Sequence record: NC_047776.2
From: Escherichia phage ESCO5
Length of the DNA stretch: 64,000 nucleotides
Reading direction: 5' to 3' (one strand)
Shown here: positions 1-64,000 of the stretch, piece after piece
Numbering within the stretch: position 1 is the first letter of the stretch
Layout: each line of letters starts with the position of its first letter
Position numbers and translations under genes: made by a program
The notes under the pieces: model-generated
What the model was told of the DNA's origin: nothing
The model's database searches: none
What the model saw: the letters and a program-made list of their open reading frames with translations, nothing else

Positions 1-770
1 ATTTCTTCCAGGCACGCAATCTTCAATCCTTGACAGTTCTCAATAGTCTGCACGAATTGACCAGCTTCCATCAGACTGGCGTGTGTTCCTGTGTCAAGCC
101 AAGTAAATCCTCGTCCGAGAACTTCCACTTGTAACTTCCTGTCTTCGAGGTAGCTGCGATTGATATCAGTGATCTCCAGTTCTCCACGCGCGGAAGGGGT
201 TACTTCTAATGCACGTTGAATAACAGAGTTATCATAGAAATACAAACCTGTGACAGCATAATCTGATTTAGGATTTTCAGGTTTCTCTTCAATAGAAATA
301 ACTTGACGATTACTCCCAAATTCAACCACACCGAATCGTTCAGGATCTTTCACCAAACACCCGAAGATACAAGCTCCGCCCCAAACATCTACCATCTCAC
401 TAGCGTCAATCAGTAGTTTACCAAAGCTTTGTCCGAAGAATAGGTTGTCACCTAAAATAAGAGCAACAGAGTCTTCTCCGATAAAATCTTTACCGATGAT
501 GAAAGCGTCCGCAAGACCTCGTGGCTTGGATTGGATTGCGTAAGTGAGTTTTATCCCAAACATAGACCCATCTCCAAGAAGATACTCAAAGTCTTCCTGA
601 TCGCCTGGTGTGGTGATGATTAAGATATCCTTAATGTCAGCCAACATCAATACCGATAAAGGGTAGTAGATCATGGGTTTGTCATACACAGGGAGCAATT
701 GCTTGCTCACACTGCGTGTTACCGGATGAAGGCGGGTTCCACTTCCTCCCGCCAAAATAATACCTTTCAT
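1..770 (-). CDS. rmlA: glucose-1-phosphate thymidylyltransferase (RmlA), 3' end runs off the window
   Basis: Minus-strand ATG at 770-768 behind a GGAGG RBS; translation [39 protein letters not shown] matches the RmlA N-terminal nucleotide-binding motif; open to position 1. Not in the ORF track because it is truncated. Confidence 0.85.
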
Positions 771-778
771 AACCCTCC

Positions 779-1771
779 TTAAATCTTCTCACTCCACCAT
801 TGAGGGTTGTTTAAGTACCATTCAATCGTTGAGTAGAGATCTTGTTCAAATGTAGAGTTTGCACTCCAACCCAGTTCAGACTCTATTTTAGAAGGATTGA
901 TTTCATAACGCAAGTCATGTCCTTTACGATCTTCAACAAAAGTTATCAAGTTGGAAGAAGGGTAGGTTCCTGCTTCTGGATGTACAGCATCTATGTAGTC
1001 ACAAACCATATAGATGATCTCCATATTGGTTTTGGGATTACGTGTTCCAACATTATACGTTTGACCTGGTTCTCCACCTGTTGCCACTTGAAGAATAGCT
1101 CGCGCATGATCCTCAACAAAAAGCCAGTCTCGCACCTGATCGCCTTTACCATACACCGGAATCTCTTTATTCGTCAAGATACTTGTGATGATTTTTGGGA
1201 TCAGCTTTTCTGGATGTTGATAAGGTCCAAAGTTATTGGAGCAGTTGGTTATCACAACAGGTAAACCGTAGGTACGGTACCAAGCTTTCACAAGATGGTC
1301 AGATGCTGCCTTAGACGCACTGTACGGGCTTGAAGGGGCATAAGCTGTCTCTTCGGTAAAGGGAACGCCAGAGTCTGCCATATCGCCGTACACTTCGTCT
1401 GTGGAGACATGTACGAACATCTTAAGTTTATTTTTTGGGAGGAGCCTTGCAGCTTCCAATAAATTGTATGTACCAATAATATTGGAGTCGATGAAAACTC
1501 GTGGATTCTTGATAGAATTATCCACATGACTCTCTGCCGCTAAGTGAATGATGAAATCGGGATTGCACTCTACTACTAAACTTTTGACCTGGGTTTCGTT
1601 TGCCAAATCTGTTATGCTCAGTTTAACGTGAGTGATATCGCCTACATTCTCAATATCTGCTGCATAGCCCATCTTATCAACGACAAAAACTTCGTTATTG
1701 GGATCTTGACAAAGAGAGCGCACCACGGCACTCCCAATAAAACCAAGACCACCTGTTACCAGATAGCGCAT
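779..1771 (-). CDS. rmlB: dTDP-glucose 4,6-dehydratase (RmlB)
   Basis: 330 aa; N-terminal Rossmann GGLGFIGS; catalytic YSASK (YxxxK) triad of short-chain dehydrogenases; immediately upstream of rmlA. Confidence 0.85.
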
Positions 1772-1780
1772 CAGTTCTCC

Positions 1781-2107
1781 TTACCAGACATGTTGAGAAA
1801 TAATAGTTTCCGTTTTAATGTTATATTTTTCAAGTAGCTTTGCATAGGCTTCTTTTGCATTCTCATTCAATTGCTCAAGATCTACAGCTATGCTTCCTTC
1901 TCCTCCTTCTAAATCAAGGCCATATATGCAATAAGACTCATCCGCATCGTAGAAAGGAGAGATGCGGCTTAAGTCAAGACCTTCTTGTAAGAACCAGTTA
2001 AAATCTCCGTCAAATTCTTCTTCAATTCTAGGATCTTCTCCTACAGCCTCTTCCCACTTATTTAAAGGTGCACCCTGTAACATACGCCATTCGATATCAA
2101 TACCCAT
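1781..2107 (-). CDS. hypothetical strongly acidic protein
   Basis: 108-aa ORF rich in D/E; packed tail-to-head with neighbours. Confidence 0.4.
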   Translation of the reverse strand: MGIDIEWRMLQGAPLNKWEEAVGEDPRIEEEFDGDFNWFLQEGLDLSRISPFYDADESYCIYGLDLEGGEGSIAVDLEQLNENAKEAYAKLLEKYNIKTETIISQHVW

Positions 2108-2261
2108 TTTTCATCTCCTCCTCTTCTTGAGCAGCTTTAATAATTGCTTCATAAATATCGTAAGCAATGCCTCCACAACATCTAGCTTCGAAAGCTATTG
2201 CTTCTGCAATGTGATCTGTTAATTCTCGTGGAATGCGGACATACTCTTTTTCACTCGCCAT
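2097..2261 (-). CDS. hypothetical small protein
   Basis: ~54-aa ORF (MASEKEYVRIPRELTDH...) filling the gap between annotated ORFs; stop overlaps next start. Confidence 0.3.
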   Translation of the reverse strand: MASEKEYVRIPRELTDHIAEAIAFEARCCGGIAYDIYEAIIKAAQEEEEMKNGY

Positions 2262-2403
2262 CTTCTACCTCCAACCCTTCTTTTTCAAAGACTACTACTC
2301 GTCCCTCACCATGACAATTCAGGCAAGGAAATGTTACCATAATTTCCACTTCCATCTGTCCAGTCCCACCGCACACAGGACAAAAAATAAGTTTTTCAGC
2401 CAT
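2251..2403 (-). CDS. hypothetical zinc-ribbon protein
   Basis: 50-aa ORF MAEKLIFCPVCGG...CLNCHG with two CxxC pairs; below the ORF-track size cutoff. Confidence 0.35.
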   Translation of the reverse strand: MAEKLIFCPVCGGTGQMEVEIMVTFPCLNCHGEGRVVVFEKEGLEVEDGE

Positions 2404-2612
2404 TATTCCTCCTTAATTATTTCAAACTTGGCAACACCATTTACAATAATATGACCACAAGACATAACTCCTAGCCAAGGATCGCCGTTTTTCTTCAGGC
2501 GTTTACCGAATACATCACAAAAACCATTCTTCATTTCAGAGGCTTCATAAGAAGCCCCTTTATCAAAAACGTCTTTGAATGTGTCGATTATACCAACACA
2601 TTTCAAAATCAT
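2403..2612 (-). CDS. hypothetical protein
   Basis: 69-aa ORF, start overlaps nrdB stop. Confidence 0.4.
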   Translation of the reverse strand: MILKCVGIIDTFKDVFDKGASYEASEMKNGFCDVFGKRLKKNGDPWLGVMSCGHIIVNGVAKFEIIKEE

Positions 2613-3697
2613 TCGAAGTCAAGCTCCTCATCATCAGAGAGATCTTTGTTAGCTGAATTCAATTTGTAGTTAGTTAACTGAATCTCTTGGGCTGCTGACT
2701 GAATCAAATCAGGATTCAACCATTTTTCCATCCAAGCTAAAGGGCTATGTTTAGGTGCTTTAAACTTGGCTTTCATTTTCAATCGACGATAAATAGGAGC
2801 AGCATTGAAATAAACCCACTGTTTAGACAATTCGGCGTTAAGACCTACAATAAAACGACCTTCACTAAACAGGTAGTCACACCACTGTTCCTCTTGTTCA
2901 ACAACAGTGTCGAGGATCAAAGTCAACTCTTCAATATTGTCTTCGTAAATTTTACGCCAAATTGGGTCATGCATCAATGCATCAATTACAGCATAATCCA
3001 TCTTAACATGCAAGATTTCATCTAGCATAATTTTCTGGATCAGTTTACAAGCTCCAACAAACAGTTGTTGTTCTGCCATAGCAAAAGTAGCAGAGAAGGA
3101 AGATATAAACTGAATACCTTCTAACCCAATCAGGGCTACCATCCCTTTAAGAATCAGCAGTCGAAGTTCATCGTTAGCTTCAATCAATCCTAGAGCATAC
3201 TTATGACCAGCTTCTTCCAACTGACCCATGATATCAGCAATGATACCCATACGATTGAAAATTTTATCATTAATCATAATCTGATTGATGACTTCAATTG
3301 GATCTGGAGTACATTGACGGATTATTTCAGAATACGTTAACGCATGGAGAACTTCCATTTCACTCTGCTTCATCATCATAGCACAGGCTTCATTGTTACT
3401 CAAGAATGGAGAGAACAAAGTGATGATTGATTTTGCAAGAGAATCATTTTCCCATTGGAACGATAAGTTTTTAATCATAACATCATAGTTGTTTTTAGAA
3501 CAAGCTACGAAATCTTTACGTGTCTGATCCAAGTTAACTTCGTTTTCATCCCAATCTTGTGCTTTTTGAAGTTTGTAGAGTTTGTGCATTTCTGGATAAG
3601 TCACGTTAACAGAATCAAAGATCCCTAATTGCTCCCCCAAAAATACTGGATATTTCCCTGTCTTGTAAACTTCGTTGTGTAAATTAATTGCTGCCAT
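2609..3697 (-). CDS. nrdB: ribonucleotide reductase class Ia beta subunit (NrdB)
   Basis: 362 aa; ferritin-like di-iron R2 pattern (EEAGHKYAL...GLEGIQF...LDEILHVK); paired with nrdA. Confidence 0.9.
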   Translation of the reverse strand: MAAINLHNEVYKTGKYPVFLGEQLGIFDSVNVTYPEMHKLYKLQKAQDWDENEVNLDQTRKDFVACSKNNYDVMIKNLSFQWENDSLAKSIITLFSPFLSNNEACAMMMKQSEMEVLHALTYSEIIRQCTPDPIEVINQIMINDKIFNRMGIIADIMGQLEEAGHKYALGLIEANDELRLLILKGMVALIGLEGIQFISSFSATFAMAEQQLFVGACKLIQKIMLDEILHVKMDYAVIDALMHDPIWRKIYEDNIEELTLILDTVVEQEEQWCDYLFSEGRFIVGLNAELSKQWVYFNAAPIYRRLKMKAKFKAPKHSPLAWMEKWLNPDLIQSAAQEIQLTNYKLNSANKDLSDDEELDFE

Positions 3698-4022
3698 TTA
3701 AATCCTCCACTATTTCACAAAAACCTTTTAAGTTTAAAATATCTTGTTCCTCAACACCATTAATCCGGTAGAAACCTTCTAAGGCTTGCCATACGCTTCT
3801 ACCAAGTATAACAGTCACTGTTTCTTCACTTCTTGCTCTTGTTATTGCGTAAGCCGTAGCTTCTGGATAAAAAGATTCCCAAATCTGGATATTAGCTATT
3901 TGAAGTCCGCCAAGATAATGGTGACACCAAACAGGGGTAAAATCTTCAGGGGGAATCAACAAAGGCTTAAACCCAGGACGGTAGATTGGGGTTACTCCAG
4001 GTAAAACTATAAGTGTGCTCAT
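3684..4022 (-). CDS. hypothetical protein
   Basis: 112-aa ORF between the homing endonuclease and nrdB; RBS GAGGAGAG upstream. Confidence 0.45.
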   Translation of the reverse strand: MSTLIVLPGVTPIYRPGFKPLLIPPEDFTPVWCHHYLGGLQIANIQIWESFYPEATAYAITRARSEETVTVILGRSVWQALEGFYRINGVEEQDILNLKGFCEIVEDLNGSN

Positions 4023-4034
4023 AATCTCTCCTCA

Positions 4035-4057
4035 ATAAAAAAGGGGCCGAAGCCCCT
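4035..4057 (-). terminator. rho-independent terminator
   Basis: Minus strand GGGGC-TTCG-GCCCC hairpin followed by a T-run, just after the stop of 4064-4723. Confidence 0.55.
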
Positions 4058-4063
4058 GTATTG

Positions 4064-4723
4064 TTAGCCTCGGAATACTGTTTTTGTTTCTGCCAGATTG
4101 TAATAGAAATCCGACTTGTTTACAAGTGTTTTGTAAACATCCTTACAAAAATGATCTTCCTGTTTGTAACGTTCCGCTGTCTCTTTGATGGACTTGGCTT
4201 TATCCTTAAGCCAAGCAAAATGTGCTTCTTCTTCTGTTGCAAAGTATCCTAAATGTTTGCTCTTGCTACCAGAAGCTTTGGCATAAATTTTACCATCTCC
4301 TTTCCTGACGTGCGCTCCCAGTAAATACTTCCTTTCTGTTCTCTTTGAGAAACTCAAAAGGGTATTCACATACGGAGGAACAAATCTACAATATTCAGGG
4401 CAGTATACAGTATTACCTTCCAGAACAAGGTCTTTGTCTAAAACAAAACCTTCGACATTATGTTCTTGATACCAGGTATCAAAATTTGAGAAAGTAAACC
4501 AAGAATCACACACAGTAGTAAACTCATAACCAGGACGTGTGTCCTTCATTTTATAAGCCCTATCAAACATGTTCCTCCACGCTGCATAAGAAGGATCTAT
4601 GAAAGTGTTTACTCTCTTCCCATTAATGGTTCCCCCTTCCCACAGTCTACGATCTACGTCCACAATCAAGGGGATTTCTCCCCTCTCTGTGAGAACGGTA
4701 ACTTTACGTTTACCCTTCTTCAT
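4064..4723 (-). mobile_element. AP2-domain homing endonuclease-like gene inserted between nrdA and nrdB
   Basis: 219 aa; AP2-like segment GKIYAKASGSKSKHLGYFATEEEAHFAW; paralog of 21002-21607; nrd intergenic position is a classic homing-endonuclease site. Confidence 0.55.
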
Positions 4724-4734
4724 CTGTTCTCCTA

Positions 4735-6978
4735 CTACATTTTACAGGCACTACACCCTTCGTCTTCAGAATCTTCTTGTGCTAAAGAATCTGCTGATTT
4801 TGTTCTACTATTAAGGTAATACAATGATTTGCCACCCAGTCTAGCAAAATTCAGAATAAACTGCATCTCAGCTTTCACGGATAAACGTCCACCTACTAAT
4901 TTAGAATAATCTAGCCAAGAATCACAAGAAATTCCTTGGTCAGTAAATTTGGTAAAGATACCATACATTTCTGCAAGGTCTTTAGCCGGAGTATCCCAGG
5001 CAGATTGGTAGAACATTTTCAGTTTTTCGTAGTCTGGAACAATAAATAATACACTACCTTTCTGACTTTGTTTATACATAATGGTATCACGGACAGGATA
5101 CAGAGAGTTAGTAGTATTGCTTACCAAACTGCTGGACTCATTAGGTGCAATAGCAGCCAATACACTGTTACGGATACCACCTTGTTCAATGATTTCAGCA
5201 CGTAAGCCTTCCCAGTCCATTTTAAGATCAAAATTACCGATACTATCTACTGTTTTAGCATAGGTGTCAATTGGTAGCCAACCTTGAGGCCATTTGGTCT
5301 TATCGATCCATTCCGCATTACCTTTTTCCTTAGCCAGACGCAGAGAGGCTTTTGCCAACCAAAAGTAATGACGTTCTGCAAGTTCATGCATTAATTTTTT
5401 AGCATAAGCATCTGAATAATTTACAAAATTACTTGCCAAGTAATGCGCTAAGTTTGTAATACCTACACCAATAGATCTACGTGCTTTAGCAGTTATTTCG
5501 TTATGTTTAAATGGATAATCCATTGTTTCAATAACGTTGTCAATTGTCAATACAGTGTAGTATGCAACATCCTCATATTCTTCAGGTAATACACGACCAG
5601 CAACAATAGAAGATAAGAAGCATAAAGCCAATTCTTGATCTTCTGTATTCTCACCAGTAAAGAGATCCGGCATACTGTGGAAAGCTTTAGTTGGCAAGAA
5701 GATCTCTTGACACAGGTTTGATTGATACACCGTATCCAGGAAAGGTGTATGGTTGTTAACGTTGTCAGCAAAGAACATGTAAATACGTCCTGTTTCTGCA
5801 CGTTGAACAATAATCTCTGTCAGAAGATCACGAGCCTTAACAAATTTTTTCTTAATGCGACGACGACTTACTTTGTCATAAACTGCATCAAACTCTTCTT
5901 CACTTTTATATAAAGCTTCATAAAGTTCAGGAGCATCATCACAACTAACTAACATCCAGTCTTCGTTTTTTGCTGCTCGACGCAAGAACGAACGGTTAAC
6001 AACAATAGAATAATCTAGTTTATCCACTCGTTTATCTATAGGTGTTGTTGGATTCTTCAGTCGAATCAGATCGTCGAAGTCTGGTTCAAGTATGGTAAAG
6101 GTAACTGTAGCACTACCTCCACGGCTTGCTTGCTTTGAAGCTCCAACACTATCTTCCATCCATTTCAGATACGGAAGAAGACCACCGTGAATAATACGAT
6201 TATTCTTAACACCTTGACCTGTGGCACGAGTTTGAAGATTAACACCAATACCTGCGTTATTCAACGTATACTCATGAGCTAAGTAATTAGCAATGGCTAA
6301 AGACTCTGCCGTATCGTCTGCACGGAATAAACAACAAGACGCACTTCCTTTGATTGGAGTTCGTAGAGTTGTCAGATATGGCGATGGCAGATTAATCTTA
6401 AGATCGCTGACATAAGTATAAAGTTTTTTAATATCTTCTATACGGCGTTCTTTTGGTTGGATCTCCATAACCTTCATTGCGATACCAATGAAAAGGAACT
6501 GTGGAGACTCATGCACCACATCGTTTACTGCATCTCGAATAAGATATTTATCCACCATTTGACGTAAAACAGAATAACCATAAGTTAGATTTTTATTATG
6601 CTTTACAATCTTACCGATTTCTTTGATCTCTTCATCAGTATAATCCATTTTAGCCCAATGACCACGTTCTACCATATCATGATAAAAGGTATTCAGTGAA
6701 GGGATACTGTGGTATCCCCCATGAGCCTGTTTGTAAATCATACCCAGAAGAAGTCTTCCTGCCATATCACTGTAAGCTTGTGTTTTCTTGTCAATACACG
6801 CTGCAATCATTGCTTTATGCAGATCACGTGTAGACACACCGTCATAACACCGCTTCACAGCTTCTAATTCAATTTCAGACCAGTTTAGTTTACCTGCTGC
6901 AAATTCAGACCACTTGCGAAGTTTTTCTGGGTTAAACTCCTCTGTCTTACCATTAGATTTAGTTACAAAACGAATCAA
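4735..6978 (-). CDS. nrdA: ribonucleotide reductase class Ia alpha subunit (NrdA)
   Basis: 747 aa; N-terminal ATP-cone-like segment, then large catalytic domain; adjacent to nrdB. Confidence 0.9.
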   Translation of the reverse strand: MIRFVTKSNGKTEEFNPEKLRKWSEFAAGKLNWSEIELEAVKRCYDGVSTRDLHKAMIAACIDKKTQAYSDMAGRLLLGMIYKQAHGGYHSIPSLNTFYHDMVERGHWAKMDYTDEEIKEIGKIVKHNKNLTYGYSVLRQMVDKYLIRDAVNDVVHESPQFLFIGIAMKVMEIQPKERRIEDIKKLYTYVSDLKINLPSPYLTTLRTPIKGSASCCLFRADDTAESLAIANYLAHEYTLNNAGIGVNLQTRATGQGVKNNRIIHGGLLPYLKWMEDSVGASKQASRGGSATVTFTILEPDFDDLIRLKNPTTPIDKRVDKLDYSIVVNRSFLRRAAKNEDWMLVSCDDAPELYEALYKSEEEFDAVYDKVSRRRIKKKFVKARDLLTEIIVQRAETGRIYMFFADNVNNHTPFLDTVYQSNLCQEIFLPTKAFHSMPDLFTGENTEDQELALCFLSSIVAGRVLPEEYEDVAYYTVLTIDNVIETMDYPFKHNEITAKARRSIGVGITNLAHYLASNFVNYSDAYAKKLMHELAERHYFWLAKASLRLAKEKGNAEWIDKTKWPQGWLPIDTYAKTVDSIGNFDLKMDWEGLRAEIIEQGGIRNSVLAAIAPNESSSLVSNTTNSLYPVRDTIMYKQSQKGSVLFIVPDYEKLKMFYQSAWDTPAKDLAEMYGIFTKFTDQGISCDSWLDYSKLVGGRLSVKAEMQFILNFARLGGKSLYYLNSRTKSADSLAQEDSEDEGCSACKM

Positions 6979-6994
6979 CTTCTCCTCCCTATTA

Positions 6995-7249
6995 TTAATG
7001 CATATTCAAAACATCTACATCATAACCGAACTTCATTTCATTAAAAAGTCCATTAGCATATAGAAAACCTTCAAAATGAGTTATGTCATCAAACCCTTTT
7101 GCTTTTGCTCGACGATCTGCTTCTTGTCTTTTAGGAGATAAACGTTTTGAAGTGTCTAGAATTACAGTTACATTACAACCAATAGTTTCATCAAAATAGA
7201 CTTCGATTTCACAGCCTTCATATTTATTATCAGTCATTGTCCCTCTCAT
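6995..7249 (-). CDS. hypothetical protein
   Basis: 84-aa ORF. Confidence 0.4.
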   Translation of the reverse strand: MRGTMTDNKYEGCEIEVYFDETIGCNVTVILDTSKRLSPKRQEADRRAKAKGFDDITHFEGFLYANGLFNEMKFGYDVDVLNMH

Positions 7250-7689
7250 TGATTAGTATCATCTGCTTTCGCAGGATCATAAGAGTTACCGAAATCATCC
7301 ATCTTAATATGTGACGCACCCCAACCTGTAAATTCTTCATCACCAAAATGAAAAATATCATTTTCTTGATAGATTCGTTTAAAACCACAATTAGGTGAAA
7401 CAGGGAAAGTGAAAAGCGTTGTATTTGCAAACACTACTCGCTTATCGTTATTGCTTCGGATATTCACATTACGCTCAACAGAATAGTGTGAATCTTCAGC
7501 CATACCCAGCATTACAAGCGACGCTCTAATAACAGCATTTTGTTTCTCGTGTGGAATATTGCCATTGTGTTTATTTGATTCTAGTTTCCAGATAGGGGTA
7601 GACATTACAGTAGACATGCTTACGGTAGCCCAAGTTGTAGTATTTACTAATGACATATTTTCTCCTTCGTTTTGAATGGGAGGACTCAC
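7246..7689 (-). CDS. hypothetical protein
   Basis: 147-aa ORF. Confidence 0.4.
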   Translation of the reverse strand: MSPPIQNEGENMSLVNTTTWATVSMSTVMSTPIWKLESNKHNGNIPHEKQNAVIRASLVMLGMAEDSHYSVERNVNIRSNNDKRVVFANTTLFTFPVSPNCGFKRIYQENDIFHFGDEEFTGWGASHIKMDDFGNSYDPAKADDTNQ

Positions 7690-7754
7690 CTCCTCCCAGT
7701 ATTGTGCTATATTATACTAAAACTAATACTAAAGTCAATAACTATTTAAACAGA

Positions 7755-8753
7755 TCACCATTTAGTATGATTTGTTAAAAGTTGACGATGTTGAATCCAA
7801 CCTTTGAAATTGCCAGACCAAAACTTACCATTACGATCTACATGGGTAATACCTGGTTCCCAAGAGTTAAAATCCCAGGGAGCATTGATAAACAAATCTT
7901 CAAAACAGTTCTCTCCGTATTGTTCGCATGTTTCTTGCATTGGGGTGGCTTGATGTTCAAACGGAGAAGCATGAACCTTACGCCCAGTCAGCAAACGACC
8001 ATAGATATCTAAAGCTTTATCTTTAGTTGCATTCAAACGACGATAGCTAACCTGTGCACAACACGAAGCTGAAATAGCTTTGGCTTCTTCCAAAGTAAGC
8101 ACAACAACTTCTCCAGATTCATCTTGAACATAGTATCCACCAAAAACAAAATGATCGTCACCTTCTGTGCCAATATTATCATAGAAATGGTCTACATAAG
8201 GTGTGTGCCATTGCCCTGGTTTCAGCACTTCTGGTGTAGATTCTTCATACTCTTTGTGCATCTCTTTAGCCAAAGCTTCGATAGTAGGATCGGCTTCTTT
8301 GTCATCACGTAGCCACCAGAAATTTTCATATTCTGTTGCTGTCAGAACTGTTTTAATTCGTTGGAAAGGTTCCAGAAGACGGTTTGCAACTTGTTTGTGG
8401 TACCCTGCCAAAGAGAATTCTTCTGCAAAACGTGCTGCACTAAGCGCGGCAAGATCCCACCACTCTTGAGCAGTATAACCTGCATCAATAAGAGCATCAT
8501 GGTCAACACCTTTGTCCTGCATACCAGGTTGGTTAGCCCCAAAACGATAAGGACGAGCAGGCTGATTTCGCACCATTTCGATCAGTGTTTTAACAGGTAT
8601 AGCACGGCTAGAAGCAGCGTTACGACTGAACAGGCGGTGAGTCATCAGTTCTGAATGAATAATACGTGGATATTCAAGTTCGAAAGTTACAATCTCTTTT
8701 CCGTCTTCAGTGATGGAATGTGCAATAATACTAGCCGAAATCTGTTTTGTCAT
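7755..8753 (-). CDS. ThyX-like flavin-dependent thymidylate synthase family protein (divergent)
   Basis: 332 aa; THRLFSRNAASSR resembles the ThyX signature RHRxxSxNxxSxR but with T for the first R; longer than typical ThyX. Confidence 0.5.
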   Translation of the reverse strand: MTKQISASIIAHSITEDGKEIVTFELEYPRIIHSELMTHRLFSRNAASSRAIPVKTLIEMVRNQPARPYRFGANQPGMQDKGVDHDALIDAGYTAQEWWDLAALSAARFAEEFSLAGYHKQVANRLLEPFQRIKTVLTATEYENFWWLRDDKEADPTIEALAKEMHKEYEESTPEVLKPGQWHTPYVDHFYDNIGTEGDDHFVFGGYYVQDESGEVVVLTLEEAKAISASCCAQVSYRRLNATKDKALDIYGRLLTGRKVHASPFEHQATPMQETCEQYGENCFEDLFINAPWDFNSWEPGITHVDRNGKFWSGNFKGWIQHRQLLTNHTKW

Positions 8754-8762
8754 TTTTTCTCC

Positions 8763-9371
8763 TTAGTTTTTAAAATTGTTCAAAGTGTTAAAAACATCCA
8801 AACATGTTAGCCACTGATCTTCTAAACCTGTGATCACAACGTTTGGTTTTTTCTTTAGTTCTTCTAGATGGTTATCTTTATAAGGTGTATTAAAATATAT
8901 TTTAACTACTTCATCCGGAAAATATAATAGGTTATCAGCCCTGTCATCTATTGCTATATCACAAGGTAATAAGTATTTTTCTTTCGTAGCAAAAAAGCCG
9001 TTACCAGATCCTTTGCTAAAATCAATCGTATCTAATGTTCTTAAAACATGTTTATGTTTAGAACTTAAGTGACCACCTTTTGTCACACTCGCGATCAAAA
9101 GATTGCTACCTTTCCTTGAAACATACTTTAAGAAATCTGGCATACCTGGAACAAAACCCATTGTATCGTAGAGATGAGGATTATCCAGAAATCCGTAAGG
9201 ATCTATGTTGAACTCTTCCCTGAAACCAGGAAAATAGTTGGTAAGATCATAATCTGCATTTTTTGTGAATGTGTCGATTTTAACACCAAGGCCACTAATC
9301 TTATTCAACCATTCTAACCAAGCAACATCTAACGGAGCCACAACTAAATCCCAATCACATACTATCTGCAT
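8763..9371 (-). CDS. HAD-like 5'(3')-deoxyribonucleotidase (putative)
   Basis: 202 aa; N-terminal IVCDWDLVV is a DxDxV HAD motif. Confidence 0.45.
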   Translation of the reverse strand: MQIVCDWDLVVAPLDVAWLEWLNKISGLGVKIDTFTKNADYDLTNYFPGFREEFNIDPYGFLDNPHLYDTMGFVPGMPDFLKYVSRKGSNLLIASVTKGGHLSSKHKHVLRTLDTIDFSKGSGNGFFATKEKYLLPCDIAIDDRADNLLYFPDEVVKIYFNTPYKDNHLEELKKKPNVVITGLEDQWLTCLDVFNTLNNFKN

Positions 9372-9407
9372 AAAACCTCCTCTCTCTTTTAGTATAGTTA
9401 TCTTATA

Positions 9408-9983
9408 CTAACTTTCAATTTCCTGCAATAGGATTTTGACTATTTGTTTACGGCGTTTTGCTACTGTGCTTTCAGGTTCTATTTTACGCTTCTTCAGCCA
9501 TGCTTTATCTTTCTTAGCTCTACACAAAGCTATCGCTTCTTTTTCAGCTTTTGCTTCTTCAAAAGATATGCCTTGCTTGTCTGCATAAGCAAGAATAGAG
9601 TTGCACAATTTACAAACCATTCGCAAATCTTCTTCTTTCACATAAATCAAACGGAAAACAAAAAGAGGAATATCATCAAAACATTGAAGTTGTTTTGCTG
9701 CGTGAATATGATCCACTTGGAAGTCTTTCATTCCTCCTCTATGTCCACATATTTCGCACTCACAATTCCAAACTTGTTTTGGTTTTCCAGTTTTCTTATC
9801 TAGCATTACATTGCCGTCTTTATCTACGCGATCAACTTTAAAACGCCTTGCATTGATAACCTTAATTTTATTAGGGTGTCTCATCCATGCTTTTCTAAAA
9901 CATCCCCTAAGATAAGTATAAAATTCCGCTTGTGTTTTCCAGGGTGTTCCTTCACCCCACATTATTTTTGGTTCACCTGCCAA
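9408..9983 (-). CDS. HNH endonuclease domain protein
   Basis: 191 aa; CECEICGH...VDHIH...CKLCN HNH/zinc pattern; basic C-terminus. Confidence 0.5.
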   Translation of the reverse strand: MAGEPKIMWGEGTPWKTQAEFYTYLRGCFRKAWMRHPNKIKVINARRFKVDRVDKDGNVMLDKKTGKPKQVWNCECEICGHRGGMKDFQVDHIHAAKQLQCFDDIPLFVFRLIYVKEEDLRMVCKLCNSILAYADKQGISFEEAKAEKEAIALCRAKKDKAWLKKRKIEPESTVAKRRKQIVKILLQEIES

Positions 9984-10030
9984 TATTGCTCACCTTTTTA
10001 GCTGTATATTCCCCTGGTGGGATATTGTGT

Positions 10031-10060
10031 TTAAAAAACAAAAGGCGGTCTAACCCCGCC
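10031..10060 (-). terminator. rho-independent terminator
   Basis: Minus strand GGCGG(G)...CCGCC hairpin followed by TTTTGTTTTTT; downstream of 10151-10552. Confidence 0.55.
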
Positions 10061-10150
10061 TTGCACATTGTTTCTGGAATAGTCAAAGTTAGTAAAAGTT
10101 TATCACCTTTTCGGTTGAATATTTTATAAACTTCTCCTGCTCCATATTGT

Positions 10151-10552
10151 TTAGTATTGCTCGCCACTAATACGTTCCTTAAGTTGTTTAATAGCTTCGA
10201 TTGCATCTACATAAGAAGAGTTATACATGTGTTTCAGTGCTACTCGTATTAAAGGATCTTTTGTGAAGAAATCAATAAGAAGCATAGCTTGATCATGTTT
10301 AGCTGCATTTGTCATAGATGGATAATTTTCACGAACCATATACGTGTTATTTTGCATAAGGGTTCTTTCTAGTTCAATACAATGAATAGCTTTATCTAGG
10401 TTAATCTGACGTTCACCTTTAATACGTGTTGCGTATTTTGCCAATTTGCAAAAACAAGGTGTGCCACCAACCAAATAAGCTAGTTCAATAGGTTGCATTG
10501 CCATTTTTGTGTAGTGATCACCGTCAACCTGATTATCAAAAGCATTAGACAT
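10151..10552 (-). CDS. hypothetical protein
   Basis: 133-aa ORF with GDHY motif near N-terminus. Confidence 0.4.
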   Translation of the reverse strand: MSNAFDNQVDGDHYTKMAMQPIELAYLVGGTPCFCKLAKYATRIKGERQINLDKAIHCIELERTLMQNNTYMVRENYPSMTNAAKHDQAMLLIDFFTKDPLIRVALKHMYNSSYVDAIEAIKQLKERISGEQY

Positions 10553-10817
10553 AATTTTCCTCCTGAATTCCTACTGCACCTTCTTCTGGGTAGTCTGCAT
10601 AATAAGCTACCCTACCTTGATAGATAATATCACCATCGTCATTATAAATTGCTGTATCTTCTTGGATTGTTATTTCAACGTCAAGAAGATCTGGATCTTT
10701 ATTGATGGTATAGTTCAAACCTAACATTTCAAACAGTTCGAAAATTTCGTTACCTGTTAATGTAATGCTCATATTTCCTCCTTTTATTGTGGTTAGCAGA
10801 GTATACACTAATATCAA
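10545..10817 (-). CDS. hypothetical protein
   Basis: 90-aa ORF. Confidence 0.4.
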   Translation of the reverse strand: MILVYTLLTTIKGGNMSITLTGNEIFELFEMLGLNYTINKDPDLLDVEITIQEDTAIYNDDGDIIYQGRVAYYADYPEEGAVGIQEENYV

Positions 10818-10858
10818 ATTTTTGTCAATAAAAAAGGGAGCAATAAGCTCCCTGATTA

Positions 10859-11818
10859 TTAGATTCCAATGATAGTTGCTGCTCGTTTATCCTTGGATCT
10901 GGTGTTTGCTCTACTACGTGACAAACCTCCGCAAGATTCACAACGAATGATATCGAAAGAACTTACCGCAGTGTGGTATTGTTTACCAGTAACAACGTGA
11001 ACGTGATCACTGCCACAACGAGAACAACGGACCTTCTCATCTGGGTAATAAGCGGATAAGTTAGGATGCTGTGGAATCCACGGAAGGATTTTCATATACA
11101 AATCACGGAGTGAAACAACATCACCGTCATTGTAAATCTGCATACGTTCAAAAGCATCACGATCACCTTCACAACATGCTTTCCATAAAGGGAACCCCTC
11201 GTTATCCAGTTTTTCACTTTCTGTTTCGAAATATGCTCCCATTTCTTTAAGGGAGTTGGAAGGAAGTGCAAATTGTTTCTTAGCTGCCTTCAATGTATCA
11301 ACAACTACATAATTAGAAGGAGGAGCCATATCGTGATATGCAAATCGTTGGTTAATGTATGCACGGTCAAACTTATACCCGTTGTGTGCCACAACTACAT
11401 CTGCCTCATTCAGAAGGTTCCAAAGATCTTGGCAAAGCTCCCAATCATCTGTATGATCAATATCAAAAAGAGGATAAGAAGACAAATTCTTACCTTCCAC
11501 TTCACCAGTATACAGATCAGCAGAAGAATAAGATAACAAATAACCTCTGCGAATTACCTGGTCTGGAGAAATGAAGGCTTTGAATCGACGGAAAGTATAT
11601 GCAATCTCTGGTGCAGTTTCAACATCAATAATTTTAATAACTGGTTGTTTCTTTTTAACTGGTTCTTGTTTACTTCCACTGAAACGTGCAAGGAAATCAT
11701 TCACTGTGCTTTTTCTTGTTGGGCTACCTAAAACAATTGCTGCAATATTGCGAGAAGACATACCCTCTGCACTCATACTAAGGATATCTGCTTTCTGCTC
11801 TTCTGTTAATCTGCTCAC
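10859..11818 (-). CDS. DnaQ-like 3'-5' exonuclease with N-terminal HTH and C-terminal zinc ribbon (putative)
   Basis: 319 aa; IIDVETAP (Exo I DxE) and VVVAHNGYKFD (Exo II HNGxxFD); C-terminal CSRCG...CESCGG. Confidence 0.5.
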   Translation of the reverse strand: MSRLTEEQKADILSMSAEGMSSRNIAAIVLGSPTRKSTVNDFLARFSGSKQEPVKKKQPVIKIIDVETAPEIAYTFRRFKAFISPDQVIRRGYLLSYSSADLYTGEVEGKNLSSYPLFDIDHTDDWELCQDLWNLLNEADVVVAHNGYKFDRAYINQRFAYHDMAPPSNYVVVDTLKAAKKQFALPSNSLKEMGAYFETESEKLDNEGFPLWKACCEGDRDAFERMQIYNDGDVVSLRDLYMKILPWIPQHPNLSAYYPDEKVRCSRCGSDHVHVVTGKQYHTAVSSFDIIRCESCGGLSRSRANTRSKDKRAATIIGI

Positions 11819-12933
11819 TCTGCCTCCTGTTGTGAGATGTATGACTGAAGCATACTCTCAAATGTTGTATCGTCATTATCCCAGCGTTTCATGTATACCA
11901 ACTGGAAAATTGTTTCTATCCATTCATCTGTTGTCATATGGACTTCTTCTCCATCCCAAGAAGTAAAATTAACACCATCTGGGAACCACGAGTAGTAAGT
12001 ATCTTTAACTGTTTGGAAAAGCTCTGCTTGAGTTTTACAAGCTGAAAGAAGATTAAAACAAGTAATATCTCCAAACTTAATATCAAAATCTTGATAGGGT
12101 CGGATACTATCTGTTTTATCTCCCATTAGCATCTGATATGCTAACCAGTAACTGCCCCAACCTTTAACTTCTTTCTTTTTACCTTTATCTACGATCCATA
12201 TATCGCCAATAGATTCATCAATAAGAATTATATCTGGATTTTTAAAGACTCCATCTTCTTTGTAGAAATTAAAAAGAATACTAGGAGTATGTAAACTATC
12301 TTTATCTATAGATACCACGATATAAGAAAATTTACCCGTCCTTTTATAATCTTTATAACCTTGGAAACCATATTTCTCTAACTCATCGTCAGCCTCTATT
12401 ACAGTAACAACATCACCATTGTGGAACTCCACAAGATAATCTTTGGTTTCTGAAAGCTGAAGTGGTTTGATATCTAATCGTTCAGACTTATATTCTACAG
12501 GCATTTTGAAGGCGTGTCTGAAAGTTTTTCCTACGCCAATAACTCCGCAATATTTTTCTAAACGCAGATGTTTTAGAATACCTAAGACTTTTGTTTTAGC
12601 TGCTTGGAAGGTGTGTCCGATATCTTCTGGCGGGTATTGCTTATCAATAATTTCGAACTCTTCCTTTGTGAAGGGACGTTTGTTTTTGGAGGCTCTTTCT
12701 GCATTTGTATCTCCTAGCCAACCTCCAATTTTAGTCTTACTTTTACCCCAAAACTCTGTCTTATTTTTAAATTCCTTTTGAGCACCTGAAGGGATGTGCT
12801 TCGCAATGATTGTTCTTTTCTCTAATGCAGACGCTGCTTGGAAAGCAATCTGATCATAATCAATTGCAGCTATTGTCTCTTCGTTGACATATAAATGAAG
12901 ATCTTCAGGTTTAATTAAAATATAACCGCTAAT
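11815..12933 (-). CDS. T4 RNase H / FEN-family 5'-3' exonuclease-like protein, start codon uncertain (no canonical start)
   Basis: ORF track gives 11815-12504, but the frame stays open for 147 more codons up to the TAA at 12946-12948 with no ATG/GTG/TTG. The extension reads like the FEN N-domain (GYILIKPED) and the body has a GDKTDSI motif like T4 RNase H GDKKDNV. Likely ATT start near 12933-12931 after AGGGGGAAA. Confidence 0.5.
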   Translation of the reverse strand: MSGYILIKPEDLHLYVNEETIAAIDYDQIAFQAASALEKRTIIAKHIPSGAQKEFKNKTEFWGKSKTKIGGWLGDTNAERASKNKRPFTKEEFEIIDKQYPPEDIGHTFQAAKTKVLGILKHLRLEKYCGVIGVGKTFRHAFKMPVEYKSERLDIKPLQLSETKDYLVEFHNGDVVTVIEADDELEKYGFQGYKDYKRTGKFSYIVVSIDKDSLHTPSILFNFYKEDGVFKNPDIILIDESIGDIWIVDKGKKKEVKGWGSYWLAYQMLMGDKTDSIRPYQDFDIKFGDITCFNLLSACKTQAELFQTVKDTYYSWFPDGVNFTSWDGEEVHMTTDEWIETIFQLVYMKRWDNDDTTFESMLQSYISQQEAE

Positions 12934-12945
12934 ATTTCCCCCTAA

Positions 12946-13155
12946 TTATTCATCGTCATCCTCTGTTGAGAATGTTTTAGTATACGGACATTGACGACTT
13001 TTCGGGATTGCTATAACTTCATCTTGGTTAGCGTTAGAATAGTAGCAATATTTTGTGTTGCCATTAACTTCAGAATTAGACAAGATTAAAGTAATTTGAC
13101 CTGCTGCTACTGTGAAACTAAAAGCTAAAAGAACAACTGTCAGAATCTTTTTCAT
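12946..13155 (-). CDS. small secreted or membrane-anchored protein (signal peptide)
   Basis: 69 aa; MKKILTVVLLAFSFTVAAGQ signal-like N-terminus; AGGAGG RBS. Confidence 0.45.
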   Translation of the reverse strand: MKKILTVVLLAFSFTVAAGQITLILSNSEVNGNTKYCYYSNANQDEVIAIPKSRQCPYTKTFSTEDDDE

Positions 13156-13165
13156 AACGCCTCCT

Positions 13166-13194
13166 AAAAAGCCTACCTCATTAAGTAGGTAGGC
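13166..13194 (-). terminator. rho-independent terminator
   Basis: Minus strand GCCTACCT...AGGTAGGC hairpin followed by TTTTT, between 13228 gene and 13155 start. Confidence 0.5.
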
Positions 13195-13227
13195 ATAATA
13201 TCATAACTAATCCCGCAAGTCAAGAAC

Positions 13228-14106
13228 TTATTTAAGGATTGTTGCTTTGGTTAAATCTTCCATCAGACCTCGAATCTCATTGAAGCACAGAAGGACTGAA
13301 GCTTCAATACTACCTTCTTCGTCTGCAAAATATTTCGGAAAACGTAGTTTAGAAAGTTTAAACTCTTTATCAACTACAAAATCTACAACACCGTCATATT
13401 CAAGACCGATTGCAACAACATCTTTACCATCTTCTTTTAGTTCGACAGCTTTAGACTCGTATAGGGATTCTTTACTCCAAACAACAACGCCCTCGCTATC
13501 CTCCATTTTGATATAATTTCCGAGAGTAATACGATCTGCTTCGTGATTCTCCAGCAATTCACCAAAACCTTTTACAATAGCTTCTTCGTGCACACTAAAA
13601 CCTACCGAAGGGAAAGTCCCCAGGACGGAACGGAGGAAAGAAGTAATCTCTTCTGCAACCTTTTTACTTCCATTAAGAACATAAAGAAGATTCGTAGTTT
13701 TATCCAAGACAACATAGTTAGAGAAATCTTCAGGTTCTGTTTCAGGCAATAGTGCAAATTCAATATCTTCTTTCATTGCTTTGACTACTTCTTTATCGAC
13801 ATAAAACTCTTTACCTTCGCTCTCCATGTCCTGACGCATTTCTTCTAGACGTTCATTCAGAATACGTTTAACTTTCTTTTTATCTACTTTCTTCACAGAT
13901 TGACCTACATTAAGCAGTTCAAGATCTGAAAACTCTTTTACAAATTTAGAGTCATCTTCGAAACGAACAAGACCGATAGTGTGTGACTGGGAGCCTTCTG
14001 CTGTTACAAATTCCAGAGGAATATCTGTAATGCTGTTAAGGGATGCTACAGAAGCATTGTCACCAACAACCATAGGCAGAGCGGATTTAAAAGATTTTAC
14101 AAACAT
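13228..14106 (-). CDS. hypothetical protein
   Basis: 292-aa ORF, acidic. Confidence 0.45.
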   Translation of the reverse strand: MFVKSFKSALPMVVGDNASVASLNSITDIPLEFVTAEGSQSHTIGLVRFEDDSKFVKEFSDLELLNVGQSVKKVDKKKVKRILNERLEEMRQDMESEGKEFYVDKEVVKAMKEDIEFALLPETEPEDFSNYVVLDKTTNLLYVLNGSKKVAEEITSFLRSVLGTFPSVGFSVHEEAIVKGFGELLENHEADRITLGNYIKMEDSEGVVVWSKESLYESKAVELKEDGKDVVAIGLEYDGVVDFVVDKEFKLSKLRFPKYFADEEGSIEASVLLCFNEIRGLMEDLTKATILK

Positions 14107-14162
14107 GTTTCCTCCTATTTAATACATCTCACATTACCGCCCGTAAAGGGCGGCTTACAACA

Positions 14163-14888
14163 TTACTTGTTAATAATGGCTGCAATGTTAGGTTCAATGA
14201 AACCTGACCACTTCATGATCTTACCTTTATCATCAAAGAACACATACACTTTCTGTTTTTCATTATAAACAGCATGAACACCAGTGTATGCCCCTTCTGG
14301 ACGATTGGCATTTCGTTCTTCAATTGCAGCGCATTCTTGTGCAATGGCTGAATCGATATCCGAAGTTTTCCAAGTTTTCAGCAACTGTTGTTTAGTTGGA
14401 TACTTGGAATCATTACTTTTCAATACCTCTTTAATAACTTTCTTTTCTGGATATTTTGAACGGATTAGAGTGTCACGAGACATACGCATAATACCAGCAG
14501 CCATTAGTGCCATTTGAACTGGCTCTGTAAATGTTTGTTCCAAAGCATCAAAATCAGTATACACAGTTGGAGTAAAAACATCGCCTACAGCATAGTCCAA
14601 GAAATTCATCGTATGTTCTTCACCAAAGAACATGTAGGTCAGATAACTGGATACTACAAAAATATCCGCTGCTGCATCCAATAGTTCTACATGATCGTTT
14701 ACTTTCGCGGCTGTTTCATACTCTTTAAGCTCTTCACGAACGAATCCGATTTGGGACATAAATAGCTCTTGAGTGAATTCAGGTTGTTCACCACCCCGTG
14801 CTTTAGCATTCCAATCAATCACGTGCTTCGCTGCATTTTTGAAAAATTCAGTATCGAACTTAATATCTTTAAAAAAATTCTCGATCAT
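14163..14888 (-). CDS. hypothetical protein, possible MazG-like all-alpha NTP pyrophosphohydrolase domain
   Basis: 241 aa; VREELKEYETA...ELLDAAADI resembles ExxEE...ExxD metal-binding motifs. Confidence 0.35.
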   Translation of the reverse strand: MIENFFKDIKFDTEFFKNAAKHVIDWNAKARGGEQPEFTQELFMSQIGFVREELKEYETAAKVNDHVELLDAAADIFVVSSYLTYMFFGEEHTMNFLDYAVGDVFTPTVYTDFDALEQTFTEPVQMALMAAGIMRMSRDTLIRSKYPEKKVIKEVLKSNDSKYPTKQQLLKTWKTSDIDSAIAQECAAIEERNANRPEGAYTGVHAVYNEKQKVYVFFDDKGKIMKWSGFIEPNIAAIINK

Positions 14889-14897
14889 TATAACTCC

Positions 14898-15158
14898 TTA
14901 TTTAAAATAGCTTTCTAGAAAGTTGCTAATATTTACTACAGTCTCACCCATGTAAATTCCTGCGAAACCGAAAACAAGCATACGTGGAATATTGAAATAC
15001 CATTTATCCGCTGGAAAAGATGCCAGAATTACAATAGCAATTGCTATCAGCATCATAAGAATTGTTGCTAAAATTATCATAAAAATGCCTCCAGGTATTT
15101 TGAACAATGATAAGCTAAGAAACAAGAAACTACCGCATACCCAACTCCAGACATACAT
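14898..15158 (-). CDS. hypothetical membrane protein
   Basis: 86 aa, two to three hydrophobic helices. Confidence 0.35.
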   Translation of the reverse strand: MYVWSWVCGSFLFLSLSLFKIPGGIFMIILATILMMLIAIAIVILASFPADKWYFNIPRMLVFGFAGIYMGETVVNISNFLESYFK

Positions 15159-15280
15159 GAATCAATCACAACACATACGGTTCTTTTCTTTGAATTCTTA
15201 GGAAAGTTTTCTGAAGCATTCATACAATAAAAAGAAAGCACACTGAAAATGATTAAAATGGCTAAGAACATTTTTCCTCC

Positions 15281-16408
15281 TTACTCTGCTGGTTCCCAAG
15301 TGCCTGGGATCATTTCTCGAATACGAACACCAACAGGTTTTGTTGGAATACCTTCATCTGAAAATTCTTCATACTCTATTTCAACGAACTGATTAATCAA
15401 GGTAGAAGCATTCTCTGCTTTACGATAATTGATAGTCTCATGAGCATCTTTACGCATTAAGAATTCGACTACTTTACCATTTTCCATCTCACCTGTCAAC
15501 ACTCCATCGCCATTTTTATCGCTTTTTGAATTTGTTACTTTAACTTCAAGGGTGTGGCGAGGCTTACGTTTAATAACGTCATAAGAACGTTTATCAAATT
15601 CGTAAACTCCGTGAGCATTACGATATACTACACCTTCAGCTTTCTCAAGTAAAGCTTTTTCATAGAAAGCGTCAAACTGCTCTTGGTTTTCAATATACTC
15701 TGTATGAACTACACAAATAAGCTCGTCAAGACCATAATCTTCAACTACTGCCTTAAGAGCAGCAAGAGCATCAACACGTTTTTCAAACGGTAGACCTGGA
15801 ACTGGAATATCGTATACGTAATAATTCAGCAAAGGTGTATTTGCATTATGCTTCTTCCAAGCACTGTTAATTTGTTGCAGACTAAGGACACCTAACCCAG
15901 CAAACACTTCACCATCAAGAGGATGACCAACAACTTCACTAATAAAGTTTGGAATACCTTTCCAATGAGGTGGCAGGTTATACACTTCCCCAGCTTTTGA
16001 TAAACACTCCCCTTTCATGTTAATCATAGAACGTAACCCGTTCAGTTTGTATTGTGCATAACCAGGGAACACAACCCTTTCAGGATAATCTTTATAATCC
16101 TGGCATTTCATTGGTGTGGAAGGAACATGGTTTTCAGCTTCTTCTTTTGTTTTATAATAGCCATTCTTTAACTGTTTTGTCCATTTGGCAAAAGCTTCAA
16201 GTTCAGCTTGTTCTTCCGGTGTTGTTTCATTGGAACGACCAATGTTTTTTGCTTCTGCTGTATAAGATTTTTCTGTGATCTTTCCACCTACTCTTCCATG
16301 AGCTACAGTAACAACTGCACCATCTGTATATACTGTCCACTGTTTAAGTTTTCCTTTTGAATCTTTACCATACAGCGTTTGATTTGTTTGTTGCATTAGT
16401 CCTCCCAT
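15281..16408 (-). CDS. ATP-dependent polynucleotide ligase (nucleotidyltransferase superfamily), motif I variant KxNG
   Basis: 375 aa; motif I YKLNGLR (N in place of D), motif III PLDGEVFA, later YVYD and EGVVYR motifs. Confidence 0.55.
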   Translation of the reverse strand: MGGLMQQTNQTLYGKDSKGKLKQWTVYTDGAVVTVAHGRVGGKITEKSYTAEAKNIGRSNETTPEEQAELEAFAKWTKQLKNGYYKTKEEAENHVPSTPMKCQDYKDYPERVVFPGYAQYKLNGLRSMINMKGECLSKAGEVYNLPPHWKGIPNFISEVVGHPLDGEVFAGLGVLSLQQINSAWKKHNANTPLLNYYVYDIPVPGLPFEKRVDALAALKAVVEDYGLDELICVVHTEYIENQEQFDAFYEKALLEKAEGVVYRNAHGVYEFDKRSYDVIKRKPRHTLEVKVTNSKSDKNGDGVLTGEMENGKVVEFLMRKDAHETINYRKAENASTLINQFVEIEYEEFSDEGIPTKPVGVRIREMIPGTWEPAE

Positions 16409-16617
16409 TTAAAAACTGAAATTTTCAATCTGTTACACACTTCATCCAAATCTGCGTCGAGTAACGTTGTAGATGTTGCCAACATATAATCAATGCTTGT
16501 GAAACCTTGCCCTTTGGCATAGTCAAGCATATCTTCATACATATCTTCAAGATCACCGTCATCAAAAGTAGCTAGAAAATCCTCGTCTCCGCTACGAACA
16601 TAAAATGCAGTACTCAT
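16396..16617 (-). CDS. hypothetical acidic protein
   Basis: 73-aa ORF. Confidence 0.35.
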   Translation of the reverse strand: MSTAFYVRSGDEDFLATFDDGDLEDMYEDMLDYAKGQGFTSIDYMLATSTTLLDADLDEVCNRLKISVFKWED

Positions 16618-16805
16618 TCTTCTTCATCCCAAGATTCAAAAGCACAACAATCATCGGTTTCTATAATACCAACACGTCCGCAGGTATTGCAAGTGATTTT
16701 ATCCCCGTAGAATAAATAATTTTTATCACCCTCTGTGTTTACAGTTATGTCATTACTACCACAAGGGCAAGTCAGCCAACCAACAACAACGATATCTTTT
16801 TTCAT
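16614..16805 (-). CDS. hypothetical zinc-ribbon protein
   Basis: 63 aa; CPCG...CNTCG. Confidence 0.4.
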   Translation of the reverse strand: MKKDIVVVGWLTCPCGSNDITVNTEGDKNYLFYGDKITCNTCGRVGIIETDDCCAFESWDEEE

Positions 16806-16814
16806 AATCCCTCC

Positions 16815-17141
16815 TTAAGCGTTCAGTTCGTTGTTGAGTTCGTAAATCTCTTCTTGAAGAGCATCAATCTCTTCCTCCAAACGGGAGATCTCTTCTTTTA
16901 GATATACCATTTCGGACTCTTTCTCTTCTAATTCATTTTCAAATTTTACTTTATTCGCCTCATTTTCATAATGCAGTTCAGCGTAATCATCACGCATTTG
17001 TTCAATAAGATGAATCAGAGACAAGATATAATTGTCTCCCGTTTCATCACGCCACTCTTCACCGTGACGGAGAACGGTAATTCGTCCAGTATCTTCATCT
17101 AAAATTGTCTCATATTTACGATCATCTGTATAAATCTGCAT
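16815..17141 (-). CDS. hypothetical coiled-coil protein
   Basis: 108 aa; C-terminal heptad-like ELEEKESEMVYLKEEISRLEEEIDALQEEIYELNNEL. Confidence 0.4.
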   Translation of the reverse strand: MQIYTDDRKYETILDEDTGRITVLRHGEEWRDETGDNYILSLIHLIEQMRDDYAELHYENEANKVKFENELEEKESEMVYLKEEISRLEEEIDALQEEIYELNNELNA

Positions 17142-17150
17142 TATTTCTCC

Positions 17151-17555
17151 TTATTGAAGTTTAAGTGAACCACGAAGACGTTTCTCTTGCTGATCACGGA
17201 TATATTGTGGAACCTCGTGAATTGAATCATTACCGTGCCTATTTTCAACAATTAAAGAGATAACTTGATAACCAAACTCTTCAGCAAGAGCTAGATAAGG
17301 TTTAAGTTCTTTCTCTGTGGTTGAAGTATTAGAAACAATAATCTTGTTAAGATTAGATGCCATAGCATCACGAACAATACCCTGACACCATGCGTGTGCT
17401 TTACCTACATTTTCTGGCTTCCAATCGTAAACACCACTCTCTGTGTAATGATATTGATCTGCCTCACAGATAGGCCAATAACCTTCAGAAATAATTTCTG
17501 CTACTGTAGATTTACCAGCACCTGAAACGCCACGTAAAATGATAAGTTGTTTCAT
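17151..17555 (-). CDS. polynucleotide 5'-kinase (T4 Pnk kinase-domain-like P-loop protein)
   Basis: 134 aa; Walker A GVSGAGKST near N-terminus, IIVSNTSTT like T4 Pnk; no HAD phosphatase domain attached. Confidence 0.6.
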   Translation of the reverse strand: MKQLIILRGVSGAGKSTVAEIISEGYWPICEADQYHYTESGVYDWKPENVGKAHAWCQGIVRDAMASNLNKIIVSNTSTTEKELKPYLALAEEFGYQVISLIVENRHGNDSIHEVPQYIRDQQEKRLRGSLKLQ

Positions 17556-18488
17556 TTATCCTCCAAAAAAGTTTTCGATTTTTTCACGTCGCTCTTGCTG
17601 ATTTAAAGCAGCCCATTGAGTCTTCGTAAAATTATTTCGAATCCATTCTAACAAAGCGTAATATTCTTCGTCAACAATTTGTTTGGCATTTTTCGGATTA
17701 TCCCAAATCAGATCCCACTTTTTATCTCCACCGCGCATAAGAAACTTCTTAGTAAGATAGTGTGGTGATTTAATTTTTAAAAGTAAGTTGAACGGATAGT
17801 TTGTTTCACGAACTACAAACCCTTCGTGTTTACAATGTTTAGACATTTCAACAACATCTGAAAACTTAACCATTGGATAAACTTCAGGACGCTTAAATTT
17901 GGTGACAGAAGCAATTCCATCAAGAGCACCTTCAGGTAACATAAAACTTGTCCCATCAGGATTTTGAATTCTGGCACCAATTAAGTATGCACCTGGTTCT
18001 TCTTCGACAATATGCGGATCAGAAGGATCACAGATTTCAAAAAGGAAAGTTGCTTTTGCACTCTCTGTCCATTTGATGAAATGTTCTATGTCATCACACT
18101 CTGAAACAATACGATTCTTTGCAATACTTGCAAAATCTGATTCAAGGCTTCCTGTTGTCGATACAATAAGTTGACCTTTATATACACCTACAGAGGCCAT
18201 AAAACCATTTACTTTACGAACCACATCTACAAGTTCATCCAATGGTAGATCTGTGCCATTCTCAAAACGATTAAAAATCTTAGTGAAAGGCCAAATAACA
18301 ACATTGTCATCAGCATCAACAACGATTCCGCGACATTCTAGAAGACGAGAATCAATGCTCCATAAGTTATCCCAGAAAACTTTGTTCTTATACTTAAGAA
18401 CAGATAGACCAGAATACTCTCCTTCTTTATATGTTTTCTTATGAACTAAACCTTTTTCAACCAAATCGTCGCAATTAAATTTAGTCAC
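17556..18488 (-). CDS. RNA ligase, T4 Rnl1 (RnlA) family
   Basis: 310 aa; LECRGIVVDADDNVV...FNRFEN resembles T4 Rnl1 ALECRGIMF...FFNLNEN; motif I RKVNGFMASV (KxNG). Confidence 0.7.
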   Translation of the reverse strand: MTKFNCDDLVEKGLVHKKTYKEGEYSGLSVLKYKNKVFWDNLWSIDSRLLECRGIVVDADDNVVIWPFTKIFNRFENGTDLPLDELVDVVRKVNGFMASVGVYKGQLIVSTTGSLESDFASIAKNRIVSECDDIEHFIKWTESAKATFLFEICDPSDPHIVEEEPGAYLIGARIQNPDGTSFMLPEGALDGIASVTKFKRPEVYPMVKFSDVVEMSKHCKHEGFVVRETNYPFNLLLKIKSPHYLTKKFLMRGGDKKWDLIWDNPKNAKQIVDEEYYALLEWIRNNFTKTQWAALNQQERREKIENFFGG

Positions 18489-18489
18489 A

Positions 18490-19041
18490 TTACTCTCCTT
18501 TGATTATTTTGTGATGGTCTACAGTCACGATATCTCGTTTACTCATCATAGAAATTATCTCATCAAAATGCAAGATTTTTCCGTGTGCATCCCAACCCAC
18601 ATCTAACATTTTACCATAAGCTTCATCAGGGAAAGATCCGTGGGAATGCCCGTGTAGCATGATTGATCCACGACCTTGTTTATTCCAGGAGGCCATAGGG
18701 TAATGACTTAAGACGAAGAACAGCTTCTGATATTTCACTTCGTCATAATACACCACTTCACCATACTCTGCAAGCACTTCTCGGTGTTTGCTGTAGTCAT
18801 GGTTCCCAACACAGTAGGTGATATCTCCTTGGAGACGAGAAGCAATTTTACGGGTATCTTCTTCAGTTCCGAAACAGAAGTCGCCCAAATGCCACATCTT
18901 AACACCAGGAGTAGTAGCACATTTGTTCCATGCTTCGATCAAGGCTTCTGTCATGTGGTCCATATCTTCCCACGGACGATATTCAGGAGCAAACTCTCGA
19001 ATACGTTTATGCATAAAATGCAAATCGCTTGTAATAAACAT
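18490..19041 (-). CDS. calcineurin-like metallophosphoesterase (putative RNA 3'-end healing phosphoesterase)
   Basis: 183 aa; binuclear-metal motifs SDLHFMH, HLGDFCFG, CVGNHDY, LHGHSHG. Confidence 0.7.
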   Translation of the reverse strand: MFITSDLHFMHKRIREFAPEYRPWEDMDHMTEALIEAWNKCATTPGVKMWHLGDFCFGTEEDTRKIASRLQGDITYCVGNHDYSKHREVLAEYGEVVYYDEVKYQKLFFVLSHYPMASWNKQGRGSIMLHGHSHGSFPDEAYGKMLDVGWDAHGKILHFDEIISMMSKRDIVTVDHHKIIKGE

Positions 19042-19397
19042 TAGTATAATCCCTCGCTAAATAATTCATGGTCGTGACCATTACGCTCATGGTCGATCTG
19101 GTCAGCATTTTCCGCGATGATGTAAGCATCCGCACGACTCCACCAATTGTAATACTGATCGATAAAGCCTTGATTATCTGGTGTGCACAAAGTTTTGTTG
19201 ATTACACCTGCTTCTTTCAACACGTTTAACTGTGCATATAGTACAGGATTTGCATGTCGAACACAAGGAATAATTAACTCTTCACCATTATTCAAAATAT
19301 ACTTATTTGCAGCACAGACGATAACACGTTGCGCATAATGACCCTCACCCATCCAGGTAAGAGGTTGGTAACAAATATTGTTTTCAATACCACTCAT
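19041..19397 (-). CDS. hypothetical protein
   Basis: 118-aa ORF directly upstream of the RNA repair operon. Confidence 0.4.
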   Translation of the reverse strand: MSGIENNICYQPLTWMGEGHYAQRVIVCAANKYILNNGEELIIPCVRHANPVLYAQLNVLKEAGVINKTLCTPDNQGFIDQYYNWWSRADAYIIAENADQIDHERNGHDHELFSEGLY

Positions 19398-19556
19398 TGT
19401 TTCCTAATCCTCCTCTCTTAAGTTATCCTCGAAAAAACTAGTGTCTGGAAGTAAAAGATCATTACTTGTGTCGGGCCAATCCTCTTCTTCTCGGTAGATA
19501 AAGTAACCTTCGTCCTCTTCTTGTTCCGACCAAACCGAATGATGCATGTTCTCTCC

Positions 19557-19901
19557 TTAGTAGTGCACACGAATCATTTTAATACCATAACGCAGCATAG
19601 ATTCTTTTGCAAGCATGAATTTATCCCCAGCGGCGGGATTAGAAGTATGCACGAAAATGGTGGGTGAACCAAAGCAAGGTTTACCAAACGCCAGAAGTTC
19701 TTCCAGGTACAGGAAAACATCATACCCATCTTGGTCTGACTCCATACCTAAATCATTGTCAAAAGACCACTCGGTTACTCTTCGATACAGTTTAGCAGGA
19801 TCGTTGAGAAAGGCCATAGCTTCTTGTGACGTTTTAAACCAAATTGCATCCTCCTGTCCATAGTCGGCTGGGTTCCGCATATCATCTATCCAAACTTTCA
19901 T
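19557..19901 (-). CDS. hypothetical protein
   Basis: 114-aa ORF. Confidence 0.4.
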   Translation of the reverse strand: MKVWIDDMRNPADYGQEDAIWFKTSQEAMAFLNDPAKLYRRVTEWSFDNDLGMESDQDGYDVFLYLEELLAFGKPCFGSPTIFVHTSNPAAGDKFMLAKESMLRYGIKMIRVHY

Positions 19902-19911
19902 ATAACCTCCT

Positions 19912-20382
19912 TTAAGCTGGCATGATTAAAAAAGAACTTTCCACTTCAAAATGCCAATCATCAACAAGCCCTGATTCCCAATCCTTCTCTTCATGGAAAG
20001 AGCAAATCCAACGGTACATACCTGGCGGTGTATTCTCAACATCTTCTGGCAACCCATAATCCAAAGCTGTCTTACCGTTCTCTGTAAAACTAGGATGGAG
20101 ATTAGGAGCCTTCAGTACAGAAACCATACCTCCAACATCCACAGCTACGATCCACTCTGTCATGTATGGGCTGTCATATTGAGGCTCATCAGAACCTACC
20201 TCAACAGCCTCTGTGCGTAAGATGATAATAGCCTGCTCTGTGATTGGGGCTTTGACAATATAACCGTGGTCCTCAAAAAGATCGATAACCTCGAACTCAT
20301 CGCCGTTTTCGACACCATAACTCTTATTCAAAGAGATAAACTTCGGGTTATCATCGTAAGCTTTAGTTACTTTAATTCTCAT
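19912..20382 (-). CDS. hypothetical protein
   Basis: 156-aa ORF. Confidence 0.4.
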   Translation of the reverse strand: MRIKVTKAYDDNPKFISLNKSYGVENGDEFEVIDLFEDHGYIVKAPITEQAIIILRTEAVEVGSDEPQYDSPYMTEWIVAVDVGGMVSVLKAPNLHPSFTENGKTALDYGLPEDVENTPPGMYRWICSFHEEKDWESGLVDDWHFEVESSFLIMPA

Positions 20383-20603
20383 TTTTCCTCCTTCACTTTA
20401 ACCTCAAATTCTACAGGATTACCCTCAATGTAAAAACACTGATACTCTGCCTTATCATCATCATCACGAGGCCAAGTTACCAAGGAGTTATAGCAATCTT
20501 CTGGTGCTTTGAAGATGGTTTTAGTCTCCACAGTAACATTCCCATTAAGTGTTGCCAATACCACCCACCCAGCTACAGGGATCATAGTGCCTCCACTTTC
20601 CAC
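20379..20603 (-). CDS. hypothetical protein
   Basis: 74-aa ORF. Confidence 0.35.
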   Translation of the reverse strand: MESGGTMIPVAGWVVLATLNGNVTVETKTIFKAPEDCYNSLVTWPRDDDDKAEYQCFYIEGNPVEFEVKVKEEK

Positions 20604-20764
20604 GTTTTACCCTTATCAACCAAGGTCTTTGCTACAGCATACTCCTTCCCATTAACAATGAAATAATAAACTATAAAAGATTTTCCGATTGTTACTGTCT
20701 TAGTAACCTCTACGCGTTTAACACCTTGCATGTATTTTGCCTTACCGGAATAGAGTAAAATCAT
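20582..20764 (-). CDS. hypothetical protein
   Basis: 60-aa ORF. Confidence 0.3.
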   Translation of the reverse strand: MILLYSGKAKYMQGVKRVEVTKTVTIGKSFIVYYFIVNGKEYAVAKTLVDKGKTWKVEAL

Positions 20765-21042
20765 TTTGCATTCCTCTTGTTGTTGATAACATCCATAGCA
20801 GTATATGGTTTATTAGTGCCATGATACTCCAGAATCATTGGAGATCCTTCTTGCACTACTTCAAAGATACCATAAACAGAACTTTCAGCAAATACCATTT
20901 GCTTCGTACCTTCATCGTTTACAACGAGAGAAAACTTCTTGCCTGTCCCGTTGAGGATCTCGTATTTCTTGCCAGCCGTGAATAATCCAGAGTACCACTC
21001 ATTATCTGTTGCTTTTACACACTTCAGGAAAGTCTTGATCAT
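20761..21042 (-). CDS. hypothetical protein
   Basis: 93-aa ORF. Confidence 0.4.
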   Translation of the reverse strand: MIKTFLKCVKATDNEWYSGLFTAGKKYEILNGTGKKFSLVVNDEGTKQMVFAESSVYGIFEVVQEGSPMILEYHGTNKPYTAMDVINNKRNAK

Positions 21043-21607
21043 TTCTTTTTATCTCCTCTTTTAATCTATCTACTATACGAACATCATAGACGCCCTCTGT
21101 ATACATGTCAATAACTTCTTCAAGATAAACTTTTTTAGCTTTTCTGTAAGCTTCTTTTGCTGCCTCTTCTGTAGAAAAACTTCCAAGATAGAAGCCCTTA
21201 CCGAACTTACGGATGCTCGCTTGGTAGACCTTATCTCTCTTGTGATATGTAACACCCCTATAAGATGTCGAACCCATAAGTGCAAAATTCACATACTCTG
21301 GTATAAAGACACACGTGCTTGGTGAATAAACTTTAGAATCGGAAAGAAAATCCTTATCTAAAACTTTACCTTCCCAAGATTGACTCTCCATCCAGTTTTT
21401 GAAGTTAGAGAAGACCAACCATTCATCACAAACTTGAGAATTTTTGTATGCTGGCATCCTTGCCAACTGCTTCTCACAGTAACACCTACGCAACATATCC
21501 GTCCATCTCTCGTAATAAGGGCATGTCTTCCTTTTACCATCTTCTCCCCAAAAAGTAACTGGAACTTTTGAATCATTTATTCCTTTTCCGAACACTAGTT
21601 TTTTCAT
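21002..21607 (-). mobile_element. AP2-domain homing endonuclease-like gene (paralog of 4064-4723)
   Basis: 201 aa; YRGVTYHKRDKVYQASIRKFGKGFYLGSFSTEEAAKEAY AP2-like; shares VY(S/C)P..C.F(I/V)PEYVN segment with 4064-4723. Confidence 0.5.
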
Positions 21608-21926
21608 AAATTTTTAATACTCCGTTTTCTTTTGCACAGGTTGGTACTGTCTTAAGTCCTCTTCGTTTTGCATCTGGAAGATTGAGTGTCCACCATCCGA
21701 ACCAATAAATTTGGTCTGCCGTGAGTGGTTCAGCCATTGGATCTGCCTCCTGCTCCTCAAGACGTTGCAACGCTTCTTCAATCTTCTCGATTGGTGTGTC
21801 AAAGACGAATGCCTCCGTATCAAATTTATCTTTCTTAGGAACTGATTTGGCTACTTTGAGAACCTCGTTTTTCGGTTTCTTAGTAACGTTCTTTGGCTTT
21901 GATAACTTCTTCGGTGTTTTCGCCAC
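21573..21926 (-). CDS. hypothetical basic protein
   Basis: 117-aa ORF, lysine-rich N-terminus. Confidence 0.35.
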   Translation of the reverse strand: MAKTPKKLSKPKNVTKKPKNEVLKVAKSVPKKDKFDTEAFVFDTPIEKIEEALQRLEEQEADPMAEPLTADQIYWFGWWTLNLPDAKRRGLKTVPTCAKENGVLKIYEKTSVRKRNK

Positions 21927-22119
21927 TTACTACCTCCATACGATCTAAAAAGTCATTCACAAATCTCCAGTAACGTTGACCTGTTCTAAGATCTTCATAG
22001 ATAACCACAGGATCAAACACTTTAGATATTCCGGCGGGTTTTGGAAATTCCACTACTGTATATAAACCACCTTTTGCTACACAAGAATAGGTTACGCCTG
22101 TAATTGGATAGTTGCTCAT
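21880..22119 (-). CDS. hypothetical protein
   Basis: 79-aa ORF. Confidence 0.35.
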   Translation of the reverse strand: MSNYPITGVTYSCVAKGGLYTVVEFPKPAGISKVFDPVVIYEDLRTGQRYWRFVNDFLDRMEVVSGENTEEVIKAKERY

Positions 22120-22310
22120 TTCTTTACGTACTCCATGATTGGGGTATGGTCGCCAGTAAGCGTAACACGGCTGTAGGACACATCTTGTGTCTTCAATGTA
22201 TCAATCCACTCTAAGAAGTGTTCTTTCGCTTCTGTGTAGTTCTGTGTGCCTTTAACAACGTGTATACCATCTAGAGTTACACGGAATACCATTTGAATAA
22301 CGTCTTTCAT
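22116..22310 (-). CDS. hypothetical protein
   Basis: 64-aa ORF. Confidence 0.35.
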   Translation of the reverse strand: MKDVIQMVFRVTLDGIHVVKGTQNYTEAKEHFLEWIDTLKTQDVSYSRVTLTGDHTPIMEYVKK

Positions 22311-22423
22311 TTCTTACCTCCCTTGTTTTCAAAATAACTTACTAGAACATCGTGAACCACACACATGGCAAAAATCAGAACAATTGTTGTCAGGACTGGA
22401 TTCTCACTAATTAGTGCTATCAT
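22307..22423 (-). CDS. hypothetical small membrane protein
   Basis: Internal start of track ORF 22307-22504 (MIALISENPVLTTIVLIFAM...) preceded by GGAGGTGG RBS. Confidence 0.3.
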   Translation of the reverse strand: MIALISENPVLTTIVLIFAMCVVHDVLVSYFENKGGKK

Positions 22424-22730
22424 CTTTAACCACCTCCAATTGCCTTTCGAGTTTGACTTTGTTTGAGAACTGATAATGACACAACTTACATTGCATGTCA
22501 ACAATCTGATCGTGATTTAACCCTACAATTTTAACTTCCTTTGCACCATCCCACTCCAAATACTCAAAGCCATCCAAATGATTACTCTTGTCCAACAGGA
22601 ATGCTATCTGCTGCCATTCAATCTGAATGTCATTTAAATGATATGCTGCACAGAATATATCTTCATAGTAAAAAACGATCATTGTCATTGCTTCGTCCAG
22701 CACAACTACCTCTTGTCTTGTAAATCTCAT
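22407..22730 (-). CDS. hypothetical protein (first gene of the leftward early block)
   Basis: 107-aa ORF abutting the divergent intergenic region. Confidence 0.4.
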   Translation of the reverse strand: MRFTRQEVVVLDEAMTMIVFYYEDIFCAAYHLNDIQIEWQQIAFLLDKSNHLDGFEYLEWDGAKEVKIVGLNHDQIVDMQCKLCHYQFSNKVKLERQLEVVKDDSTN

Positions 22731-22974
22731 TCTAGCCTCCTAAACGCGTCTCTGACGCACTTTTTATATATAAGATGATAAATCACCTTACCTAGTAAGT
22801 GAACTTGCTCTACGAGCCTCTTATGAAGCTTATGTTATAGGCTATACTATTGCTACCTGTTTAAGCAAGGTTTTTGCACAAAGAAAATAATTTTTAATAA
22901 AACTCTTGACTTTTGTGTTCGAAGTATGCTACCCTAGAAATCTATTAACGAGCGCAGCGAGTTAAGGTTTTAGG

Positions 22975-23200
22975 TTGTTGATGTAGTACTCTGTACTCAA
23001 GTACTGTACTCCGTACTAGATTAATAATTATTAAATATTAATAATAAATAATTATTAGATCTAACAAACAGGTACAGTGTATCAGAACTGGTACGTACAG
23101 ATCAACTTCTATCAATTAAAAAATAAAATAATAAATTATTATAAATAATACTTGATCTATAGATCAGTATGAAGTACAGTACAGAACATCTTAACAAGAA
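22975..23200. promoter_or_regulatory. divergent AT-rich control region with GTAC-core repeats and GATC palindromes (candidate origin / promoter hub)
   Basis: Six or more GTACT/GTACAG repeats in both orientations flanking AT-only stretches; palindrome GATCTATAGATC; lies between minus-strand early and plus-strand blocks. Confidence 0.4.
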
Positions 23201-23211
23201 TGGAGGTGTGC

Positions 23212-23385
23212 AATGATTAGCGAGAATCCGTGCAAATGGCATCATGTACCTATTAAAGATTGTATGTCTTGTAATCCACGTTCTATTTATAACATTGCAT
23301 CTTATGACGATGACAATGTGTTAGACGATGATGAAGGCTGGGAGGATTTAGATTGGACTGGTTATGAAACCAAAAAAGGATAAAA
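23212..23385 (+). CDS. hypothetical small protein
   Basis: 57-aa ORF MISENPCKWHHVPIKDCMSCNPRS... with GGAGG RBS; below track cutoff. Confidence 0.35.
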
Positions 23386-23395
23386 TTATTCCTAG

Positions 23396-23424
23396 TTGAC
23401 TTAAGATATCCTTCGTGCTAAACT
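23396..23424 (+). promoter_or_regulatory. sigma70-like promoter
   Basis: TTGACT, 17-nt spacer, TAAACT. Confidence 0.4.
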
Positions 23425-23436
23425 AGAAGTGAGGAG

Positions 23437-23688
23437 ATGCCGATCACTCCCCATTTGGGGTTCGAAGGATATATGCAAAATAGTTTTTATTTTAGGCGCC
23501 GTGCTTGTAATAGGCATTTGACAAACCACTCCAGACGTGATAAAAATGGAGTCATCAAGGAATCAGACCTCTGTTCTATTTGCACAGGTTTGGCTTTTGA
23601 TGATAGTCCCGAAAGGGTTTATCAGCATCAATGTATAACAGACGTTCTCGTGTCAAACTTGGTAGAGGACGAACAACTAACAGATTAG
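23437..23688 (+). CDS. hypothetical protein
   Basis: 83-aa ORF with GAGGAG RBS. Confidence 0.4.
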   Translation: MPITPHLGFEGYMQNSFYFRRRACNRHLTNHSRRDKNGVIKESDLCSICTGLAFDDSPERVYQHQCITDVLVSNLVEDEQLTD

Positions 23689-23696
23689 GAGGAACA

Positions 23697-23945
23697 ATGT
23701 CTCTATTAGAAAAACACGTGTTTGAAGATGGTAACGGCAATGCAGTTTTTCTTTTCCATCCAGAAAAATACACATCTGAAAACAATGGTACAACTTCTAT
23801 TGTAATCACTAAAGATGTTAAAGTTATTGATTTCTTGGCTCTGATGCGAGAGATGGATCTTGAAATTAATACTTTTAACGCAGAAGCTTTGGTTGTTGCT
23901 CTTCTGGAAAAGAAAGATAGTGAAGAAGTAGCAGAATATGCTTAA
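23697..23945 (+). CDS. hypothetical protein
   Basis: Internal ATG of track ORF 23631-23945 preceded by AGGAGG (MSLLEKHVFEDGNGN...). Confidence 0.4.
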   Translation: MSLLEKHVFEDGNGNAVFLFHPEKYTSENNGTTSIVITKDVKVIDFLALMREMDLEINTFNAEALVVALLEKKDSEEVAEYA

Positions 23946-24192
23946 ATAACTATTGACAAACGTATCCTTCATATGTTAGGATACGTTCATCAAGTGTGGT
24001 AACAGGGTCGTTGACTTTTGTTAAGAGAGGCTTGCACTGCGGATAGTGTTAGAGACTACTTCTTCAGAGGTTAGCTACCAAAGAGGAAAAGGAATAGTCT
24101 CGGCTCAAGAACTTTTACGCTGAAAGTTGGGCTTGGTCTTAGAGAATGTAGCGGTTCCCTACAATCGTCAGCGTCTCTGTTACCACATTTAT

Positions 24193-24267
24193 GGCCCTGT
24201 AGCTCAATGGGAGAGCTGTCGGCTCATAACCGATAGGTAGCTGGATCGAAACCAGCCAGGGCCACCA
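24193..24267 (+). tRNA. tRNA with CAT anticodon (Met or Ile2)
   Basis: GGCCCTG acceptor pairs CAGGGCC; anticodon loop CTCATAA; encoded CCA. Confidence 0.7.
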
Positions 24268-24269
24268 AC

Positions 24270-24344
24270 GTCTTTATGGTGTAATGGATAGCACAGGAGT
24301 CTTCTAAACTCTTAGTCAAGGTTCGATTCCTTGTAAAGACACCA
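24270..24344 (+). tRNA. tRNA-Arg (TCT)
   Basis: Acceptor GTCTTTA/TAAAGAC; anticodon arm GGAGT-CTTCTAA-ACTCT; T-loop TTCGATT; CCA. Confidence 0.65.
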
Positions 24345-24540
24345 GAACATTTTAACATGAATTAGCTCAAGTGATTTGAACCCACTACTGATCATGGTGG
24401 CAGAGAATGAGGCAAGTATGTCAGACATTATAAACAAAGGCCACGGTTATATTAGAAGACATAAATGCTCGAAGAGCACCGTTCGTGGAGAACGGGGGTT
24501 GGTGGAGTCACCATTCATGGTAAAATGTTTTAAAAAACTA

Positions 24541-24569
24541 TTGACAACAAACATTATTTTATGTTAGAT
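24541..24569 (+). promoter_or_regulatory. sigma70-like promoter
   Basis: TTGACA, 17-nt spacer, TTAGAT; upstream of tRNA-Ser. Confidence 0.4.
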
Positions 24570-24578
24570 TATAAGTAT

Positions 24579-24669
24579 GGAAGGGCAAATCGACGTGGCG
24601 ACGAAAACGGTCTTGAAAACCGCCGAGCTTGAAAGAGCCTTGGGAGTTCGACTCTCCCTCCTTCCGCCA
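24579..24669 (+). tRNA. tRNA-Ser (TGA), type II
   Basis: Acceptor GGAAGGG/TCCTTCC, loop CTTGAAA, long variable arm; close to E. coli Ser(UGA) arms. Confidence 0.65.
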
Positions 24670-24674
24670 GATTA

Positions 24675-24760
24675 GGTAGATTGGTGAAATGGTAGCCACG
24701 ACAGTTTGCTAAACTGTAGTCGGAAACGGCGTGTAGGTTCGAGTCCTACATCTACCGCCA
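24675..24760 (+). tRNA. tRNA-Ser (GCT), type II
   Basis: Acceptor GGTAGAT/ATCTACC, anticodon loop TTGCTAA, long variable arm, CCA. Confidence 0.6.
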
Positions 24761-24890
24761 AGTTCTTTTTAATGTAGCTTACTTTAGCAGAGTAAATCTT
24801 CGGCAAGTGGCGGTAACCACTTTACCGATACCTCATAGTTAGTGGTGCGAACACTGGCTATTTTAAAAAGAATTTAAATATTAGTATTTA

Positions 24891-24978
24891 GGTGAGTTAA
24901 TTCCGTAGGGGTAGCGGGGCAGACTGTAAATCTGTTATCATTGCGATTCGGGTGGTTCGACTCCATCACTCACCACCA
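24891..24978 (+). tRNA. tRNA-Tyr (GTA), type II
   Basis: Acceptor GGTGAGT/ACTCACC, anticodon arm CAGA-CTGTAAA-TCTG, long variable arm, CCA. Confidence 0.6.
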
Positions 24979-24984
24979 AATTAA

Positions 24985-25070
24985 GATGAGTTGGCTGAAT
25001 GGTTTAAGCGGCGGACTGTTAATCCGTGTTCGAAAGAACAATATAGGTTCGAATCCTATACTCATCGCCA
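24985..25070 (+). tRNA. tRNA-Asn (GTT) with an unusually long variable arm
   Basis: Acceptor GATGAGT/ACTCATC, discriminator G; anticodon arm GCGGA-CTGTTAA-TCCGT matches E. coli tRNA-Asn; ~15-nt GTTCGAAAGAAC hairpin before T-arm; 86 nt. Confidence 0.5.
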
Positions 25071-25080
25071 GAATTATGGA

Positions 25081-25158
25081 CTTGTAGAGTTAAGGTAAAC
25101 CCCCAGTCGCCAATAGGCTTCTGGAATTGCAGGTATCGAATCCTGCCGAGTCCCAGCA
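25081..25158 (+). ncRNA. tRNA-like element, anticodon arm unresolved
   Basis: Acceptor GGACTTG/CGAGTCC and T-arm GCAGG-TATCGAAT-CCTGC present; central region does not fold into canonical D/anticodon arms by eye; no CCA. Confidence 0.3.
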
Positions 25159-25160
25159 TT

Positions 25161-25235
25161 GCTCCTATAGTATAATGGCTATTACAACGGTTTTGTAATC
25201 CGTGGATCTCTGTTCGATTCAGTGTGGGAGCACCA
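25161..25235 (+). tRNA. tRNA-Thr (TGT) (putative)
   Basis: Acceptor GCTCCTA/TGGGAGC, D-arm like E. coli Gly, anticodon loop TTTGTAA, CCA. Confidence 0.5.
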
Positions 25236-25508
25236 ACACAACATTAAGAGCACTGTGATTGATCGTCGTATCCTGTGCACAAGGTCTGCTCGAAAGACAG
25301 TGTTCTTAGTATTGTGTTGATCACAAAAAGAGTCACCCGAAACTTGACCGGAGTAGGGTTGGATGGGGCAAAATGAGAAGCGGCTCTCCCATCGACAGCA
25401 ACGAAGAATAATATTTGACTTTTGTTTTGTATTATTTTAAGTTAGCTTACCGAACGTAGGGCTAGTCACCCAACGGGATACTCGTCACTGTCCCACTCAA
25501 TAAAACTA

Positions 25509-25538
25509 TTGACAACCAATAGTAAAATGTAGTATAGT
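25509..25538 (+). promoter_or_regulatory. sigma70-like promoter
   Basis: TTGACA, 18-nt spacer, TATAGT; upstream of tRNA-Gly. Confidence 0.45.
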
Positions 25539-25549
25539 AAAGATGTAGG

Positions 25550-25623
25550 GCGTTCTTGGTGTAGCGGTAGCATTCCGTCCTTCCAAGTCGGCGGCACGAG
25601 TTCGATCCTCGTAGAACGCTCCA
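25550..25623 (+). tRNA. tRNA-Gly (TCC)
   Basis: Acceptor GCGTTCT/AGAACGC, anticodon loop CTTCCAA, T-loop TTCGATC, CCA. Confidence 0.6.
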
Positions 25624-25721
25624 AATTATTTAATAAAGGGTTGCCAGAAAACTTTCTCTTTTACTCATGGTTTTCTCCTTCTCTCACACTTCTTCTGGTT
25701 GCCCTTCATTAAATGATTTAT

Positions 25722-25797
25722 TGGTTTGTAGTGTAGTCCGGTAGCACACGACACTTTGACTGTCGTAGGTTTGGTTCAAATCCAGACAGACCAGCCA
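25722..25797 (+). tRNA. tRNA-Gln (TTG)
   Basis: T1-A72 start TGGTTTG/CAGACCA like E. coli Gln, anticodon arm CGACA-CTTTGAC-TGTCG, CCA. Confidence 0.65.
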
Positions 25798-25870
25798 TAT
25801 AACAAAGGTGAGTCACTACCTTAAGTGTGAAGTTAAAAACGAGGAGCCGCCGAACACTTTCTTTTGCGGT

Positions 25871-25947
25871 GTACCTTTAGAATGTTATCACGGGACGTAG
25901 CACAGCTTGGTAGTGCGCTCGCTTTGGGAGCGAGAGGTCGAGTGTTC
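25871..25947 (+). tRNA. tRNA-Pro (TGG)
   Basis: Acceptor CGGGACG/CGTCCCG, anticodon arm CTCGC-TTTGGGA-GCGAG, CCA. Confidence 0.7.
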
Positions 25948-25953
25948 GAATCA

Positions 25954-26027
25954 CTCCGTCCCGACCAATTAAATGTTTCGTAGTTCAATGGTAGAACCCA
26001 CGACTGATAATCGTGAGACACAAGTTC
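25954..26027 (+). tRNA. tRNA-Ile (GAT)
   Basis: Acceptor TGTTTCG/CGAAACA, anticodon arm CACGA-CTGATAA-TCGTG, CCA. Confidence 0.65.
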
Positions 26028-26028
26028 G

Positions 26029-26098
26029 ATTCTTGTCGAAACAACCAGTTTCCCGTTAGACTTACAGGATAAGAGATCCACAATTTATTGTGACGCTG
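26029..26098 (+). ncRNA. tRNA-like element, anticodon arm unresolved
   Basis: T-arm GCTGG-TTCGAAT-CCAGC and acceptor-like TCCCGT/ACGGGA; interior has a CACAAT-TT-ATTGTG hairpin instead of a 7-nt anticodon loop; no CCA. Confidence 0.3.
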
Positions 26099-26125
26099 GT
26101 TCGAATCCAGCACGGGATACATAAT

Positions 26126-26204
26126 AGCGGGATAGAGGAGTCTGGTCGTCCTCGCCAGTTTCATATGCTGGAGATCATTGGTTCAAATCCAATTCCCGCC
26201 TCCA
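26126..26204 (+). tRNA. second tRNA with CAT anticodon (Met or Ile2)
   Basis: Anticodon arm CCAGT-TTCATAT-GCTGG, T-loop TTCAAAT, 3' TCCCGCC-T-CCA; possible 1-72 A/C mismatch. Confidence 0.55.
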
Positions 26205-26318
26205 AATATCGCTTGCCAGCGGTATCTTTGAAGACCTTGCCTGGTTCCTTCTAAGATGGAGGGGTGCGACTCCTTAACGCACAATCATAATAAAGCATTT
26301 CAAATTAACAGTATTTAT

Positions 26319-26343
26319 TGGCCTCCTTATTGGAGGCTTTTTG
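26319..26343 (+). terminator. rho-independent terminator closing the tRNA array
   Basis: GCCTCC-TTATT-GGAGGC followed by TTTTT. Confidence 0.7.
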
Positions 26344-26361
26344 CTATCTATCGAATAAAAC

Positions 26362-26390
26362 TTGACTTATTATTTTTTATATGTTAAGAT
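26362..26390 (+). promoter_or_regulatory. sigma70-like promoter
   Basis: TTGACT, 17-nt spacer, TAAGAT; upstream of 26412 gene. Confidence 0.45.
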
Positions 26391-26411
26391 AAAGTTTAGG
26401 AGGATTTTATT

Positions 26412-26708
26412 ATGCCTAAACTAAAACGTGGTCGTGGAAGACCAACAGCCGAAATGCAACAGATTTACGCAATGGATGCGGCGCAAGCAAGTGTAAAAGA
26501 ATTATTTGCAGAGCATTATTTAGAAGCTATGCGGTATATTGTTGAACTTGTTAATGATAAGGATGCAGCAAAACCTCTCCGCTTCCAAGCAGCTAAAGCT
26601 ATTAAAGAGCAAGTAGAAGAATGGTTAGAAGAACATTATGAAGCTATGGAAGAAGAAACCCCTGCCGTGCAGAATACAGATGACGTTCCTAAAAAGATCG
26701 TAATCTAA
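26412..26708 (+). CDS. small AT-hook-like DNA-binding protein (putative)
   Basis: 98 aa; N-terminal PKLKRGRGRPT (GRP core with basic flanks), acidic helical remainder; AGGAGG RBS. Confidence 0.45.
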   Translation: MPKLKRGRGRPTAEMQQIYAMDAAQASVKELFAEHYLEAMRYIVELVNDKDAAKPLRFQAAKAIKEQVEEWLEEHYEAMEEETPAVQNTDDVPKKIVI

Positions 26709-26723
26709 TCCCTCTCCTCTCTT

Positions 26724-26787
26724 GGGGCTTTGCCCCTCCTCCTTGTTATTTTTAACACCCCTCTCCGAAAGGTTAGGGGCTTTTTTA
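26724..26787 (+). terminator. tandem rho-independent terminators
   Basis: GGGGC-TTT-GCCCC then T-run; CCCCT...AGGGG then TTTTTT. Confidence 0.55.
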
Positions 26788-26797
26788 TTTTTAATGC

Positions 26798-26827
26798 TTG
26801 CAATTGTATATCCTTTTGTGATAAGAT
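26798..26827 (+). promoter_or_regulatory. sigma70-like promoter
   Basis: TTGCAA, 18-nt spacer, TAAGAT. Confidence 0.4.
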
Positions 26828-26848
26828 CAGATATGAGGAGGATAAAAT

Positions 26849-27019
26849 ATGCGCAATTTTGTAGTTAAAAATGATTTTAACCGTTCTTCTTATCATAAAG
26901 ATAAAAAGAATGATTACACACGGGCTTGGAACTTGGAGGAAGAACTTTATGATGACAGAGAAGACGTGGGAAGAGATCCTAGCGGAGGCTCAACCAATGG
27001 AAGTGAAGAAGATAGTTAA
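26849..27019 (+). CDS. hypothetical small protein
   Basis: 56-aa ORF MRNFVVKNDFNRSSYHKDKK... with GAGGAGG RBS; overlaps another frame (see rejected). Confidence 0.3.
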   Translation: MRNFVVKNDFNRSSYHKDKKNDYTRAWNLEEELYDDREDVGRDPSGGSTNGSEEDS

Positions 27020-27069
27020 TAATGCCCCTTCTCTTCCTAAAATAAAATTTTATGAGGAAGTAGAAGATA

Positions 27070-27462
27070 ATGAATCTAAAGACTAAAACTGTATTAGGTT
27101 TTGTTTTAATTGTTGTTCTTATTTTTGCCGGAATGTTTGCTTATAACAAGATACGTGAGTCTGGCTACAAAGATGGTGTTGCCTATCAAACGCAATTATA
27201 TCAAGCAGCCCAAGCAAAAGCAAAACAGGATTTTGATGTTCTTCAAAAAAGAGCCGATGAAGAAAGAGCATTATTAAATACTCAAATAAACAACTTGTCT
27301 AAAAACAATGCACAATTAAGAGCAGATTTAGAGAAGAAGAAACAAACGATCAATGAGGATACAACGAATTATGCAAAAACTAATTCTGGCAGTATGTCTT
27401 GCTTTGCCCCTAATGATGATGGGTTGTTCATCATCAATAAAAGTTTCCCCAGTTCTTATTGA
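27070..27462 (+). CDS. i-spanin (Rz-like inner-membrane spanin)
   Basis: 130 aa; N-terminal TM helix VLGFVLIVVLIFAGMFA then coiled-coil periplasmic domain; overlaps o-spanin. Confidence 0.55.
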   Translation: MNLKTKTVLGFVLIVVLIFAGMFAYNKIRESGYKDGVAYQTQLYQAAQAKAKQDFDVLQKRADEERALLNTQINNLSKNNAQLRADLEKKKQTINEDTTNYAKTNSGSMSCFAPNDDGLFIINKSFPSSY

Positions 27463-27697
27463 TGAGTGTAAGGCTGTAGCCATAGAAAAGGTTAAAGGTC
27501 CAGATTCGGATTTGATGGATAAAGTATCGACACCTGTACCATACACTAAAAATCAAATTGCAAAAGGGGTTAGTAGATCTGAAGTTGTTAACAACCAAAC
27601 TCAAAACAACGCTCTTTGGGAGCAAGATAGACGAAAGGTTTTAGGTTTACAAACATATATTAAAACACTGCAAGAAAAAGGTATTATTGCTGAATAA
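27371..27697 (+). CDS. o-spanin (Rz1-like outer-membrane lipoprotein)
   Basis: Internal start MQKLILAVCLALPLMMMGCSSS gives lipoprotein signal with lipobox Cys; different frame, overlaps 3' end of i-spanin (track ORF 27353-27697). Confidence 0.55.
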   Translation: MQKLILAVCLALPLMMMGCSSSIKVSPVLIDECKAVAIEKVKGPDSDLMDKVSTPVPYTKNQIAKGVSRSEVVNNQTQNNALWEQDRRKVLGLQTYIKTLQEKGIIAE

Positions 27698-27706
27698 GGA
27701 GGGAAT

Positions 27707-29782
27707 GTGGCAAAGAAAAAGGCAGCAGGTAGTTTAGCTGGAGTAGATATTGAAGTAAAGGCTCAACCAGGTAAACAGACTCTTGCAATGGATTTAATGC
27801 CAGAAGTTATGATTTATGGTGGTGCCGCTGGATGTGTTTCTGCTGAAACGGAATATCTTACAAAAGATGGTTGGAAACAGATTAGTGAATATTCGGGAGA
27901 GGATATTTACCAATACAACCCTAAGAATAAGCGTTTAGAATTGGTAACACCTTACTTTGTAGAATACGATTTAAATGGAGATAATCTATACAGAATAACA
28001 AATGGTGTAGGATTGTTCCAAGAACTTAGTATGGAACACCGTTTTGTATTCTATAAGAAAAAGAAATCAAAGAAACATTTCGAGATTCTTGTAGGAGATC
28101 TTATTGCATTACAGCAAATAGGAAAACCCCTGCAAGGTTATGTAGAAAATCCATTCGGTAAACGTGTTCCTTTTAACATACCTGGTAAAAAGAGCACTTA
28201 CTTAAAAATACACGAGGTTATTTCAACAGATGATAAGAAATATTGTTTTGAGACTCCAAGCAGCTATATTGTCTTTAGACGTGGCGATCACTGCTTCGTT
28301 ACTGGGAATAGCGGCAAGTCTCGTCTGCTATTGCTGAAAGCTTTAAAATACGCCTACAAAGACCCTTTGTTTGGGGGAATACTTTTCCGTAAGAACACCA
28401 CTGCTCACCGTAAACCAGGTGGTCTGTTTACAGAAGCAAAACGTTTGTATCTTCCTTTACAACCGCACGTAAAAGAAAGTACAATGGATATCATTTTTGA
28501 AGCCACTGGTGGCGGAACCCTCAAATTCGACCATTTGGAAAATGATAACGTAACAGCAGAAACAAACCATCAGGGTACACAGTATTCAATGGTAGGTTTT
28601 GACGAGTTAACCCACTTCACGCAATATGAAATGCTCTATCTTCTGGGACGTATGCGTTCAGAATCAGAAACAAGCTTCATGTTGTGCACATGTAACCCCG
28701 ATGCAGATAGTTGGGTTTTGAATTGGGTGTTACCTTATCTTGATGAGGGTGGTTATCCTAGAGAAGATATGTGTGGTAAACAAAAATATTTCATCATTGT
28801 TAACGATGAACCTGTTTTTGCTGACACACCTGAAGAACTGAAAGAAAAATATCCAGAAAACTGTTTCATGGAAAACCCTAATACAGGGGAGACAGTTGTT
28901 ATTGAACCACAAACTTTCGTATTTATTGGTGGGACAATATTTGATAACCCAGAACTGATTAGGCTTAACCCTAATTACTTAGCACAGCTTAAATCACAAA
29001 CAGCAATTAAAAGAGCACAGCTTCTGGATGGTTGTTGGTTTGCACGTATTCAGAAAGAATCTTTCTTTCAACGTGAATGGTTACATAAAATATCTTATAA
29101 AGATGTTCCTAACAATCTTAAACTAATGCGAGCCTGGGATAAAGCTGTTTCAGTTCCTACAGAAACTTATCGTTATCCAGACTATACAACGTCTGTCAAA
29201 ATGGGTAAAGATCAAGATGGTAATATCTACATCTTTGGTGACTATGACTATGACGCTGTGGATGAGAAAAGTAAAATTTTCGGAAGGTTTAGAAGACTAC
29301 CTGGGGAAAGGGATAATCTGATTCTTAATCAATGTAAGATTGATGGACCAGAAGTTACAGTAGTGCTTCCTAAAGACCCATCTGGTGCTGGGACAATAGA
29401 ATATACAGAGTCTGCAAAGAAACTTATTCTAGAAGGTTTTGTTGTTAAACCAGACGCTATGCCAGGCAACAAGAAAAAGCTTCAGCGTTTTATGCCTTTT
29501 AGTAGTGCGTGTCAAAATGGTTTTGTTTATATTGTTGAAGATTCTTTCCCTAATGTGGAAACTCTAACCCACTTTTATAAAGAATTGGAATCTTTCAATG
29601 GTGAAAGATCTACAGCCACTATTAAAGATGACATTCCCGATGCTGCTGCTTCTTGTTTCAATACTCTGTCAAAAGAGAATACTTTTAAGGCAGTAGCTAT
29701 CCCTACAACAACAAATGCTCCTACAGGATACAGTAGAATGAACAGCGGATTTCACCAACCGTATAGTGTCCGTAAAAGATAA
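27707..29782 (+). CDS. terminase large subunit, intein-containing
   Basis: 691 aa, GTG start after AAGGAGGG; P-loop YGGAAG...SGKS split by insert; C-terminal nuclease-like domain; position before portal. Confidence 0.8.
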   Translation: MAKKKAAGSLAGVDIEVKAQPGKQTLAMDLMPEVMIYGGAAGCVSAETEYLTKDGWKQISEYSGEDIYQYNPKNKRLELVTPYFVEYDLNGDNLYRITNGVGLFQELSMEHRFVFYKKKKSKKHFEILVGDLIALQQIGKPLQGYVENPFGKRVPFNIPGKKSTYLKIHEVISTDDKKYCFETPSSYIVFRRGDHCFVTGNSGKSRLLLLKALKYAYKDPLFGGILFRKNTTAHRKPGGLFTEAKRLYLPLQPHVKESTMDIIFEATGGGTLKFDHLENDNVTAETNHQGTQYSMVGFDELTHFTQYEMLYLLGRMRSESETSFMLCTCNPDADSWVLNWVLPYLDEGGYPREDMCGKQKYFIIVNDEPVFADTPEELKEKYPENCFMENPNTGETVVIEPQTFVFIGGTIFDNPELIRLNPNYLAQLKSQTAIKRAQLLDGCWFARIQKESFFQREWLHKISYKDVPNNLKLMRAWDKAVSVPTETYRYPDYTTSVKMGKDQDGNIYIFGDYDYDAVDEKSKIFGRFRRLPGERDNLILNQCKIDGPEVTVVLPKDPSGAGTIEYTESAKKLILEGFVVKPDAMPGNKKKLQRFMPFSSACQNGFVYIVEDSFPNVETLTHFYKELESFNGERSTATIKDDIPDAAASCFNTLSKENTFKAVAIPTTTNAPTGYSRMNSGFHQPYSVRKR
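27833..28309 (+). other. mini-intein (~159 aa) inside the terminase Walker A motif
   Basis: Starts CVSAETEYLTKDG (intein block A-like) right after GGAAG, ends ...HCFVTGN followed by SGKS; excision restores GGAAGSGKS; too short for a homing-endonuclease domain. Confidence 0.6.
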
Positions 29783-29785
29783 TTG

Positions 29786-29814
29786 TTGACAAAAGTCACT
29801 TTAAAGTGTATTAT
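29786..29814 (+). promoter_or_regulatory. sigma70-like promoter
   Basis: TTGACA, 17-nt spacer, TATTAT. Confidence 0.45.
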
Positions 29815-29883
29815 AACTAGATAGGTGAGGTTGTATATAATACAGCCTTGCCTTAACGATTTTATACCTGACTGGAGGAACAA

Positions 29884-31449
29884 GTGTCAACAGGAAAAAG
29901 AACGTACACTAAAAAGTCAGAATACTGGGACAAAGGTGCTGCAAATAAAGCTGCTCTCTCTCCAACAAAAGAAGCAGAGAAAGAGAAAACGTTACTCCTG
30001 TCACCTGAAATAGGAACGATCGGATTAAACTCAATCAAAGCATTTACGAATTTCATGCAGCCTTATGAGACTCGTTTCCCAGAATGTATTCGAACTTTTA
30101 AAGAGATGGGTGAAGACCCTGATGTAGCTACTGCTCTTGATGCTACGTATATCTTTGTAGATAGAGCATTCTTTGATTTTAAGATAAAATACAATGTAAG
30201 CTCGGCAAAGTCAAGAAAAGCTGCTAAGTTTATCGATTATATGTTACGTAATATGCAAGCCCCTCTACGTCAATATGTTAGATCACTTTTGACATATAAG
30301 CAATACGGGTTTGCATTCGCAGAAAAAGTTTATGAGTTGGATGAAGATCCTAAGAGTCCTTACTTTGGGTATTGGCGATTAACTAAGCTGGCTTTTAGAC
30401 CACAAGATACTCTTCACATGGCTCAACCTTTTACATATTCGGCAGACGGACGTTCTATCTTGTCTGTTAACCAGAATATCACCAATACAATGTTAGCCCC
30501 AGGTAATACAACTTTAGAAACTGGTATTAAAGAAATTCCTTTCAGTAAAGTTTTATTTGTTGGTAGCAACATTACAGAGAATAACCCACTAGGAGTTAGT
30601 CCGCTTTTAGCTGTATATCGTAGCTGGCGTGAAAAATCTCTTATTCAGGAATTTGAGGTTATTGGGGTATCTAAAGATTTAGGCGGTATGCCAGTTCTTA
30701 AGGTTCCAAGTGACATTCTAAACAGGGCATCTTTAGATCCTGCTGGGGATGAAGCACAATCTCTTCGAGTTCTCCAAGCCAACATCGCTAACCTGCACTC
30801 TGGTGAGCAAGCCTACATGGTATTGCCTTCAGACGTTTATGAAGGTACAGTGATGCGTCAATACGATCTTGTATTCCAAGGTGTTGATGGCACGGGTAAA
30901 CAGTTTGACACTCAAGCACTAATCAAACAACGCAAACTAGATATTTATAACCGCTTTGGTGCGGGTGTGTTGATTATGGGTGATGGTGATGCAGGAAGTT
31001 TTGCGCTTTCTGACAACAAACAAACACTATTGTCTCATTTTATTGAGCGAGATGTAGATATTGTTGTAGAAGCTATAAACTCTCAACTAATCCCTCAAAC
31101 ACTACGACTAAACAATATCTTCCTTTCTGATGAAGATATGCCTAAGTTTGTCAGTGGTGAAATGGGTGATCCTGATATTGAAGTAAATGCTAAAGCTATT
31201 CAACAGTTGGTAGCCTCTGGTGCAATACCTTTAACCCCAGAAGTTATTAACGAGTTCCTTGAAAAAATTGGTTTTGAATATCGCATCCCTGACGATATTG
31301 TTGCCAATAAAGAGAAATTCTTTGAATTCATGGATAACTATATGCCTGACAAAACTTCACGATCAGGAGATGGTTTAGCTACAGCAGGGACTGGAACATC
31401 TGATACTGTTTCTGCTTTAGATCCTTCAGCACAAAACCTGTCGAATTAA
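29884..31449 (+). CDS. portal protein (putative)
   Basis: 521 aa, GTG start with GGAGGAA RBS; size and position directly after terminase. Confidence 0.55.
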   Translation: MSTGKRTYTKKSEYWDKGAANKAALSPTKEAEKEKTLLLSPEIGTIGLNSIKAFTNFMQPYETRFPECIRTFKEMGEDPDVATALDATYIFVDRAFFDFKIKYNVSSAKSRKAAKFIDYMLRNMQAPLRQYVRSLLTYKQYGFAFAEKVYELDEDPKSPYFGYWRLTKLAFRPQDTLHMAQPFTYSADGRSILSVNQNITNTMLAPGNTTLETGIKEIPFSKVLFVGSNITENNPLGVSPLLAVYRSWREKSLIQEFEVIGVSKDLGGMPVLKVPSDILNRASLDPAGDEAQSLRVLQANIANLHSGEQAYMVLPSDVYEGTVMRQYDLVFQGVDGTGKQFDTQALIKQRKLDIYNRFGAGVLIMGDGDAGSFALSDNKQTLLSHFIERDVDIVVEAINSQLIPQTLRLNNIFLSDEDMPKFVSGEMGDPDIEVNAKAIQQLVASGAIPLTPEVINEFLEKIGFEYRIPDDIVANKEKFFEFMDNYMPDKTSRSGDGLATAGTGTSDTVSALDPSAQNLSN

Positions 31450-31477
31450 AAATATTTAATATTTTTTAATTTTTCTA

Positions 31478-31506
31478 TTGACAAAACAACAAATATCCTG
31501 TAGACT
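31478..31506 (+). promoter_or_regulatory. sigma70-like promoter
   Basis: TTGACA, 17-nt spacer, TAGACT. Confidence 0.4.
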
Positions 31507-31542
31507 AAGATTTATGGGATATCTGTTTTTAAGAGGTTTCAA

Positions 31543-32022
31543 ATGGAACTCAATAAAGATACACTGTGGGAACTCTTCAAAACCTTCGCTGGTTTTAAAG
31601 AGAATTCTGAATCCCAACAAGATTCTATACCATCTCAAAAACCTGAAACTTTAGTCAAACAAAATAAATTTGATGAAGAAAAGATGCAGGTTATTGAGGT
31701 CTTGTATTGTCCACCTGAAGAAGACGATCTCCACGGAGAGCGCATGTCTGATTTGGAAATCAGGAAGATGGTTGACAACTTCAATGAGAATATTACCAAC
31801 ATTAGTGGTAATCTTGGTCACATGAAGAACACCGATAAGTTTTCTCCAATTAAAGCTTGGGTAAATGAAGTTGATTGTTACATTGGTGACGAACTCGTTG
31901 TGGAAGGAACTCCCCTCGTTAAAATCCAATTCAACGACCCTGAATTATATCAAGCTCGTAAAGACGGCGTTCTTAAAGGTTTGAGTATAGGCGCAATGGG
32001 CGTTAAAGTCAAGAAGGACTAA
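31543..32022 (+). CDS. head morphogenesis protein (putative)
   Basis: 159-aa ORF between portal and scaffold. Confidence 0.35.
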   Translation: MELNKDTLWELFKTFAGFKENSESQQDSIPSQKPETLVKQNKFDEEKMQVIEVLYCPPEEDDLHGERMSDLEIRKMVDNFNENITNISGNLGHMKNTDKFSPIKAWVNEVDCYIGDELVVEGTPLVKIQFNDPELYQARKDGVLKGLSIGAMGVKVKKD

Positions 32023-32024
32023 TC

Positions 32025-33140
32025 GTGGCAAATACATATTTAACTAACGTAGACTTTTCAGGAAAAGCTACGGAAGAGTCACTAGGTGCTCATATTGCTT
32101 ACACTTTTGATTTTCAAGGTGGAGCGGCATCTGGTTATAATACCCCCCTTTTATTTAAGTCAGACGGATCTCCAGACATAACTTTTGAAAAGTTAGAAGC
32201 TCTCACTAAAATGGGAGAAGATGTTACAGAGTTACGTAAAAGCTATATTCAACAAGTGATGGATCGCATTTCTGAAAAAGTGCGTGAAAAATTTGAAGCT
32301 GGTTGGGATTGGGTTTACGTTATTGATGCTGACTTCGATGCGAACGTTGCAATTTTCTGTTCAGATAACGGTATGTTCTCTGTTGGCTTTAAAGTTGACG
32401 GACTGAATGTTGAAGTTGAAGAGGTTGCTAAACCTGTTGTTCGTGTTACTGATTATCAAGTTGTTGATGGTGATGTAATGATCTCCATTGATTTCTTTGA
32501 GGACGTTTTAGACGATGCTTTGAGTAATCTCGTTAAGAGTTCCTTGAAACAAAGTCAAGTTAAAGATTATTTAGTGAAAGCTCACGCTAAAGCTAATACA
32601 AACTCTGTGGATGCAGAGGCTAACCCCGCAGGTGATAAATCTGCAAACACAACTGGAATCAATAAAGGAGAAACCCCTTTGGAAAATATCAACAAAGAAG
32701 AATTCCTGAAATCTGCTGAATTCCAAGAACTGATGAAAGCACAGATCGCTGAAGCTGTAGAAAAAGCAGCCGCAGATGCACGTGCAGCCGCAGAACTTGA
32801 AGCACAGGAAAAAATCGCTAAGGCAGAACAGGAAGCAGAAGAACTTCGTAAAGCTGAACAAGCTCGTATCGAAGAAGAATATACAACTGTTGTTAAATCC
32901 TATTCTTTCGTAGAAGAAGACAAAGTTGAAGCTCTCGTTAAATATCTGGTAGATAATAAAGATATCGCTGAAACTATCGTCAAAGCATTCGAAAAAGCAC
33001 GTGCAGAAGTGGACGCAGTTAAGAAAGAATTTGGAGCAGAACGTGGTGTTGATGTGATCAATACTCAACCTGTAGCTAAATCTTCTTCTGAACTGATTAG
33101 TCAGAAAGCTGCTGAACTTAAAAAAGCCCAGAAACAATAA
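32025..33140 (+). CDS. scaffolding protein (putative)
   Basis: 371 aa, GTG start; Ala/Glu/Lys-rich coiled-coil segment (AEAVEKAAADARAAAELEAQEKIAKAEQEAEELRKAEQ); precedes capsid genes. Confidence 0.5.
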   Translation: MANTYLTNVDFSGKATEESLGAHIAYTFDFQGGAASGYNTPLLFKSDGSPDITFEKLEALTKMGEDVTELRKSYIQQVMDRISEKVREKFEAGWDWVYVIDADFDANVAIFCSDNGMFSVGFKVDGLNVEVEEVAKPVVRVTDYQVVDGDVMISIDFFEDVLDDALSNLVKSSLKQSQVKDYLVKAHAKANTNSVDAEANPAGDKSANTTGINKGETPLENINKEEFLKSAEFQELMKAQIAEAVEKAAADARAAAELEAQEKIAKAEQEAEELRKAEQARIEEEYTTVVKSYSFVEEDKVEALVKYLVDNKDIAETIVKAFEKARAEVDAVKKEFGAERGVDVINTQPVAKSSSELISQKAAELKKAQKQ

Positions 33141-33159
33141 TCTTAGGAGATTAAATTAA

Positions 33160-33558
33160 ATGGCTAAAGGAATTACTTTATCTAACTCTCGCCAGGAATT
33201 CGGACACCTGGTTCTGGGTGGAGTGTTTAGCTCTGACCTTGGACACTGTGTACGTGAAGTTAACCTGGTTAAAACAGCAACCATGAAAATTGGTTCTATC
33301 CTGAAAGCTGACAACACTGAAGCTGCTAAAGCTGAAGCTGCCGATGCTGCTAAAGTTCTGATTTGGACTGATGCTCTGTTCGGTATTGATGATGTAGCAG
33401 TAGGTGACACTTTCACCGCAGTTGTTGGCGTACGTGATCTTACTCTGAACCGCTTTGCAGTATACTACAAAGATGGCTCCCTGGTAGATGACGCTGGCGT
33501 AGCAGCACTGGAAACACATGATCTGAAACTGACCGAAAAAGTCGTTTTCACTTCTTAA
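33160..33558 (+). CDS. abundant head protein (decoration or minor capsid, putative)
   Basis: 132 aa; strong shift to CTG/CGT/GGT codons shared with the next gene. Confidence 0.4.
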   Translation: MAKGITLSNSRQEFGHLVLGGVFSSDLGHCVREVNLVKTATMKIGSILKADNTEAAKAEAADAAKVLIWTDALFGIDDVAVGDTFTAVVGVRDLTLNRFAVYYKDGSLVDDAGVAALETHDLKLTEKVVFTS

Positions 33559-33579
33559 TTTTAATAGGAGATTAATATA

Positions 33580-34581
33580 ATGCCAGCAGTAATTTTAGAT
33601 CAGGTTGTAGATTTCAGCCCTATGATCGAACTTCAGGATTCCCCTGATACACTGATTGCCAGCCTGAATCTGTTCAGCGTTGACTATCATTCAACTACCG
33701 CTATTGAAATCGGTAAAGAAAAAGCTGAAGATGCGCTGATCTCCGCTCGTGAGCGTGGTGGTGAGCGTAACTTCCTGACCATGAAAAATCCAGAACTGAA
33801 AGCGTTCCGTATTCCGTTCTTCCCTCTGGATAAAAACATCAAAGCTCAAGATATTCAATCTTTCCGTAGCTTTGCGATGGCAGGAATCAATGACTCTCTG
33901 CGCACAGACGCTGAAGTTGTTAACCGCTATATGTCCCAGATTCTGCGTGACGTAGCAAAAACCAAAGAGAAAATCTTTGCAGAAGCAGTTATGGGTCGTG
34001 CCTATAACGGCGTAGGTGGTGCAGCTAACTCTGCATACAACTGGTATACCGAGTGGAATGCTACCCAGAAATCTGTTGCTGTAGACTTTGCTTCTACCAC
34101 TGTTTCTCCAGCAGCCACTATCGAGCAAGAAGCTCGTGCTTACATCATCGATACTAAACAAGATGGCTCTACCGCTACTCGTATCGTAGCTCTGTGTTCT
34201 CGTGAATTTTTCGCATCTCTGGTTAACTCTCCATTTGTTCGCCAGGCATATCAGTATTTCCAAGGAACTCCTAACCTTCTGCGTGACCGCCTTAGCGGTA
34301 ACATGGATGTTCAGGTGTTCGAATGGAACGGTGTAACTTACATTGAAGATATCCACGGTAACATCCCTGCTGGTGAAGCATATGTTCTGCCTATGGGTAT
34401 CGAAGGTATGTTCCAGGCGCACTACGCTCCTGCGGATACTCCAGAACTGGCTAACACCCAGGCTCGTGAACTGTATACCTTCATGATCAGCCAGCACCGC
34501 ACCATTCAGCTTCAGTCTGAATTCTCGCTGCTCGCAGTTAACACCCGTCCAGAACTGGTAGTTAAACTGACTACGGCTTAA
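33580..34581 (+). CDS. major capsid protein (putative)
   Basis: 333 aa; position after scaffold; highly biased codon usage; followed by strong terminator. Confidence 0.55.
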   Translation: MPAVILDQVVDFSPMIELQDSPDTLIASLNLFSVDYHSTTAIEIGKEKAEDALISARERGGERNFLTMKNPELKAFRIPFFPLDKNIKAQDIQSFRSFAMAGINDSLRTDAEVVNRYMSQILRDVAKTKEKIFAEAVMGRAYNGVGGAANSAYNWYTEWNATQKSVAVDFASTTVSPAATIEQEARAYIIDTKQDGSTATRIVALCSREFFASLVNSPFVRQAYQYFQGTPNLLRDRLSGNMDVQVFEWNGVTYIEDIHGNIPAGEAYVLPMGIEGMFQAHYAPADTPELANTQARELYTFMISQHRTIQLQSEFSLLAVNTRPELVVKLTTA

Positions 34582-34602
34582 CAGAACTCTGTTAATATTA
34601 GA

Positions 34603-34636
34603 GGCTCGTCCGTGATGGGCGAGCCTTTTCTGTTTA
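34603..34636 (+). terminator. rho-independent terminator
   Basis: GGCTCG...CGAGCC hairpin followed by TTTTCTGTTT. Confidence 0.6.
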
Positions 34637-34665
34637 CAACAAGAGTTTACAATGAGGAGATTGAT

Positions 34666-35010
34666 ATGTCAAACCCAGAATTGAAACGTTACTTTAGTTA
34701 TCACGAAATGATTCGTGATTTCGAATCGCTTTCACCACTGATTGATGCTGATAAAACATTAGTATCTGCGCCACCAATGTCTTTCTATCTGAAAGATGGT
34801 CGTATTGCATTAGGTGGAAACTTCATTCACTTCCTCACACGTTTGAGAGAAGAAACAGGTATTCTTGTGCATCCTTTTGCAAGTGAAGAACACATGGGTT
34901 ACTATCTTGTAAGTTACGAAGATTATGCACCTGTAAAAATCAAAGAAGAAGTTTTAAAAGTAGAAGCGGTAGACACTCCAGCTAAAAAACGTTCCCTTCG
35001 TAAAAAATAA
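34666..35010 (+). CDS. hypothetical structural protein
   Basis: Internal ATG (MSNPELKRYF...) after GAGGAG; the track start 34612 lies inside the terminator hairpin. Confidence 0.4.
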   Translation: MSNPELKRYFSYHEMIRDFESLSPLIDADKTLVSAPPMSFYLKDGRIALGGNFIHFLTRLREETGILVHPFASEEHMGYYLVSYEDYAPVKIKEEVLKVEAVDTPAKKRSLRKK

Positions 35011-35019
35011 GGTGGGCTT

Positions 35020-35568
35020 ATGCTGAATGCGGTAGAGTTGGCACCACTGATCCGAATTCTTGTTTATAACCCTTCTCAAGAAGTATTGCCAGATGCAATG
35101 CTGATTCAGATCATCCAGACTTGGATTGATATTATAGGGAATGAAGATAAGGATAAGTGTGCAGTATTGTGGAACAGCTTGATTTCTGTTTTAGAGTATT
35201 TATGGAACAACGATGTTCTTAATAACAATACTCAAACAGGAGGGGCTATGTCTCGCAGAGAAAAGATGGGTGAAGTCGAAGTTGAAGTTAAATTTAACAA
35301 CGGTCAAGTAACTTATAAGTCTCCGTGGGAAGATATTTATCATAACTATTTAAATGGTCTTATGGTTATTCCTGGGTGCACGGCAGGACGAGGAGCAACC
35401 AGTAAAGTTCTTATTGGTGGTGTTGATGCTCGTGAGATTGATCGAGTAAACAGCGATCCTAACTCTGTAAATGGTCTTGGTAATGTTGCAAGTGTTGATC
35501 GTAATACACGCAACGTTAATTATTTGCGAAATTATGGACCTGTTTCTTTTTATCGTAGGGACAAATAA
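35020..35568 (+). CDS. head-tail joining / neck protein (putative)
   Basis: 182-aa ORF in the connector region. Confidence 0.35.
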   Translation: MLNAVELAPLIRILVYNPSQEVLPDAMLIQIIQTWIDIIGNEDKDKCAVLWNSLISVLEYLWNNDVLNNNTQTGGAMSRREKMGEVEVEVKFNNGQVTYKSPWEDIYHNYLNGLMVIPGCTAGRGATSKVLIGGVDAREIDRVNSDPNSVNGLGNVASVDRNTRNVNYLRNYGPVSFYRRDK

Positions 35569-36056
35569 TGGAAAGTGAGATCTTACCAGGTGATGATACG
35601 GATTGGGAAACCATTATCAAAAAGATGATGGACCTTGAACAAGTTCAAATCGAAGCTGGTTTTTTAACAAACAAAAGGCATCCTGAATCAGATCTCACTA
35701 TTCCTGCAATAGCAGCTATTCAACAATATGGTAATGAAACAAATAACATACCTGCTCGCCCTTTTATAACAGATGGCGCTGTTATCTCACAGAACAATAT
35801 CGCTAAAAAGATGAAGCAGGTGTTTGCAAATTACTTAATGAATAATGTCGGGTTAGCTGTTTTTGAGCCTATAGCGAGAGCCTCTAGAGAAGGAATAGCT
35901 CAAGCGATTGCAATGCAACGTTATCGTCCTTTATCTCCTGTGACAATTAAGATACGACAAGATAAAGGCAACTATTCTAATCATATCTTAATAGATACGG
36001 CACACATGATAAATGCAATCGAAACAAAAATCACAAAAAGCAAGTCTAAAAAATAA
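35568..36056 (+). CDS. head-tail joining / neck protein (putative)
   Basis: 162-aa ORF, start overlaps previous stop. Confidence 0.35.
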   Translation: MESEILPGDDTDWETIIKKMMDLEQVQIEAGFLTNKRHPESDLTIPAIAAIQQYGNETNNIPARPFITDGAVISQNNIAKKMKQVFANYLMNNVGLAVFEPIARASREGIAQAIAMQRYRPLSPVTIKIRQDKGNYSNHILIDTAHMINAIETKITKSKSKK

Positions 36057-36057
36057 C

Positions 36058-36086
36058 TTGCATAAACTTTGTTTTTGATGTATACT
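36058..36086 (+). promoter_or_regulatory. sigma70-like promoter
   Basis: TTGCAT, 17-nt spacer, TATACT. Confidence 0.4.
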
Positions 36087-36518
36087 AAAAAGGAGATACA
36101 AGTGTTACTAGATCAATTTACTCTCCTTGATCTAACTGAATACCAAGGTCGTAGACGAGTCTACAAAGAGGCGGTTGGTTCAGTTATTGCTAACTTAGAA
36201 AGTAGTGTAGAATATGAACCATTTACTATTGAAGCGGCAAGCTTACAACCGATATCTGGTAAAACACTGAATGCACTACCTGAAGGTTACAGATCTAAGG
36301 CTCAATATAGTTTCTGGACTAAAACAGAAATGAAGGGGTTACAACAAGGAACAGAACAGTTATCAGATCAGATATTGATAGATGGTAAATGGTATTCTGT
36401 TTATTCCCTTAAAAATTGGACCAGAACATCTTTCTTAGTCCATCATCACTGTGTTGCAATATTAGACGATCAAAACAACTCCTGGTCTTATGGAACAGAA
36501 GGAGGAAACTTTGGCTAA
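36069..36518 (+). CDS. tail completion / neck protein (putative)
   Basis: 149-aa ORF, GTG start. Confidence 0.35.
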   Translation: MFLMYTKKEIQVLLDQFTLLDLTEYQGRRRVYKEAVGSVIANLESSVEYEPFTIEAASLQPISGKTLNALPEGYRSKAQYSFWTKTEMKGLQQGTEQLSDQILIDGKWYSVYSLKNWTRTSFLVHHHCVAILDDQNNSWSYGTEGGNFG

Positions 36519-37149
36519 TATTTACCAACAAATAGAAGCATACGAAAATGCCATCTACTTAAATATAGGTGGCTTCCTTCAAGAATTAGTGGGGTTGCCA
36601 GTCTATGTTATGGATAAGCCATTCATTAAACCGGATACTCCTTACCTAGCACTACGTATTATCACTTCCAGCGATTCTGGAGGTTGGTCTTACCGAAGCT
36701 CTATTCAAAATGATATGTATTCCTACGAGATGGATAATACCTACGAGATTGAACTTGTAGCCTATCGTGGAAGACCTACCACTTTGATGAGCTATGTTCT
36801 GGCTGCTCTCCGTGGTGCAGAGGAATTAAAATACAAACATCTCTATTCTAAAGGTCTTGGTTTTTTAGGAGCCTCTAATATAGCTCAAGCCAATACGATT
36901 GTAGACGGAGATAAGACTGAATTAAGAGCGCGTATGGTTATGACGTTCAACACTCGTATGAGTATTGAAGATATTGCTACTACACCAATAGAAGCAATCA
37001 ACATGCACATCCGTTCATTCAGAGATAGTTACAATGATCCTATCCCTTTAGATTTAATTCTAAACAGGGTTTATGCAATTACTTTGGTTCCAGGCGAATA
37101 CTCGTCAGTTAATCAAAATGGATCATTATTTAACAACCCTACCGAATAA
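36490..37149 (+). CDS. tail completion / sheath stabiliser (putative)
   Basis: 219-aa track ORF; a TTG at ~36511 after GAAGGAGG may be the true start. Confidence 0.35.
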   Translation: MEQKEETLANIYQQIEAYENAIYLNIGGFLQELVGLPVYVMDKPFIKPDTPYLALRIITSSDSGGWSYRSSIQNDMYSYEMDNTYEIELVAYRGRPTTLMSYVLAALRGAEELKYKHLYSKGLGFLGASNIAQANTIVDGDKTELRARMVMTFNTRMSIEDIATTPIEAINMHIRSFRDSYNDPIPLDLILNRVYAITLVPGEYSSVNQNGSLFNNPTE

Positions 37150-37183
37150 ACTCATTGGAATTAAGTTTCTAACAGGAGCATAA

Positions 37184-38557
37184 ATGGCAACTTTTCGTGA
37201 AAAGGTAGCAACCGTAACTTTACTGTATGGTGCTACATCAATTCGTGAAACCCAGTTCGATATTCCTCTGATCCTTACAGGTCAGAACGTAACTGGCGAA
37301 GCGATTCAATATTACTCTTCTTCCGATGCACTTTTGGAAGCAGGTTATGGATTAAATGATCCAGCGTATATTATGGCAGTCAAACTGTTTAACGGTTTGT
37401 TCCCACCAGATCAAGTCATGGTTGGTAAGCGTGAAGTTACAAACTTTACTCTAACTCCAATCGTAGAAGATAGTGCAACTTACACAATTACCATCAAAAA
37501 TGGTACCAAGAAAAAAGAATTTAAATTCATTGCTGATGACACTGCAACTGCACAAGAGATTGTAGTTGGTCTGACTGAAATGATCAATGCAGATCTTGTT
37601 TATGGCCCACTGTTTACAGTAGCTAACAACGGCGCTGCAATGACTTTCACTCCAGTAGAAGGTAAGTTTGGTTCTATTGACAGCACAGGTTTCACTCAAG
37701 AAACTGTCTATGCTAATGCTATTACGGAAGATATTGCTGCTCTGCATGATATTGATAGTAGCTGGTTCTGGACCCTTTCAGATTCCCATGAAACAGAAGA
37801 TATTCTAGCTTTGGCTGCATGGGTAGAAGAGAATGATAAAGTTTACTTCTTCTCTAGTTCTGAACCTGGAATTAAAACGAAAGCAGAAGATAACGTTCTG
37901 GAACGACTGAATGACCTCGGTTATAATAACACTTGCTTTGCATTGTGGATGACCGATGCAGATTCTGTATTCCCAGAAGCAGCAGTTGTTGGTGCTATCT
38001 GTTCTCGTCAACCTGGTTTAACTACCCTTCACGGTAAAACACTGGTAGGCGTAGAGATCGAGAAACTGGATCAGACTTCGGAAAACAATATTGTTCAACA
38101 GAACGGTAACATCTATCGTAAAGAGCATGGAACTCTGTTCTATCGTGATGGATTGATGGTTAGCGGTTTCTTTGTTGACTATGTTGTTCATGCTTTGTGG
38201 TTTAAAGCTCGCACAGAAGAATCACTGTTTACACTGTTTAAACAACAGTCTATGCTGGGTGGTGGTGTTCGTGCTACTTCAAACGGTCTGGCTTTGATTC
38301 GACAAGCTGTTCTGGCTAACCCGATCCAAGTAGGTATCCTCAACGGTTCCATCGCTAATGAAGTTGTTACTTCTGAAGAGACTGGTTTGCGTGTCGATCT
38401 GAAACCTATTGTTTATATTCCTTCTCGTGCCGATATGACCGATGCGCAAATCAATGCTCGTCTGGTTGATGGGATGAAGATTGAATATGTTTACGCTGGC
38501 TTCTTCCATTACGTTAAAGTTCAGGTCAACGTCCTGACTAACCGTACTGCAAACTAA
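37184..38557 (+). CDS. tail sheath protein (putative)
   Basis: 457 aa, immediately upstream of the tube gene; size and order typical of contractile tails. Confidence 0.5.
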   Translation: MATFREKVATVTLLYGATSIRETQFDIPLILTGQNVTGEAIQYYSSSDALLEAGYGLNDPAYIMAVKLFNGLFPPDQVMVGKREVTNFTLTPIVEDSATYTITIKNGTKKKEFKFIADDTATAQEIVVGLTEMINADLVYGPLFTVANNGAAMTFTPVEGKFGSIDSTGFTQETVYANAITEDIAALHDIDSSWFWTLSDSHETEDILALAAWVEENDKVYFFSSSEPGIKTKAEDNVLERLNDLGYNNTCFALWMTDADSVFPEAAVVGAICSRQPGLTTLHGKTLVGVEIEKLDQTSENNIVQQNGNIYRKEHGTLFYRDGLMVSGFFVDYVVHALWFKARTEESLFTLFKQQSMLGGGVRATSNGLALIRQAVLANPIQVGILNGSIANEVVTSEETGLRVDLKPIVYIPSRADMTDAQINARLVDGMKIEYVYAGFFHYVKVQVNVLTNRTAN

Positions 38558-38603
38558 TACGGCGGGGGTTAAGCCCCCGTTATCAAAATAAAGAGGATCT
38601 ATA

Positions 38604-39083
38604 ATGGATAAAATGCTTACTGGCGTAATGGCCTACGACCCATCTCAAGTTATCCTTTCATTAGGTGGTTGGGAACCGTGGGGTTTTGCGGCTGATACTA
38701 AAATCGTTATTGCTAAATCTAACGATATTATCAACCCTTATTCAGGGACTGATGGGGACGTTTCATTAGCTTTGAGTCGTAACCGTTTGGGAACACTCAC
38801 AATGTCTTTGCAACGCACATCTCCAGCTAACGAAGTACTTGCAACATATGCACAAACAATGTATTCTACTCGTCAAGTAGCATTCAGTGTTTACTTGGAA
38901 GACCCACGTGGCTATTACATTAGCACGATTGGATGGATTCAAAGTCAGCCTGAAGATACTATTGGCGAAATGATTACAGAGAACCAATGGGTTATTGGTC
39001 TTAAAGATGCAAGCCTTCTGCGTAATGAAGTTGGTGTAGGTTTGAGCACCCTTAACTCAATCTCTGCTCTGACAATTCAATAA
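38604..39083 (+). CDS. tail tube protein (putative)
   Basis: 159 aa, follows sheath, strong terminator after it. Confidence 0.5.
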   Translation: MDKMLTGVMAYDPSQVILSLGGWEPWGFAADTKIVIAKSNDIINPYSGTDGDVSLALSRNRLGTLTMSLQRTSPANEVLATYAQTMYSTRQVAFSVYLEDPRGYYISTIGWIQSQPEDTIGEMITENQWVIGLKDASLLRNEVGVGLSTLNSISALTIQ

Positions 39084-39087
39084 TAAA

Positions 39088-39108
39088 TAAAGGGCAGAAA
39101 TGCCCTTT
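39088..39108 (+). terminator. rho-independent terminator
   Basis: GGGC-AGAAAT-GCCC followed by TTTTT. Confidence 0.6.
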
Positions 39109-39128
39109 TTATCATTAGAGAGGAAAAT

Positions 39129-39611
39129 ATGTCACAAGAACAAGATAACACAATTCAAAAATATGCTCGACCAGAAGAAGTAGTTGAGATTCCGTTAGAT
39201 GGAAACAGATCTGTTACTTTCCGTATTATGAAGTGGAGTCCATCTAAAGTGTTTGACAGGATTCCAGAATTGGGTAGTGTTCTGGTTGTTCCTATGACTA
39301 TGTATAGCACAGCAACAATGTCCGCAGACGAAGACCTTGAGTCACGTATTGCTATGGCACTGATCCAACTTTTTGCAGGTTTGGAAGAAAAGAATTTAAC
39401 TGTCTTTTTGCGTAAAATTTTAGATGAGGTTTATACTCAAGACGGTTATAACGTTGCAGAAAATTTTGATGAATTATTTATGGCTCACCCAGAACTAGTG
39501 TTAGATCTTACTGCTAAAGTTCTGGAGGTAAACTACGGCCCTTTTTTCAAACGAGGTTTCGGAAAACTGTTCACACAGCTTCAGGCGATGACGAGTTTAG
39601 CAGCAAATTAA
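39129..39611 (+). CDS. tail assembly chaperone (putative)
   Basis: 160-aa ORF between tube and tape measure. Confidence 0.4.
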   Translation: MSQEQDNTIQKYARPEEVVEIPLDGNRSVTFRIMKWSPSKVFDRIPELGSVLVVPMTMYSTATMSADEDLESRIAMALIQLFAGLEEKNLTVFLRKILDEVYTQDGYNVAENFDELFMAHPELVLDLTAKVLEVNYGPFFKRGFGKLFTQLQAMTSLAAN

Positions 39612-39658
39612 CACCTGCGATTGAACATGCTATCGACACAGCAACGAAAACCCTTACT

Positions 39659-39877
39659 TTGAAGTGGTATGAGGTTATTCTTTGCAAAGTCGTTAAAGAT
39701 ACCTCGGAAACACTGAAAACATTGGATAACTACGGTGTAGATTATCTTTTAAAACTATATGAGTATTTAACATACGAAGAGTATGTTGAAGCCATGTATG
39801 TTAAAGACACTTCAATAAAGAGAAAACATCAAAACCAGACAAATAAAATGTCAGATTTGTTTAAGAAACTTGTTTAA
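39659..39877 (+). CDS. hypothetical protein
   Basis: 72-aa ORF upstream of tape measure. Confidence 0.3.
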   Translation: MKWYEVILCKVVKDTSETLKTLDNYGVDYLLKLYEYLTYEEYVEAMYVKDTSIKRKHQNQTNKMSDLFKKLV

Positions 39878-39897
39878 TCCAACACGAGGAACATACT

Positions 39898-41886
39898 TTG
39901 TTAGAAATTAACGCCTCCAAAATTAGTAACGTGGTTACGTTTAAGGTGGACAAGAACAGTCTCAAGGAAGCAAAAGATGCCGTGTTGAGTGTTCAGAAGT
40001 TTGCAAATAAAATGCAACCCACTATGAACATGACCAAGTTTAGACAACAAATGAAAGAGATTGAGCGTGAACTTAAGAAAGCTCAAACTCAAAGTCAAAA
40101 ACCTATGCGAGCACCTACTCCCGCTGGAGCGGGTGCTCCTGTAGGCGGATCTGGCAGACCTAGAACTCCTAAAACCCCGCAAGGAAGAGAAGAAGAAAAA
40201 GCTCGTAAAGCTGCTGAACGCGAAGCTAAAGCAGCAGCACGTAGGGAAGACTTAGGTAATCTTCGTTTGCAGAACTTTAACTATCGAGCAAGAGCATTTA
40301 GTAAAGCCAGTCCTGGCGCTATGCAAGAAGCTAGAGACGTTATGGGTAAAGCTGTAGAGCAATACAAAAAGGGTGAAATAACTCTTCAACGTATGAACCA
40401 AGCTCTTGCTCACCAGTTAGATGCTTTACGCAGATCGCATCGTGAAAAGAATGCTGAAATAGAAGACGAGGTTCGTGGTCGCCGTCGTATTCGTAGAGAG
40501 CTAGAAGCAGAAGCTAAAACCCGTATACGTATGCGAAATCGTGAACTTAGAGATATAGAACGCAACCGTAAGCGTGAATTAGCTCAACAAAGACGTGATC
40601 GTGATCGTCGATATGGACAATTAAAAGAAGGTGCGGCAGGTCTTAATCCACGCATGATTGCATCCTCTTTGATCGGTGCTGGGTTATTTGCAGGGGGTTC
40701 TGTAGTTGGTAACACTTTGATGAATACTAACGAAAGGATTAAACTTGTAAGCCGTGGTGCTGAAAACGTTCAGACAAACGCCAACGCTATTTTGGCAATG
40801 ACAGCTTGGGGTGAACAGAACGGTGTAGACTCTGCAAATATTATTAAGTCAATAGATAATATTAAAGACGTTCGTGAACGTCTTGGTAATACAGTTTTAG
40901 CCTCAAAATGGAATGAGAAAGAAGGGAAGTGGAAAGGCGGTGATAATGGCATAAATGACATTATGAACTTGTTTGGATGGAATCCAGAACAGCTTAAACC
41001 TTTACAGAACGATCCTTTGGCTTTTATTCAGGCTACTGTTAATGAAGGTGAGCGTCGAGGTATGAACTCTGCTCAAATCGGGCGACTTCTTGAAAACCTT
41101 GGTGATGACCTTATGCACTACCAACGTATGTTTAGTAAAAACGGCGAAGGGTATAATGAAGTATTGAAAATGCTTCAAAGAACAGGTGCAACATTAACTC
41201 AAGAACAAATAGATGCTTCTAAAGAGTTTACTCGTTTTGCTGCAACAGTTCAGCTTGTAGGTCAAGGTATGCAGAACCATTTCTTAGAGGGTTTTGTGAA
41301 AGCCTTACCTAAAGATGATTCTTGGTTGGATAACGTTAAAGTGCTAGATCAGTTTGCCAAAGATTTAGGTGAAGAACTTGGTAAGACAACAGTTCAATTA
41401 GGAGGTTTTGCTAAAGAATTGGGAGATGGTTTCGGATCTTTTACCAATTGGCTTAAAGAGACATTCCCAGACACCTTCGGAGACAACACAGATCCTAATA
41501 AATCTATGGCACAAAAGGCATATGAGGCAACGCAAAGTGGAGACAGCAATCCTGTAGCAGATTGGTTGTACAATTTAACAGGTATTGATACACAAGATGT
41601 TGGTCGTATGTGGAGAGGAGAACAAACAAGGACACGTGCTTTTGGATTTGGTAATCCTCTTGAAGATTTACGTGAATCAGCCTATACACCTAACGTAAGT
41701 TTGGCTCGTAATCAACCTATTGTTGAGAATACGGTAGCAATACCAAGTGATCTTATCAAAGTTACGATCAGCCCTTCTTCAGAGTTTGGAAATATTCTTG
41801 ATGCAAGAATTCAAAATAGCGGAAATAGCATTTTCCAACGTTTATCTCTTTCAACTCTAAGTGGACAATCTAACACTGGTGGTTAA
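39898..41886 (+). CDS. tail tape measure protein (putative)
   Basis: 662 aa, TTG start after GAGGAA; long helical Arg/Glu-rich N-terminal half; position after tube and chaperone. Confidence 0.55.
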   Translation: MLEINASKISNVVTFKVDKNSLKEAKDAVLSVQKFANKMQPTMNMTKFRQQMKEIERELKKAQTQSQKPMRAPTPAGAGAPVGGSGRPRTPKTPQGREEEKARKAAEREAKAAARREDLGNLRLQNFNYRARAFSKASPGAMQEARDVMGKAVEQYKKGEITLQRMNQALAHQLDALRRSHREKNAEIEDEVRGRRRIRRELEAEAKTRIRMRNRELRDIERNRKRELAQQRRDRDRRYGQLKEGAAGLNPRMIASSLIGAGLFAGGSVVGNTLMNTNERIKLVSRGAENVQTNANAILAMTAWGEQNGVDSANIIKSIDNIKDVRERLGNTVLASKWNEKEGKWKGGDNGINDIMNLFGWNPEQLKPLQNDPLAFIQATVNEGERRGMNSAQIGRLLENLGDDLMHYQRMFSKNGEGYNEVLKMLQRTGATLTQEQIDASKEFTRFAATVQLVGQGMQNHFLEGFVKALPKDDSWLDNVKVLDQFAKDLGEELGKTTVQLGGFAKELGDGFGSFTNWLKETFPDTFGDNTDPNKSMAQKAYEATQSGDSNPVADWLYNLTGIDTQDVGRMWRGEQTRTRAFGFGNPLEDLRESAYTPNVSLARNQPIVENTVAIPSDLIKVTISPSSEFGNILDARIQNSGNSIFQRLSLSTLSGQSNTGG

Positions 41887-41893
41887 TAAAATA

Positions 41894-41916
41894 CCTCGCT
41901 TCGGCGGGGTTTTTTC
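41894..41916 (+). terminator. rho-independent terminator
   Basis: CCTCGC-TTCG-GCGGGG followed by TTTTTT. Confidence 0.6.
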
Positions 41917-41923
41917 GTTTCCC

Positions 41924-41953
41924 TTGACACAAAGTTTCTATATGTGTTACAAT
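41924..41953 (+). promoter_or_regulatory. sigma70-like promoter
   Basis: TTGACA, 18-nt spacer, TACAAT. Confidence 0.45.
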
Positions 41954-42012
41954 AATCAATATGGGAAGATCTTGCATCTTCCTTTTGGCATTATCATTAC
42001 TACGAGGTTATC

Positions 42013-42714
42013 ATGGCAGCAATGACTCCACAACAGTCGGTGAGAGCCGTCTATAAGGCAGAACAGGAAATCAACTCTACCGAGAATAAAAATACCTCGG
42101 CATCTACTGTAAAGGGTGATAATGGTTTCTGCATTTTAGCAAGTGTTTATAATAGTTCAAGTGATCAATACATTCAAAACTTTAAAGCAATTACTTTCGA
42201 TTCGGTCCCTGAAGTAGGTGTAACTCGTGAGGCAGATGTTACAAGTTTTCCAGTAGAATCAGGATCGGATGTAAGTGACCACGTTCAAATAAAAAACAAC
42301 AGATTTAAACTTTCAGGTATAATTACCGAAACACCAATTCGGCTTATGCGAGATCAATTATACAGTGCAGGTGTAAATGGAGCAAGGATTTCTCAAGCAA
42401 TAGAATATCTAGATCAAATATTTGAGTCAAGACAACCAATAGTTCTTTTGACAGAACACAGGACTTTTGAAAATGTTATTCTGAAAGGCTACTCTTATGA
42501 TTATAAATCTGAATTTGCTATGCAATTTGATTTAGAGTTCGAACAAATTCGTCTAGTCTCTAAGGCCACTACTAATGCTATTGCTGTAAAAACAGCACCA
42601 AATAAGTCAACTGGTGGTGATGTGAAAGGTCAAGTCGCTTCTAATGGTCCTAAGTCAGATATTACAGTAAGAACTGCTGAAGCTACTAATACCCCAACAA
42701 ACAACGGAGGTTAA
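42013..42714 (+). CDS. tail/baseplate protein (putative)
   Basis: 233-aa ORF after tape measure. Confidence 0.35.
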   Translation: MAAMTPQQSVRAVYKAEQEINSTENKNTSASTVKGDNGFCILASVYNSSSDQYIQNFKAITFDSVPEVGVTREADVTSFPVESGSDVSDHVQIKNNRFKLSGIITETPIRLMRDQLYSAGVNGARISQAIEYLDQIFESRQPIVLLTEHRTFENVILKGYSYDYKSEFAMQFDLEFEQIRLVSKATTNAIAVKTAPNKSTGGDVKGQVASNGPKSDITVRTAEATNTPTNNGG

Positions 42715-42716
42715 TA

Positions 42717-43130
42717 GTGACAACTTATTCTAAAACAACAAGGTCTACAAGTAATACTGGCTACAGTGCAGTTTATCTGGAGGACCATTCTACTTATTTT
42801 GCATGGTATCTGAAAACTGAAGAGTACCCTGATCAAACATATACAGTTACATTGGATGGAGTTGATTATGACATTCGTTTAAGGTGGAACACTAGGGACG
42901 AGTCTTGGCAATGTCAGATAGGATTATCTGGAGATGATCCAAGTATAAGTTTCAAAGTTACAAATGGTTTAGATCTTCTTAAACCTTATAAATATCTTGA
43001 AAGTGTGCCAGATGGTCAATTGTATATAGTAGATACAGTTAAGATTAATGGTCGTCCTGGGTATACAACTACAGGTCGAGATAAACGTTTTGTATTGGTT
43101 TATATTGATAACAAACCTAATCAGGCGTAA
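42717..43130 (+). CDS. tail/baseplate protein (putative)
   Basis: 137-aa ORF. Confidence 0.35.
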   Translation: MTTYSKTTRSTSNTGYSAVYLEDHSTYFAWYLKTEEYPDQTYTVTLDGVDYDIRLRWNTRDESWQCQIGLSGDDPSISFKVTNGLDLLKPYKYLESVPDGQLYIVDTVKINGRPGYTTTGRDKRFVLVYIDNKPNQA

Positions 43131-43139
43131 GGAGATAAT

Positions 43140-44150
43140 ATGGCAGAAAGAGAGTATACAAAAGCTCCTGCCCCTAATTTAAACAGGGCATACAAATTAT
43201 TAATTGGTTCTGCCACAAACACAATACAGAAGAGAACTAAGAACTCGGCATTTAAATCTACAGTAGATTTGGATACTAAGTTAGGCACAACAGAAAAATC
43301 CTCTTCTAATTTGTATTTGTTGCAAGACCATCAAATAACCTTCAGCATTAAGAAAGATAATAATAAAGATCCTAACCAAGCAGAGATTGTAGTTTATAAT
43401 CTATCGGATGATACTGTTAACTATATAAACCGTGGTATCCGAAATAACTTGGCGGTTGCTCTAGCGGTAGGATACGAAGGTGAAGAGTTGGTTATGATTT
43501 TCAAAGGAACTATCCAATGGGTTAGTGATACTTTTGACTCGGTAGACAGGAAAACCACTTTACACTGTTTGGATGGCGGTATTAACATTGCAGAAGCAAG
43601 AACAAGCCGCAGTTATCCAAAAGGAACTAAAATCAAACGTGTTGTGACAGATTTGGTAAAAGATTTAGGAACTACAGAAGGTAATATACACGTAGACAAT
43701 GATCAAACCTTATCCTCAGCAACAGCTATGTGTGGAAACACTTCACATTACCTAGAACATATTTGTAAAAGTATTGATCACAATGTGTCAATACAAGATG
43801 GATCTGTTTATGTCACTCCTCGTTCACAAATGTCTAGTGCACGTAGCGCCTACATTAGCCCTGAAACTGGTCTGATAGGAAGTCCAGAACCATTCCACAA
43901 CGATATAAAACCTACTAAAAAAGTTACCAAGTCCTCTAAGAAGGCAAAGAAACCTACAGATGGTGTTAAATTCAAATGCCAAATGAATGGTGCAATACTA
44001 CCAGAAAAAACAATCTGGTTAAAAAGCCGAGATTATGATGGTCCATTTAAAGTTGTTTCTGTTTCTCACAATGGTGATAAAGAGGGTAAAGAGTGGGTTA
44101 CTGAAGTGGAGTGTGTATCCGTGTCTGAAATAATGACTAAGGAGAAATAA
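43140..44150 (+). CDS. baseplate hub / tail protein (putative)
   Basis: 336-aa ORF. Confidence 0.35.
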   Translation: MAEREYTKAPAPNLNRAYKLLIGSATNTIQKRTKNSAFKSTVDLDTKLGTTEKSSSNLYLLQDHQITFSIKKDNNKDPNQAEIVVYNLSDDTVNYINRGIRNNLAVALAVGYEGEELVMIFKGTIQWVSDTFDSVDRKTTLHCLDGGINIAEARTSRSYPKGTKIKRVVTDLVKDLGTTEGNIHVDNDQTLSSATAMCGNTSHYLEHICKSIDHNVSIQDGSVYVTPRSQMSSARSAYISPETGLIGSPEPFHNDIKPTKKVTKSSKKAKKPTDGVKFKCQMNGAILPEKTIWLKSRDYDGPFKVVSVSHNGDKEGKEWVTEVECVSVSEIMTKEK

Positions 44151-44884
44151 TGGATGCATTGAATTTTGTCACAGCAATGCGTGGCTTAATGACAGAACAA
44201 TTAGCAGAAGTCCATACAGCCCTGCCAGTCCGTGTGACTGGCGTTAATTATGGTGCTAAAACTGTCACTTTAGAATCTATTGTTAAAAACACACGATCTA
44301 GTGAAGATGAAATAGATTATCCTACTTTTGAAGATGTTCCTTTTATGGTTAATGGGGGTGGGACAGGAAGAATCTCATTCCCTATTAAAGCTGGCGATTT
44401 AGGAACTGTTATATTTTCTGAAAGAGATCCTTCTAATGCACTGCAAACTAGTGGAGAAACCTCTTCATCATCCACTTTTATGCAGCCTTGTGGATTATAC
44501 CCTATTTGTTTTATTCCCAAAATAGCTACAGGAACAGATTCAACAGAAGCCGTAGATTCTGAAAAGGTAGTTATTTCTAATAACAAAAACACGTACGCTT
44601 CTTTCGACCCTACAGGTAATATTTCAATATGGAATAGTCAAGGGATGAAAATAGATATTACTACCTCCGGTATTACTATTACAGATGGCACAGGGACTTT
44701 GGATCTAAAAGGTGGTAATTTAACTTTCAAAGGCGGCGTGGCAGATATCAATGGTCTTAAAATAGATCAGAACGGTTTGATGACAGATGGTAATGGCATC
44801 GGATTCCATACTCACACGCACACGGTTCGTAACATTCAGAGCGGTAACTCAAGTGCCGAGTCCTTAAAACCAACAGGAGCCTAA
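44150..44884 (+). CDS. baseplate spike protein (gpV-like, putative)
   Basis: 244 aa; start overlaps previous stop; Gly/Thr-rich C-terminal repeats. Confidence 0.4.
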   Translation: MDALNFVTAMRGLMTEQLAEVHTALPVRVTGVNYGAKTVTLESIVKNTRSSEDEIDYPTFEDVPFMVNGGGTGRISFPIKAGDLGTVIFSERDPSNALQTSGETSSSSTFMQPCGLYPICFIPKIATGTDSTEAVDSEKVVISNNKNTYASFDPTGNISIWNSQGMKIDITTSGITITDGTGTLDLKGGNLTFKGGVADINGLKIDQNGLMTDGNGIGFHTHTHTVRNIQSGNSSAESLKPTGA

Positions 44885-44885
44885 C

Positions 44886-45512
44886 ATGGGAATCCCTTTT
44901 GACTTAAAACTTGGGCCAAACAACGACCTCATCATGGATGATGGGGATTTGGTCCTCACTACAACCAGAACAGAAATTGCAGCACAAACTCTTGGGATAA
45001 CTCTGAACACGTATCGTGGAGAGTGGTTTTTAAATACTAACTTCGGTGTTCCTTACTTACAAGAGATTATTGGTGTTGCTAGAAAGAAAGATATTGTAGA
45101 CAGAATATTTTTAGCAGAGATTGCCAAAAACGTTTACATAGATACAATAAACAGTTATAAATCTGCTTATGACATGGATCAACGTTATTACTCAATGACA
45201 GTTATGGTGACAGTTGGAGCAGATACAGTAACATCCATATTCAATACTCAACCTTCTGAAGAGTTTATTTACCCTGAAGCTGGTGAAGACAATGCAGCGA
45301 TCATTTGTGAAGCTTACAGTATTGTTGAGAATTCGAATAGACTTTATCGCTTTATCAACTTTGTTGGTTTGCCACGTGATACCTACTCTACTTGGTGGAA
45401 TGAATGGTCTACAGAGTCAGCAGGGGAAAGAATCATGGTTAACGAAAAAGGTGATGCATTAGCTACAAACAATAATTTCGGTATAACAGCTATGACAGGA
45501 GTAGAAGAATAA
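44886..45512 (+). CDS. baseplate wedge protein (gp25/W-like, putative)
   Basis: 208 aa; N-terminal DDGDLVL...TEIAAQ...LNTYRGEWFLNTNFGVPY pattern. Confidence 0.35.
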   Translation: MGIPFDLKLGPNNDLIMDDGDLVLTTTRTEIAAQTLGITLNTYRGEWFLNTNFGVPYLQEIIGVARKKDIVDRIFLAEIAKNVYIDTINSYKSAYDMDQRYYSMTVMVTVGADTVTSIFNTQPSEEFIYPEAGEDNAAIICEAYSIVENSNRLYRFINFVGLPRDTYSTWWNEWSTESAGERIMVNEKGDALATNNNFGITAMTGVEE

Positions 45513-45985
45513 TGGCAGATTTAACTACGATCAAAGTTTCTGATCTTACACAAACAACCTCTGTGTCTGATACAGATTTCTTTGTAACAGATCAGGCTGG
45601 AATAACAAAGAAGACTTCTTTGAAAGTGCTGTTGAGTGGTGCAGGGGTAACTAGAAACCGTTTAAATGCACGGGGAACAGTAACTAGCACCTTGGCATTA
45701 GATATTAGTTCAGCAGAATATTTTTCGGCAACCTTATCTTCTGCAACGTGCACAATTAGTTTTACTAATATTCCAGTAGCAACGAATGCAGTTTTAAACT
45801 TTACTTTAGCTTTGCGTCAAGGAAGTGGCGCAAATAAAGTCGTATGGCCTTCTTCTGTAAAATGGAGTTTTGGTCGTTCCCCAGTTTTGAGTTATCGTCA
45901 AGGTGCAACAGACACTTTTGAGTTTATCAGTTATGATAATGGAGCAACTTGGACAGGTAGCTTAGTTTTAGCAGGAGTTATTTAA
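45512..45985 (+). CDS. baseplate/tail protein (putative)
   Basis: 157-aa ORF overlapping neighbours by 1 nt. Confidence 0.35.
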   Translation: MADLTTIKVSDLTQTTSVSDTDFFVTDQAGITKKTSLKVLLSGAGVTRNRLNARGTVTSTLALDISSAEYFSATLSSATCTISFTNIPVATNAVLNFTLALRQGSGANKVVWPSSVKWSFGRSPVLSYRQGATDTFEFISYDNGATWTGSLVLAGVI

Positions 45986-48861
45986 TGTCAAGAGTTAAGC
46001 ACAATATTGACAACACGTTTCAGTTGATTGAAGGGTTGGTTCAGTTTTTGGAAAGAAATACTGGGCTTACCATAGATCCTACGGTTCAGCATTACATTAT
46101 CAACCCACAAAACGTATTGGCGAACAACAGACACTTTATTAACTGGACAGCGCAGGAAGGGCAACCAAACGGTGACGCTACTACCGAAGGTCAATCTGTG
46201 CTTATCACTGGTTTTGCTTATGCATATTTGGCTACAGGGGATAAAAAATATCTTGAATCTGCCGAGAAGTATTGGCAAGCCTATATAGATCACTTCTTCG
46301 GGGGCCAACCTATTCCTGATCCTCCAGCTAAATATCGTCCCAACTGGATCATCAATGGTAAAGAACCACGTTTAGCACATTACCCTCTCACAGATGATGG
46401 GTATCCTACGCACGGCGGGTTCAAAGGTAGCATGATGACTTGGATTAACGGAAGGACTGTTATTCCTAAAGGTGCACCGCATTGGGGGGAATACTTAGAT
46501 AAAGCTTGGTTTGCTTTCAATGGCAATCTTGGTTGGAACTCCGTTAACGCAACAGTTTATGCAACTAACCCAGATGGTTCAACTAACTGGAAAGAATATG
46601 GAGATCAGTGGGATGTTGAATGGATTATAGATCGTCTAGGACGTAAAGTTGATTGGGATGGTAACATCTTATCTACAGGTCACAGCTTTGCAGAATATGG
46701 AACAGTGCAACTTAAAAATGCTTCTGTGAACGGTGACTATAAATTCAACTACGCTACATGCAACCCTGTAGAACACGGTGGATATCTGCTTAAGCGTAAT
46801 GAGATGTGGCATAACCGTCCTGTAAACGTTCCGGTAGAATTAGGTTATCAAGATAATGCTTCCGATGCGGAAACGTGGTGGTGTGATGCAAACTACTTGA
46901 TGTATCAGATCACAGGAGAGAGAAAATACTGGCTTTGCTGGCAATCTTCTTTATTGCTGTGTCAAGACTACTCAAACATTGATATGTTTGATAAATTCTT
47001 CCGTAGATCTACGACAGCAATAATTCCTTTTACAGATGGTATCTCTTATGATTACTCATACCCATCTACAGCAATACCTAAATACTCTCGTGACGAATTA
47101 GGATACACAGTAATTCGACAAGATGTTGCAGCCCAAACAACTCTAGAACAACAGGCAGTTTGGTTCAGAGTGGATCAGAATTCAAAACTGCGTATTGAGT
47201 TTCAAGGTGTAGATGATGCAGGGGAAGGTATTCTTTTCCGTCCAGAGTTAGAATTAAGCAAGACTAAGAGTGAAACAGACACAGTGACATATCGTTGTGG
47301 CTTACCTCTTGGTGCAGCTAATATGACTAAGATGGATATACCTTTATCTAGTTTTATGCGCACCGAACCTCCTGGAGGTGGTGTATATATTATTGCTGAA
47401 CCTAGAATCATTGTTGACTGGGGAAGCAATACTGTGATACAATATAAATATGCAACTGGTATTGCTGGGACAAATAGTGATCAGATAGTTTCTGCTAATA
47501 TGGATTCAGATGGTGGTTTTACTGTTGGGTTTTGGTTAACACCAACTAAAACAGCCAATTTAAAATCTATTACGTATCGTTCATACGCAGATGATTTTAA
47601 CATCACTATTACGGATTCCGCAGGTTGGAGATGGTGGGCCATGTTAGAAAAAACAAATTCTACATGGGTTACTAAAGCTTTAAGTCCTGCTGATTTCAAA
47701 TTAAGTACTTGGCAACCTAATCACGATGACACAGAGACAAAACCTTCGTCAATAAACCTGACTGCTATTGATCAGATCAATATTGCATTGGATTCTGAAC
47801 CTGCAAATGGCTTGACAGGGGCAATCGATTTTTATTGCGTTAACGATATCCCATCTTTGTATTCTTCAGCCACTGGTGATGACTACACAATGTATTTCAG
47901 GGTTACAGTTTCATCTGAAAATCCTTATACAGCAAAACTTGGAGATTGTACAATACTGGACTACAAACTTGACAGTTTGAATTATACTCCAGGAATCATT
48001 CCATTTTCTAATATTAGCGATCCTAACACAGCATTATATGACGGTTGGCGCGGTATTCCTTACCCAGGTTATCAATACCCATCCTTATATTGTTTTAAAG
48101 GGAGAGATATTGATTGGGTTCGTATGAACAACAGTATAGACTTTTTATATGATTCACAAATGTGGTTTTATAATAAGTTTGCCCCTGTGATGCCTGGGCC
48201 AATGGCACAAGCTTATGTTTGGGATCGTTGGGATGCTCATAAATACGGAAACAAGAATGAGTTCACAATGTATCATTGGAACGATAAAGCTTGGGATGGG
48301 TATGAAGCACGAGCATTCTTCTGTGCGTGTCATACAGTATACGAACTTAAACAACGAGGAGCAGAAGTTCCTGAAAAACTTTTAACAGTTTGTAAAAACT
48401 GGATCAACTATCTGAAGTGGTTCCAAGACAACAACGAAGGAAGAACACCAACAATATTTTATCCCAATGGAGAAGTGGCAGCGCCTGTAGATGACTTTAC
48501 AAGTCACATGTCTGCGCTCTTTATGGCAGGATGTGCTATAATGGGGATGGCTGGATATGATTCAGAAATTCCTAACATTAAAATAGTAGCAGACCGCTGT
48601 TTTGAACTTATTCAGGAAAATTATATTGTTCTTGGTCCTAATCATGTTATGAATGGCTGTTGGAGTTCCGCTCCTAGACCAGATAGTGATAACGGAGTCT
48701 TCTTTGGCTTCCACGCTGGAGAGTTGTTACGTGGTTTTGGGTTGTATGCTTTATACAAAAAACTTAATCCCCAAAATGCATTACCTGTTTTGGATTCGAG
48801 CAATATTCCTGCACTTACTGTTTTGACAATGGCAAACATTAGTGTGGACGTTACCGAGTAA
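45985..48861 (+). CDS. large tail-associated protein, possible glycoside hydrolase-like domain
   Basis: 958 aa; segments GFAYAYLATGDKKYLESAEKYWQAY and WDGYEARAFFCACHTVYEL resemble alpha/alpha-barrel glycosidase patterns (weak). Confidence 0.35.
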   Translation: MSRVKHNIDNTFQLIEGLVQFLERNTGLTIDPTVQHYIINPQNVLANNRHFINWTAQEGQPNGDATTEGQSVLITGFAYAYLATGDKKYLESAEKYWQAYIDHFFGGQPIPDPPAKYRPNWIINGKEPRLAHYPLTDDGYPTHGGFKGSMMTWINGRTVIPKGAPHWGEYLDKAWFAFNGNLGWNSVNATVYATNPDGSTNWKEYGDQWDVEWIIDRLGRKVDWDGNILSTGHSFAEYGTVQLKNASVNGDYKFNYATCNPVEHGGYLLKRNEMWHNRPVNVPVELGYQDNASDAETWWCDANYLMYQITGERKYWLCWQSSLLLCQDYSNIDMFDKFFRRSTTAIIPFTDGISYDYSYPSTAIPKYSRDELGYTVIRQDVAAQTTLEQQAVWFRVDQNSKLRIEFQGVDDAGEGILFRPELELSKTKSETDTVTYRCGLPLGAANMTKMDIPLSSFMRTEPPGGGVYIIAEPRIIVDWGSNTVIQYKYATGIAGTNSDQIVSANMDSDGGFTVGFWLTPTKTANLKSITYRSYADDFNITITDSAGWRWWAMLEKTNSTWVTKALSPADFKLSTWQPNHDDTETKPSSINLTAIDQINIALDSEPANGLTGAIDFYCVNDIPSLYSSATGDDYTMYFRVTVSSENPYTAKLGDCTILDYKLDSLNYTPGIIPFSNISDPNTALYDGWRGIPYPGYQYPSLYCFKGRDIDWVRMNNSIDFLYDSQMWFYNKFAPVMPGPMAQAYVWDRWDAHKYGNKNEFTMYHWNDKAWDGYEARAFFCACHTVYELKQRGAEVPEKLLTVCKNWINYLKWFQDNNEGRTPTIFYPNGEVAAPVDDFTSHMSALFMAGCAIMGMAGYDSEIPNIKIVADRCFELIQENYIVLGPNHVMNGCWSSAPRPDSDNGVFFGFHAGELLRGFGLYALYKKLNPQNALPVLDSSNIPALTVLTMANISVDVTE

Positions 48862-48869
48862 GGGGTAAA

Positions 48870-51023
48870 ATGAAACAAGCTATATTTACTGTCACGCGAG
48901 ACAAGAGAGTAAATGCGAGTTCATTTAACTACACGACTGTTGATGGAACAGCAGTCGCTGGTAGAGATTATATTGCAAAATCGGGAACACTTGTGTTCCC
49001 TGATGATGCTGATTCTGCTACCATTGTGGTTGAAGTATTTGAACGACCAAAGAACTCAATAGATCTTAACTTCTCCCTCCAAGTTTCAGGGATTAGTCAA
49101 AATAACATGATGGTTGAAACGACCATCAACTGTATTATAACTACGATTCAAGAAAATACTACTCCAATAACTTGGACTACAAAAGACGTTAAAATGTTCT
49201 CTCCTATGTATTGGACAATAGATTCTCAAGCAACGGAAAGTTGTTCTATTGTATCTCATGGAGACTCTTTTACTGCAAGATTTGTAAACAGAACAACAGC
49301 AGGTTTGGCAGGGGTTATCTGGAGCACAGTTGACAAATATGACCATAAAGGTGTTGGGTATTTACCCCACACAGATTTAAGTTCAGAGAAACTTTGGTTT
49401 AAAATGGAAGTTAGTCAAAACATGCCAGGTTTTAAAGAAGAACCTTTGGTGCCAACTTTGACTGTAACTCTCTTGGATAAAAGTGTCCACTATGTTAGTT
49501 TAGGATTTTATGCTTCAGATATTTCAGAAGATGGTAAAACAGCTACAATCAAACTAGATTTTGGTAATATCTTCTCTGGTCCTAATAATGATATTCCTTT
49601 GGACATGAGTGCTGTAGATAATATTTTCTTCTCTTTGATTACAGCAAGGTATGAAGAAATAGAAGAGATTGTACCTATTGATAGTCAAGAGGCTTGGTTT
49701 ACTTTCACTCTTCTTGAACCTACTTCTGGTTATAGTATGATGAAAGTCAGTAACCTTGTCCAGCCTGAACATGATATTCGCATGTGCACATCTTATGACG
49801 ATATGTATAACCTGACTCCAGAGAGAGTTATTTATAATACATATGCGCTAGGTTATCGTGGAATGATTAACCATTACAACGGAATGTCTCACTATTATGA
49901 GTTCTCATGGAACGGAACATCTTGGGCTTTAAATAGATCTGTCTTCCTGAATCCAGCTACAGAAGCTTGGCTAAATAGTTTCCATTCTATAGCGAACGAG
50001 AAGGGTTACACAATAATGAACTCTTTAAGTTTTGAGTTGATGAGCACAGTTTGTCCTGTAGAATGGGTCCAGCATGATTGGAACGATGCTCTTGCAGCAA
50101 CAGGGTATGAGCCTCCTAGTTACGTGTTGTCTCCAACTATTGACGAAGGTATGAAATATTTGCAAAATGTTATTAATAAAATAGCATCTATTTCGCAAGC
50201 TAATAATATTCCAGTTGTCATTCAAATTGGTGAGCCTTGGTGGTGGTATAATACAGCGAGTAAAATGCCTTGTATATACGATTACACTACTAAACTAGCA
50301 TTCAACACAGAAACAGGTTTATTTGCACAAGATGTAGGAACAATAGATAATTATAAAACAGGAACACCGTTTGACGAATACTATGCATTTTTGTCTCGTA
50401 AACTAGGATTAAGAGTTGCAAAGTTTGCAACAGATACTAGATTAGCCTATCCTGGAGCTAAAGTTACATTATTACCATTTGTGCCATCCATTTTAGGTAA
50501 CGGTATGATGGAGTTTGTTAACTTCCCTAAAGATTATTATATCCCAGAAAACTTCGACTTTTATTGTTCAGAGTGTTATGACTGGTTGTTGGAAGGTAAG
50601 ATGGAAAAATCTTTTGACGCTATCACAATACCTAATGAACAATTAGGTTTTAGTTATGATAAGATACATTATCTTGCAGGTTTTGTTCCAGATGCTACTC
50701 TTGCACCTTTGTATAGCTTTGATCCTGAATCAAACTACCGCACGTATCTTTGGAAAATGATTATAGGTAACATAGTGTTGAACGCCAATAAGTTCAATGG
50801 ACTTACACAATATATATGGGCCTATCCTCAAATAATGCACGATTCTATCACGGTAGTTAATTCTCAATCCCAAGTTTTCTATATGGGTAACGTGCCTTTG
50901 AACGTTTATTTACAGGATATCACTCTTAAACAGGTAAATGTTGAGATTGCCACCATAAGTGGAATTACATTAGCCACTAAATCTGGAGAAGATTTAGTAA
51001 CAACACAAAAATTTTATATATAG
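48870..51023 (+). CDS. tail fibre / baseplate-associated protein (putative)
   Basis: 717-aa ORF in the fibre cluster. Confidence 0.35.
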   Translation: MKQAIFTVTRDKRVNASSFNYTTVDGTAVAGRDYIAKSGTLVFPDDADSATIVVEVFERPKNSIDLNFSLQVSGISQNNMMVETTINCIITTIQENTTPITWTTKDVKMFSPMYWTIDSQATESCSIVSHGDSFTARFVNRTTAGLAGVIWSTVDKYDHKGVGYLPHTDLSSEKLWFKMEVSQNMPGFKEEPLVPTLTVTLLDKSVHYVSLGFYASDISEDGKTATIKLDFGNIFSGPNNDIPLDMSAVDNIFFSLITARYEEIEEIVPIDSQEAWFTFTLLEPTSGYSMMKVSNLVQPEHDIRMCTSYDDMYNLTPERVIYNTYALGYRGMINHYNGMSHYYEFSWNGTSWALNRSVFLNPATEAWLNSFHSIANEKGYTIMNSLSFELMSTVCPVEWVQHDWNDALAATGYEPPSYVLSPTIDEGMKYLQNVINKIASISQANNIPVVIQIGEPWWWYNTASKMPCIYDYTTKLAFNTETGLFAQDVGTIDNYKTGTPFDEYYAFLSRKLGLRVAKFATDTRLAYPGAKVTLLPFVPSILGNGMMEFVNFPKDYYIPENFDFYCSECYDWLLEGKMEKSFDAITIPNEQLGFSYDKIHYLAGFVPDATLAPLYSFDPESNYRTYLWKMIIGNIVLNANKFNGLTQYIWAYPQIMHDSITVVNSQSQVFYMGNVPLNVYLQDITLKQVNVEIATISGITLATKSGEDLVTTQKFYI

Positions 51024-51031
51024 GAGTAAAA

Positions 51032-53797
51032 ATGTCAACTACAATTACTAATTTACCCGAAACATCAAAAGTTAATGGTTCTGATTACCTGGTTTTAGAC
51101 CAACCTGATAAGACTGTTAAAAGCACAGTTTCCAACTTTCTTACTGACACTGGGGTGGTTTTAGCCACCCAGTTAAAAGATATTTCTGGAGCTACCAAGT
51201 ACCCAGAACTTCAAATGTCACGCTGGAGAGATGAAGGTGATCCTAGAGGATGGGGAGCAGTAGGTGACGGAGCAACAGACGATACCAATGCCATAACACA
51301 GCTTCTTGCTGCTATGCCTGATGGATGGATTATTGATGGGCGTAATCTCACTTTCAAGGTTACAACACTACCAGATATAAGCAAGTTTAAAAACGCTGCT
51401 TTTGTTTACGAGCGTATTGTTGGACAACCCCTTACTTATGTATCTGAAGGTTTCTTCGATGGAAATCTGACAAAGATTACGGATACACCATTTTACAATG
51501 CTTGGACGCAAGATAAGACGTTTGTTTATGACAATGTTATATATGCACCATTTATGGCTGGCGAACGTCATGGTGTACAAAACCTCCATGTAGCGTGGGT
51601 TAAATCAGGAGATGATGGACAAACTTGGTCTATGCCAGAATGGTTAACTCCAATTCATCCTGATTATAATGCCTCTTCAGCAAACAAAGTTAACTATCAT
51701 TGTATGAGTATGGGCGTATGTGGTAATCGCCTATATGCAGTCATCGAAACCCGTTATTTATCTAACATGCGATTGAAGAAAGCAGAACTTTGGTCACGTC
51801 CAATGCCTTATTATAGAAGGCCAACTGGAGGTATAACAATTAGTTCTGGGTCTACTACGGCGACGATTGTTTTAGAAAAGCATGGTCTTAAAGTTGGAGA
51901 TGCTGTTAACTTTTCCAATTCAGGTGCAACTGGTGTATCTGGAAATATGACTGTTGCATCTGTAATTAACAAGGATACATTTACTGTTACATTAGCGAGT
52001 GCTGCCACATCTAATATAGATAATACAGGAACTACTTGGCATTTTGGAACACGTTTCTGGGATAGCCCTTGGGAAATTACAGAATTACCAGATGTTGCCT
52101 ATTCTACTAATGCAGACTTATGTGTTACAGAAACCCATAGTTTTACAGTTATAGATGATGATAATTACACTTTTGCTGTGGGTTATCACAATGGTGATGT
52201 TTCCCCAAGAAGATTAGGTATTTTGTATTTCAATAATGCTTACTCTGACCCAAGTTCTTTTACTCGTAGAACAATTAGTCAAGAATATGCTGACAATGCA
52301 GCAGAACCCTGCATTAAATATTATGATGGAATTTTATATTTAACTACTAGGGGTACTTCAACTTCTGCTGCTGGTTCTACATTAGCAATGAGTGCTGACC
52401 TTGGAGAAAACTGGAATTACTTAAGATTTCCTAACAACGTTCATCATACAAACCTACCATTTGCAAAAGTTGGTAACTACCTTTATATCTTTGGTACAGA
52501 ACGTTCATTTGGAGAATGGGAAGGAGAAGAACTAGATAATAGATATAAAGGTACGTATCCTCGAACGTTTATGTGCAAGATTAATGTATCTGCATGGCCT
52601 GCATCTTTATCCGATGTTCAATGGTTTAATATCACCGATCAGATGTATCAAGGGCATATTGTTAATTCTGCATGTGGTGTTGGTTCGGTATGTGTTAAAG
52701 ATGGTTGGTTATATTATATCTTTGGAGGCGAAGATTTCTTATCTCCTTGGTCTATTGGGGATAATAGTAAAAAATTATGGTACAAGCACGATGGTCATCC
52801 AGCCGATTTATATAGCTATAGACTAAAGATTACCGAACATGATTTTGTATCACGTGATTTCAAATATGGAGCTACGCCAAACCGTACATTGCCTGTATCT
52901 ATGGGTACAGATGGGGTAAGGCATGTCTCAGCCCCTGTAACTTTTGATAATGATGTGCAAGTACACTCTTTAACAGTTACTGGTCTTGAGCATGATGGGA
53001 CACAACAATCTGCCGTTAGAATAAAATTAGATGGTGATTATGGGGTTGTTGCAAAAAATGTCCCAATAAAAAATCCTTCTGAACAGCGACTAATCTTATG
53101 TGGAGGAGAAACTCCTTACGTTACTGATGGATCGCTATTACAACTATATGGTTCAAACCATACGTATCCAAACAGAGCAGTTTTATATGCCCCAGGAGGA
53201 GCATATACCCAAAATAATTTCATGCCATATTTAGATGGACAAGTTGCATTAGGTGGTGCATCTAACAGATGGTCAGAAGTGTACGCATCTACAGGAACCA
53301 TTAATACTTCAGATGGAACATTAAAAACTAAACCTACAGAGATTGAAGATATTTTACTGAAAGCGTGGGAAGATATTCATGTAATCTCTTATCAATGGCT
53401 GAGTGCTATCGCGGAGAAAGGAGATTCTGCGCGTATTCATTTTGGTGTTATAGCTCAAGATGTAAGAGATATTCTGATTAATTATGGTTTAATGGATGAA
53501 AATAGCACTGATTGTAAGTATGCTTTTCTGTGTTATGATGAATACCCTGCTATGTACGATAGTGTTGTTACGGGACAAAAAGAAATCCCTTTATTTGATG
53601 ATGAAGGGAATGTTGTAATTGATGAAGAAGGTAATCCAGTAACAATCGTAGAAGATGTTGTAGAAACTATCGAAATAATTCCAGCAGGATCGCGATGGGG
53701 TATCCGCGCTGACCAAATGTTTTTTATTGAGATGGCTTATCAACGTAAAAAGTTAAAAGCTCTTGAAGAAAGACTTGCAACCCTGGAAAGTAAATAA
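51032..53797 (+). CDS. tailspike/tail fibre with N-terminal beta-helix motif and C-terminal S74-type intramolecular chaperone domain
   Basis: 921 aa; GAVGDGATDDTNAI near N-terminus; C-terminal ~150 aa with HFGVIAQDV and coiled-coil end, like self-cleaving fibre chaperone domains. Confidence 0.55.
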   Translation: MSTTITNLPETSKVNGSDYLVLDQPDKTVKSTVSNFLTDTGVVLATQLKDISGATKYPELQMSRWRDEGDPRGWGAVGDGATDDTNAITQLLAAMPDGWIIDGRNLTFKVTTLPDISKFKNAAFVYERIVGQPLTYVSEGFFDGNLTKITDTPFYNAWTQDKTFVYDNVIYAPFMAGERHGVQNLHVAWVKSGDDGQTWSMPEWLTPIHPDYNASSANKVNYHCMSMGVCGNRLYAVIETRYLSNMRLKKAELWSRPMPYYRRPTGGITISSGSTTATIVLEKHGLKVGDAVNFSNSGATGVSGNMTVASVINKDTFTVTLASAATSNIDNTGTTWHFGTRFWDSPWEITELPDVAYSTNADLCVTETHSFTVIDDDNYTFAVGYHNGDVSPRRLGILYFNNAYSDPSSFTRRTISQEYADNAAEPCIKYYDGILYLTTRGTSTSAAGSTLAMSADLGENWNYLRFPNNVHHTNLPFAKVGNYLYIFGTERSFGEWEGEELDNRYKGTYPRTFMCKINVSAWPASLSDVQWFNITDQMYQGHIVNSACGVGSVCVKDGWLYYIFGGEDFLSPWSIGDNSKKLWYKHDGHPADLYSYRLKITEHDFVSRDFKYGATPNRTLPVSMGTDGVRHVSAPVTFDNDVQVHSLTVTGLEHDGTQQSAVRIKLDGDYGVVAKNVPIKNPSEQRLILCGGETPYVTDGSLLQLYGSNHTYPNRAVLYAPGGAYTQNNFMPYLDGQVALGGASNRWSEVYASTGTINTSDGTLKTKPTEIEDILLKAWEDIHVISYQWLSAIAEKGDSARIHFGVIAQDVRDILINYGLMDENSTDCKYAFLCYDEYPAMYDSVVTGQKEIPLFDDEGNVVIDEEGNPVTIVEDVVETIEIIPAGSRWGIRADQMFFIEMAYQRKKLKALEERLATLESK

Positions 53798-53825
53798 TAC
53801 CGCTTAGGCGGTATTTCAATCTTTA
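53798..53825 (+). terminator. rho-independent terminator
   Basis: ACCGC-TTAG-GCGGT followed by T-rich run. Confidence 0.5.
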
Positions 53826-53845
53826 TATCTCACTTAGAGGTACTC

Positions 53846-54109
53846 ATGGTTAAAGAGAAAAACGGTTTTAAAAAATTTATTCGCGGAATGTTCTGCACTT
53901 ACCCCGGCAACGGGGTAAGCTCTACGAAAGTCTGGAACGCTGTAGGCATGTCGGTTATGACAGGCATGTTTATCTTTTTAGGAATAGAAAAAGAAATTCC
54001 TGAATGGATGGGTTGGGCTTTTGTTTTCATGATAACCCCTTCTCGCCTCATGAAAAATCTTATTGATTTACGTTGGGGCAGATCACAATCTACCAAAGAG
54101 GATGACTAA
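53846..54109 (+). CDS. small membrane protein
   Basis: 87 aa; two hydrophobic segments (VMTGMFIFLGI, WAFVFMI). Confidence 0.35.
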   Translation: MVKEKNGFKKFIRGMFCTYPGNGVSSTKVWNAVGMSVMTGMFIFLGIEKEIPEWMGWAFVFMITPSRLMKNLIDLRWGRSQSTKEDD

Positions 54110-55596
54110 TGGACGAATATGGTTTGACAGATGCGGGATTTGTAATCCCGACTTTTGACGATGTTTTAAACAACTACATGACAGCAGTAAAAAACACATT
54201 TGGTGCAGATGCAGCCACTTCGGAAGATACTGTGATCGGACAACTGTTTAGAATAATTGCATACACAGATTACACATTGTGGGAAGGTATGCAAGGGGTT
54301 TATAATACTCAAACACTGGATGGTGCAGAAGGTATTTATCTTGACGAAATCTTTTCTAAACGTGGTTTCTATCGAGCAGGGGCAGCAGCAAGTACAGGTT
54401 ATGCATATGTTAAAAGTAATAACAAAGCAGCTTGGACTTACGAGTTAGGCACAGATATTTACTTCAACTCTGATAGCGATATGAACTACTATGTTAGCAC
54501 ACCAACTATGTTGAATGCTAAGATTGCAGCTTATCAAATTTCTCGTGCTAATGCCACTGCTACAGGTGTTCCAAATATTACTTTTTATGCACAAAGTGCG
54601 ATAGATGGAGGACTAAACAGTAAAACACTTGCACCTGGTTCTTCTACATTTATAGCCGATCTTGAAACTTTTATCAAGGCAAACTTAACAGAGGCTGATC
54701 GTAGTCTTGTATTTTCTGATTCTGGTAACTTGTCAATTGGTTTTACTTCTTTAACCAGTGATACTCCAGTGGGACTAGTAACTCCTATCAAATTTTATGC
54801 TAGTGTTCCAGTTGGAACCAAATGGAGTGAAATTCCGGTAGTTGCAGCAGAGAAAGGATACAATCCGGTGGGTGTGGAGTCTATTACAGGGATATCTTCT
54901 ACCTTTACAGGTTATCTTGATAGTGGTAACTTCTATTCGTTTTCTCCTGGTCGAGATGTTGAGACAGATGCAGAATTCCGCTCTCGTTTCAATGACAACG
55001 TTGACGAAGCTAACGCAGGGACACGAGCAGCTATTGTGAAAGCTCTGTTACTTACAGATGGTGTTACTAAGGTGAAGATTTATGATAACCCTACGTTACA
55101 TGATCAAGAACATGCTCCAGCTATGACTTTCCAGACTATAGTCTATGGAGGGAGTGCTGAAGAAGTTGCTGAAGTTATTTACAAAACTAAACCAATCAAC
55201 AGTTTGACACATGGAACAACTAACATAACTGTTACAACGGAAGACGGAGGACAAGAAATTATTCGTTTTTCTCCTGGTGCTTCTGCTACGTATTCCGTAA
55301 AACTTGTTTATCAAACTGTCAACGGAACAACTTTAAGTGGAACAGAAAAACAAAACATTGTAGAAGCTTTACAAAACCTGCAAGCTTACTTTGAATTAGG
55401 TTCTTCAGTAACGAACGATCAAATCAAAGGTGTTATTTATGCAGCACTTGCTTTTGGACGCTTGACTTCTCTTCGTGTTTATGTTAAACTTAATACTGAG
55501 GATGACAGTAAATATACAGAGAATAATATAGTTCCTGCTTATAATGTTGTCCCTTCTTTTGACCTTGATAACATTTCTTACGAGTATGGAGTGTAA
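54109..55596 (+). CDS. baseplate J-like protein (putative)
   Basis: 495 aa; N-terminal YGLTDAGFVIPTFDDVL pattern. Confidence 0.4.
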   Translation: MDEYGLTDAGFVIPTFDDVLNNYMTAVKNTFGADAATSEDTVIGQLFRIIAYTDYTLWEGMQGVYNTQTLDGAEGIYLDEIFSKRGFYRAGAAASTGYAYVKSNNKAAWTYELGTDIYFNSDSDMNYYVSTPTMLNAKIAAYQISRANATATGVPNITFYAQSAIDGGLNSKTLAPGSSTFIADLETFIKANLTEADRSLVFSDSGNLSIGFTSLTSDTPVGLVTPIKFYASVPVGTKWSEIPVVAAEKGYNPVGVESITGISSTFTGYLDSGNFYSFSPGRDVETDAEFRSRFNDNVDEANAGTRAAIVKALLLTDGVTKVKIYDNPTLHDQEHAPAMTFQTIVYGGSAEEVAEVIYKTKPINSLTHGTTNITVTTEDGGQEIIRFSPGASATYSVKLVYQTVNGTTLSGTEKQNIVEALQNLQAYFELGSSVTNDQIKGVIYAALAFGRLTSLRVYVKLNTEDDSKYTENNIVPAYNVVPSFDLDNISYEYGV

Positions 55597-55598
55597 AA

Positions 55599-56228
55599 AT
55601 GGCAGTGAGTGTTGACCATGTAACAACTTGGGCCAGTATCAATGAAGATGTTAAAAACCTTCTGATTGAAGATTTTAAATCTTCTCCTAACATTGTCAAG
55701 CTCCTCTACATCGTATCCAGTGAAAAGCAAAAGATAGATCAGGCAATGATCTATCTTGCTAAACACCGCTTGATCTCCACAGCCACAGGCAAATACCTAG
55801 ATATCTTAGGAGAAGAAATGGGGATCGAACGTAATGGCTCTGATGATGAAGAGTATAGAACAATATTAAAAATCAGGGCTTACCGCGTAGCCTCATCGGG
55901 GACTCGTGGTGACATAATTGATATCTTCGCCCGTTTCACAGGAACAGAGCGTGAAACGCTTAATACTTACGTAGGTTTGAATAAAACCTTTGATGTGTTT
56001 TTCTACAACCTGTGTCTTCAATCTGATCAAGCTTTAGAGCAGTTGCTAAGTGTTTTCCCTATTATTAGTAGCTACCGTCTTGGAGCAAAAGCAGGATCAG
56101 CTTTTGGTTTTAGTTCTTATTATGCTGCCAAACCGCCTCATGGTATTGGTGGTTTAGGTTCCCTGTACATGGAATCTACTGGGGATGAAACAGGACGCAT
56201 GTGTACGCTTCTCAAGCAAATAGATTAA
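55599..56228 (+). CDS. baseplate/tail fibre-associated protein (putative)
   Basis: 209-aa ORF. Confidence 0.35.
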   Translation: MAVSVDHVTTWASINEDVKNLLIEDFKSSPNIVKLLYIVSSEKQKIDQAMIYLAKHRLISTATGKYLDILGEEMGIERNGSDDEEYRTILKIRAYRVASSGTRGDIIDIFARFTGTERETLNTYVGLNKTFDVFFYNLCLQSDQALEQLLSVFPIISSYRLGAKAGSAFGFSSYYAAKPPHGIGGLGSLYMESTGDETGRMCTLLKQID

Positions 56229-56237
56229 GGAGTTTAA

Positions 56238-57299
56238 ATGGCGAAGCCAATATATTATCCTGACTGGGCTACACAAACTGTAACGCTCCCAGGAACTTTA
56301 AACACAAACAAAATTAGACCTAAAGAAACCATCCGCACAATTGGTATGGATTATGGTCAAATCATGACTTGCGAAGAAATGAACTGGATTCTTAATAATA
56401 TCGGTTTATGGATTCGCTATTTGGTGGATGACTTTCTTCCAACTTTACCTGATACTTACTTGCCTTTAATTGGAACTAAGATTACAATGGCAGGTGATGC
56501 TACTGGTGAGGCTACTTGGAATGGTAATAAAGAAGTTACTTTATCTATCCAAGTTCAAGATAATAGTCATAATCACTTGTCGGCAAACATTACAGATGCC
56601 ACTAGTTCAACAGTAACACCAAACGTGTTGGTAAAACGTGATGCAGGTGGTGCTATTTACGGTGGTGATATTTATGTTAATGGCACTTCCACAACAGATC
56701 CTGCAACACTGTTCTTCAAAAACTTTGCAGGACAAACGAATGGTGAGATTTCTGCCGAGTATCAAAGCGGAGGTCAGCTTTACATCTATCGTAGAAATCC
56801 TAGCACAGGTAGTGTATCGGCAGGTGTTCGTTTATATGATGCAGGTTATGTTCTAATAGATAATCCAAGATCAAACAGTGGACAAGACACTTCTAACGGA
56901 AATGCTTTAGTTCGTTTAGATTATCTGAACTCTCGTTTGACTTCCCTTCAGAATACATTGCAGACGAATATTAACACTGTTCAAAACAACTTGAATAATG
57001 TTAACAACAACCTCTCTTCTCGTATAAACAATGTAGAAAGTAATCATCAAAGTCAGATTACAAATAACTACAACTATGCTAACGGAACCTTTGTAAGAGA
57101 TATTCGTTATACTAGCCAAGGTGTGTATTATCCACCAGGGAACGAGGTTTCTTGGACTTATATCTGTTCTTCTGGTTATGTTCTTTCTGGTATTATCGTA
57201 CAGGAAACAGGACGTAGCTCTGCGGATAACATCGGTGGGGTTTACTTCAAACGCCTCCAGCGCAACGTTAACGGAAACTGGTACGATATTGGAGGCTAA
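56238..57299 (+). CDS. tail fibre protein (putative)
   Basis: 353 aa; Asn/Gln-rich coiled segment LQNTLQTNINTVQNNLNNVNNNLSSRINNVESN. Confidence 0.45.
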   Translation: MAKPIYYPDWATQTVTLPGTLNTNKIRPKETIRTIGMDYGQIMTCEEMNWILNNIGLWIRYLVDDFLPTLPDTYLPLIGTKITMAGDATGEATWNGNKEVTLSIQVQDNSHNHLSANITDATSSTVTPNVLVKRDAGGAIYGGDIYVNGTSTTDPATLFFKNFAGQTNGEISAEYQSGGQLYIYRRNPSTGSVSAGVRLYDAGYVLIDNPRSNSGQDTSNGNALVRLDYLNSRLTSLQNTLQTNINTVQNNLNNVNNNLSSRINNVESNHQSQITNNYNYANGTFVRDIRYTSQGVYYPPGNEVSWTYICSSGYVLSGIIVQETGRSSADNIGGVYFKRLQRNVNGNWYDIGG

Positions 57300-57845
57300 A
57301 TGATATTTACAAACTTTAAAAAATATATTCCTGAAGACCCTGAACTAAAAGAATTGGTAGAAGCAGAGAACATTCTTTTTCTTCGTTGCGATCAAGGTTA
57401 CGATTGGTATGATTTACGTAGCACAGAATTCAATAACGATAAAATGAAAGTCGTTTTTGATGATCAAAATCGTATTGTGTTTTGGAATACTGATCCTACA
57501 CTACTTTGCCCTGAAGATCTTTCTATAGCACAAGTAGACTTTAACATAGATACTTTTGAGGATATTAGGAACAAGGTTCTGGATTTAGAAACCTTAACTC
57601 TTAAGAATAAAGAGTATTCCCGTGAAGAGTTGATGACACAAGCTAGTGCAAAAATTCGCTCTTTACAAGAAACAGCGGTAGCACTTATAACACCTTTACA
57701 GTATGCTAAAGATTTAGAAATGGCTACTGAAGACGAATTAGCTTATCTTAAAAATCTTCAAGTTTATGTAGTTAAACTAAATCGTGTTCCGCTTCAAAAA
57801 GACTATCCTTACGCTATAGATTGGCCTACATTACCGACAGAATAA
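57300..57845 (+). CDS. tail fibre assembly protein (putative)
   Basis: 181 aa; start overlaps previous stop. Confidence 0.35.
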   Translation: MIFTNFKKYIPEDPELKELVEAENILFLRCDQGYDWYDLRSTEFNNDKMKVVFDDQNRIVFWNTDPTLLCPEDLSIAQVDFNIDTFEDIRNKVLDLETLTLKNKEYSREELMTQASAKIRSLQETAVALITPLQYAKDLEMATEDELAYLKNLQVYVVKLNRVPLQKDYPYAIDWPTLPTE

Positions 57846-57854
57846 GGGATCACT

Positions 57855-58190
57855 ATGGAATTTCAAGAAGCATGGGGACTTGCAAAGGATGCAATAATCC
57901 CTTTAATCGGAGTCATCTGGTTCTTTTTCAAACAAAAAATGGATAAATTCGGCTCTGATCTTGAGGAAATGGAGGAGAAAAGTCGAGAGCTAGAGAAGAA
58001 GTTGGTCTTTGTTGAATCAACTTATGCAACTAAAGCCGAACTTACCCAGATGCTAAATCAAATTAACTCTACATTAATGGCAAATAATAACACTCTTGAG
58101 CAAAAAATTGAAAAGATTATGGACCTCAAGAATGCGACTATCCAAATGATGCTAGATGACATAGTTAAACGTACACAGAATAAGGGGTAA
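57855..58190 (+). CDS. hypothetical protein with N-terminal hydrophobic helix and coiled coil
   Basis: 111-aa ORF. Confidence 0.35.
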   Translation: MEFQEAWGLAKDAIIPLIGVIWFFFKQKMDKFGSDLEEMEEKSRELEKKLVFVESTYATKAELTQMLNQINSTLMANNNTLEQKIEKIMDLKNATIQMMLDDIVKRTQNKG

Positions 58191-58193
58191 TTA

Positions 58194-61100
58194 ATGGCAA
58201 CATTCCCAACATATCCAGCAACGTCTCTCGAACAGGGCGTAGACCTGGTTATTTTCTCATCTAACCAACTCCATGATGTTATTAATGGAAGTGCTACAGA
58301 GAGTATTGAAACAGAATCAGGGTTGATACCAACCCTGAGAAAATCCCTTGTTGACAACTTTTTCTTTAAAAGCCCATTGGATTGGGCGCAAGGCACAAAC
58401 GAAACAGTTTTTAACCAACTACGTTATTTTCAGAATGGGGTATTGAGCGGTTATTATTATGCTCCTAATGCTACATTGGTAAACCCAATTCCTATGCAAG
58501 GGACTCCAGTAGGAGATAACAACTGGGTATTGTGGGGACTGAAGACAGAACAACTAGCAACAGAAGTCACCCCTTGGGTATATTCTGGTGCAACTGGTTA
58601 TGAAACAGTAATCAGTCCTCCCTACATCTTTGATAGTGCTATTGTTACAATCAATGGTGTTATTCAGGTTCTGGGAGAAGCTTTCCGCATAGAAGATAGT
58701 AAAATCATTTTATCTGAACCTTTGGGACATGATCCTGCAACAGGACTGCCAAACAAGCTTTTTGCCTATATTGGTAAAATCGTAGCTTCCGCAGATACAG
58801 ATCCTAACTTAGAAAACCGTCTTGTCAGTTTAGAAACAAAAACTGAAGAACTGACAGAAAACATGGATAAAGTACCTTTACAAACTATTGCTCGTAAATA
58901 CGGTTTGTTGGATGACGAAGTAGCTTACGCAACAGCGGGTCAATCATTAACAGGGATTAAAGCTCTGTATGATCCGGTAGCACAATCTTCCTACACATTG
59001 CCTCCTAACATCACAGGGACTTTAACATCTTTGTCTGTTTCTGGAGTAATGACTTATTCTGGCGGATCTGTAGATCTTTCTGCATTAGCTGTTGAACGTG
59101 GACAGTTTGTTCATTTGCCTACAAGCTTTGGTAATAATGTAACTCTGACAGCTAAAAATCAGACGATTGGGCGTGGCGCTGGTCGCTATCGTTGGGCGGG
59201 AAGTTTACCAAAAAGTATTTTAGCTTCTGATACATTGGAAACAAGTGGTGGATTAGGTCCAAATGCATGGGTTCTAACTAATACAGAAGGACTGTTAACC
59301 CCTCGTGGTGGAACATACAACGATTTATTCGATGTTGTCCGCTTATCAGAATTTGCTAACAATACAACTACCTATACCACACCAGAAGCAGCTTTCCAGG
59401 CGGCACTGTTAGCAGCAAAAGCTTCGAAAAGTAAGATTCTCGACGCTTACGGTTGTGATATGACTTTCACGACAAGCTCTTTTGATATTCAAGATATCAC
59501 TTTGCGTGGGGGTGTGTTCCGTGGTCAACGCGATTATCGTGTGCAAAATGCTACAGTAGAAGGCACAACTTTCCGTAACTCTCGTGTTATGTATTGGGGT
59601 GGTGCTGTGCGCATGTTCGATTGTTTGTGGGACGGTGCTCCTCGCGCAGGTCAAGTTGGTAGCTTGGTATTCCAAGGAAACCCAATATCAGGTACTTTTG
59701 AAATTGATAATTGTACTTTTAAAAACGGGTTATATGGCATCCTTCAACAAGGAACAGGGGAACCAGTAACACGCGGTGTCTTCCGTAACCTTACCTTCAT
59801 GGACATGCAAGGTGATGCAATAGAACTGAACGTCATCAATAAACATTATGATGATGGTTGTGTGATTGAGAATATTTACCTGTCTAATATTGATGGGACT
59901 AACGCTCCTATTCCTCTGTCCAACTGGGGTATCGGTATTGGTGTGGCTGGTAAAGGACCATATGGTTACGGAATTCCTGATGATCAATATTGCAAGAATA
60001 TTACAATTCGTAACGTTTTTGCAAAACGTTGTCGTCAGATTGTCCACGTAGAAGTTGGTCGTAATATTTCTATCGAAAACATTCATGGCGATCCAGATCA
60101 AACTGTATCTGTTGGGACAGGTTTGGCAACTGGCGCAGTTGTAATGTATGGAAGTAAAGATTTTACGATTGATGGTGTTTACGGAGAGCCTAAAACAGAC
60201 GGTAGCACACTTGCAAGTAATATCCGTATGATTTATTTGGAGTGGGGAACTAACGCAGTTCTGGATGAAGAGGGCAATCCGGTAGTTCCGGCACAGGGCA
60301 GACCTTCAAACCCATGCTTTAACTATTCTGTTCGTAACATTCACACCAAAACTGGGCGTGTTTTTGCAGGAGTTTCCGCTGGGCCAGGTTATGAAAACAG
60401 AGTCAGCTTTGAGAATATCCATTGTGCTGCGTTGCAGTTGTTCGGTGTAGCTTCTTGGCTTTCAATGTCTAACATCACCTGTAATATCTTTGATTGTGTT
60501 GGTCAACCTGAATCTGGTCCAGGGACATTTTATGATGGATTCTTCCGTAGAGAAAAATCTGTTCTTGAGATGGTTAACGTAAACTGTTACCCAGATGGCA
60601 AGACTATGGTTACTGGTCGCCCACAGTGGAGCCGTTGCCGTTACTCTGATATTCATCGTGTCAACTGTAATGTTGAAGCTAATATGTATACCAATATCGC
60701 AGGTGGTATTGGAGCTATTGTAGGGACAACTGGCAAAGTTTATTACTTAGAGCCTAACCCTAGCCGAAACATTGATGGGATGCATTTCCCAACAGGGAAG
60801 GAGTTTGACAAAGGGGATATGATAGTCAAAGCGGATAATACGTTCTTCCTTGTAACAACAAGTGGGGCATACATTCCAGATATCCCAGCTTTCGGTATTC
60901 GAGCTACACAAGCAGGAGATACCTTCCTGACACAGAACTTGACTCCTAATGGGACAGCAACAAACGCTTCTTGGTTGTATCACTATCCTCTGTCAGCAGG
61001 AACACGTATCCGTATTCCTGGTGCTGGTGTAGGTGGAGCAGATTTGGACACAGTTATTACTCGTGCACCTTATCAAGATAATGATACGTGGACTAACCCA

Positions 61101-61247
61101 GTTAAAATAGACATTGCAGATCCAATTGTAACGCCTACGAGTGCTGGAGTTAGAATCAAAACCATACCTAACGATTCTAGTAATGTTTCTGTAGGTAATA
61201 CTGCGGTTATTCGCCCAACACCAGTGGTAGATGTGCCAACAACCTAA
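58194..61247 (+). CDS. tailspike-like protein with parallel beta-helix-like repeats (possible depolymerase)
   Basis: 1017 aa; repeated Asn/Gly/Val-rich segments (NITIRNVFAKRCRQIVHVEVGRNISIENIHGD). Confidence 0.4.
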   Translation: MATFPTYPATSLEQGVDLVIFSSNQLHDVINGSATESIETESGLIPTLRKSLVDNFFFKSPLDWAQGTNETVFNQLRYFQNGVLSGYYYAPNATLVNPIPMQGTPVGDNNWVLWGLKTEQLATEVTPWVYSGATGYETVISPPYIFDSAIVTINGVIQVLGEAFRIEDSKIILSEPLGHDPATGLPNKLFAYIGKIVASADTDPNLENRLVSLETKTEELTENMDKVPLQTIARKYGLLDDEVAYATAGQSLTGIKALYDPVAQSSYTLPPNITGTLTSLSVSGVMTYSGGSVDLSALAVERGQFVHLPTSFGNNVTLTAKNQTIGRGAGRYRWAGSLPKSILASDTLETSGGLGPNAWVLTNTEGLLTPRGGTYNDLFDVVRLSEFANNTTTYTTPEAAFQAALLAAKASKSKILDAYGCDMTFTTSSFDIQDITLRGGVFRGQRDYRVQNATVEGTTFRNSRVMYWGGAVRMFDCLWDGAPRAGQVGSLVFQGNPISGTFEIDNCTFKNGLYGILQQGTGEPVTRGVFRNLTFMDMQGDAIELNVINKHYDDGCVIENIYLSNIDGTNAPIPLSNWGIGIGVAGKGPYGYGIPDDQYCKNITIRNVFAKRCRQIVHVEVGRNISIENIHGDPDQTVSVGTGLATGAVVMYGSKDFTIDGVYGEPKTDGSTLASNIRMIYLEWGTNAVLDEEGNPVVPAQGRPSNPCFNYSVRNIHTKTGRVFAGVSAGPGYENRVSFENIHCAALQLFGVASWLSMSNITCNIFDCVGQPESGPGTFYDGFFRREKSVLEMVNVNCYPDGKTMVTGRPQWSRCRYSDIHRVNCNVEANMYTNIAGGIGAIVGTTGKVYYLEPNPSRNIDGMHFPTGKEFDKGDMIVKADNTFFLVTTSGAYIPDIPAFGIRATQAGDTFLTQNLTPNGTATNASWLYHYPLSAGTRIRIPGAGVGGADLDTVITRAPYQDNDTWTNPVKIDIADPIVTPTSAGVRIKTIPNDSSNVSVGNTAVIRPTPVVDVPTT

Positions 61248-61254
61248 TGGAAAT

Positions 61255-61282
61255 AGAGAGGGGGATTCCCCCTCTTCTTCCA
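61255..61282 (+). terminator. rho-independent terminator
   Basis: GAGAGGGGG-ATT-CCCCCTCTC followed by T-rich run. Confidence 0.5.
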
Positions 61283-61311
61283 ATAGAATGGTCTAATAAT
61301 AGGAGAGATAA

Positions 61312-63336
61312 ATGAATTTAACAAGACCTAATAGTGCGATAGCCGATCTAGTAGAAGCTACTTATCGAAAACGTCGCAGTTTTGAGGCAGGTTTTACATT
61401 ACGTAATTCCCGTGAAGTTTTGCTGTTAGCGGCAGAAGGGAATTATTACCAATGGAAAGGAACTTTTCCTAAAGTAGTTCCAGCAAACTCTACGCCAGCC
61501 ACCACAGGTGGTATTTCTTCCCTTGCATGGCAAAGTGTTGGGACCGCTGATGATATAGCAATTATCAATGCCAAGTTTACGGCAATGCAGCAACAGATTG
61601 ATGATCTGTCGGAAACAATACCTGAAGCTGGTAAATCGGCTTATCAGATCGCACTTGATAATGGTTTTGTTGGAACAGAAGCACAATGGCTTGCTTCTTT
61701 GAAAGGGGATACTGGTGCTCAACTTAATATTAAAGGATCATTAGCAAGCACTAGTGAACTACCATCTACAGGTAACGTAGCAGGTGATGGTTATATTGTA
61801 GGAGATGTAATCTACGCTTGGGATGGGGCTGTTTGGAAACTTATCTCTTCTCTTGGGCCAGAAGGGAAATCAGCTTACGAGGTATGGTTAGCAGATGGTA
61901 ATACAGGATCTGTTTATGACTTTCTTGCCTCTATAAAAGGTGATAAAGGAGACGTTGGTCCTACAGGTCCACAGGGTGCACCTGGTGTCAACGCTAATGG
62001 TTTTGATTACCGTGGAGATTTGCCTTCTACAAGTAACTTACCACAACCTAACTCTGAAAACGTAAGCCAAGCTTATTCTATTAATGGTAATCTTTATGTC
62101 TCTAATGGGACAGCTTGGGTCAACATGGGTAATATTGTTGGTCCTCAAGGTCCACAAGGTGAGGCAGGTAAAGACGGTCTAGATGGAACAGATGGAGACG
62201 AAGGGAAATCTGCATATCAAAGTTGGCTGGATGCTGGTAATGAAGGGACAGAAGTAGATTTTATTGCCTCACTTAAAGGTCCAAAAGGAGACAAGGGTGA
62301 TCAAGGAGAGCGAGGTCCACAAGGTGAACTAGGTCCACAAGGACCAGTGGGTGCAACAGGATCAGGTTTAGAGATTATCGGGGTTCTGAACAGCGAAGCT
62401 GAACTTCCTCCTACTGGAGAAGTAGGTGATGCATATAAAATTAATAATGATTTGTATGTTTGGGTTCAAGATGCTACAGAATGGATGAATGTAGGCAGTC
62501 TTGGAGGAACATCAATTACAGCTAAAGGTCATGTTCCGAACAGTGAAGCTCTCCCTGTTTATAATAACTACGGTGATGCCTATTTAACTGAAGACACTAG
62601 TAATCTTTACATCTATACCTACGATCAAGACACCAATTCCGCATCTTTTGTTGACATGGGAAGTATTAAAGGCGACAAAGGTGAAAAAGGGGATAAAGGA
62701 GATAAGGGTGATCCTGGAACAAACGGAACCAACGGTACTGATGGGACCAACGGTAAGGACGGCGCACAGTGGTTTGTAGCAACAACTAATCCAGTCACAG
62801 GAGACGGTGTTATCAATGATTACGCCTTCAATACTACCACTGGAGCAGTATTTAAGAAAACAGATTCTTCTACGTGGACACTTATAGGAACTCTTCCTAG
62901 TATACCAGAAGCCCCTCAAGACGGCTTGACGTATGGTCGTTCTGATGGAAACTGGATCGAAATATCAGGATCAGATCCTACGGAAGCTATAACACCAACT
63001 AGAGTTACAGCAGGTTTCATGGAACTTGAAACAACTACTGCCAACTCTGGAGCATCTTGGACTCCTTCTGGAACTTCCAATATGTATGTTGTTACAGTAA
63101 CTGACGCTCTGACAGTTGGAGCATGGCCTGGTGTCACTGGCTCTACAAAACCTAAAGCGTTTTCAGCAATGATTTATTTGATTCAAGATACAACGGGACA
63201 CACGGTTACACTAGATGCGTCTTATGGAGCACTAAATGATACAGAAATAGCAACTACTGCTAACGCAGTAACAATTTTGCAATTAACGTATCCTGGTGTG
63301 GGTGATATCGTGGACATGGTTGTTGTAACACGATAA
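61312..63336 (+). CDS. tail fibre protein with collagen-like Gly-X-Y repeats
   Basis: 674 aa; GPQGPQGEAGKDGLDGTDGDEG, GPKGDKGDQGERGPQGELGPQGPVGATG, GDKGEKGDKGDKGDPGTNGTNGTDGTNGKDG. Confidence 0.6.
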   Translation: MNLTRPNSAIADLVEATYRKRRSFEAGFTLRNSREVLLLAAEGNYYQWKGTFPKVVPANSTPATTGGISSLAWQSVGTADDIAIINAKFTAMQQQIDDLSETIPEAGKSAYQIALDNGFVGTEAQWLASLKGDTGAQLNIKGSLASTSELPSTGNVAGDGYIVGDVIYAWDGAVWKLISSLGPEGKSAYEVWLADGNTGSVYDFLASIKGDKGDVGPTGPQGAPGVNANGFDYRGDLPSTSNLPQPNSENVSQAYSINGNLYVSNGTAWVNMGNIVGPQGPQGEAGKDGLDGTDGDEGKSAYQSWLDAGNEGTEVDFIASLKGPKGDKGDQGERGPQGELGPQGPVGATGSGLEIIGVLNSEAELPPTGEVGDAYKINNDLYVWVQDATEWMNVGSLGGTSITAKGHVPNSEALPVYNNYGDAYLTEDTSNLYIYTYDQDTNSASFVDMGSIKGDKGEKGDKGDKGDPGTNGTNGTDGTNGKDGAQWFVATTNPVTGDGVINDYAFNTTTGAVFKKTDSSTWTLIGTLPSIPEAPQDGLTYGRSDGNWIEISGSDPTEAITPTRVTAGFMELETTTANSGASWTPSGTSNMYVVTVTDALTVGAWPGVTGSTKPKAFSAMIYLIQDTTGHTVTLDASYGALNDTEIATTANAVTILQLTYPGVGDIVDMVVVTR

Positions 63337-63340
63337 CAGA

Positions 63341-63366
63341 AGCCCCGAAAGGGGCTTTCTTTTTAT
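63341..63366 (+). terminator. rho-independent terminator
   Basis: AGCCCC-GAAA-GGGGCT followed by TTCTTTTTAT. Confidence 0.65.
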
Positions 63367-63377
63367 GGAGGGTTTAA

Positions 63378-64000
63378 ATGTTTCCAATTCCAATATTTAC
63401 TATTATGACCAGCACTGGTGTCGTTCCTCTGCCAGCAGGTATTGTTAAAAAAGTAATCACTCTAGATTACCCAGATAATGCTGGCAATTCTAATAGCAGT
63501 TTAGCAATTTTGCTTAATGATGGTAGATTGTTTACTCAAGGCGCAAACCTTTTTGGTGAGATTGCAGATGGAACTCGTAGTGCACGATTCAATAATTTCC
63601 ACTTAGCTTCTACTGTAGTAGCGGATGTGTTTACCGCAGATCGTTGTTTTGTTATTAAAACTAACAGTGGGGGATGGCAATATTCAGGATTGACAGCAGG
63701 GTTGGTAGGATCTATAGCAGCAGGTGGTACGGATGCATGTGTAACTACTTGGACCAGCTTTCCATCTGTAATAACAGGGACTATCTCTTTAGCCAATCTT
63801 AAAGAGGTTAAGGGAGGATATAACAACACTCTCTGGTTGATGAATAGTGGTGTTCTTTATGGATCAGGTCAAAACACAGTAGGCAGTTTAGGTGCAAGTA
63901 CTACTAACGAAGTTTCTACTCCTCGTCAGATAACAAGTGCAGCAGTTGCTTTTGATGCAGGTTACAACCAATGCTCTTATGTCAACAATGTGGGAACCTT
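63378..64000 (+). CDS. tail fibre/structural protein, 3' end runs off the window
   Basis: ATG after GGAGGG RBS; ORF open to the window end (MFPIPIFTIMTSTGVVPLPAG...); Gly/Ser/Thr-rich. Confidence 0.4.
   Translation, partial: MFPIPIFTIMTSTGVVPLPAGIVKKVITLDYPDNAGNSNSSLAILLNDGRLFTQGANLFGEIADGTRSARFNNFHLASTVVADVFTADRCFVIKTNSGGWQYSGLTAGLVGSIAAGGTDACVTTWTSFPSVITGTISLANLKEVKGGYNNTLWLMNSGVLYGSGQNTVGSLGASTTNEVSTPRQITSAAVAFDAGYNQCSYVNNVGT

What the first reader, a model, noticed from the sequence alone, without database searches (positions are those of the whole stretch)
27833..28309. Mini-intein inserted in the Walker A P-loop of the large terminase
The terminase reads ...MIYGGAAG then CVSAETEYLTKDG... 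for about 159 residues, ending ...HCFVTGN followed by SGKSRLLL. Removing that segment restores a textbook GGAAGSGKS P-loop. The insert starts with an intein block-A-like Cys motif and ends with Asn before a Ser, so packaging ATPase activity would depend on protein splicing. The penultimate residue is Gly rather than the usual His, which may affect splicing chemistry or rate. The insert is too short to contain a homing endonuclease.
Basis: partly seen in the sequence, partly recalled or inferred. Interest (0 to 1): 0.7.

Follow-up and report, generated by a model that had tools for sequence, protein, structure and literature searches.

The report
Unannotated mini-intein in coliphage terminase P-loop
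The DNA-packaging motor gene of this E. coli phage is interrupted, inside its ATP-binding loop, by a small self-excising protein element (an intein) that public annotation has missed; such elements are well known in phage terminases, but this one belongs to an unusual, little-described branch of the family.

Summary
The window is Escherichia phage vB_EcoM_REC, a phAPEC8-like phage. Its large terminase (TerL, 27707-29782, 691 aa) carries a 159-aa in-frame insert (C43-N201, nt 27833-28309) between G42 and S202. Insert-free homologs read YGGAAGSGKSRL at that spot.

The insert is an intein by four tests:
- A profile of related inserts matches the solved AceL NrdHF intein (E 3e-12) and about 11,000 proteins.
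- An AlphaFold model (pLDDT 90) has the intein (HINT) fold, with top hit 6ZGQ.
- Relatives of about 325 aa at the same site carry a LAGLIDADG homing endonuclease.
- dN/dS is as low in the insert (0.055) as in the host protein (0.065).

Pfam and NCBIfam miss it, and no GenBank record seen annotates it.

The penultimate Gly is a hallmark of the clade, not a defect. It comes with Arg at B:11, Cys at F:4 and Thr at G:5, the constellation of AceL NrdHF, which is a proven class 3 intein. This intein differs in keeping Cys1, so the chemistry of the first splicing step is unresolved.

Verdict: a real intein, very probably active, and a new member of a known kind. Interest is moderate.

The parts
27697..27702 (+). 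Ribosome-binding site AGGAGG, 4 nt upstream of the GTG start
   Evidence: Read directly. The same motif is annotated for phi92 gene 119.
27707..29782 (+). TerL precursor ORF, 691 aa plus stop (78.7 kDa)
   Evidence: Pfam Terminase_6N on residues 202-460, E 5e-17. 100% identical to the 'putative terminase large subunit' of OM386667.1.
27707..27832 (+). N-extein (the host-protein part before the intein), residues 1-42, ending in the first half of Walker A (G39-A40-A41-G42 = 27821-27832)
   Evidence: It aligns with the N-termini of insert-free TerLs (...GKQ.MA......YGGAAG).
27833..28309 (+). Mini-intein, 159 aa (C43-N201 of TerL), 18.6 kDa, HINT fold, no endonuclease domain
27833..27874 (+). Block A: C1-VSAETEYLTKDGW. 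C1, T6, E7, G13 and W14 are invariant among the TerL-site inteins.
28028..28045 (+). Block B core: S66-M-E-H69-R70-F71 (B:7 Ser, B:10 His, B:11 Arg, B:12 Phe)
   Evidence: Codons checked. H69 is invariant. The S-x-x-H-R pattern is the same as S65/H68/R69 of AceL NrdHF.
28244..28258 (+). Block F start: C138-F-E-T-P142 (F:4 Cys, followed by a Pro matching the kink Pro128 of AceL NrdHF)
   Evidence: K136-Y137-C138 are invariant. Cys is at F:4 in 148 of 152 aligned clade copies. In the profile alignment to 6ZGQ, C138 falls on the C124A position.
28301..28312 (+). Block G end and the +1 residue: T157-G158-N159 | S(+1) = TerL T199-G200-N201 | S202
   Evidence: Invariant. In 198 clade copies, TGN occurs 142 times and SGN 28 times.
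28310..29779 (+). C-extein (the host-protein part after the intein), residues 202-691. It begins with the second half of Walker A (S202-G203-K204-S205 = 28310-28321), followed by the ATPase and the C-terminal nuclease.
   Evidence: Pfam Terminase_6N on 202-460. TIGR01630 gives a weak hit on 559-654. Homologs carry Terminase_6C.

Best explanation
Residues 43-201 of TerL are an active, cis-splicing mini-intein: a HINT domain with no homing endonuclease. It sits between the third and fourth variable residues of the Walker A motif (G-A-A-G | S-G-K-S). The 78.7-kDa precursor cannot form a P-loop. After folding, the intein excises itself and joins G42 to S202. This gives the 532-aa, 60-kDa TerL with an intact GGAAGSGKS loop, which then works as the packaging ATPase/nuclease.

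The intein belongs to a large, mainly phage and metagenomic clade. Its only characterised member is the AceL NrdHF intein. The clade's hallmarks are [ST]-x-x-H at block B (usually followed by Arg at B:11, as in this window's intein), a non-Trp hydrophobic residue at B:12, Cys at F:4, [TS]-G-N at the C-terminus, and S, C or T at +1.

The mechanism I commit to is inferred, at about 0.4 given that it splices. H69, C138 and T157 act as in AceL NrdHF, so the N-extein passes through a thioester on C138 (the block-F branched intermediate). It then moves to Ser202. Asn201 cyclises with help from Arg70 in place of the missing penultimate His. Cys1, which this clade keeps, makes the first N-to-S shift and hands the acyl group to C138, giving a three-nucleophile relay.

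What is shown: the insert, the fold, the homology, the motif constellation, purifying selection, and endonuclease-bearing relatives at the same site. What is inferred: that it splices, and which cysteine acts first.

The mini-intein has no endonuclease and is fixed in all sampled Phapecoctavirus and Justusliebigvirus (phi92-like) phages, so it is now inherited vertically.
For: Insert and site. The exact in-frame insert restores the P-loop. Insert-free alleles exist, for example Klebsiella phage FBKp34 TerL (514 aa, 63% identical over the host protein).

Homology.
- A profile of 15 TerL-site mini-inserts hits PDB 6ZGQ (AceL NrdHF class 3 intein) at E 3e-12. Every other PDB intein scores E 0.025 or weaker.
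- The same profile finds 11,252 proteins at E<=1e-3 and 2,704 at E<=1e-10 among 1.84 billion representatives.
- Hosts sampled include primase-helicase, DnaB, a RecD-like helicase, the small subunit of ribonucleotide reductase, RtcB and TerL.

Fold.
- The AF2 model has pLDDT 90.3 and pTM 0.82.
- The top Foldseek hit is 6ZGQ (E 2e-7, TM 0.70). All of the top 50 hits are inteins, hedgehog or BIL HINT domains.

Mobile-element ancestry. The 324-aa relative at the identical TerL site models (pLDDT 88.4) as HINT plus LAGLIDADG. Top hits are the TliVMA, PhoVMA, PI-SceI and PI-PfuI inteins, then I-DmoI.

Motifs.
- C1, H69, C138, T157, G158, N159 and S+1 are invariant among TerL-site inteins that are only 26-34% identical overall.
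- The same pattern holds in about 198 clade copies.
- It matches S65/H68/R69/C124/P128/T144/G145/N146/S+1 of AceL NrdHF. There C124A and C124S abolish splicing, G145H abolishes it, and R69A slows it.

Selection. Window versus phi92: intein dN/dS 0.055, host protein 0.065, at dS of about 1.6-1.8.

Precedent for a penultimate Gly. Bethlehem gp51 splices fully and G316H slows it.

Precedent for TerL P-loop inteins that splice: Kelley 2016.

Class-3 competence of the clade. About 6 of 198 copies have Ala, Lys or Pro at position 1 while keeping [TS]GN. F:4 is Cys in the four of them where that column aligned.
Against: - No experiment has been done on this protein.
- Curated intein models (Pfam, NCBIfam) do not detect it even at E<=1.
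- A single-sequence search against PDB sequences finds nothing.
- B:12 is Phe, yet aromatic substitutions at B:12 inactivated AceL NrdHF. Phe is native in 14 of 198 clade copies.
- Against the C138 route: Cys1 is conserved in about 97% of clade copies. That fits an ordinary class 1 first step. Class 1 inteins with Cys at F:4 are known to exist.
- dS is near saturation, so the dN/dS values are approximate.
Confidence: 0.85

Rival explanations
1. Ordinary class 1 chemistry. Cys1 (TerL C43) forms the linear thioester and Ser202 attacks it directly. C138 only replaces the usual block-F Asp as a structural or auxiliary residue and never carries the N-extein.
For: - Cys1 is present in about 192 of 198 clade copies and in all 36 TerL-site inteins.
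- By published sequence criteria, class 3 inteins lack an N-terminal nucleophile.
- The A1 profile is no closer to canonical WCT class 3 inteins than to class 1 inteins. Msm and Mch DnaB are absent from the list at E<=10, while RecA, gp41-1 and DnaB class 1 inteins appear.
Against: - The closest characterised relative uses C(F:4) obligatorily, and the full H/C/T/G/R constellation is shared.
- F:4 Cys is about as conserved as Cys1 (148 of 152).
- Variants without a position-1 nucleophile arise repeatedly in the clade. That is hard to explain if Cys1 were the only route.
Confidence: 0.35
2. Pure class 3 chemistry. C138 attacks the amide directly, as in AceL NrdHF, and Cys1 is dispensable for catalysis. 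Cys1 would then be retained for folding, for a redox function, or by history.
For: Homology and shared motifs with AceL NrdHF. Natural Ala1, Lys1 and Pro1 clade members exist. [quoted passage not shown]
Against: Cys1 is about 97% conserved across copies as little as about 26-34% identical. A dispensable residue would drift more than that.
Confidence: 0.2
3. Splicing is conditional. C1 and C138 lie close together in the active site, can form a disulfide, and hold TerL as an inactive precursor under oxidising conditions. Packaging would then be gated by the redox state of the host. This adds to either chemistry rather than replacing it.
For: Two invariant active-site cysteines. In the AceL NrdHF structure the modelled C124 thiol is 3.0 A from the N-scissile carbonyl. 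The class 3 Msm DnaBi1 intein is described as an oxidative-stress sensor (title and abstract). H2O2 inhibits N-cleavage of MchDnaB1.
Against: There is no direct evidence. The E. coli cytoplasm is reducing. AceL NrdHF splices quickly and constitutively.
Confidence: 0.15
4. The insert does not splice. It is either a decayed intein or domesticated HINT domain that stays in the mature TerL, or a cleavage-only BIL-like domain.
For: No curated intein model hits it. It has no endonuclease and is fixed in the lineage. There are no experimental data.
Against: - It splits GxxxxGK[ST], so a retained 18.6-kDa domain or a cleaved chain would destroy the ATP-binding loop of an essential motor.
- All catalytic junction residues (C1, H B:10, N G:7, S+1) are invariant, and dN/dS is 0.055.
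- BIL domains lack the +1 nucleophile, and here Ser+1 is invariant.
- A known decayed intein (Arth_1007) had lost H B:10 and C F:4, and this one has not.
Confidence: 0.04

Closest known systems
AceL NrdHF intein (PDB 6ZGQ; Hoffmann et al. 2020, PMC7891396), an unusual class 3 intein from an Antarctic lake metagenome
   Same: - It is the best sequence match (E 3e-12) and the best structural match (TM 0.70).
- Block B has Ser at B:7, His at B:10 and Arg at B:11, and B:12 is not Trp.
- Cys at F:4 is followed four residues later by Pro.
- The C-terminus is Thr-Gly-Asn with Ser at +1, and there is no penultimate His.
- Both are about 146-159 aa and come from a phage context.
   Different: - AceL NrdHF starts with Ala1, is naturally split into 98 + 48 aa around a GIY-YIG endonuclease gene, sits in a ribonucleotide reductase beta subunit, and has Met at B:12.
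- The window intein starts with Cys1, is contiguous (cis-splicing), sits in a TerL Walker A loop, and has Phe at B:12.
- Foldseek identity is only about 21%.
Mycobacteriophage TerL inteins (Kelley et al. 2016, PMC5050341), especially the P-loop sites TerL1-a and TerL1-b
   Same: These are inteins in the ATPase domain of the phage large terminase, inside or next to Walker A. They were shown to splice, and splicing is required to build the active site. Phage inteins often lack the penultimate His, and Gly occurs there.
   Different: - The hosts are Terminase_1-type TerLs of actinophages. TerL1-a is inserted between the Lys and the Thr of GK|T, and TerL1-b lies one residue away.
- Here the host is a Terminase_6N-type TerL of a coliphage, and the site is three residues upstream (G|SGKS).
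- The Terminase_6 intein they describe (site f) is in the C-motif, not the P-loop.
- Most of theirs carry LAGLIDADG endonucleases, and this one has none.
Canonical class 3 (WCT) inteins: MP-Be DnaB, Msm and Mch DnaB-1, Dra Snf2
   Same: Cys at F:4, Thr at G:5, and Ser/Thr at +1. They prefer the P-loops of helicase-like ATPases, including terminases, and a phage origin has been proposed for them.
   Different: They have Trp at B:12, usually a non-nucleophilic residue 1, and a penultimate His. Their DnaB-1 P-loop site is after GK (N-extein ...SVGK|A1 in MchDnaB1). They show no detectable sequence match to the A1 profile at E<=10.
Class 1 inteins with Cys at F:4 (noted by Tori & Perler 2011, as cited in PMC3196547)
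   Same: An N-terminal Cys together with Cys at block F position 4. This is formally where the window intein falls by sequence criteria.
   Different: I could not read the primary paper. I therefore do not know whether any of them share the TGN / Arg B:11 constellation, or whether their F:4 Cys was tested.

Membership tests
Intein (protein-splicing HINT element) | In-frame insertion at a conserved host-protein site, absent from close homologs, whose removal restores the host motif | tested here: met
   YGGAAG|159 aa|SGKSRL in the window versus YGGAAGSGKSRL in many TerLs of 505-520 aa
Intein (protein-splicing HINT element) | HINT fold | tested here: met
   AF2 pLDDT 90.3. All of the top 50 Foldseek PDB hits are inteins, hedgehog or BIL domains.
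Intein (protein-splicing HINT element) | Catalytic residues: block A residue 1 is Cys/Ser/Thr, block B has His at B:10, the C-terminal residue is Asn, and +1 is Ser/Thr/Cys | tested here: met
   C1, H69, N159 and S+1 are all invariant in alignment A1
Intein (protein-splicing HINT element) | Penultimate His (G:6). Common but not obligatory. | tested here: not met
   It is Gly (G158). The same is true in 147 of 150 clade copies. Active inteins with a native Gly are documented.
Intein (protein-splicing HINT element) | Significant match to intein sequence models | tested here: inconclusive
   Pfam and NCBIfam give no hit at E<=1. A family profile does hit a solved intein at E 3e-12 and thousands of multi-intein proteins.
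Intein (protein-splicing HINT element) | Demonstrated excision with ligation of the flanking host-protein parts | not testable with these tools
   This needs expression with SDS-PAGE and mass spectrometry. Low dN/dS (0.055) is only indirect support.
Mini-intein | Splicing domain only, with no homing-endonuclease domain in frame or in another frame | tested here: met
   The 159 aa are fully accounted for by the HINT model. There is no endonuclease Pfam hit and no other ORF of 60 aa or more across 27833-28309. Relatives of about 325 aa at the same site do contain LAGLIDADG.
Class 3 inteins (Tori et al. 2010) | No Cys/Ser/Thr nucleophile at position 1 | tested here: not met
   Position 1 is Cys (TGT 27833-27835)
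Class 3 inteins (Tori et al. 2010) | Trp at B:12 (the W of the WCT triplet) | tested here: not met
   It is Phe71. Within the clade it is V, M, I, L or F. AceL NrdHF, a proven class 3 intein, has Met here.
Class 3 inteins (Tori et al. 2010) | Cys at F:4 and Thr at G:5 (the C and T of the WCT triplet) | tested here: met
   C138 and T157 are invariant. They align to the C124A and T144 positions of 6ZGQ.
Class 3 inteins (Tori et al. 2010) | Block-F branched thioester intermediate and an obligate F:4 Cys | not testable with these tools
   This needs C138A/S, C43A and S202A mutants and trapping of the intermediate
AceL NrdHF-like clade (named here for convenience) | Profile-level homology plus S/T-x-x-H-R, Cys at F:4, and [TS]-G-N|S/C/T | tested here: met
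AceL NrdHF-like clade (named here for convenience) | Ala1 and a naturally split gene organisation (properties of the type member) | tested here: not met
   It has Cys1 and a single continuous ORF
Bacterial intein-like (BIL) / cleavage-only HINT domains | No +1 nucleophile, with cleavage rather than ligation as the main outcome | tested here: not met
   Ser+1 is invariant and the C-terminal Asn is present.

The most novel reading that the evidence does not exclude
The window intein represents a large clade that curated models do not detect. Thousands of copies occur in phage and metagenomic helicases, terminases, ribonucleotide reductases and RtcB, and 41% of sampled copies sit at the same Walker A position G|xGK[ST]. 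In this reading the clade keeps both the class 1 nucleophile (Cys1) and the class 3 nucleophile (Cys F:4), and splices by a three-nucleophile relay (Cys1 to Cys F:4 to Ser+1). It would then be the living intermediate through which class-3 chemistry evolves from class 1. The sporadic Ala1, Lys1 and Pro1 members, including AceL NrdHF, would be derived forms. A possible by-product is that the cysteine pair makes terminase maturation sensitive to redox state.
Probability: 0.3. Interest if true: 0.65.

Novelty: new member of a known kind. Interest (0 to 1): 0.42.

Why it matters
1. Annotation. An essential gene of two well-used coliphage genera (phAPEC8-like and phi92-like, which include therapy candidates and the BASEL collection) encodes a precursor that must splice. 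No GenBank record or source name I saw says so. The BASEL table counts 0 inteins for a phage that has it. A 2024 paper states that no inteins are reported in coliphages.

2. Tools. Pfam and NCBIfam miss the whole clade, so intein censuses that rely on them undercount phage inteins.

3. Mechanism. This is a cis-splicing, mesophilic relative of the only characterised non-WCT class 3 intein, in an E. coli phage, and it carries both candidate first nucleophiles. Four point mutants in E. coli could settle whether Cys1, Cys F:4 or both are needed. That bears on how class 3 splicing arose.

4. Application. A small intein from a 37 degC host, with Ser at +1, from the same clade as the fast and clean AceL NrdHF intein, may be useful for protein engineering.

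Tried and rejected
- Pfam and NCBIfam scans of the insert and of the full TerL gave no intein family at E<=1.
- A single-sequence phmmer search of the insert against PDB sequences gave only noise, with a best hit at E 0.053 to a portal protein.
- The search for homologous proteins with the insert alone returned 5 near-identical fragments, so that search was wasted. The profile searches were what worked.
- Pfam on the 325-aa relatives gave only sub-threshold LAGLIDADG_3 hits (16-17 bits against a cut-off of 22.5). Structure prediction and Foldseek resolved this.
- Tori & Perler 2011 and Brace 2010 are not in the library, and a search for 'Tfu2914' found nothing. What is known about WCT inteins that start with Cys1 or Ser1 therefore rests on secondary citations.
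- A six-frame scan of the 64-kb window with the clade profile found only the TerL copy.
- G+C content is 0.33-0.35 in the intein and 0.37-0.42 in its flanks, within the local range, so there is no clear foreign signature.
- I considered and rejected the idea that the true TerL start lies downstream of the insert. The 42-aa N-extein aligns with the N-termini of insert-free TerLs and carries half of the P-loop.
- I could not measure active-site distances because the model coordinates are not exposed.
Full report
**Origin and observation.** The window is 100% identical to Escherichia phage vB_EcoM_REC (OM386667.1, Phapecoctavirus, Stephanstirmvirinae). Window coordinate = record coordinate minus 34473. 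The ORF 27707..29782 (+) has a GTG start preceded by AGGAGG and encodes 691 aa. Pfam places Terminase_6N on residues 202-460 only (E 5e-17). I checked the junction codons by hand:
- G38-G39-A40-A41-G42 end at 27832.
- C43 is TGT at 27833-27835.
- T199-G200-N201 is ACT-GGG-AAT at 28301-28309.
- S202-G203-K204-S205 follow at 28310-28321.

**More than chance.** Among 1,139 TerL homologs, dozens of proteins of about 505-520 aa read YGGAAGSGKSRL uninterrupted. The closest are 62-64% identical over the host protein; one of them is the TerL of Klebsiella phage vB_KpM_FBKp34. Thirty-five other homologs carry an insert at exactly this position, in three size classes: about 158 aa, about 146 aa (for example Vibrio phage PWH3a-P1), and about 300-328 aa. 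Every one starts with Cys, contains K-Y-C near its end, and ends [TS]-G-N followed by Ser. In an alignment of 15 mini-inserts that are only 26-34% identical between size classes, the invariant residues are C1, T6, E7, G13, W14, P40, H69, K136, Y137, C138, T157, G158, N159 and S+1. These are the intein blocks A, B, F and G.

**Identity as an intein.** Curated models fail. Pfam and NCBIfam give nothing at E<=1, and a single-sequence search of PDB sequences gives only noise.

A profile of the 15 inserts succeeds:
- It hits PDB 6ZGQ, the AceL NrdHF class 3 intein, at E 3e-12 over nearly its full length. All other solved inteins score E 0.025 or weaker.
- Against 1.84 billion representative proteins it finds 11,252 hits at E<=1e-3 and 2,704 at E<=1e-10. 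Many of these proteins hold two to four copies, which is typical of multi-intein proteins.
- Ten top hits scanned with Pfam are primase-helicases, DnaB, a RecD-like helicase, a ribonucleotide reductase small subunit, RtcB and terminases. These are classic intein hosts. Again, no Pfam intein model reaches threshold on them.

Structure agrees:
- The AlphaFold2 model of the insert has pLDDT 90.3 and pTM 0.82.
- Foldseek against the PDB returns 6ZGQ first (E 2e-7, TM 0.70). The other top-50 hits are all inteins, hedgehog autoprocessing domains or BIL domains.

**Mobile-element ancestry.**
- The inserts of about 325 aa at the same TerL site gave only sub-threshold LAGLIDADG_3 hits.
- One of them models well (pLDDT 88.4). 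It matches full inteins that carry homing endonucleases (TliVMA, PhoVMA, PI-SceI, PI-PfuI; E 1e-14 to 1e-10), and then the free LAGLIDADG enzyme I-DmoI.
- So this insertion site hosts complete, endonuclease-bearing inteins.
- The window's copy is a version without the endonuclease. No ORF of 60 aa or more in another frame overlaps it, and its 159 aa are fully accounted for by the HINT model.

**Distribution, selection and annotation.**
- tblastn finds the insert in 152 phage records: all sampled Phapecoctavirus at 99% identity or more, and Justusliebigvirus (phi92-like) at about 87%.
- Between the window and phi92, dN/dS is 0.055 for the intein and 0.065 for the host protein, with dS of about 1.6-1.8. 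That is near saturation, so the values are approximate.
- The insert is therefore constrained as strongly as the terminase itself. This fits an element that must fold and splice. It does not fit a decaying pseudo-domain.
- None of the GenBank records I opened (vB_EcoM_REC, vB_Ec-G1, phi92, EmilieFrey) mentions an intein, and neither do the names that sources give to cluster members.
- The BASEL collection paper says inteins were identified precisely. Its Table S5 nevertheless lists 0 inteins for Bas61 EmilieFrey, whose TerL contains the insert.

**The penultimate Gly and the class question.** It is a hallmark of the clade, not a defect. Across about 198 intein copies in the top 150 profile hits:

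| Position | Residues found |
|---|---|
| G:6 (penultimate) | Gly in 147 of 150 aligned |
| G:5 | Thr or Ser in 142 |
| F:4 | Cys in 148 of 152 |
| B:10 | His in 196 |
| B:11 | Arg in 108 |
| B:12 | V, M, I, L or F; almost never Trp |
| Residue 1 | Cys in about 192 (190 by raw count, plus two off-by-one alignments corrected by eye) |
| +1 | Ser 111, Cys 60, Thr 27 |

This is the constellation described for AceL NrdHF: S65, H68, R69, M70, C124, P128, T144, G145, N146 and S+1. In that intein:
- C124A and C124S abolish all activity.
- T144A slows splicing about tenfold.
- G145H abolishes activity through a clash with R69.
- R69A slows the reaction, consistent with Arg B:11 standing in for the missing His.

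The window intein has S66, H69, R70, F71, C138, P142, T157, G158, N159 and S+1. A second precedent is the Bethlehem gp51 intein, which has a native penultimate Gly, splices completely, and is slowed by G316H.

**What remains open.** By published sequence criteria a class 3 intein lacks an N-terminal nucleophile and has Trp at B:12. The window intein has Cys1 and Phe at B:12, so I do not file it as class 3. Formally it is a class 1 intein with Cys at F:4, a category known to exist. Even so, its closest characterised relative is a proven class 3 intein. F:4 Cys is as conserved as Cys1. About 6 of 198 clade copies have Ala, Lys or Pro at position 1 while keeping [TS]GN, and F:4 is Cys in the four where that column aligned. 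That suggests the clade can run the block-F route.

The reading I think most likely (about 0.4, given splicing) is that both cysteines act in series: Cys1 thioester, then Cys138 branched thioester, then Ser202. Plain class 1 (about 0.35) and pure class 3 (about 0.2) are the alternatives. A redox switch through a C1-C138 disulfide is possible but untested.

**Insertion site.** 82 of 198 clade copies (41%) sit at the same Walker A position, G|[SCT]GK[ST], in many different ATPases. This differs from the P-loop sites described for mycobacteriophage TerL1, where site a is between Lys and Thr and site b is one residue away. It also differs from the Terminase_6 site f, which is in the C-motif, and from MchDnaB1, which is inserted after GK.

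**Verdict.** I put the probability that this is a real intein that splices at about 0.85-0.9. Inteins in terminase P-loops are established biology, so this is a new member of a known kind. It gains some interest from three things: it is unannotated in a widely used group of coliphages, it is invisible to Pfam and NCBIfam, and it carries both candidate first-step nucleophiles in a system where the mechanism is easy to test.

Noticed in passing
Relatives only: L004 (Salmonella phage UAB_1, OL656106.1 56583-59636). The same pattern occurs in PD114, cardinal, and the 'Campylobacter' phages A150, C3, A145 and A110a.: In some phi92-like phages the TerL gene that carries this intein is also interrupted. 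After about nt 1223 (aa ~408, inside FIGGT|IFDNP) there is an insert of about 970 nt encoding an HNH homing endonuclease. Rfam Intron_gpI hits it at 46.1 bits (E 7.7e-10, just under the gathering score of 50). So one gene appears to carry both an intein and a likely group I intron. The 412-aa 'TerL' proteins in the databases (e.g. P0017) may be the 5' exon product: the annotated 5' CDS in UAB_1 is also 412 aa. I did not compare the sequences. The window's TerL has no such insert.
   Followed up: partly
window 24193-26204 (+): A cluster of 10 tRNA genes (Met, Arg, Ser, Asn, Thr, Gly, Gln, Pro, Ile, Met) lies about 1.5 kb upstream of the terminase gene.
   Followed up: no
window 27070-27462 and 27353-27697 (+): Two ORFs lie directly upstream of TerL and overlap by 110 nt in different frames. 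The first (130 aa) has a hydrophobic N-terminus. The second (114 aa) has a lipobox-like LMMMGC. Together they look like an i-spanin/o-spanin pair. Related records annotate the first as an Rz spanin and, in some, a shorter ORF in the second one's frame as a spanin.
   Followed up: no
window 27707 versus 27788 (TerL start): Some database entries for the same protein are 664 aa rather than 691 aa. That length would fit a start at Met28. This does not affect the intein, but the N-terminus of the N-extein is annotated inconsistently.
   Followed up: no
Proteins P0126-P0273 (profile hits, not in the window): Several metagenomic proteins carry two to four or more copies of this intein clade, some back to back (e.g. 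P0126 of 2602 aa; P0148 and P0153, where one copy ends ...GN and the next starts C...). About 6 copies have Ala, Lys or Pro at position 1. None of the ten proteins scanned is detected by Pfam intein models.
   Followed up: partly
Phage records MG065639, MG065656, MG065645, MG065689 ('Campylobacter phage' A150, C3, A145, A110a): These records are labelled as Campylobacter jejuni phages, yet they carry a TerL 99% identical to E. coli phi92-like phages, in genomes of about 146 kb. The host label looks doubtful.
   Followed up: no

Follow-up and report, generated by a model that had tools for sequence, protein, structure and literature searches.

The question raised by this locus is what kind of tailspike it encodes and whether the protein carried by the virion is as long as the reading frame. 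The original prediction was of a tailspike with a beta-helix enzyme domain, ending in a self-cleaving chaperone domain of the S74 type. The ORF listing of the window (the whole 64-kb stretch of phage ESCO5 DNA that was analysed) contains a single long ORF at the locus (51032..53797, + strand, 921 aa, 102.5 kDa, ATG start), which is real and uninterrupted. The window is 100% identical to positions 34474..98473 of the record of Escherichia phage vB_EcoM_REC (OM386667.1), where the gene, again 100% identical, lies at 85505-88270 and is annotated as REC_00244, “endo-N-acetylneuraminidase”. A ribosome-binding site, AGGAG (51022..51026, + strand, read from the sequence), is located 5 nt upstream of the ATG, overlaps the TAG stop codon of the preceding gene (51021-51023), and has the same motif as the annotated ribosome-binding site of phi92 gene 143. 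The surrounding genes make up a baseplate and fibre module, in synteny with genes 139-150 of phi92. Both GenBank and the REC publication already record the gene, the name of its product, and its relationship to phi92 endoN; the publication gives 96% identity between the two proteins and links REC_00244 to the degradation of the K1/K92 capsule (PMC10269720). In these respects, the gene is already known.

Our reading, to which we give a probability of about 96%, is that the ORF encodes the precursor of the polysialic-acid-degrading tailspike endosialidase of the myovirus vB_EcoM_REC, an orthologue of phi92 gp143 that carries its own self-cleaving chaperone. Bacteriophage endosialidases (endo-N-acetylneuraminidases) are classed as CAZy GH58. 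A profile search of the protein found five Pfam domains in their canonical order (End_N_terminal, End_beta_propel, End_beta_barrel, End_tail_spike, and Peptidase_S74), all of which exceed their gathering scores. The endosialidase N-terminal extension (PF12218, residues 76-142, 51257..51457, + strand; E 1e-33, 115.3 bits), which in the alignment is 100% identical to that of phi92, is followed by the catalytic beta-propeller sialidase domain (PF12217, residues 143-600, 51458..52831, + strand; E 1e-212), where the match spans profile positions 1-366 of 367. A beta-barrel domain (PF12195, residues 259-341, 51806..52054, + strand; E 4.1e-38) is inserted in the propeller, and a stalk domain (PF12219, residues 603-759, 52838..53308, + strand; E 1.2e-62) comes after it. 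The extension and the stalk, which flank the propeller, are both far above their cut-offs, and the alignment with the endosialidase structures 4HIZ and 1V0E is continuous. The phi92 structure (PDB 4HIZ) scores 1574 bits across residues 75-759, and the K1F structures 1V0E and 3GVL match at E about 1e-237; identity to solved structures is 97% for the head and stalk and 50% for the chaperone domain.

Five residues of the K1F enzyme, H350, R549, E581, R596, and R647, have been named as the key catalytic ones (PMC12632334). Alignment maps them to H180, R393, E425, R440, and R491 of the present protein, and all five are common to REC, phi92, K1G, and K1-5. Judged by its domain architecture, these conserved residues, and its near-identity to characterised proteins, the ORF product is an endosialidase. 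That it was a tailspike has been borne out; the likeness to endosialidases that had been noticed at the C-terminus is real, but it had been missed that the protein itself is one. REC_00244 is assumed in the REC publication to depolymerise alpha-2,8 (and alpha-2,9) polysialic acid (PMC10269720).

What follows the stalk bears on the length of the mature protein. The intramolecular chaperone domain (Peptidase S74 / ICA, Pfam PF13884; residues 760-921, 18.4 kDa; 53309..53794, + strand) is C-terminal and directly adjoins the stalk, and its 162 residues are close to the 150 or so originally estimated. A search with the Peptidase_S74 profile, which had been proposed as a check, matched residues 760-819 at 47.8 bits (E 1.7e-12), more than twice the gathering score of 22. 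PDB 3GW6, a construct of the chaperone domain of K1F endoNF, matches residues 663-921 at E 2.2e-70 and the chaperone domain part by itself at E 3e-60, so the resemblance of the C-terminus to an S74 intramolecular chaperone domain, as read from these alignments, is far beyond chance. GVIAQDV, one of the two motifs initially quoted (both are present in the ORF), occupies residues 805-811 (nt 53444-53464), and the domain carries the HFGVIAQ motif. The leucine-rich tail AYQRKKLKALEERLATLESK (residues 902-921) aligns with the C-terminal segment of 3GW6; a crude count of a/d positions in the last 45 residues gave 7/13 and 8/12 in two registers and favoured no one heptad register, so the coiled coil originally suggested for this tail is putative.

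The cut is predicted to fall between Thr759 and Ser760 (codons 53306..53311, + strand), Ser760 being the predicted nucleophile and Thr759 the predicted mature C-terminus. Ser760 aligns with K1F S911, a position at which the non-cleaving 3GW6 construct has Ala; Lys765 (53324-53326, + strand) aligns with K1F K916; and Arg746 (53267-53269, + strand), which is in the stalk, aligns with K1F R897, its motif SNRW standing opposite SNRF. In K1F, S911 and K916 act as a Ser-Lys dyad (PMC3742443, PMC8326128) and R897 acts as a helper arginine (PMC8326128). Both Ser760 and Lys765 are invariant across six aligned chaperone domains. The choice of the site is based on secondary literature, on the mat_peptide annotations in GenBank, which place the boundaries between 756 and 757 in phi92 and between 910 and 911 in K1F (each mature peptide thus stopping one residue short of the aligned serine), and on the 4HIZ chain, the last residue of which aligns with Thr759. 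The site equivalent to the predicted T759/S760 is T756/S757 in phi92, the chaperone domain of which is 96.9% identical to the present one and the GenBank record of which annotates a proteolytically matured endoN92*. The supra-threshold Pfam match, the Ser760/Lys765 dyad with Arg746, and the phi92 and K1F annotations together uphold the idea of an S74-type self-cleaving chaperone domain. Because the C-terminus is of this type, the prediction is, as had been proposed, of a mature receptor-binding protein shorter than the ORF: the 102.5 kDa precursor would give a mature spike of ~84 kDa (residues 2-759) and a released domain of 18 kDa.

The other end of the protein appears to be devoted to attachment. 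Residues 1-75 (51032..51256, + strand), in which the profile search found no Pfam family, form an N-terminal module that probably anchors the spike to the particle. The gene is matched at the DNA level by 79 phage records, 67 of which cover <80% of it, and, among the matches listed, the partial ones stop at nt 151-248 of the gene. The spike of ECO340P1 agrees with the present one at every position up to residue 70 and departs from it after about residue 75. These comparisons indicate that sister phages carry the same anchor module on different tailspikes encoded in this slot. In ECO340P1, the exchange of one tailspike cassette for another has left behind a frame-broken relic of the chaperone domain.

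By extrapolation from phi92 and K1F, which is how cleavage, trimer state, enzyme activity, and substrate range of the REC protein are all proposed here, maturation might proceed as follows. Three chains would fold together; trimerisation, as well as the folding of the adjoining upstream stalk, would be nucleated by residues 760-921 in the role of intramolecular chaperone. Ser760, Lys765, and Arg746 of the stalk would not meet until the trimer had folded correctly; Ser760 would then attack the peptide bond that joins it to Thr759, setting the chaperone domain free. The result would be a stable trimer of ~84 kDa chains (residues 2-759), each made up of the anchor (1-75), which holds it to the baseplate fibre, a sialidase head (a beta propeller carrying the beta-barrel insert), and the stalk. 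On the virion, this spike would bind and depolymerise the polysialic acid of K1 capsules, and probably that of K92 capsules, allowing the phage to reach the outer membrane.

One alternative is that the protein is a depolymerase tailspike with a beta-helix (pectate-lyase) fold that merely ends in an S74 chaperone domain. Enzymes of other kinds, the K5 lyase among them, do indeed bear this domain, and GAVGDGATDDTNAI, from which a beta-helix had been originally deduced, weakly matches the start of the pectate-lyase-like family PF12708 (residues 74-93, E 0.064). However, this match covers only 20 residues and reaches 13.5 bits, half the cut-off of 27; the profile search gave no supra-threshold match to a parallel beta-helix family across the enzyme domain. 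The motif itself (residues 75-88, nt 51254-51295) consists of Gly75 and part of the N-terminal extension, and it belongs to the Pfam family End_N_terminal; the enzyme domain that comes after it is a beta propeller with a beta-barrel insert. With the pectate-lyase profile below threshold, the propeller match over residues 143-600 overwhelming, and the alignment with 4HIZ and 1V0E running from end to end, the beta-helix enzyme domain was rejected, and we consider its chances negligible.

Another possibility is that the C-terminal domain aids folding without cleaving itself off and is kept in the mature spike, so that the virion protein has the full length of the ORF. In its favour, the non-cleaving S911A mutant of K1F was crystallised as an uncut precursor (3GW6, which has Ala; precleavage endoNF S911A, PMC8326128). 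Here, however, nothing is missing from the cleavage residues (nucleophile Ser760, base Lys765, helper Arg746), the domain is nearly identical to that of phi92, the source of the matured endoN92*, and the 4HIZ chain ends opposite Thr759; retention of the domain is very improbable, if a little less so than a beta-helix. It could also be imagined that this copy of the gene is decaying or inactive, like those of some sister phages, where the slot is truncated or replaced: ESCO9 carries a 249-bp fragment of the gene (PMC10269720), and ECO340P1 has the broken relic mentioned above. Against such decay stand 921 uninterrupted codons, a good ribosome-binding site, and the preservation of every catalytic residue examined, and we regard it as scarcely credible. 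Nothing observed argues against reading the ORF as an endosialidase precursor.

How, then, does this endosialidase compare with known systems? phi92 gp143 (endoN92, PDB 4HIZ, GenBank FR775895 gene 143) matches at 97.1% identity from end to end, shares the arrangement of five domains, and lies in the same slot between homologues of gp142 and gp144, although the host phages belong to different genera, Phapecoctavirus here and Justusliebigvirus for phi92. The 30 alignment positions at which the two proteins differ comprise a three-residue insertion in the propeller (N213, A214, and S215) and 27 substitutions; 14 of the differences are within the propeller, and the catalytic residues checked all lie outside the 30. 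The phi92 enzyme reportedly acts on alpha-2,8 as well as alpha-2,9 linkages, and the placement of gp143 on the phi92 particle was inferred from low-resolution density only (PMC13450770). The loop insertion N213-S215 and the 27 substitutions might conceivably alter linkage preference (alpha-2,8 versus alpha-2,9) or processivity relative to endoN92 and might thereby be one factor in the host range that REC, ESCO5, and phAPEC8 have on avian-pathogenic E. coli. This is unlikely; a functional difference from endoN92 is not expected because all of the catalytic residues examined are unchanged.

K1F gp17 (endoNF; 1V0E, 3GVL, and 3GW6) has the catalytic head, stalk, and chaperone domain in common with the REC protein at 53% identity, and its five catalytic residues, its S911/K916 dyad, and its R897 are all conserved here. 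The two differ at the N-terminus, where K1F has a region of >200 residues related to the T7 tail fibre (PMC5380687) and where no similarity to REC is seen before about K1F residue 213; the REC spike has instead an anchor of 75 residues, which is specific to the Stephanstirmvirinae. A loop of the chaperone domain (about residues 845-885) is also longer in REC and phi92 than in K1F. The K1G / 63D-type siphovirus sialidase (ADA82273), which at 74% identity over the aligned region is closer than K1F, conserves the same catalytic and dyad residues but differs in having its own N-terminal attachment region and a shorter chaperone-domain loop. Further afield, other S74/ICA proteins (the K5 lyase of K1-5, the L-shaped tail fibre of T5 (4UW8), GA-1 gp12 (3GUD), and eukaryotic MYRF) share the Ser-x4-Lys dyad, the HFG(V/I)(I/L)AQ core, and a position after a trimeric beta-helical stalk, whereas their chaperone domains sit on unrelated functional domains and are about 30-35% identical to that of REC.

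Immediately downstream, an 8-bp GC-containing hairpin, AAUACCGC-UUAG-GCGGUAUU (53796..53815, + strand), overlaps the TAA stop codon. Its folding energy is -11.1 kcal/mol (z -4.8; 0/200 shuffles as stable), and it is kept base for base in ECO340P1. It is possibly a weak terminator or an RNA-stabilising element before the next gene, a function that we only infer because, in the terminator scan, its + strand T-tract fails the rule. A scan for sigma-70 promoters around the gene found 28 sites versus 22.3 +/- 5.5 in shuffled sequence, and no promoter is claimed because this number shows no excess. Separately, a conserved tRNA-Asn with a long variable arm (86 nt, GUU) and an unannotated tRNA-Tyr were observed; a literature search found no report of a long-variable-arm tRNA-Asn in phages.

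The gene is an ordinary one because it is that of a published endosialidase tailspike with the self-cleaving chaperone domain that had been suspected, and the finding has little weight as a discovery: chaperone-assisted folding of the trimer followed by Ser-Lys self-cleavage is a mechanism established on K1F and phi92. Its practical value lies in the quality of annotation, since the REC record lacks mature-peptide boundaries, and these can be placed at Thr759/Ser760. Were the enzyme to be expressed for use against K1 avian-pathogenic E. coli, a product of 84 kDa would be expected, and the C-terminal domain would be needed in the construct for folding.

An ORF listing returned a single long open reading frame with exactly the predicted coordinates, 51032..53797 (+), an ATG start and 921 amino acids. 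The ribosome-binding site, AGGAG at 51022-51026, lies 5 nt before the ATG, partly within the stop codon of the preceding gene. Both motifs quoted in the original prediction are present in the protein, GAVGDGATDDTNAI as residues 75-88 and GVIAQDV as residues 805-811. Megablast searches with positions 1-25000 and 39001-64000 of the window, and with the gene itself, revealed 100% identity between the window and 34474..98473 of vB_EcoM_REC (OM386667.1), a myovirus of 156 kb (genus Phapecoctavirus, Stephanstirmvirinae) whose isolation host was avian-pathogenic E. coli BEN4358. In GenBank, the ORF is REC_00244, "endo-N-acetylneuraminidase". The publication on REC (PMC10269720) describes ESCO5_00098 / REC_00244 as a depolymerase of ESCO5 and REC that is 96% identical to the phi92 endoN, and ties it to the degradation of the K1/K92 capsule and to broad host range. 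Since the gene is annotated in GenBank and treated in that paper, the feature is already known and published: the original prediction correctly recognised a known domain, in a gene that is itself known and published, and was wrong in one sub-inference, that of a beta-helix enzyme domain.

Five Pfam domains were found in the protein, arranged in the order canonical for endosialidases and each above its gathering score: End_N_terminal (residues 76-142, 115 bits), End_beta_propel (143-600, E 1e-212), an inserted End_beta_barrel (259-341, E 4.1e-38), End_tail_spike (603-759, E 1.2e-62) and Peptidase_S74 (760-819, 47.8 bits against a cut-off of 22), the last of which bears out the proposal of a C-terminal, S74-type chaperone domain. 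The structure of the phi92 endosialidase (4HIZ) matched over residues 75-759 (1574 bits), those of K1F endoNF at E about 1e-237, and 3GW6, a K1F chaperone-domain construct, over residues 663-921 (E 2e-70). The REC protein is 97.1% identical to the phi92 gp143 precursor, from which it differs at 30 alignment positions (a three-residue insertion, N213-A214-S215, and 27 substitutions), 74% identical to the K1G (63D-type) sialidase, 53% to K1F gp17 and 49% to the K1-5 endoN. The key catalytic residues of the K1F enzyme are H350, R549, E581, R596 and R647 (PMC12632334), and the alignment shows all five to be conserved as H180, R393, E425, R440 and R491. Every defining feature of phage endosialidases that a sequence can reveal was found, as was every such feature of the Peptidase S74 family, that of the intramolecular chaperone domain (ICA). 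On the basis of its sequence, the protein is classed as an endosialidase throughout, beyond the likeness at its end; its predicted activities, as an enzyme and in self-cleavage, are those reported for the orthologue that is 97% identical.

The enzyme domain is not the beta helix that had been proposed: Pfam and the solved structures indicate a beta propeller instead, and the protein could not be placed in the beta-helix family. The GAVGDGATDDTNAI motif, which has some likeness to the beginning of pectate-lyase-fold proteins, is part of the N-terminal extension of the endosialidase. With 13.5 bits across no more than 20 residues, the pectate-lyase-fold family PF12708 itself stayed below its cut-off of 27.

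The site of cleavage can be predicted from the homologues. GenBank divides the phi92 protein into the mature peptides endoN92* (codons 2-756) and endoN92-CTD (757-917), and the K1F protein into endoNF* (2-910) and endoNF-CTD (911-1064). Shifted by the three-residue insertion, the phi92 boundary maps between Thr759 and Ser760 in REC, and the last residue of the crystallised 4HIZ chain aligns with Thr759. Ser760 aligns with S911 of K1F, which is replaced by Ala in 3GW6, the structure of an S911A precursor that does not cleave; Lys765 aligns with K916, and Arg746 (in SNRW) with R897, which is located in the triple beta helix. These three are the conserved counterparts of residues required for cleavage, the Ser and Lys being named as the catalytic dyad in the literature. 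When the chaperone domains of REC, phi92, K1F, K1G, K1-5 endoN and the K1-5 K5 lyase were aligned, all six had the Ser, the Lys and an unchanged HFG..AQ core. Cleavage of the REC protein, as inferred by homology, would split a 102.5-kDa precursor: residues 2-759 would remain as the mature 83.9-kDa spike, and 760-921 would be released as a domain of 18.4 kDa, all masses being predicted. The tail, AYQRKKLKALEERLATLESK (residues 902-921), is rich in leucine, and a crude tally of hydrophobic a/d positions in the final 45 residues favoured no single heptad register that would show the proposed coiled coil.

The gene sits in the baseplate and fibre module, which is syntenic with phi92 genes 139-150. 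Upstream lies REC_00243 (48870-51023, +), the homologue of phi92 gp142, with Calx-beta, NCTSP_N and TIM-barrel_NCTSP domains. Its GenBank product, "non-contractile tail sheath", is an odd fit for a contractile-tailed myovirus; this name probably derives from that of the Pfam family, and a role as part of a fibre or as an adaptor adjoining the endosialidase is more likely. Downstream are a small protein whose PHROG family is described as a membrane protein, two proteins of the baseplate wedge (gp145/gp146 in phi92), a fibre III homologue followed by a tail-fibre assembly protein, the colanic-acid-degrading spike (58194-61247), which has an internal Tail_spike_N domain (residues 302-361), and a further tail spike, REC_00252 (61312-63336, +), in which Tail_spike_N (TSP1/Gp66; residues 12-77) is the attachment domain and residues 454-485 are a collagen triple-helix repeat. 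In phi92 cryo-EM, gp143 was placed in the distal "fiber I" only via a model fit to low-resolution density (PMC13450770). An 8-bp hairpin at 53796-53815 (+), with -11.1 kcal/mol and z -4.8, overlaps the TAA stop of the endosialidase gene. It has a weak T-tract (U-tract in RNA), is conserved in the sister phage ECO340P1, and might act as a leaky terminator or as an RNA-stabilising or end-protecting element.

Elsewhere in the window, a tRNA cluster (24193-26204) contains two oddities. One is an 86-nt tRNA at 24985-25070 (+) with the anticodon GUU (Asn). Its long variable arm forms a stem (UUC-GAAA-GAA), a type II architecture, and it has a discriminator G and an encoded CCA. In bacteria, the variable arm of tRNA-Asn is short, and the type II architecture is normal for the Ser, Leu and Tyr tRNAs but not for Asn. 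Homologous tRNA-Asn genes of 83-85 nt occur in a T5-like phage and a Justusliebigvirus, and the stems of their variable arms differ by compensating changes (UUC/GAA, GUC/GAC, GAAC/GUUC), which shows that the structure of the extra arm is conserved. A literature search found no paper on long-variable-arm tRNA-Asn in phages. The other oddity, at 24891-24975 (+), is a tRNA whose anticodon is GUA (Tyr); its variable arm is long, and a bulge of 3 nt separates the acceptor stem from the D stem. It scores 39 bits in Rfam against a gathering score of 29, was missed by ARAGORN and is absent from the annotation of OM386667.1. Related phages have an annotated tRNA-Tyr at the corresponding place, beside their tRNA-Asn. 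At about 22000-24200, the GC skew changes from negative (before about 22 kb) to positive, at the place where genes for replication and nucleotide metabolism on the minus strand give way to the tRNA cluster and structural genes on the plus strand; this is a divergent transcription boundary. Positions 1-1771 (-) carry genes annotated as glucose-1-phosphate thymidylyltransferase and dTDP-glucose 4,6-dehydratase; PMC10269720 lists the former, and apparently also the latter, among genes missing in ESCO37 that came to REC from ESCO5.

At least 80% of the endosialidase gene is carried by 12 of the 79 phage records that match it by DNA, the other 67 falling below 80%. The partial matches, among those listed, end at nt 151-248 of the gene, and the first 150-250 nt (51032-51280, codons 1 to about 50-83) have 92-99% DNA identity with other Stephanstirmvirinae phages. 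In ECO340P1 (3386-5332, compared with 51032-53845 of the window), the endosialidase slot is filled by a different, 536-aa spike, which has no Pfam hit, is identical to the REC protein over residues 1-70 and diverges after about residue 75. Residues 1-75 of the REC protein matched no Pfam family; they appear to be an attachment module because the partial DNA matches end at about that point and the ECO340P1 spike shares residues 1-70. On the 3' side of the stop codon of this spike, the last third of the endosialidase chaperone domain (about codon 827 to the stop) survives as an unannotated relic whose frame is broken by 2-nt and 11-nt deletions; beyond it, ECO340P1 has the hairpin and the next gene in common with REC. 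This footprint is that of a cassette swap that replaced the endosialidase, with junctions at about codon 75 and within the chaperone domain. The DNA matches suggest that the start of the gene is a conserved module for attachment, in which boundaries of recombination recur at two or more places.
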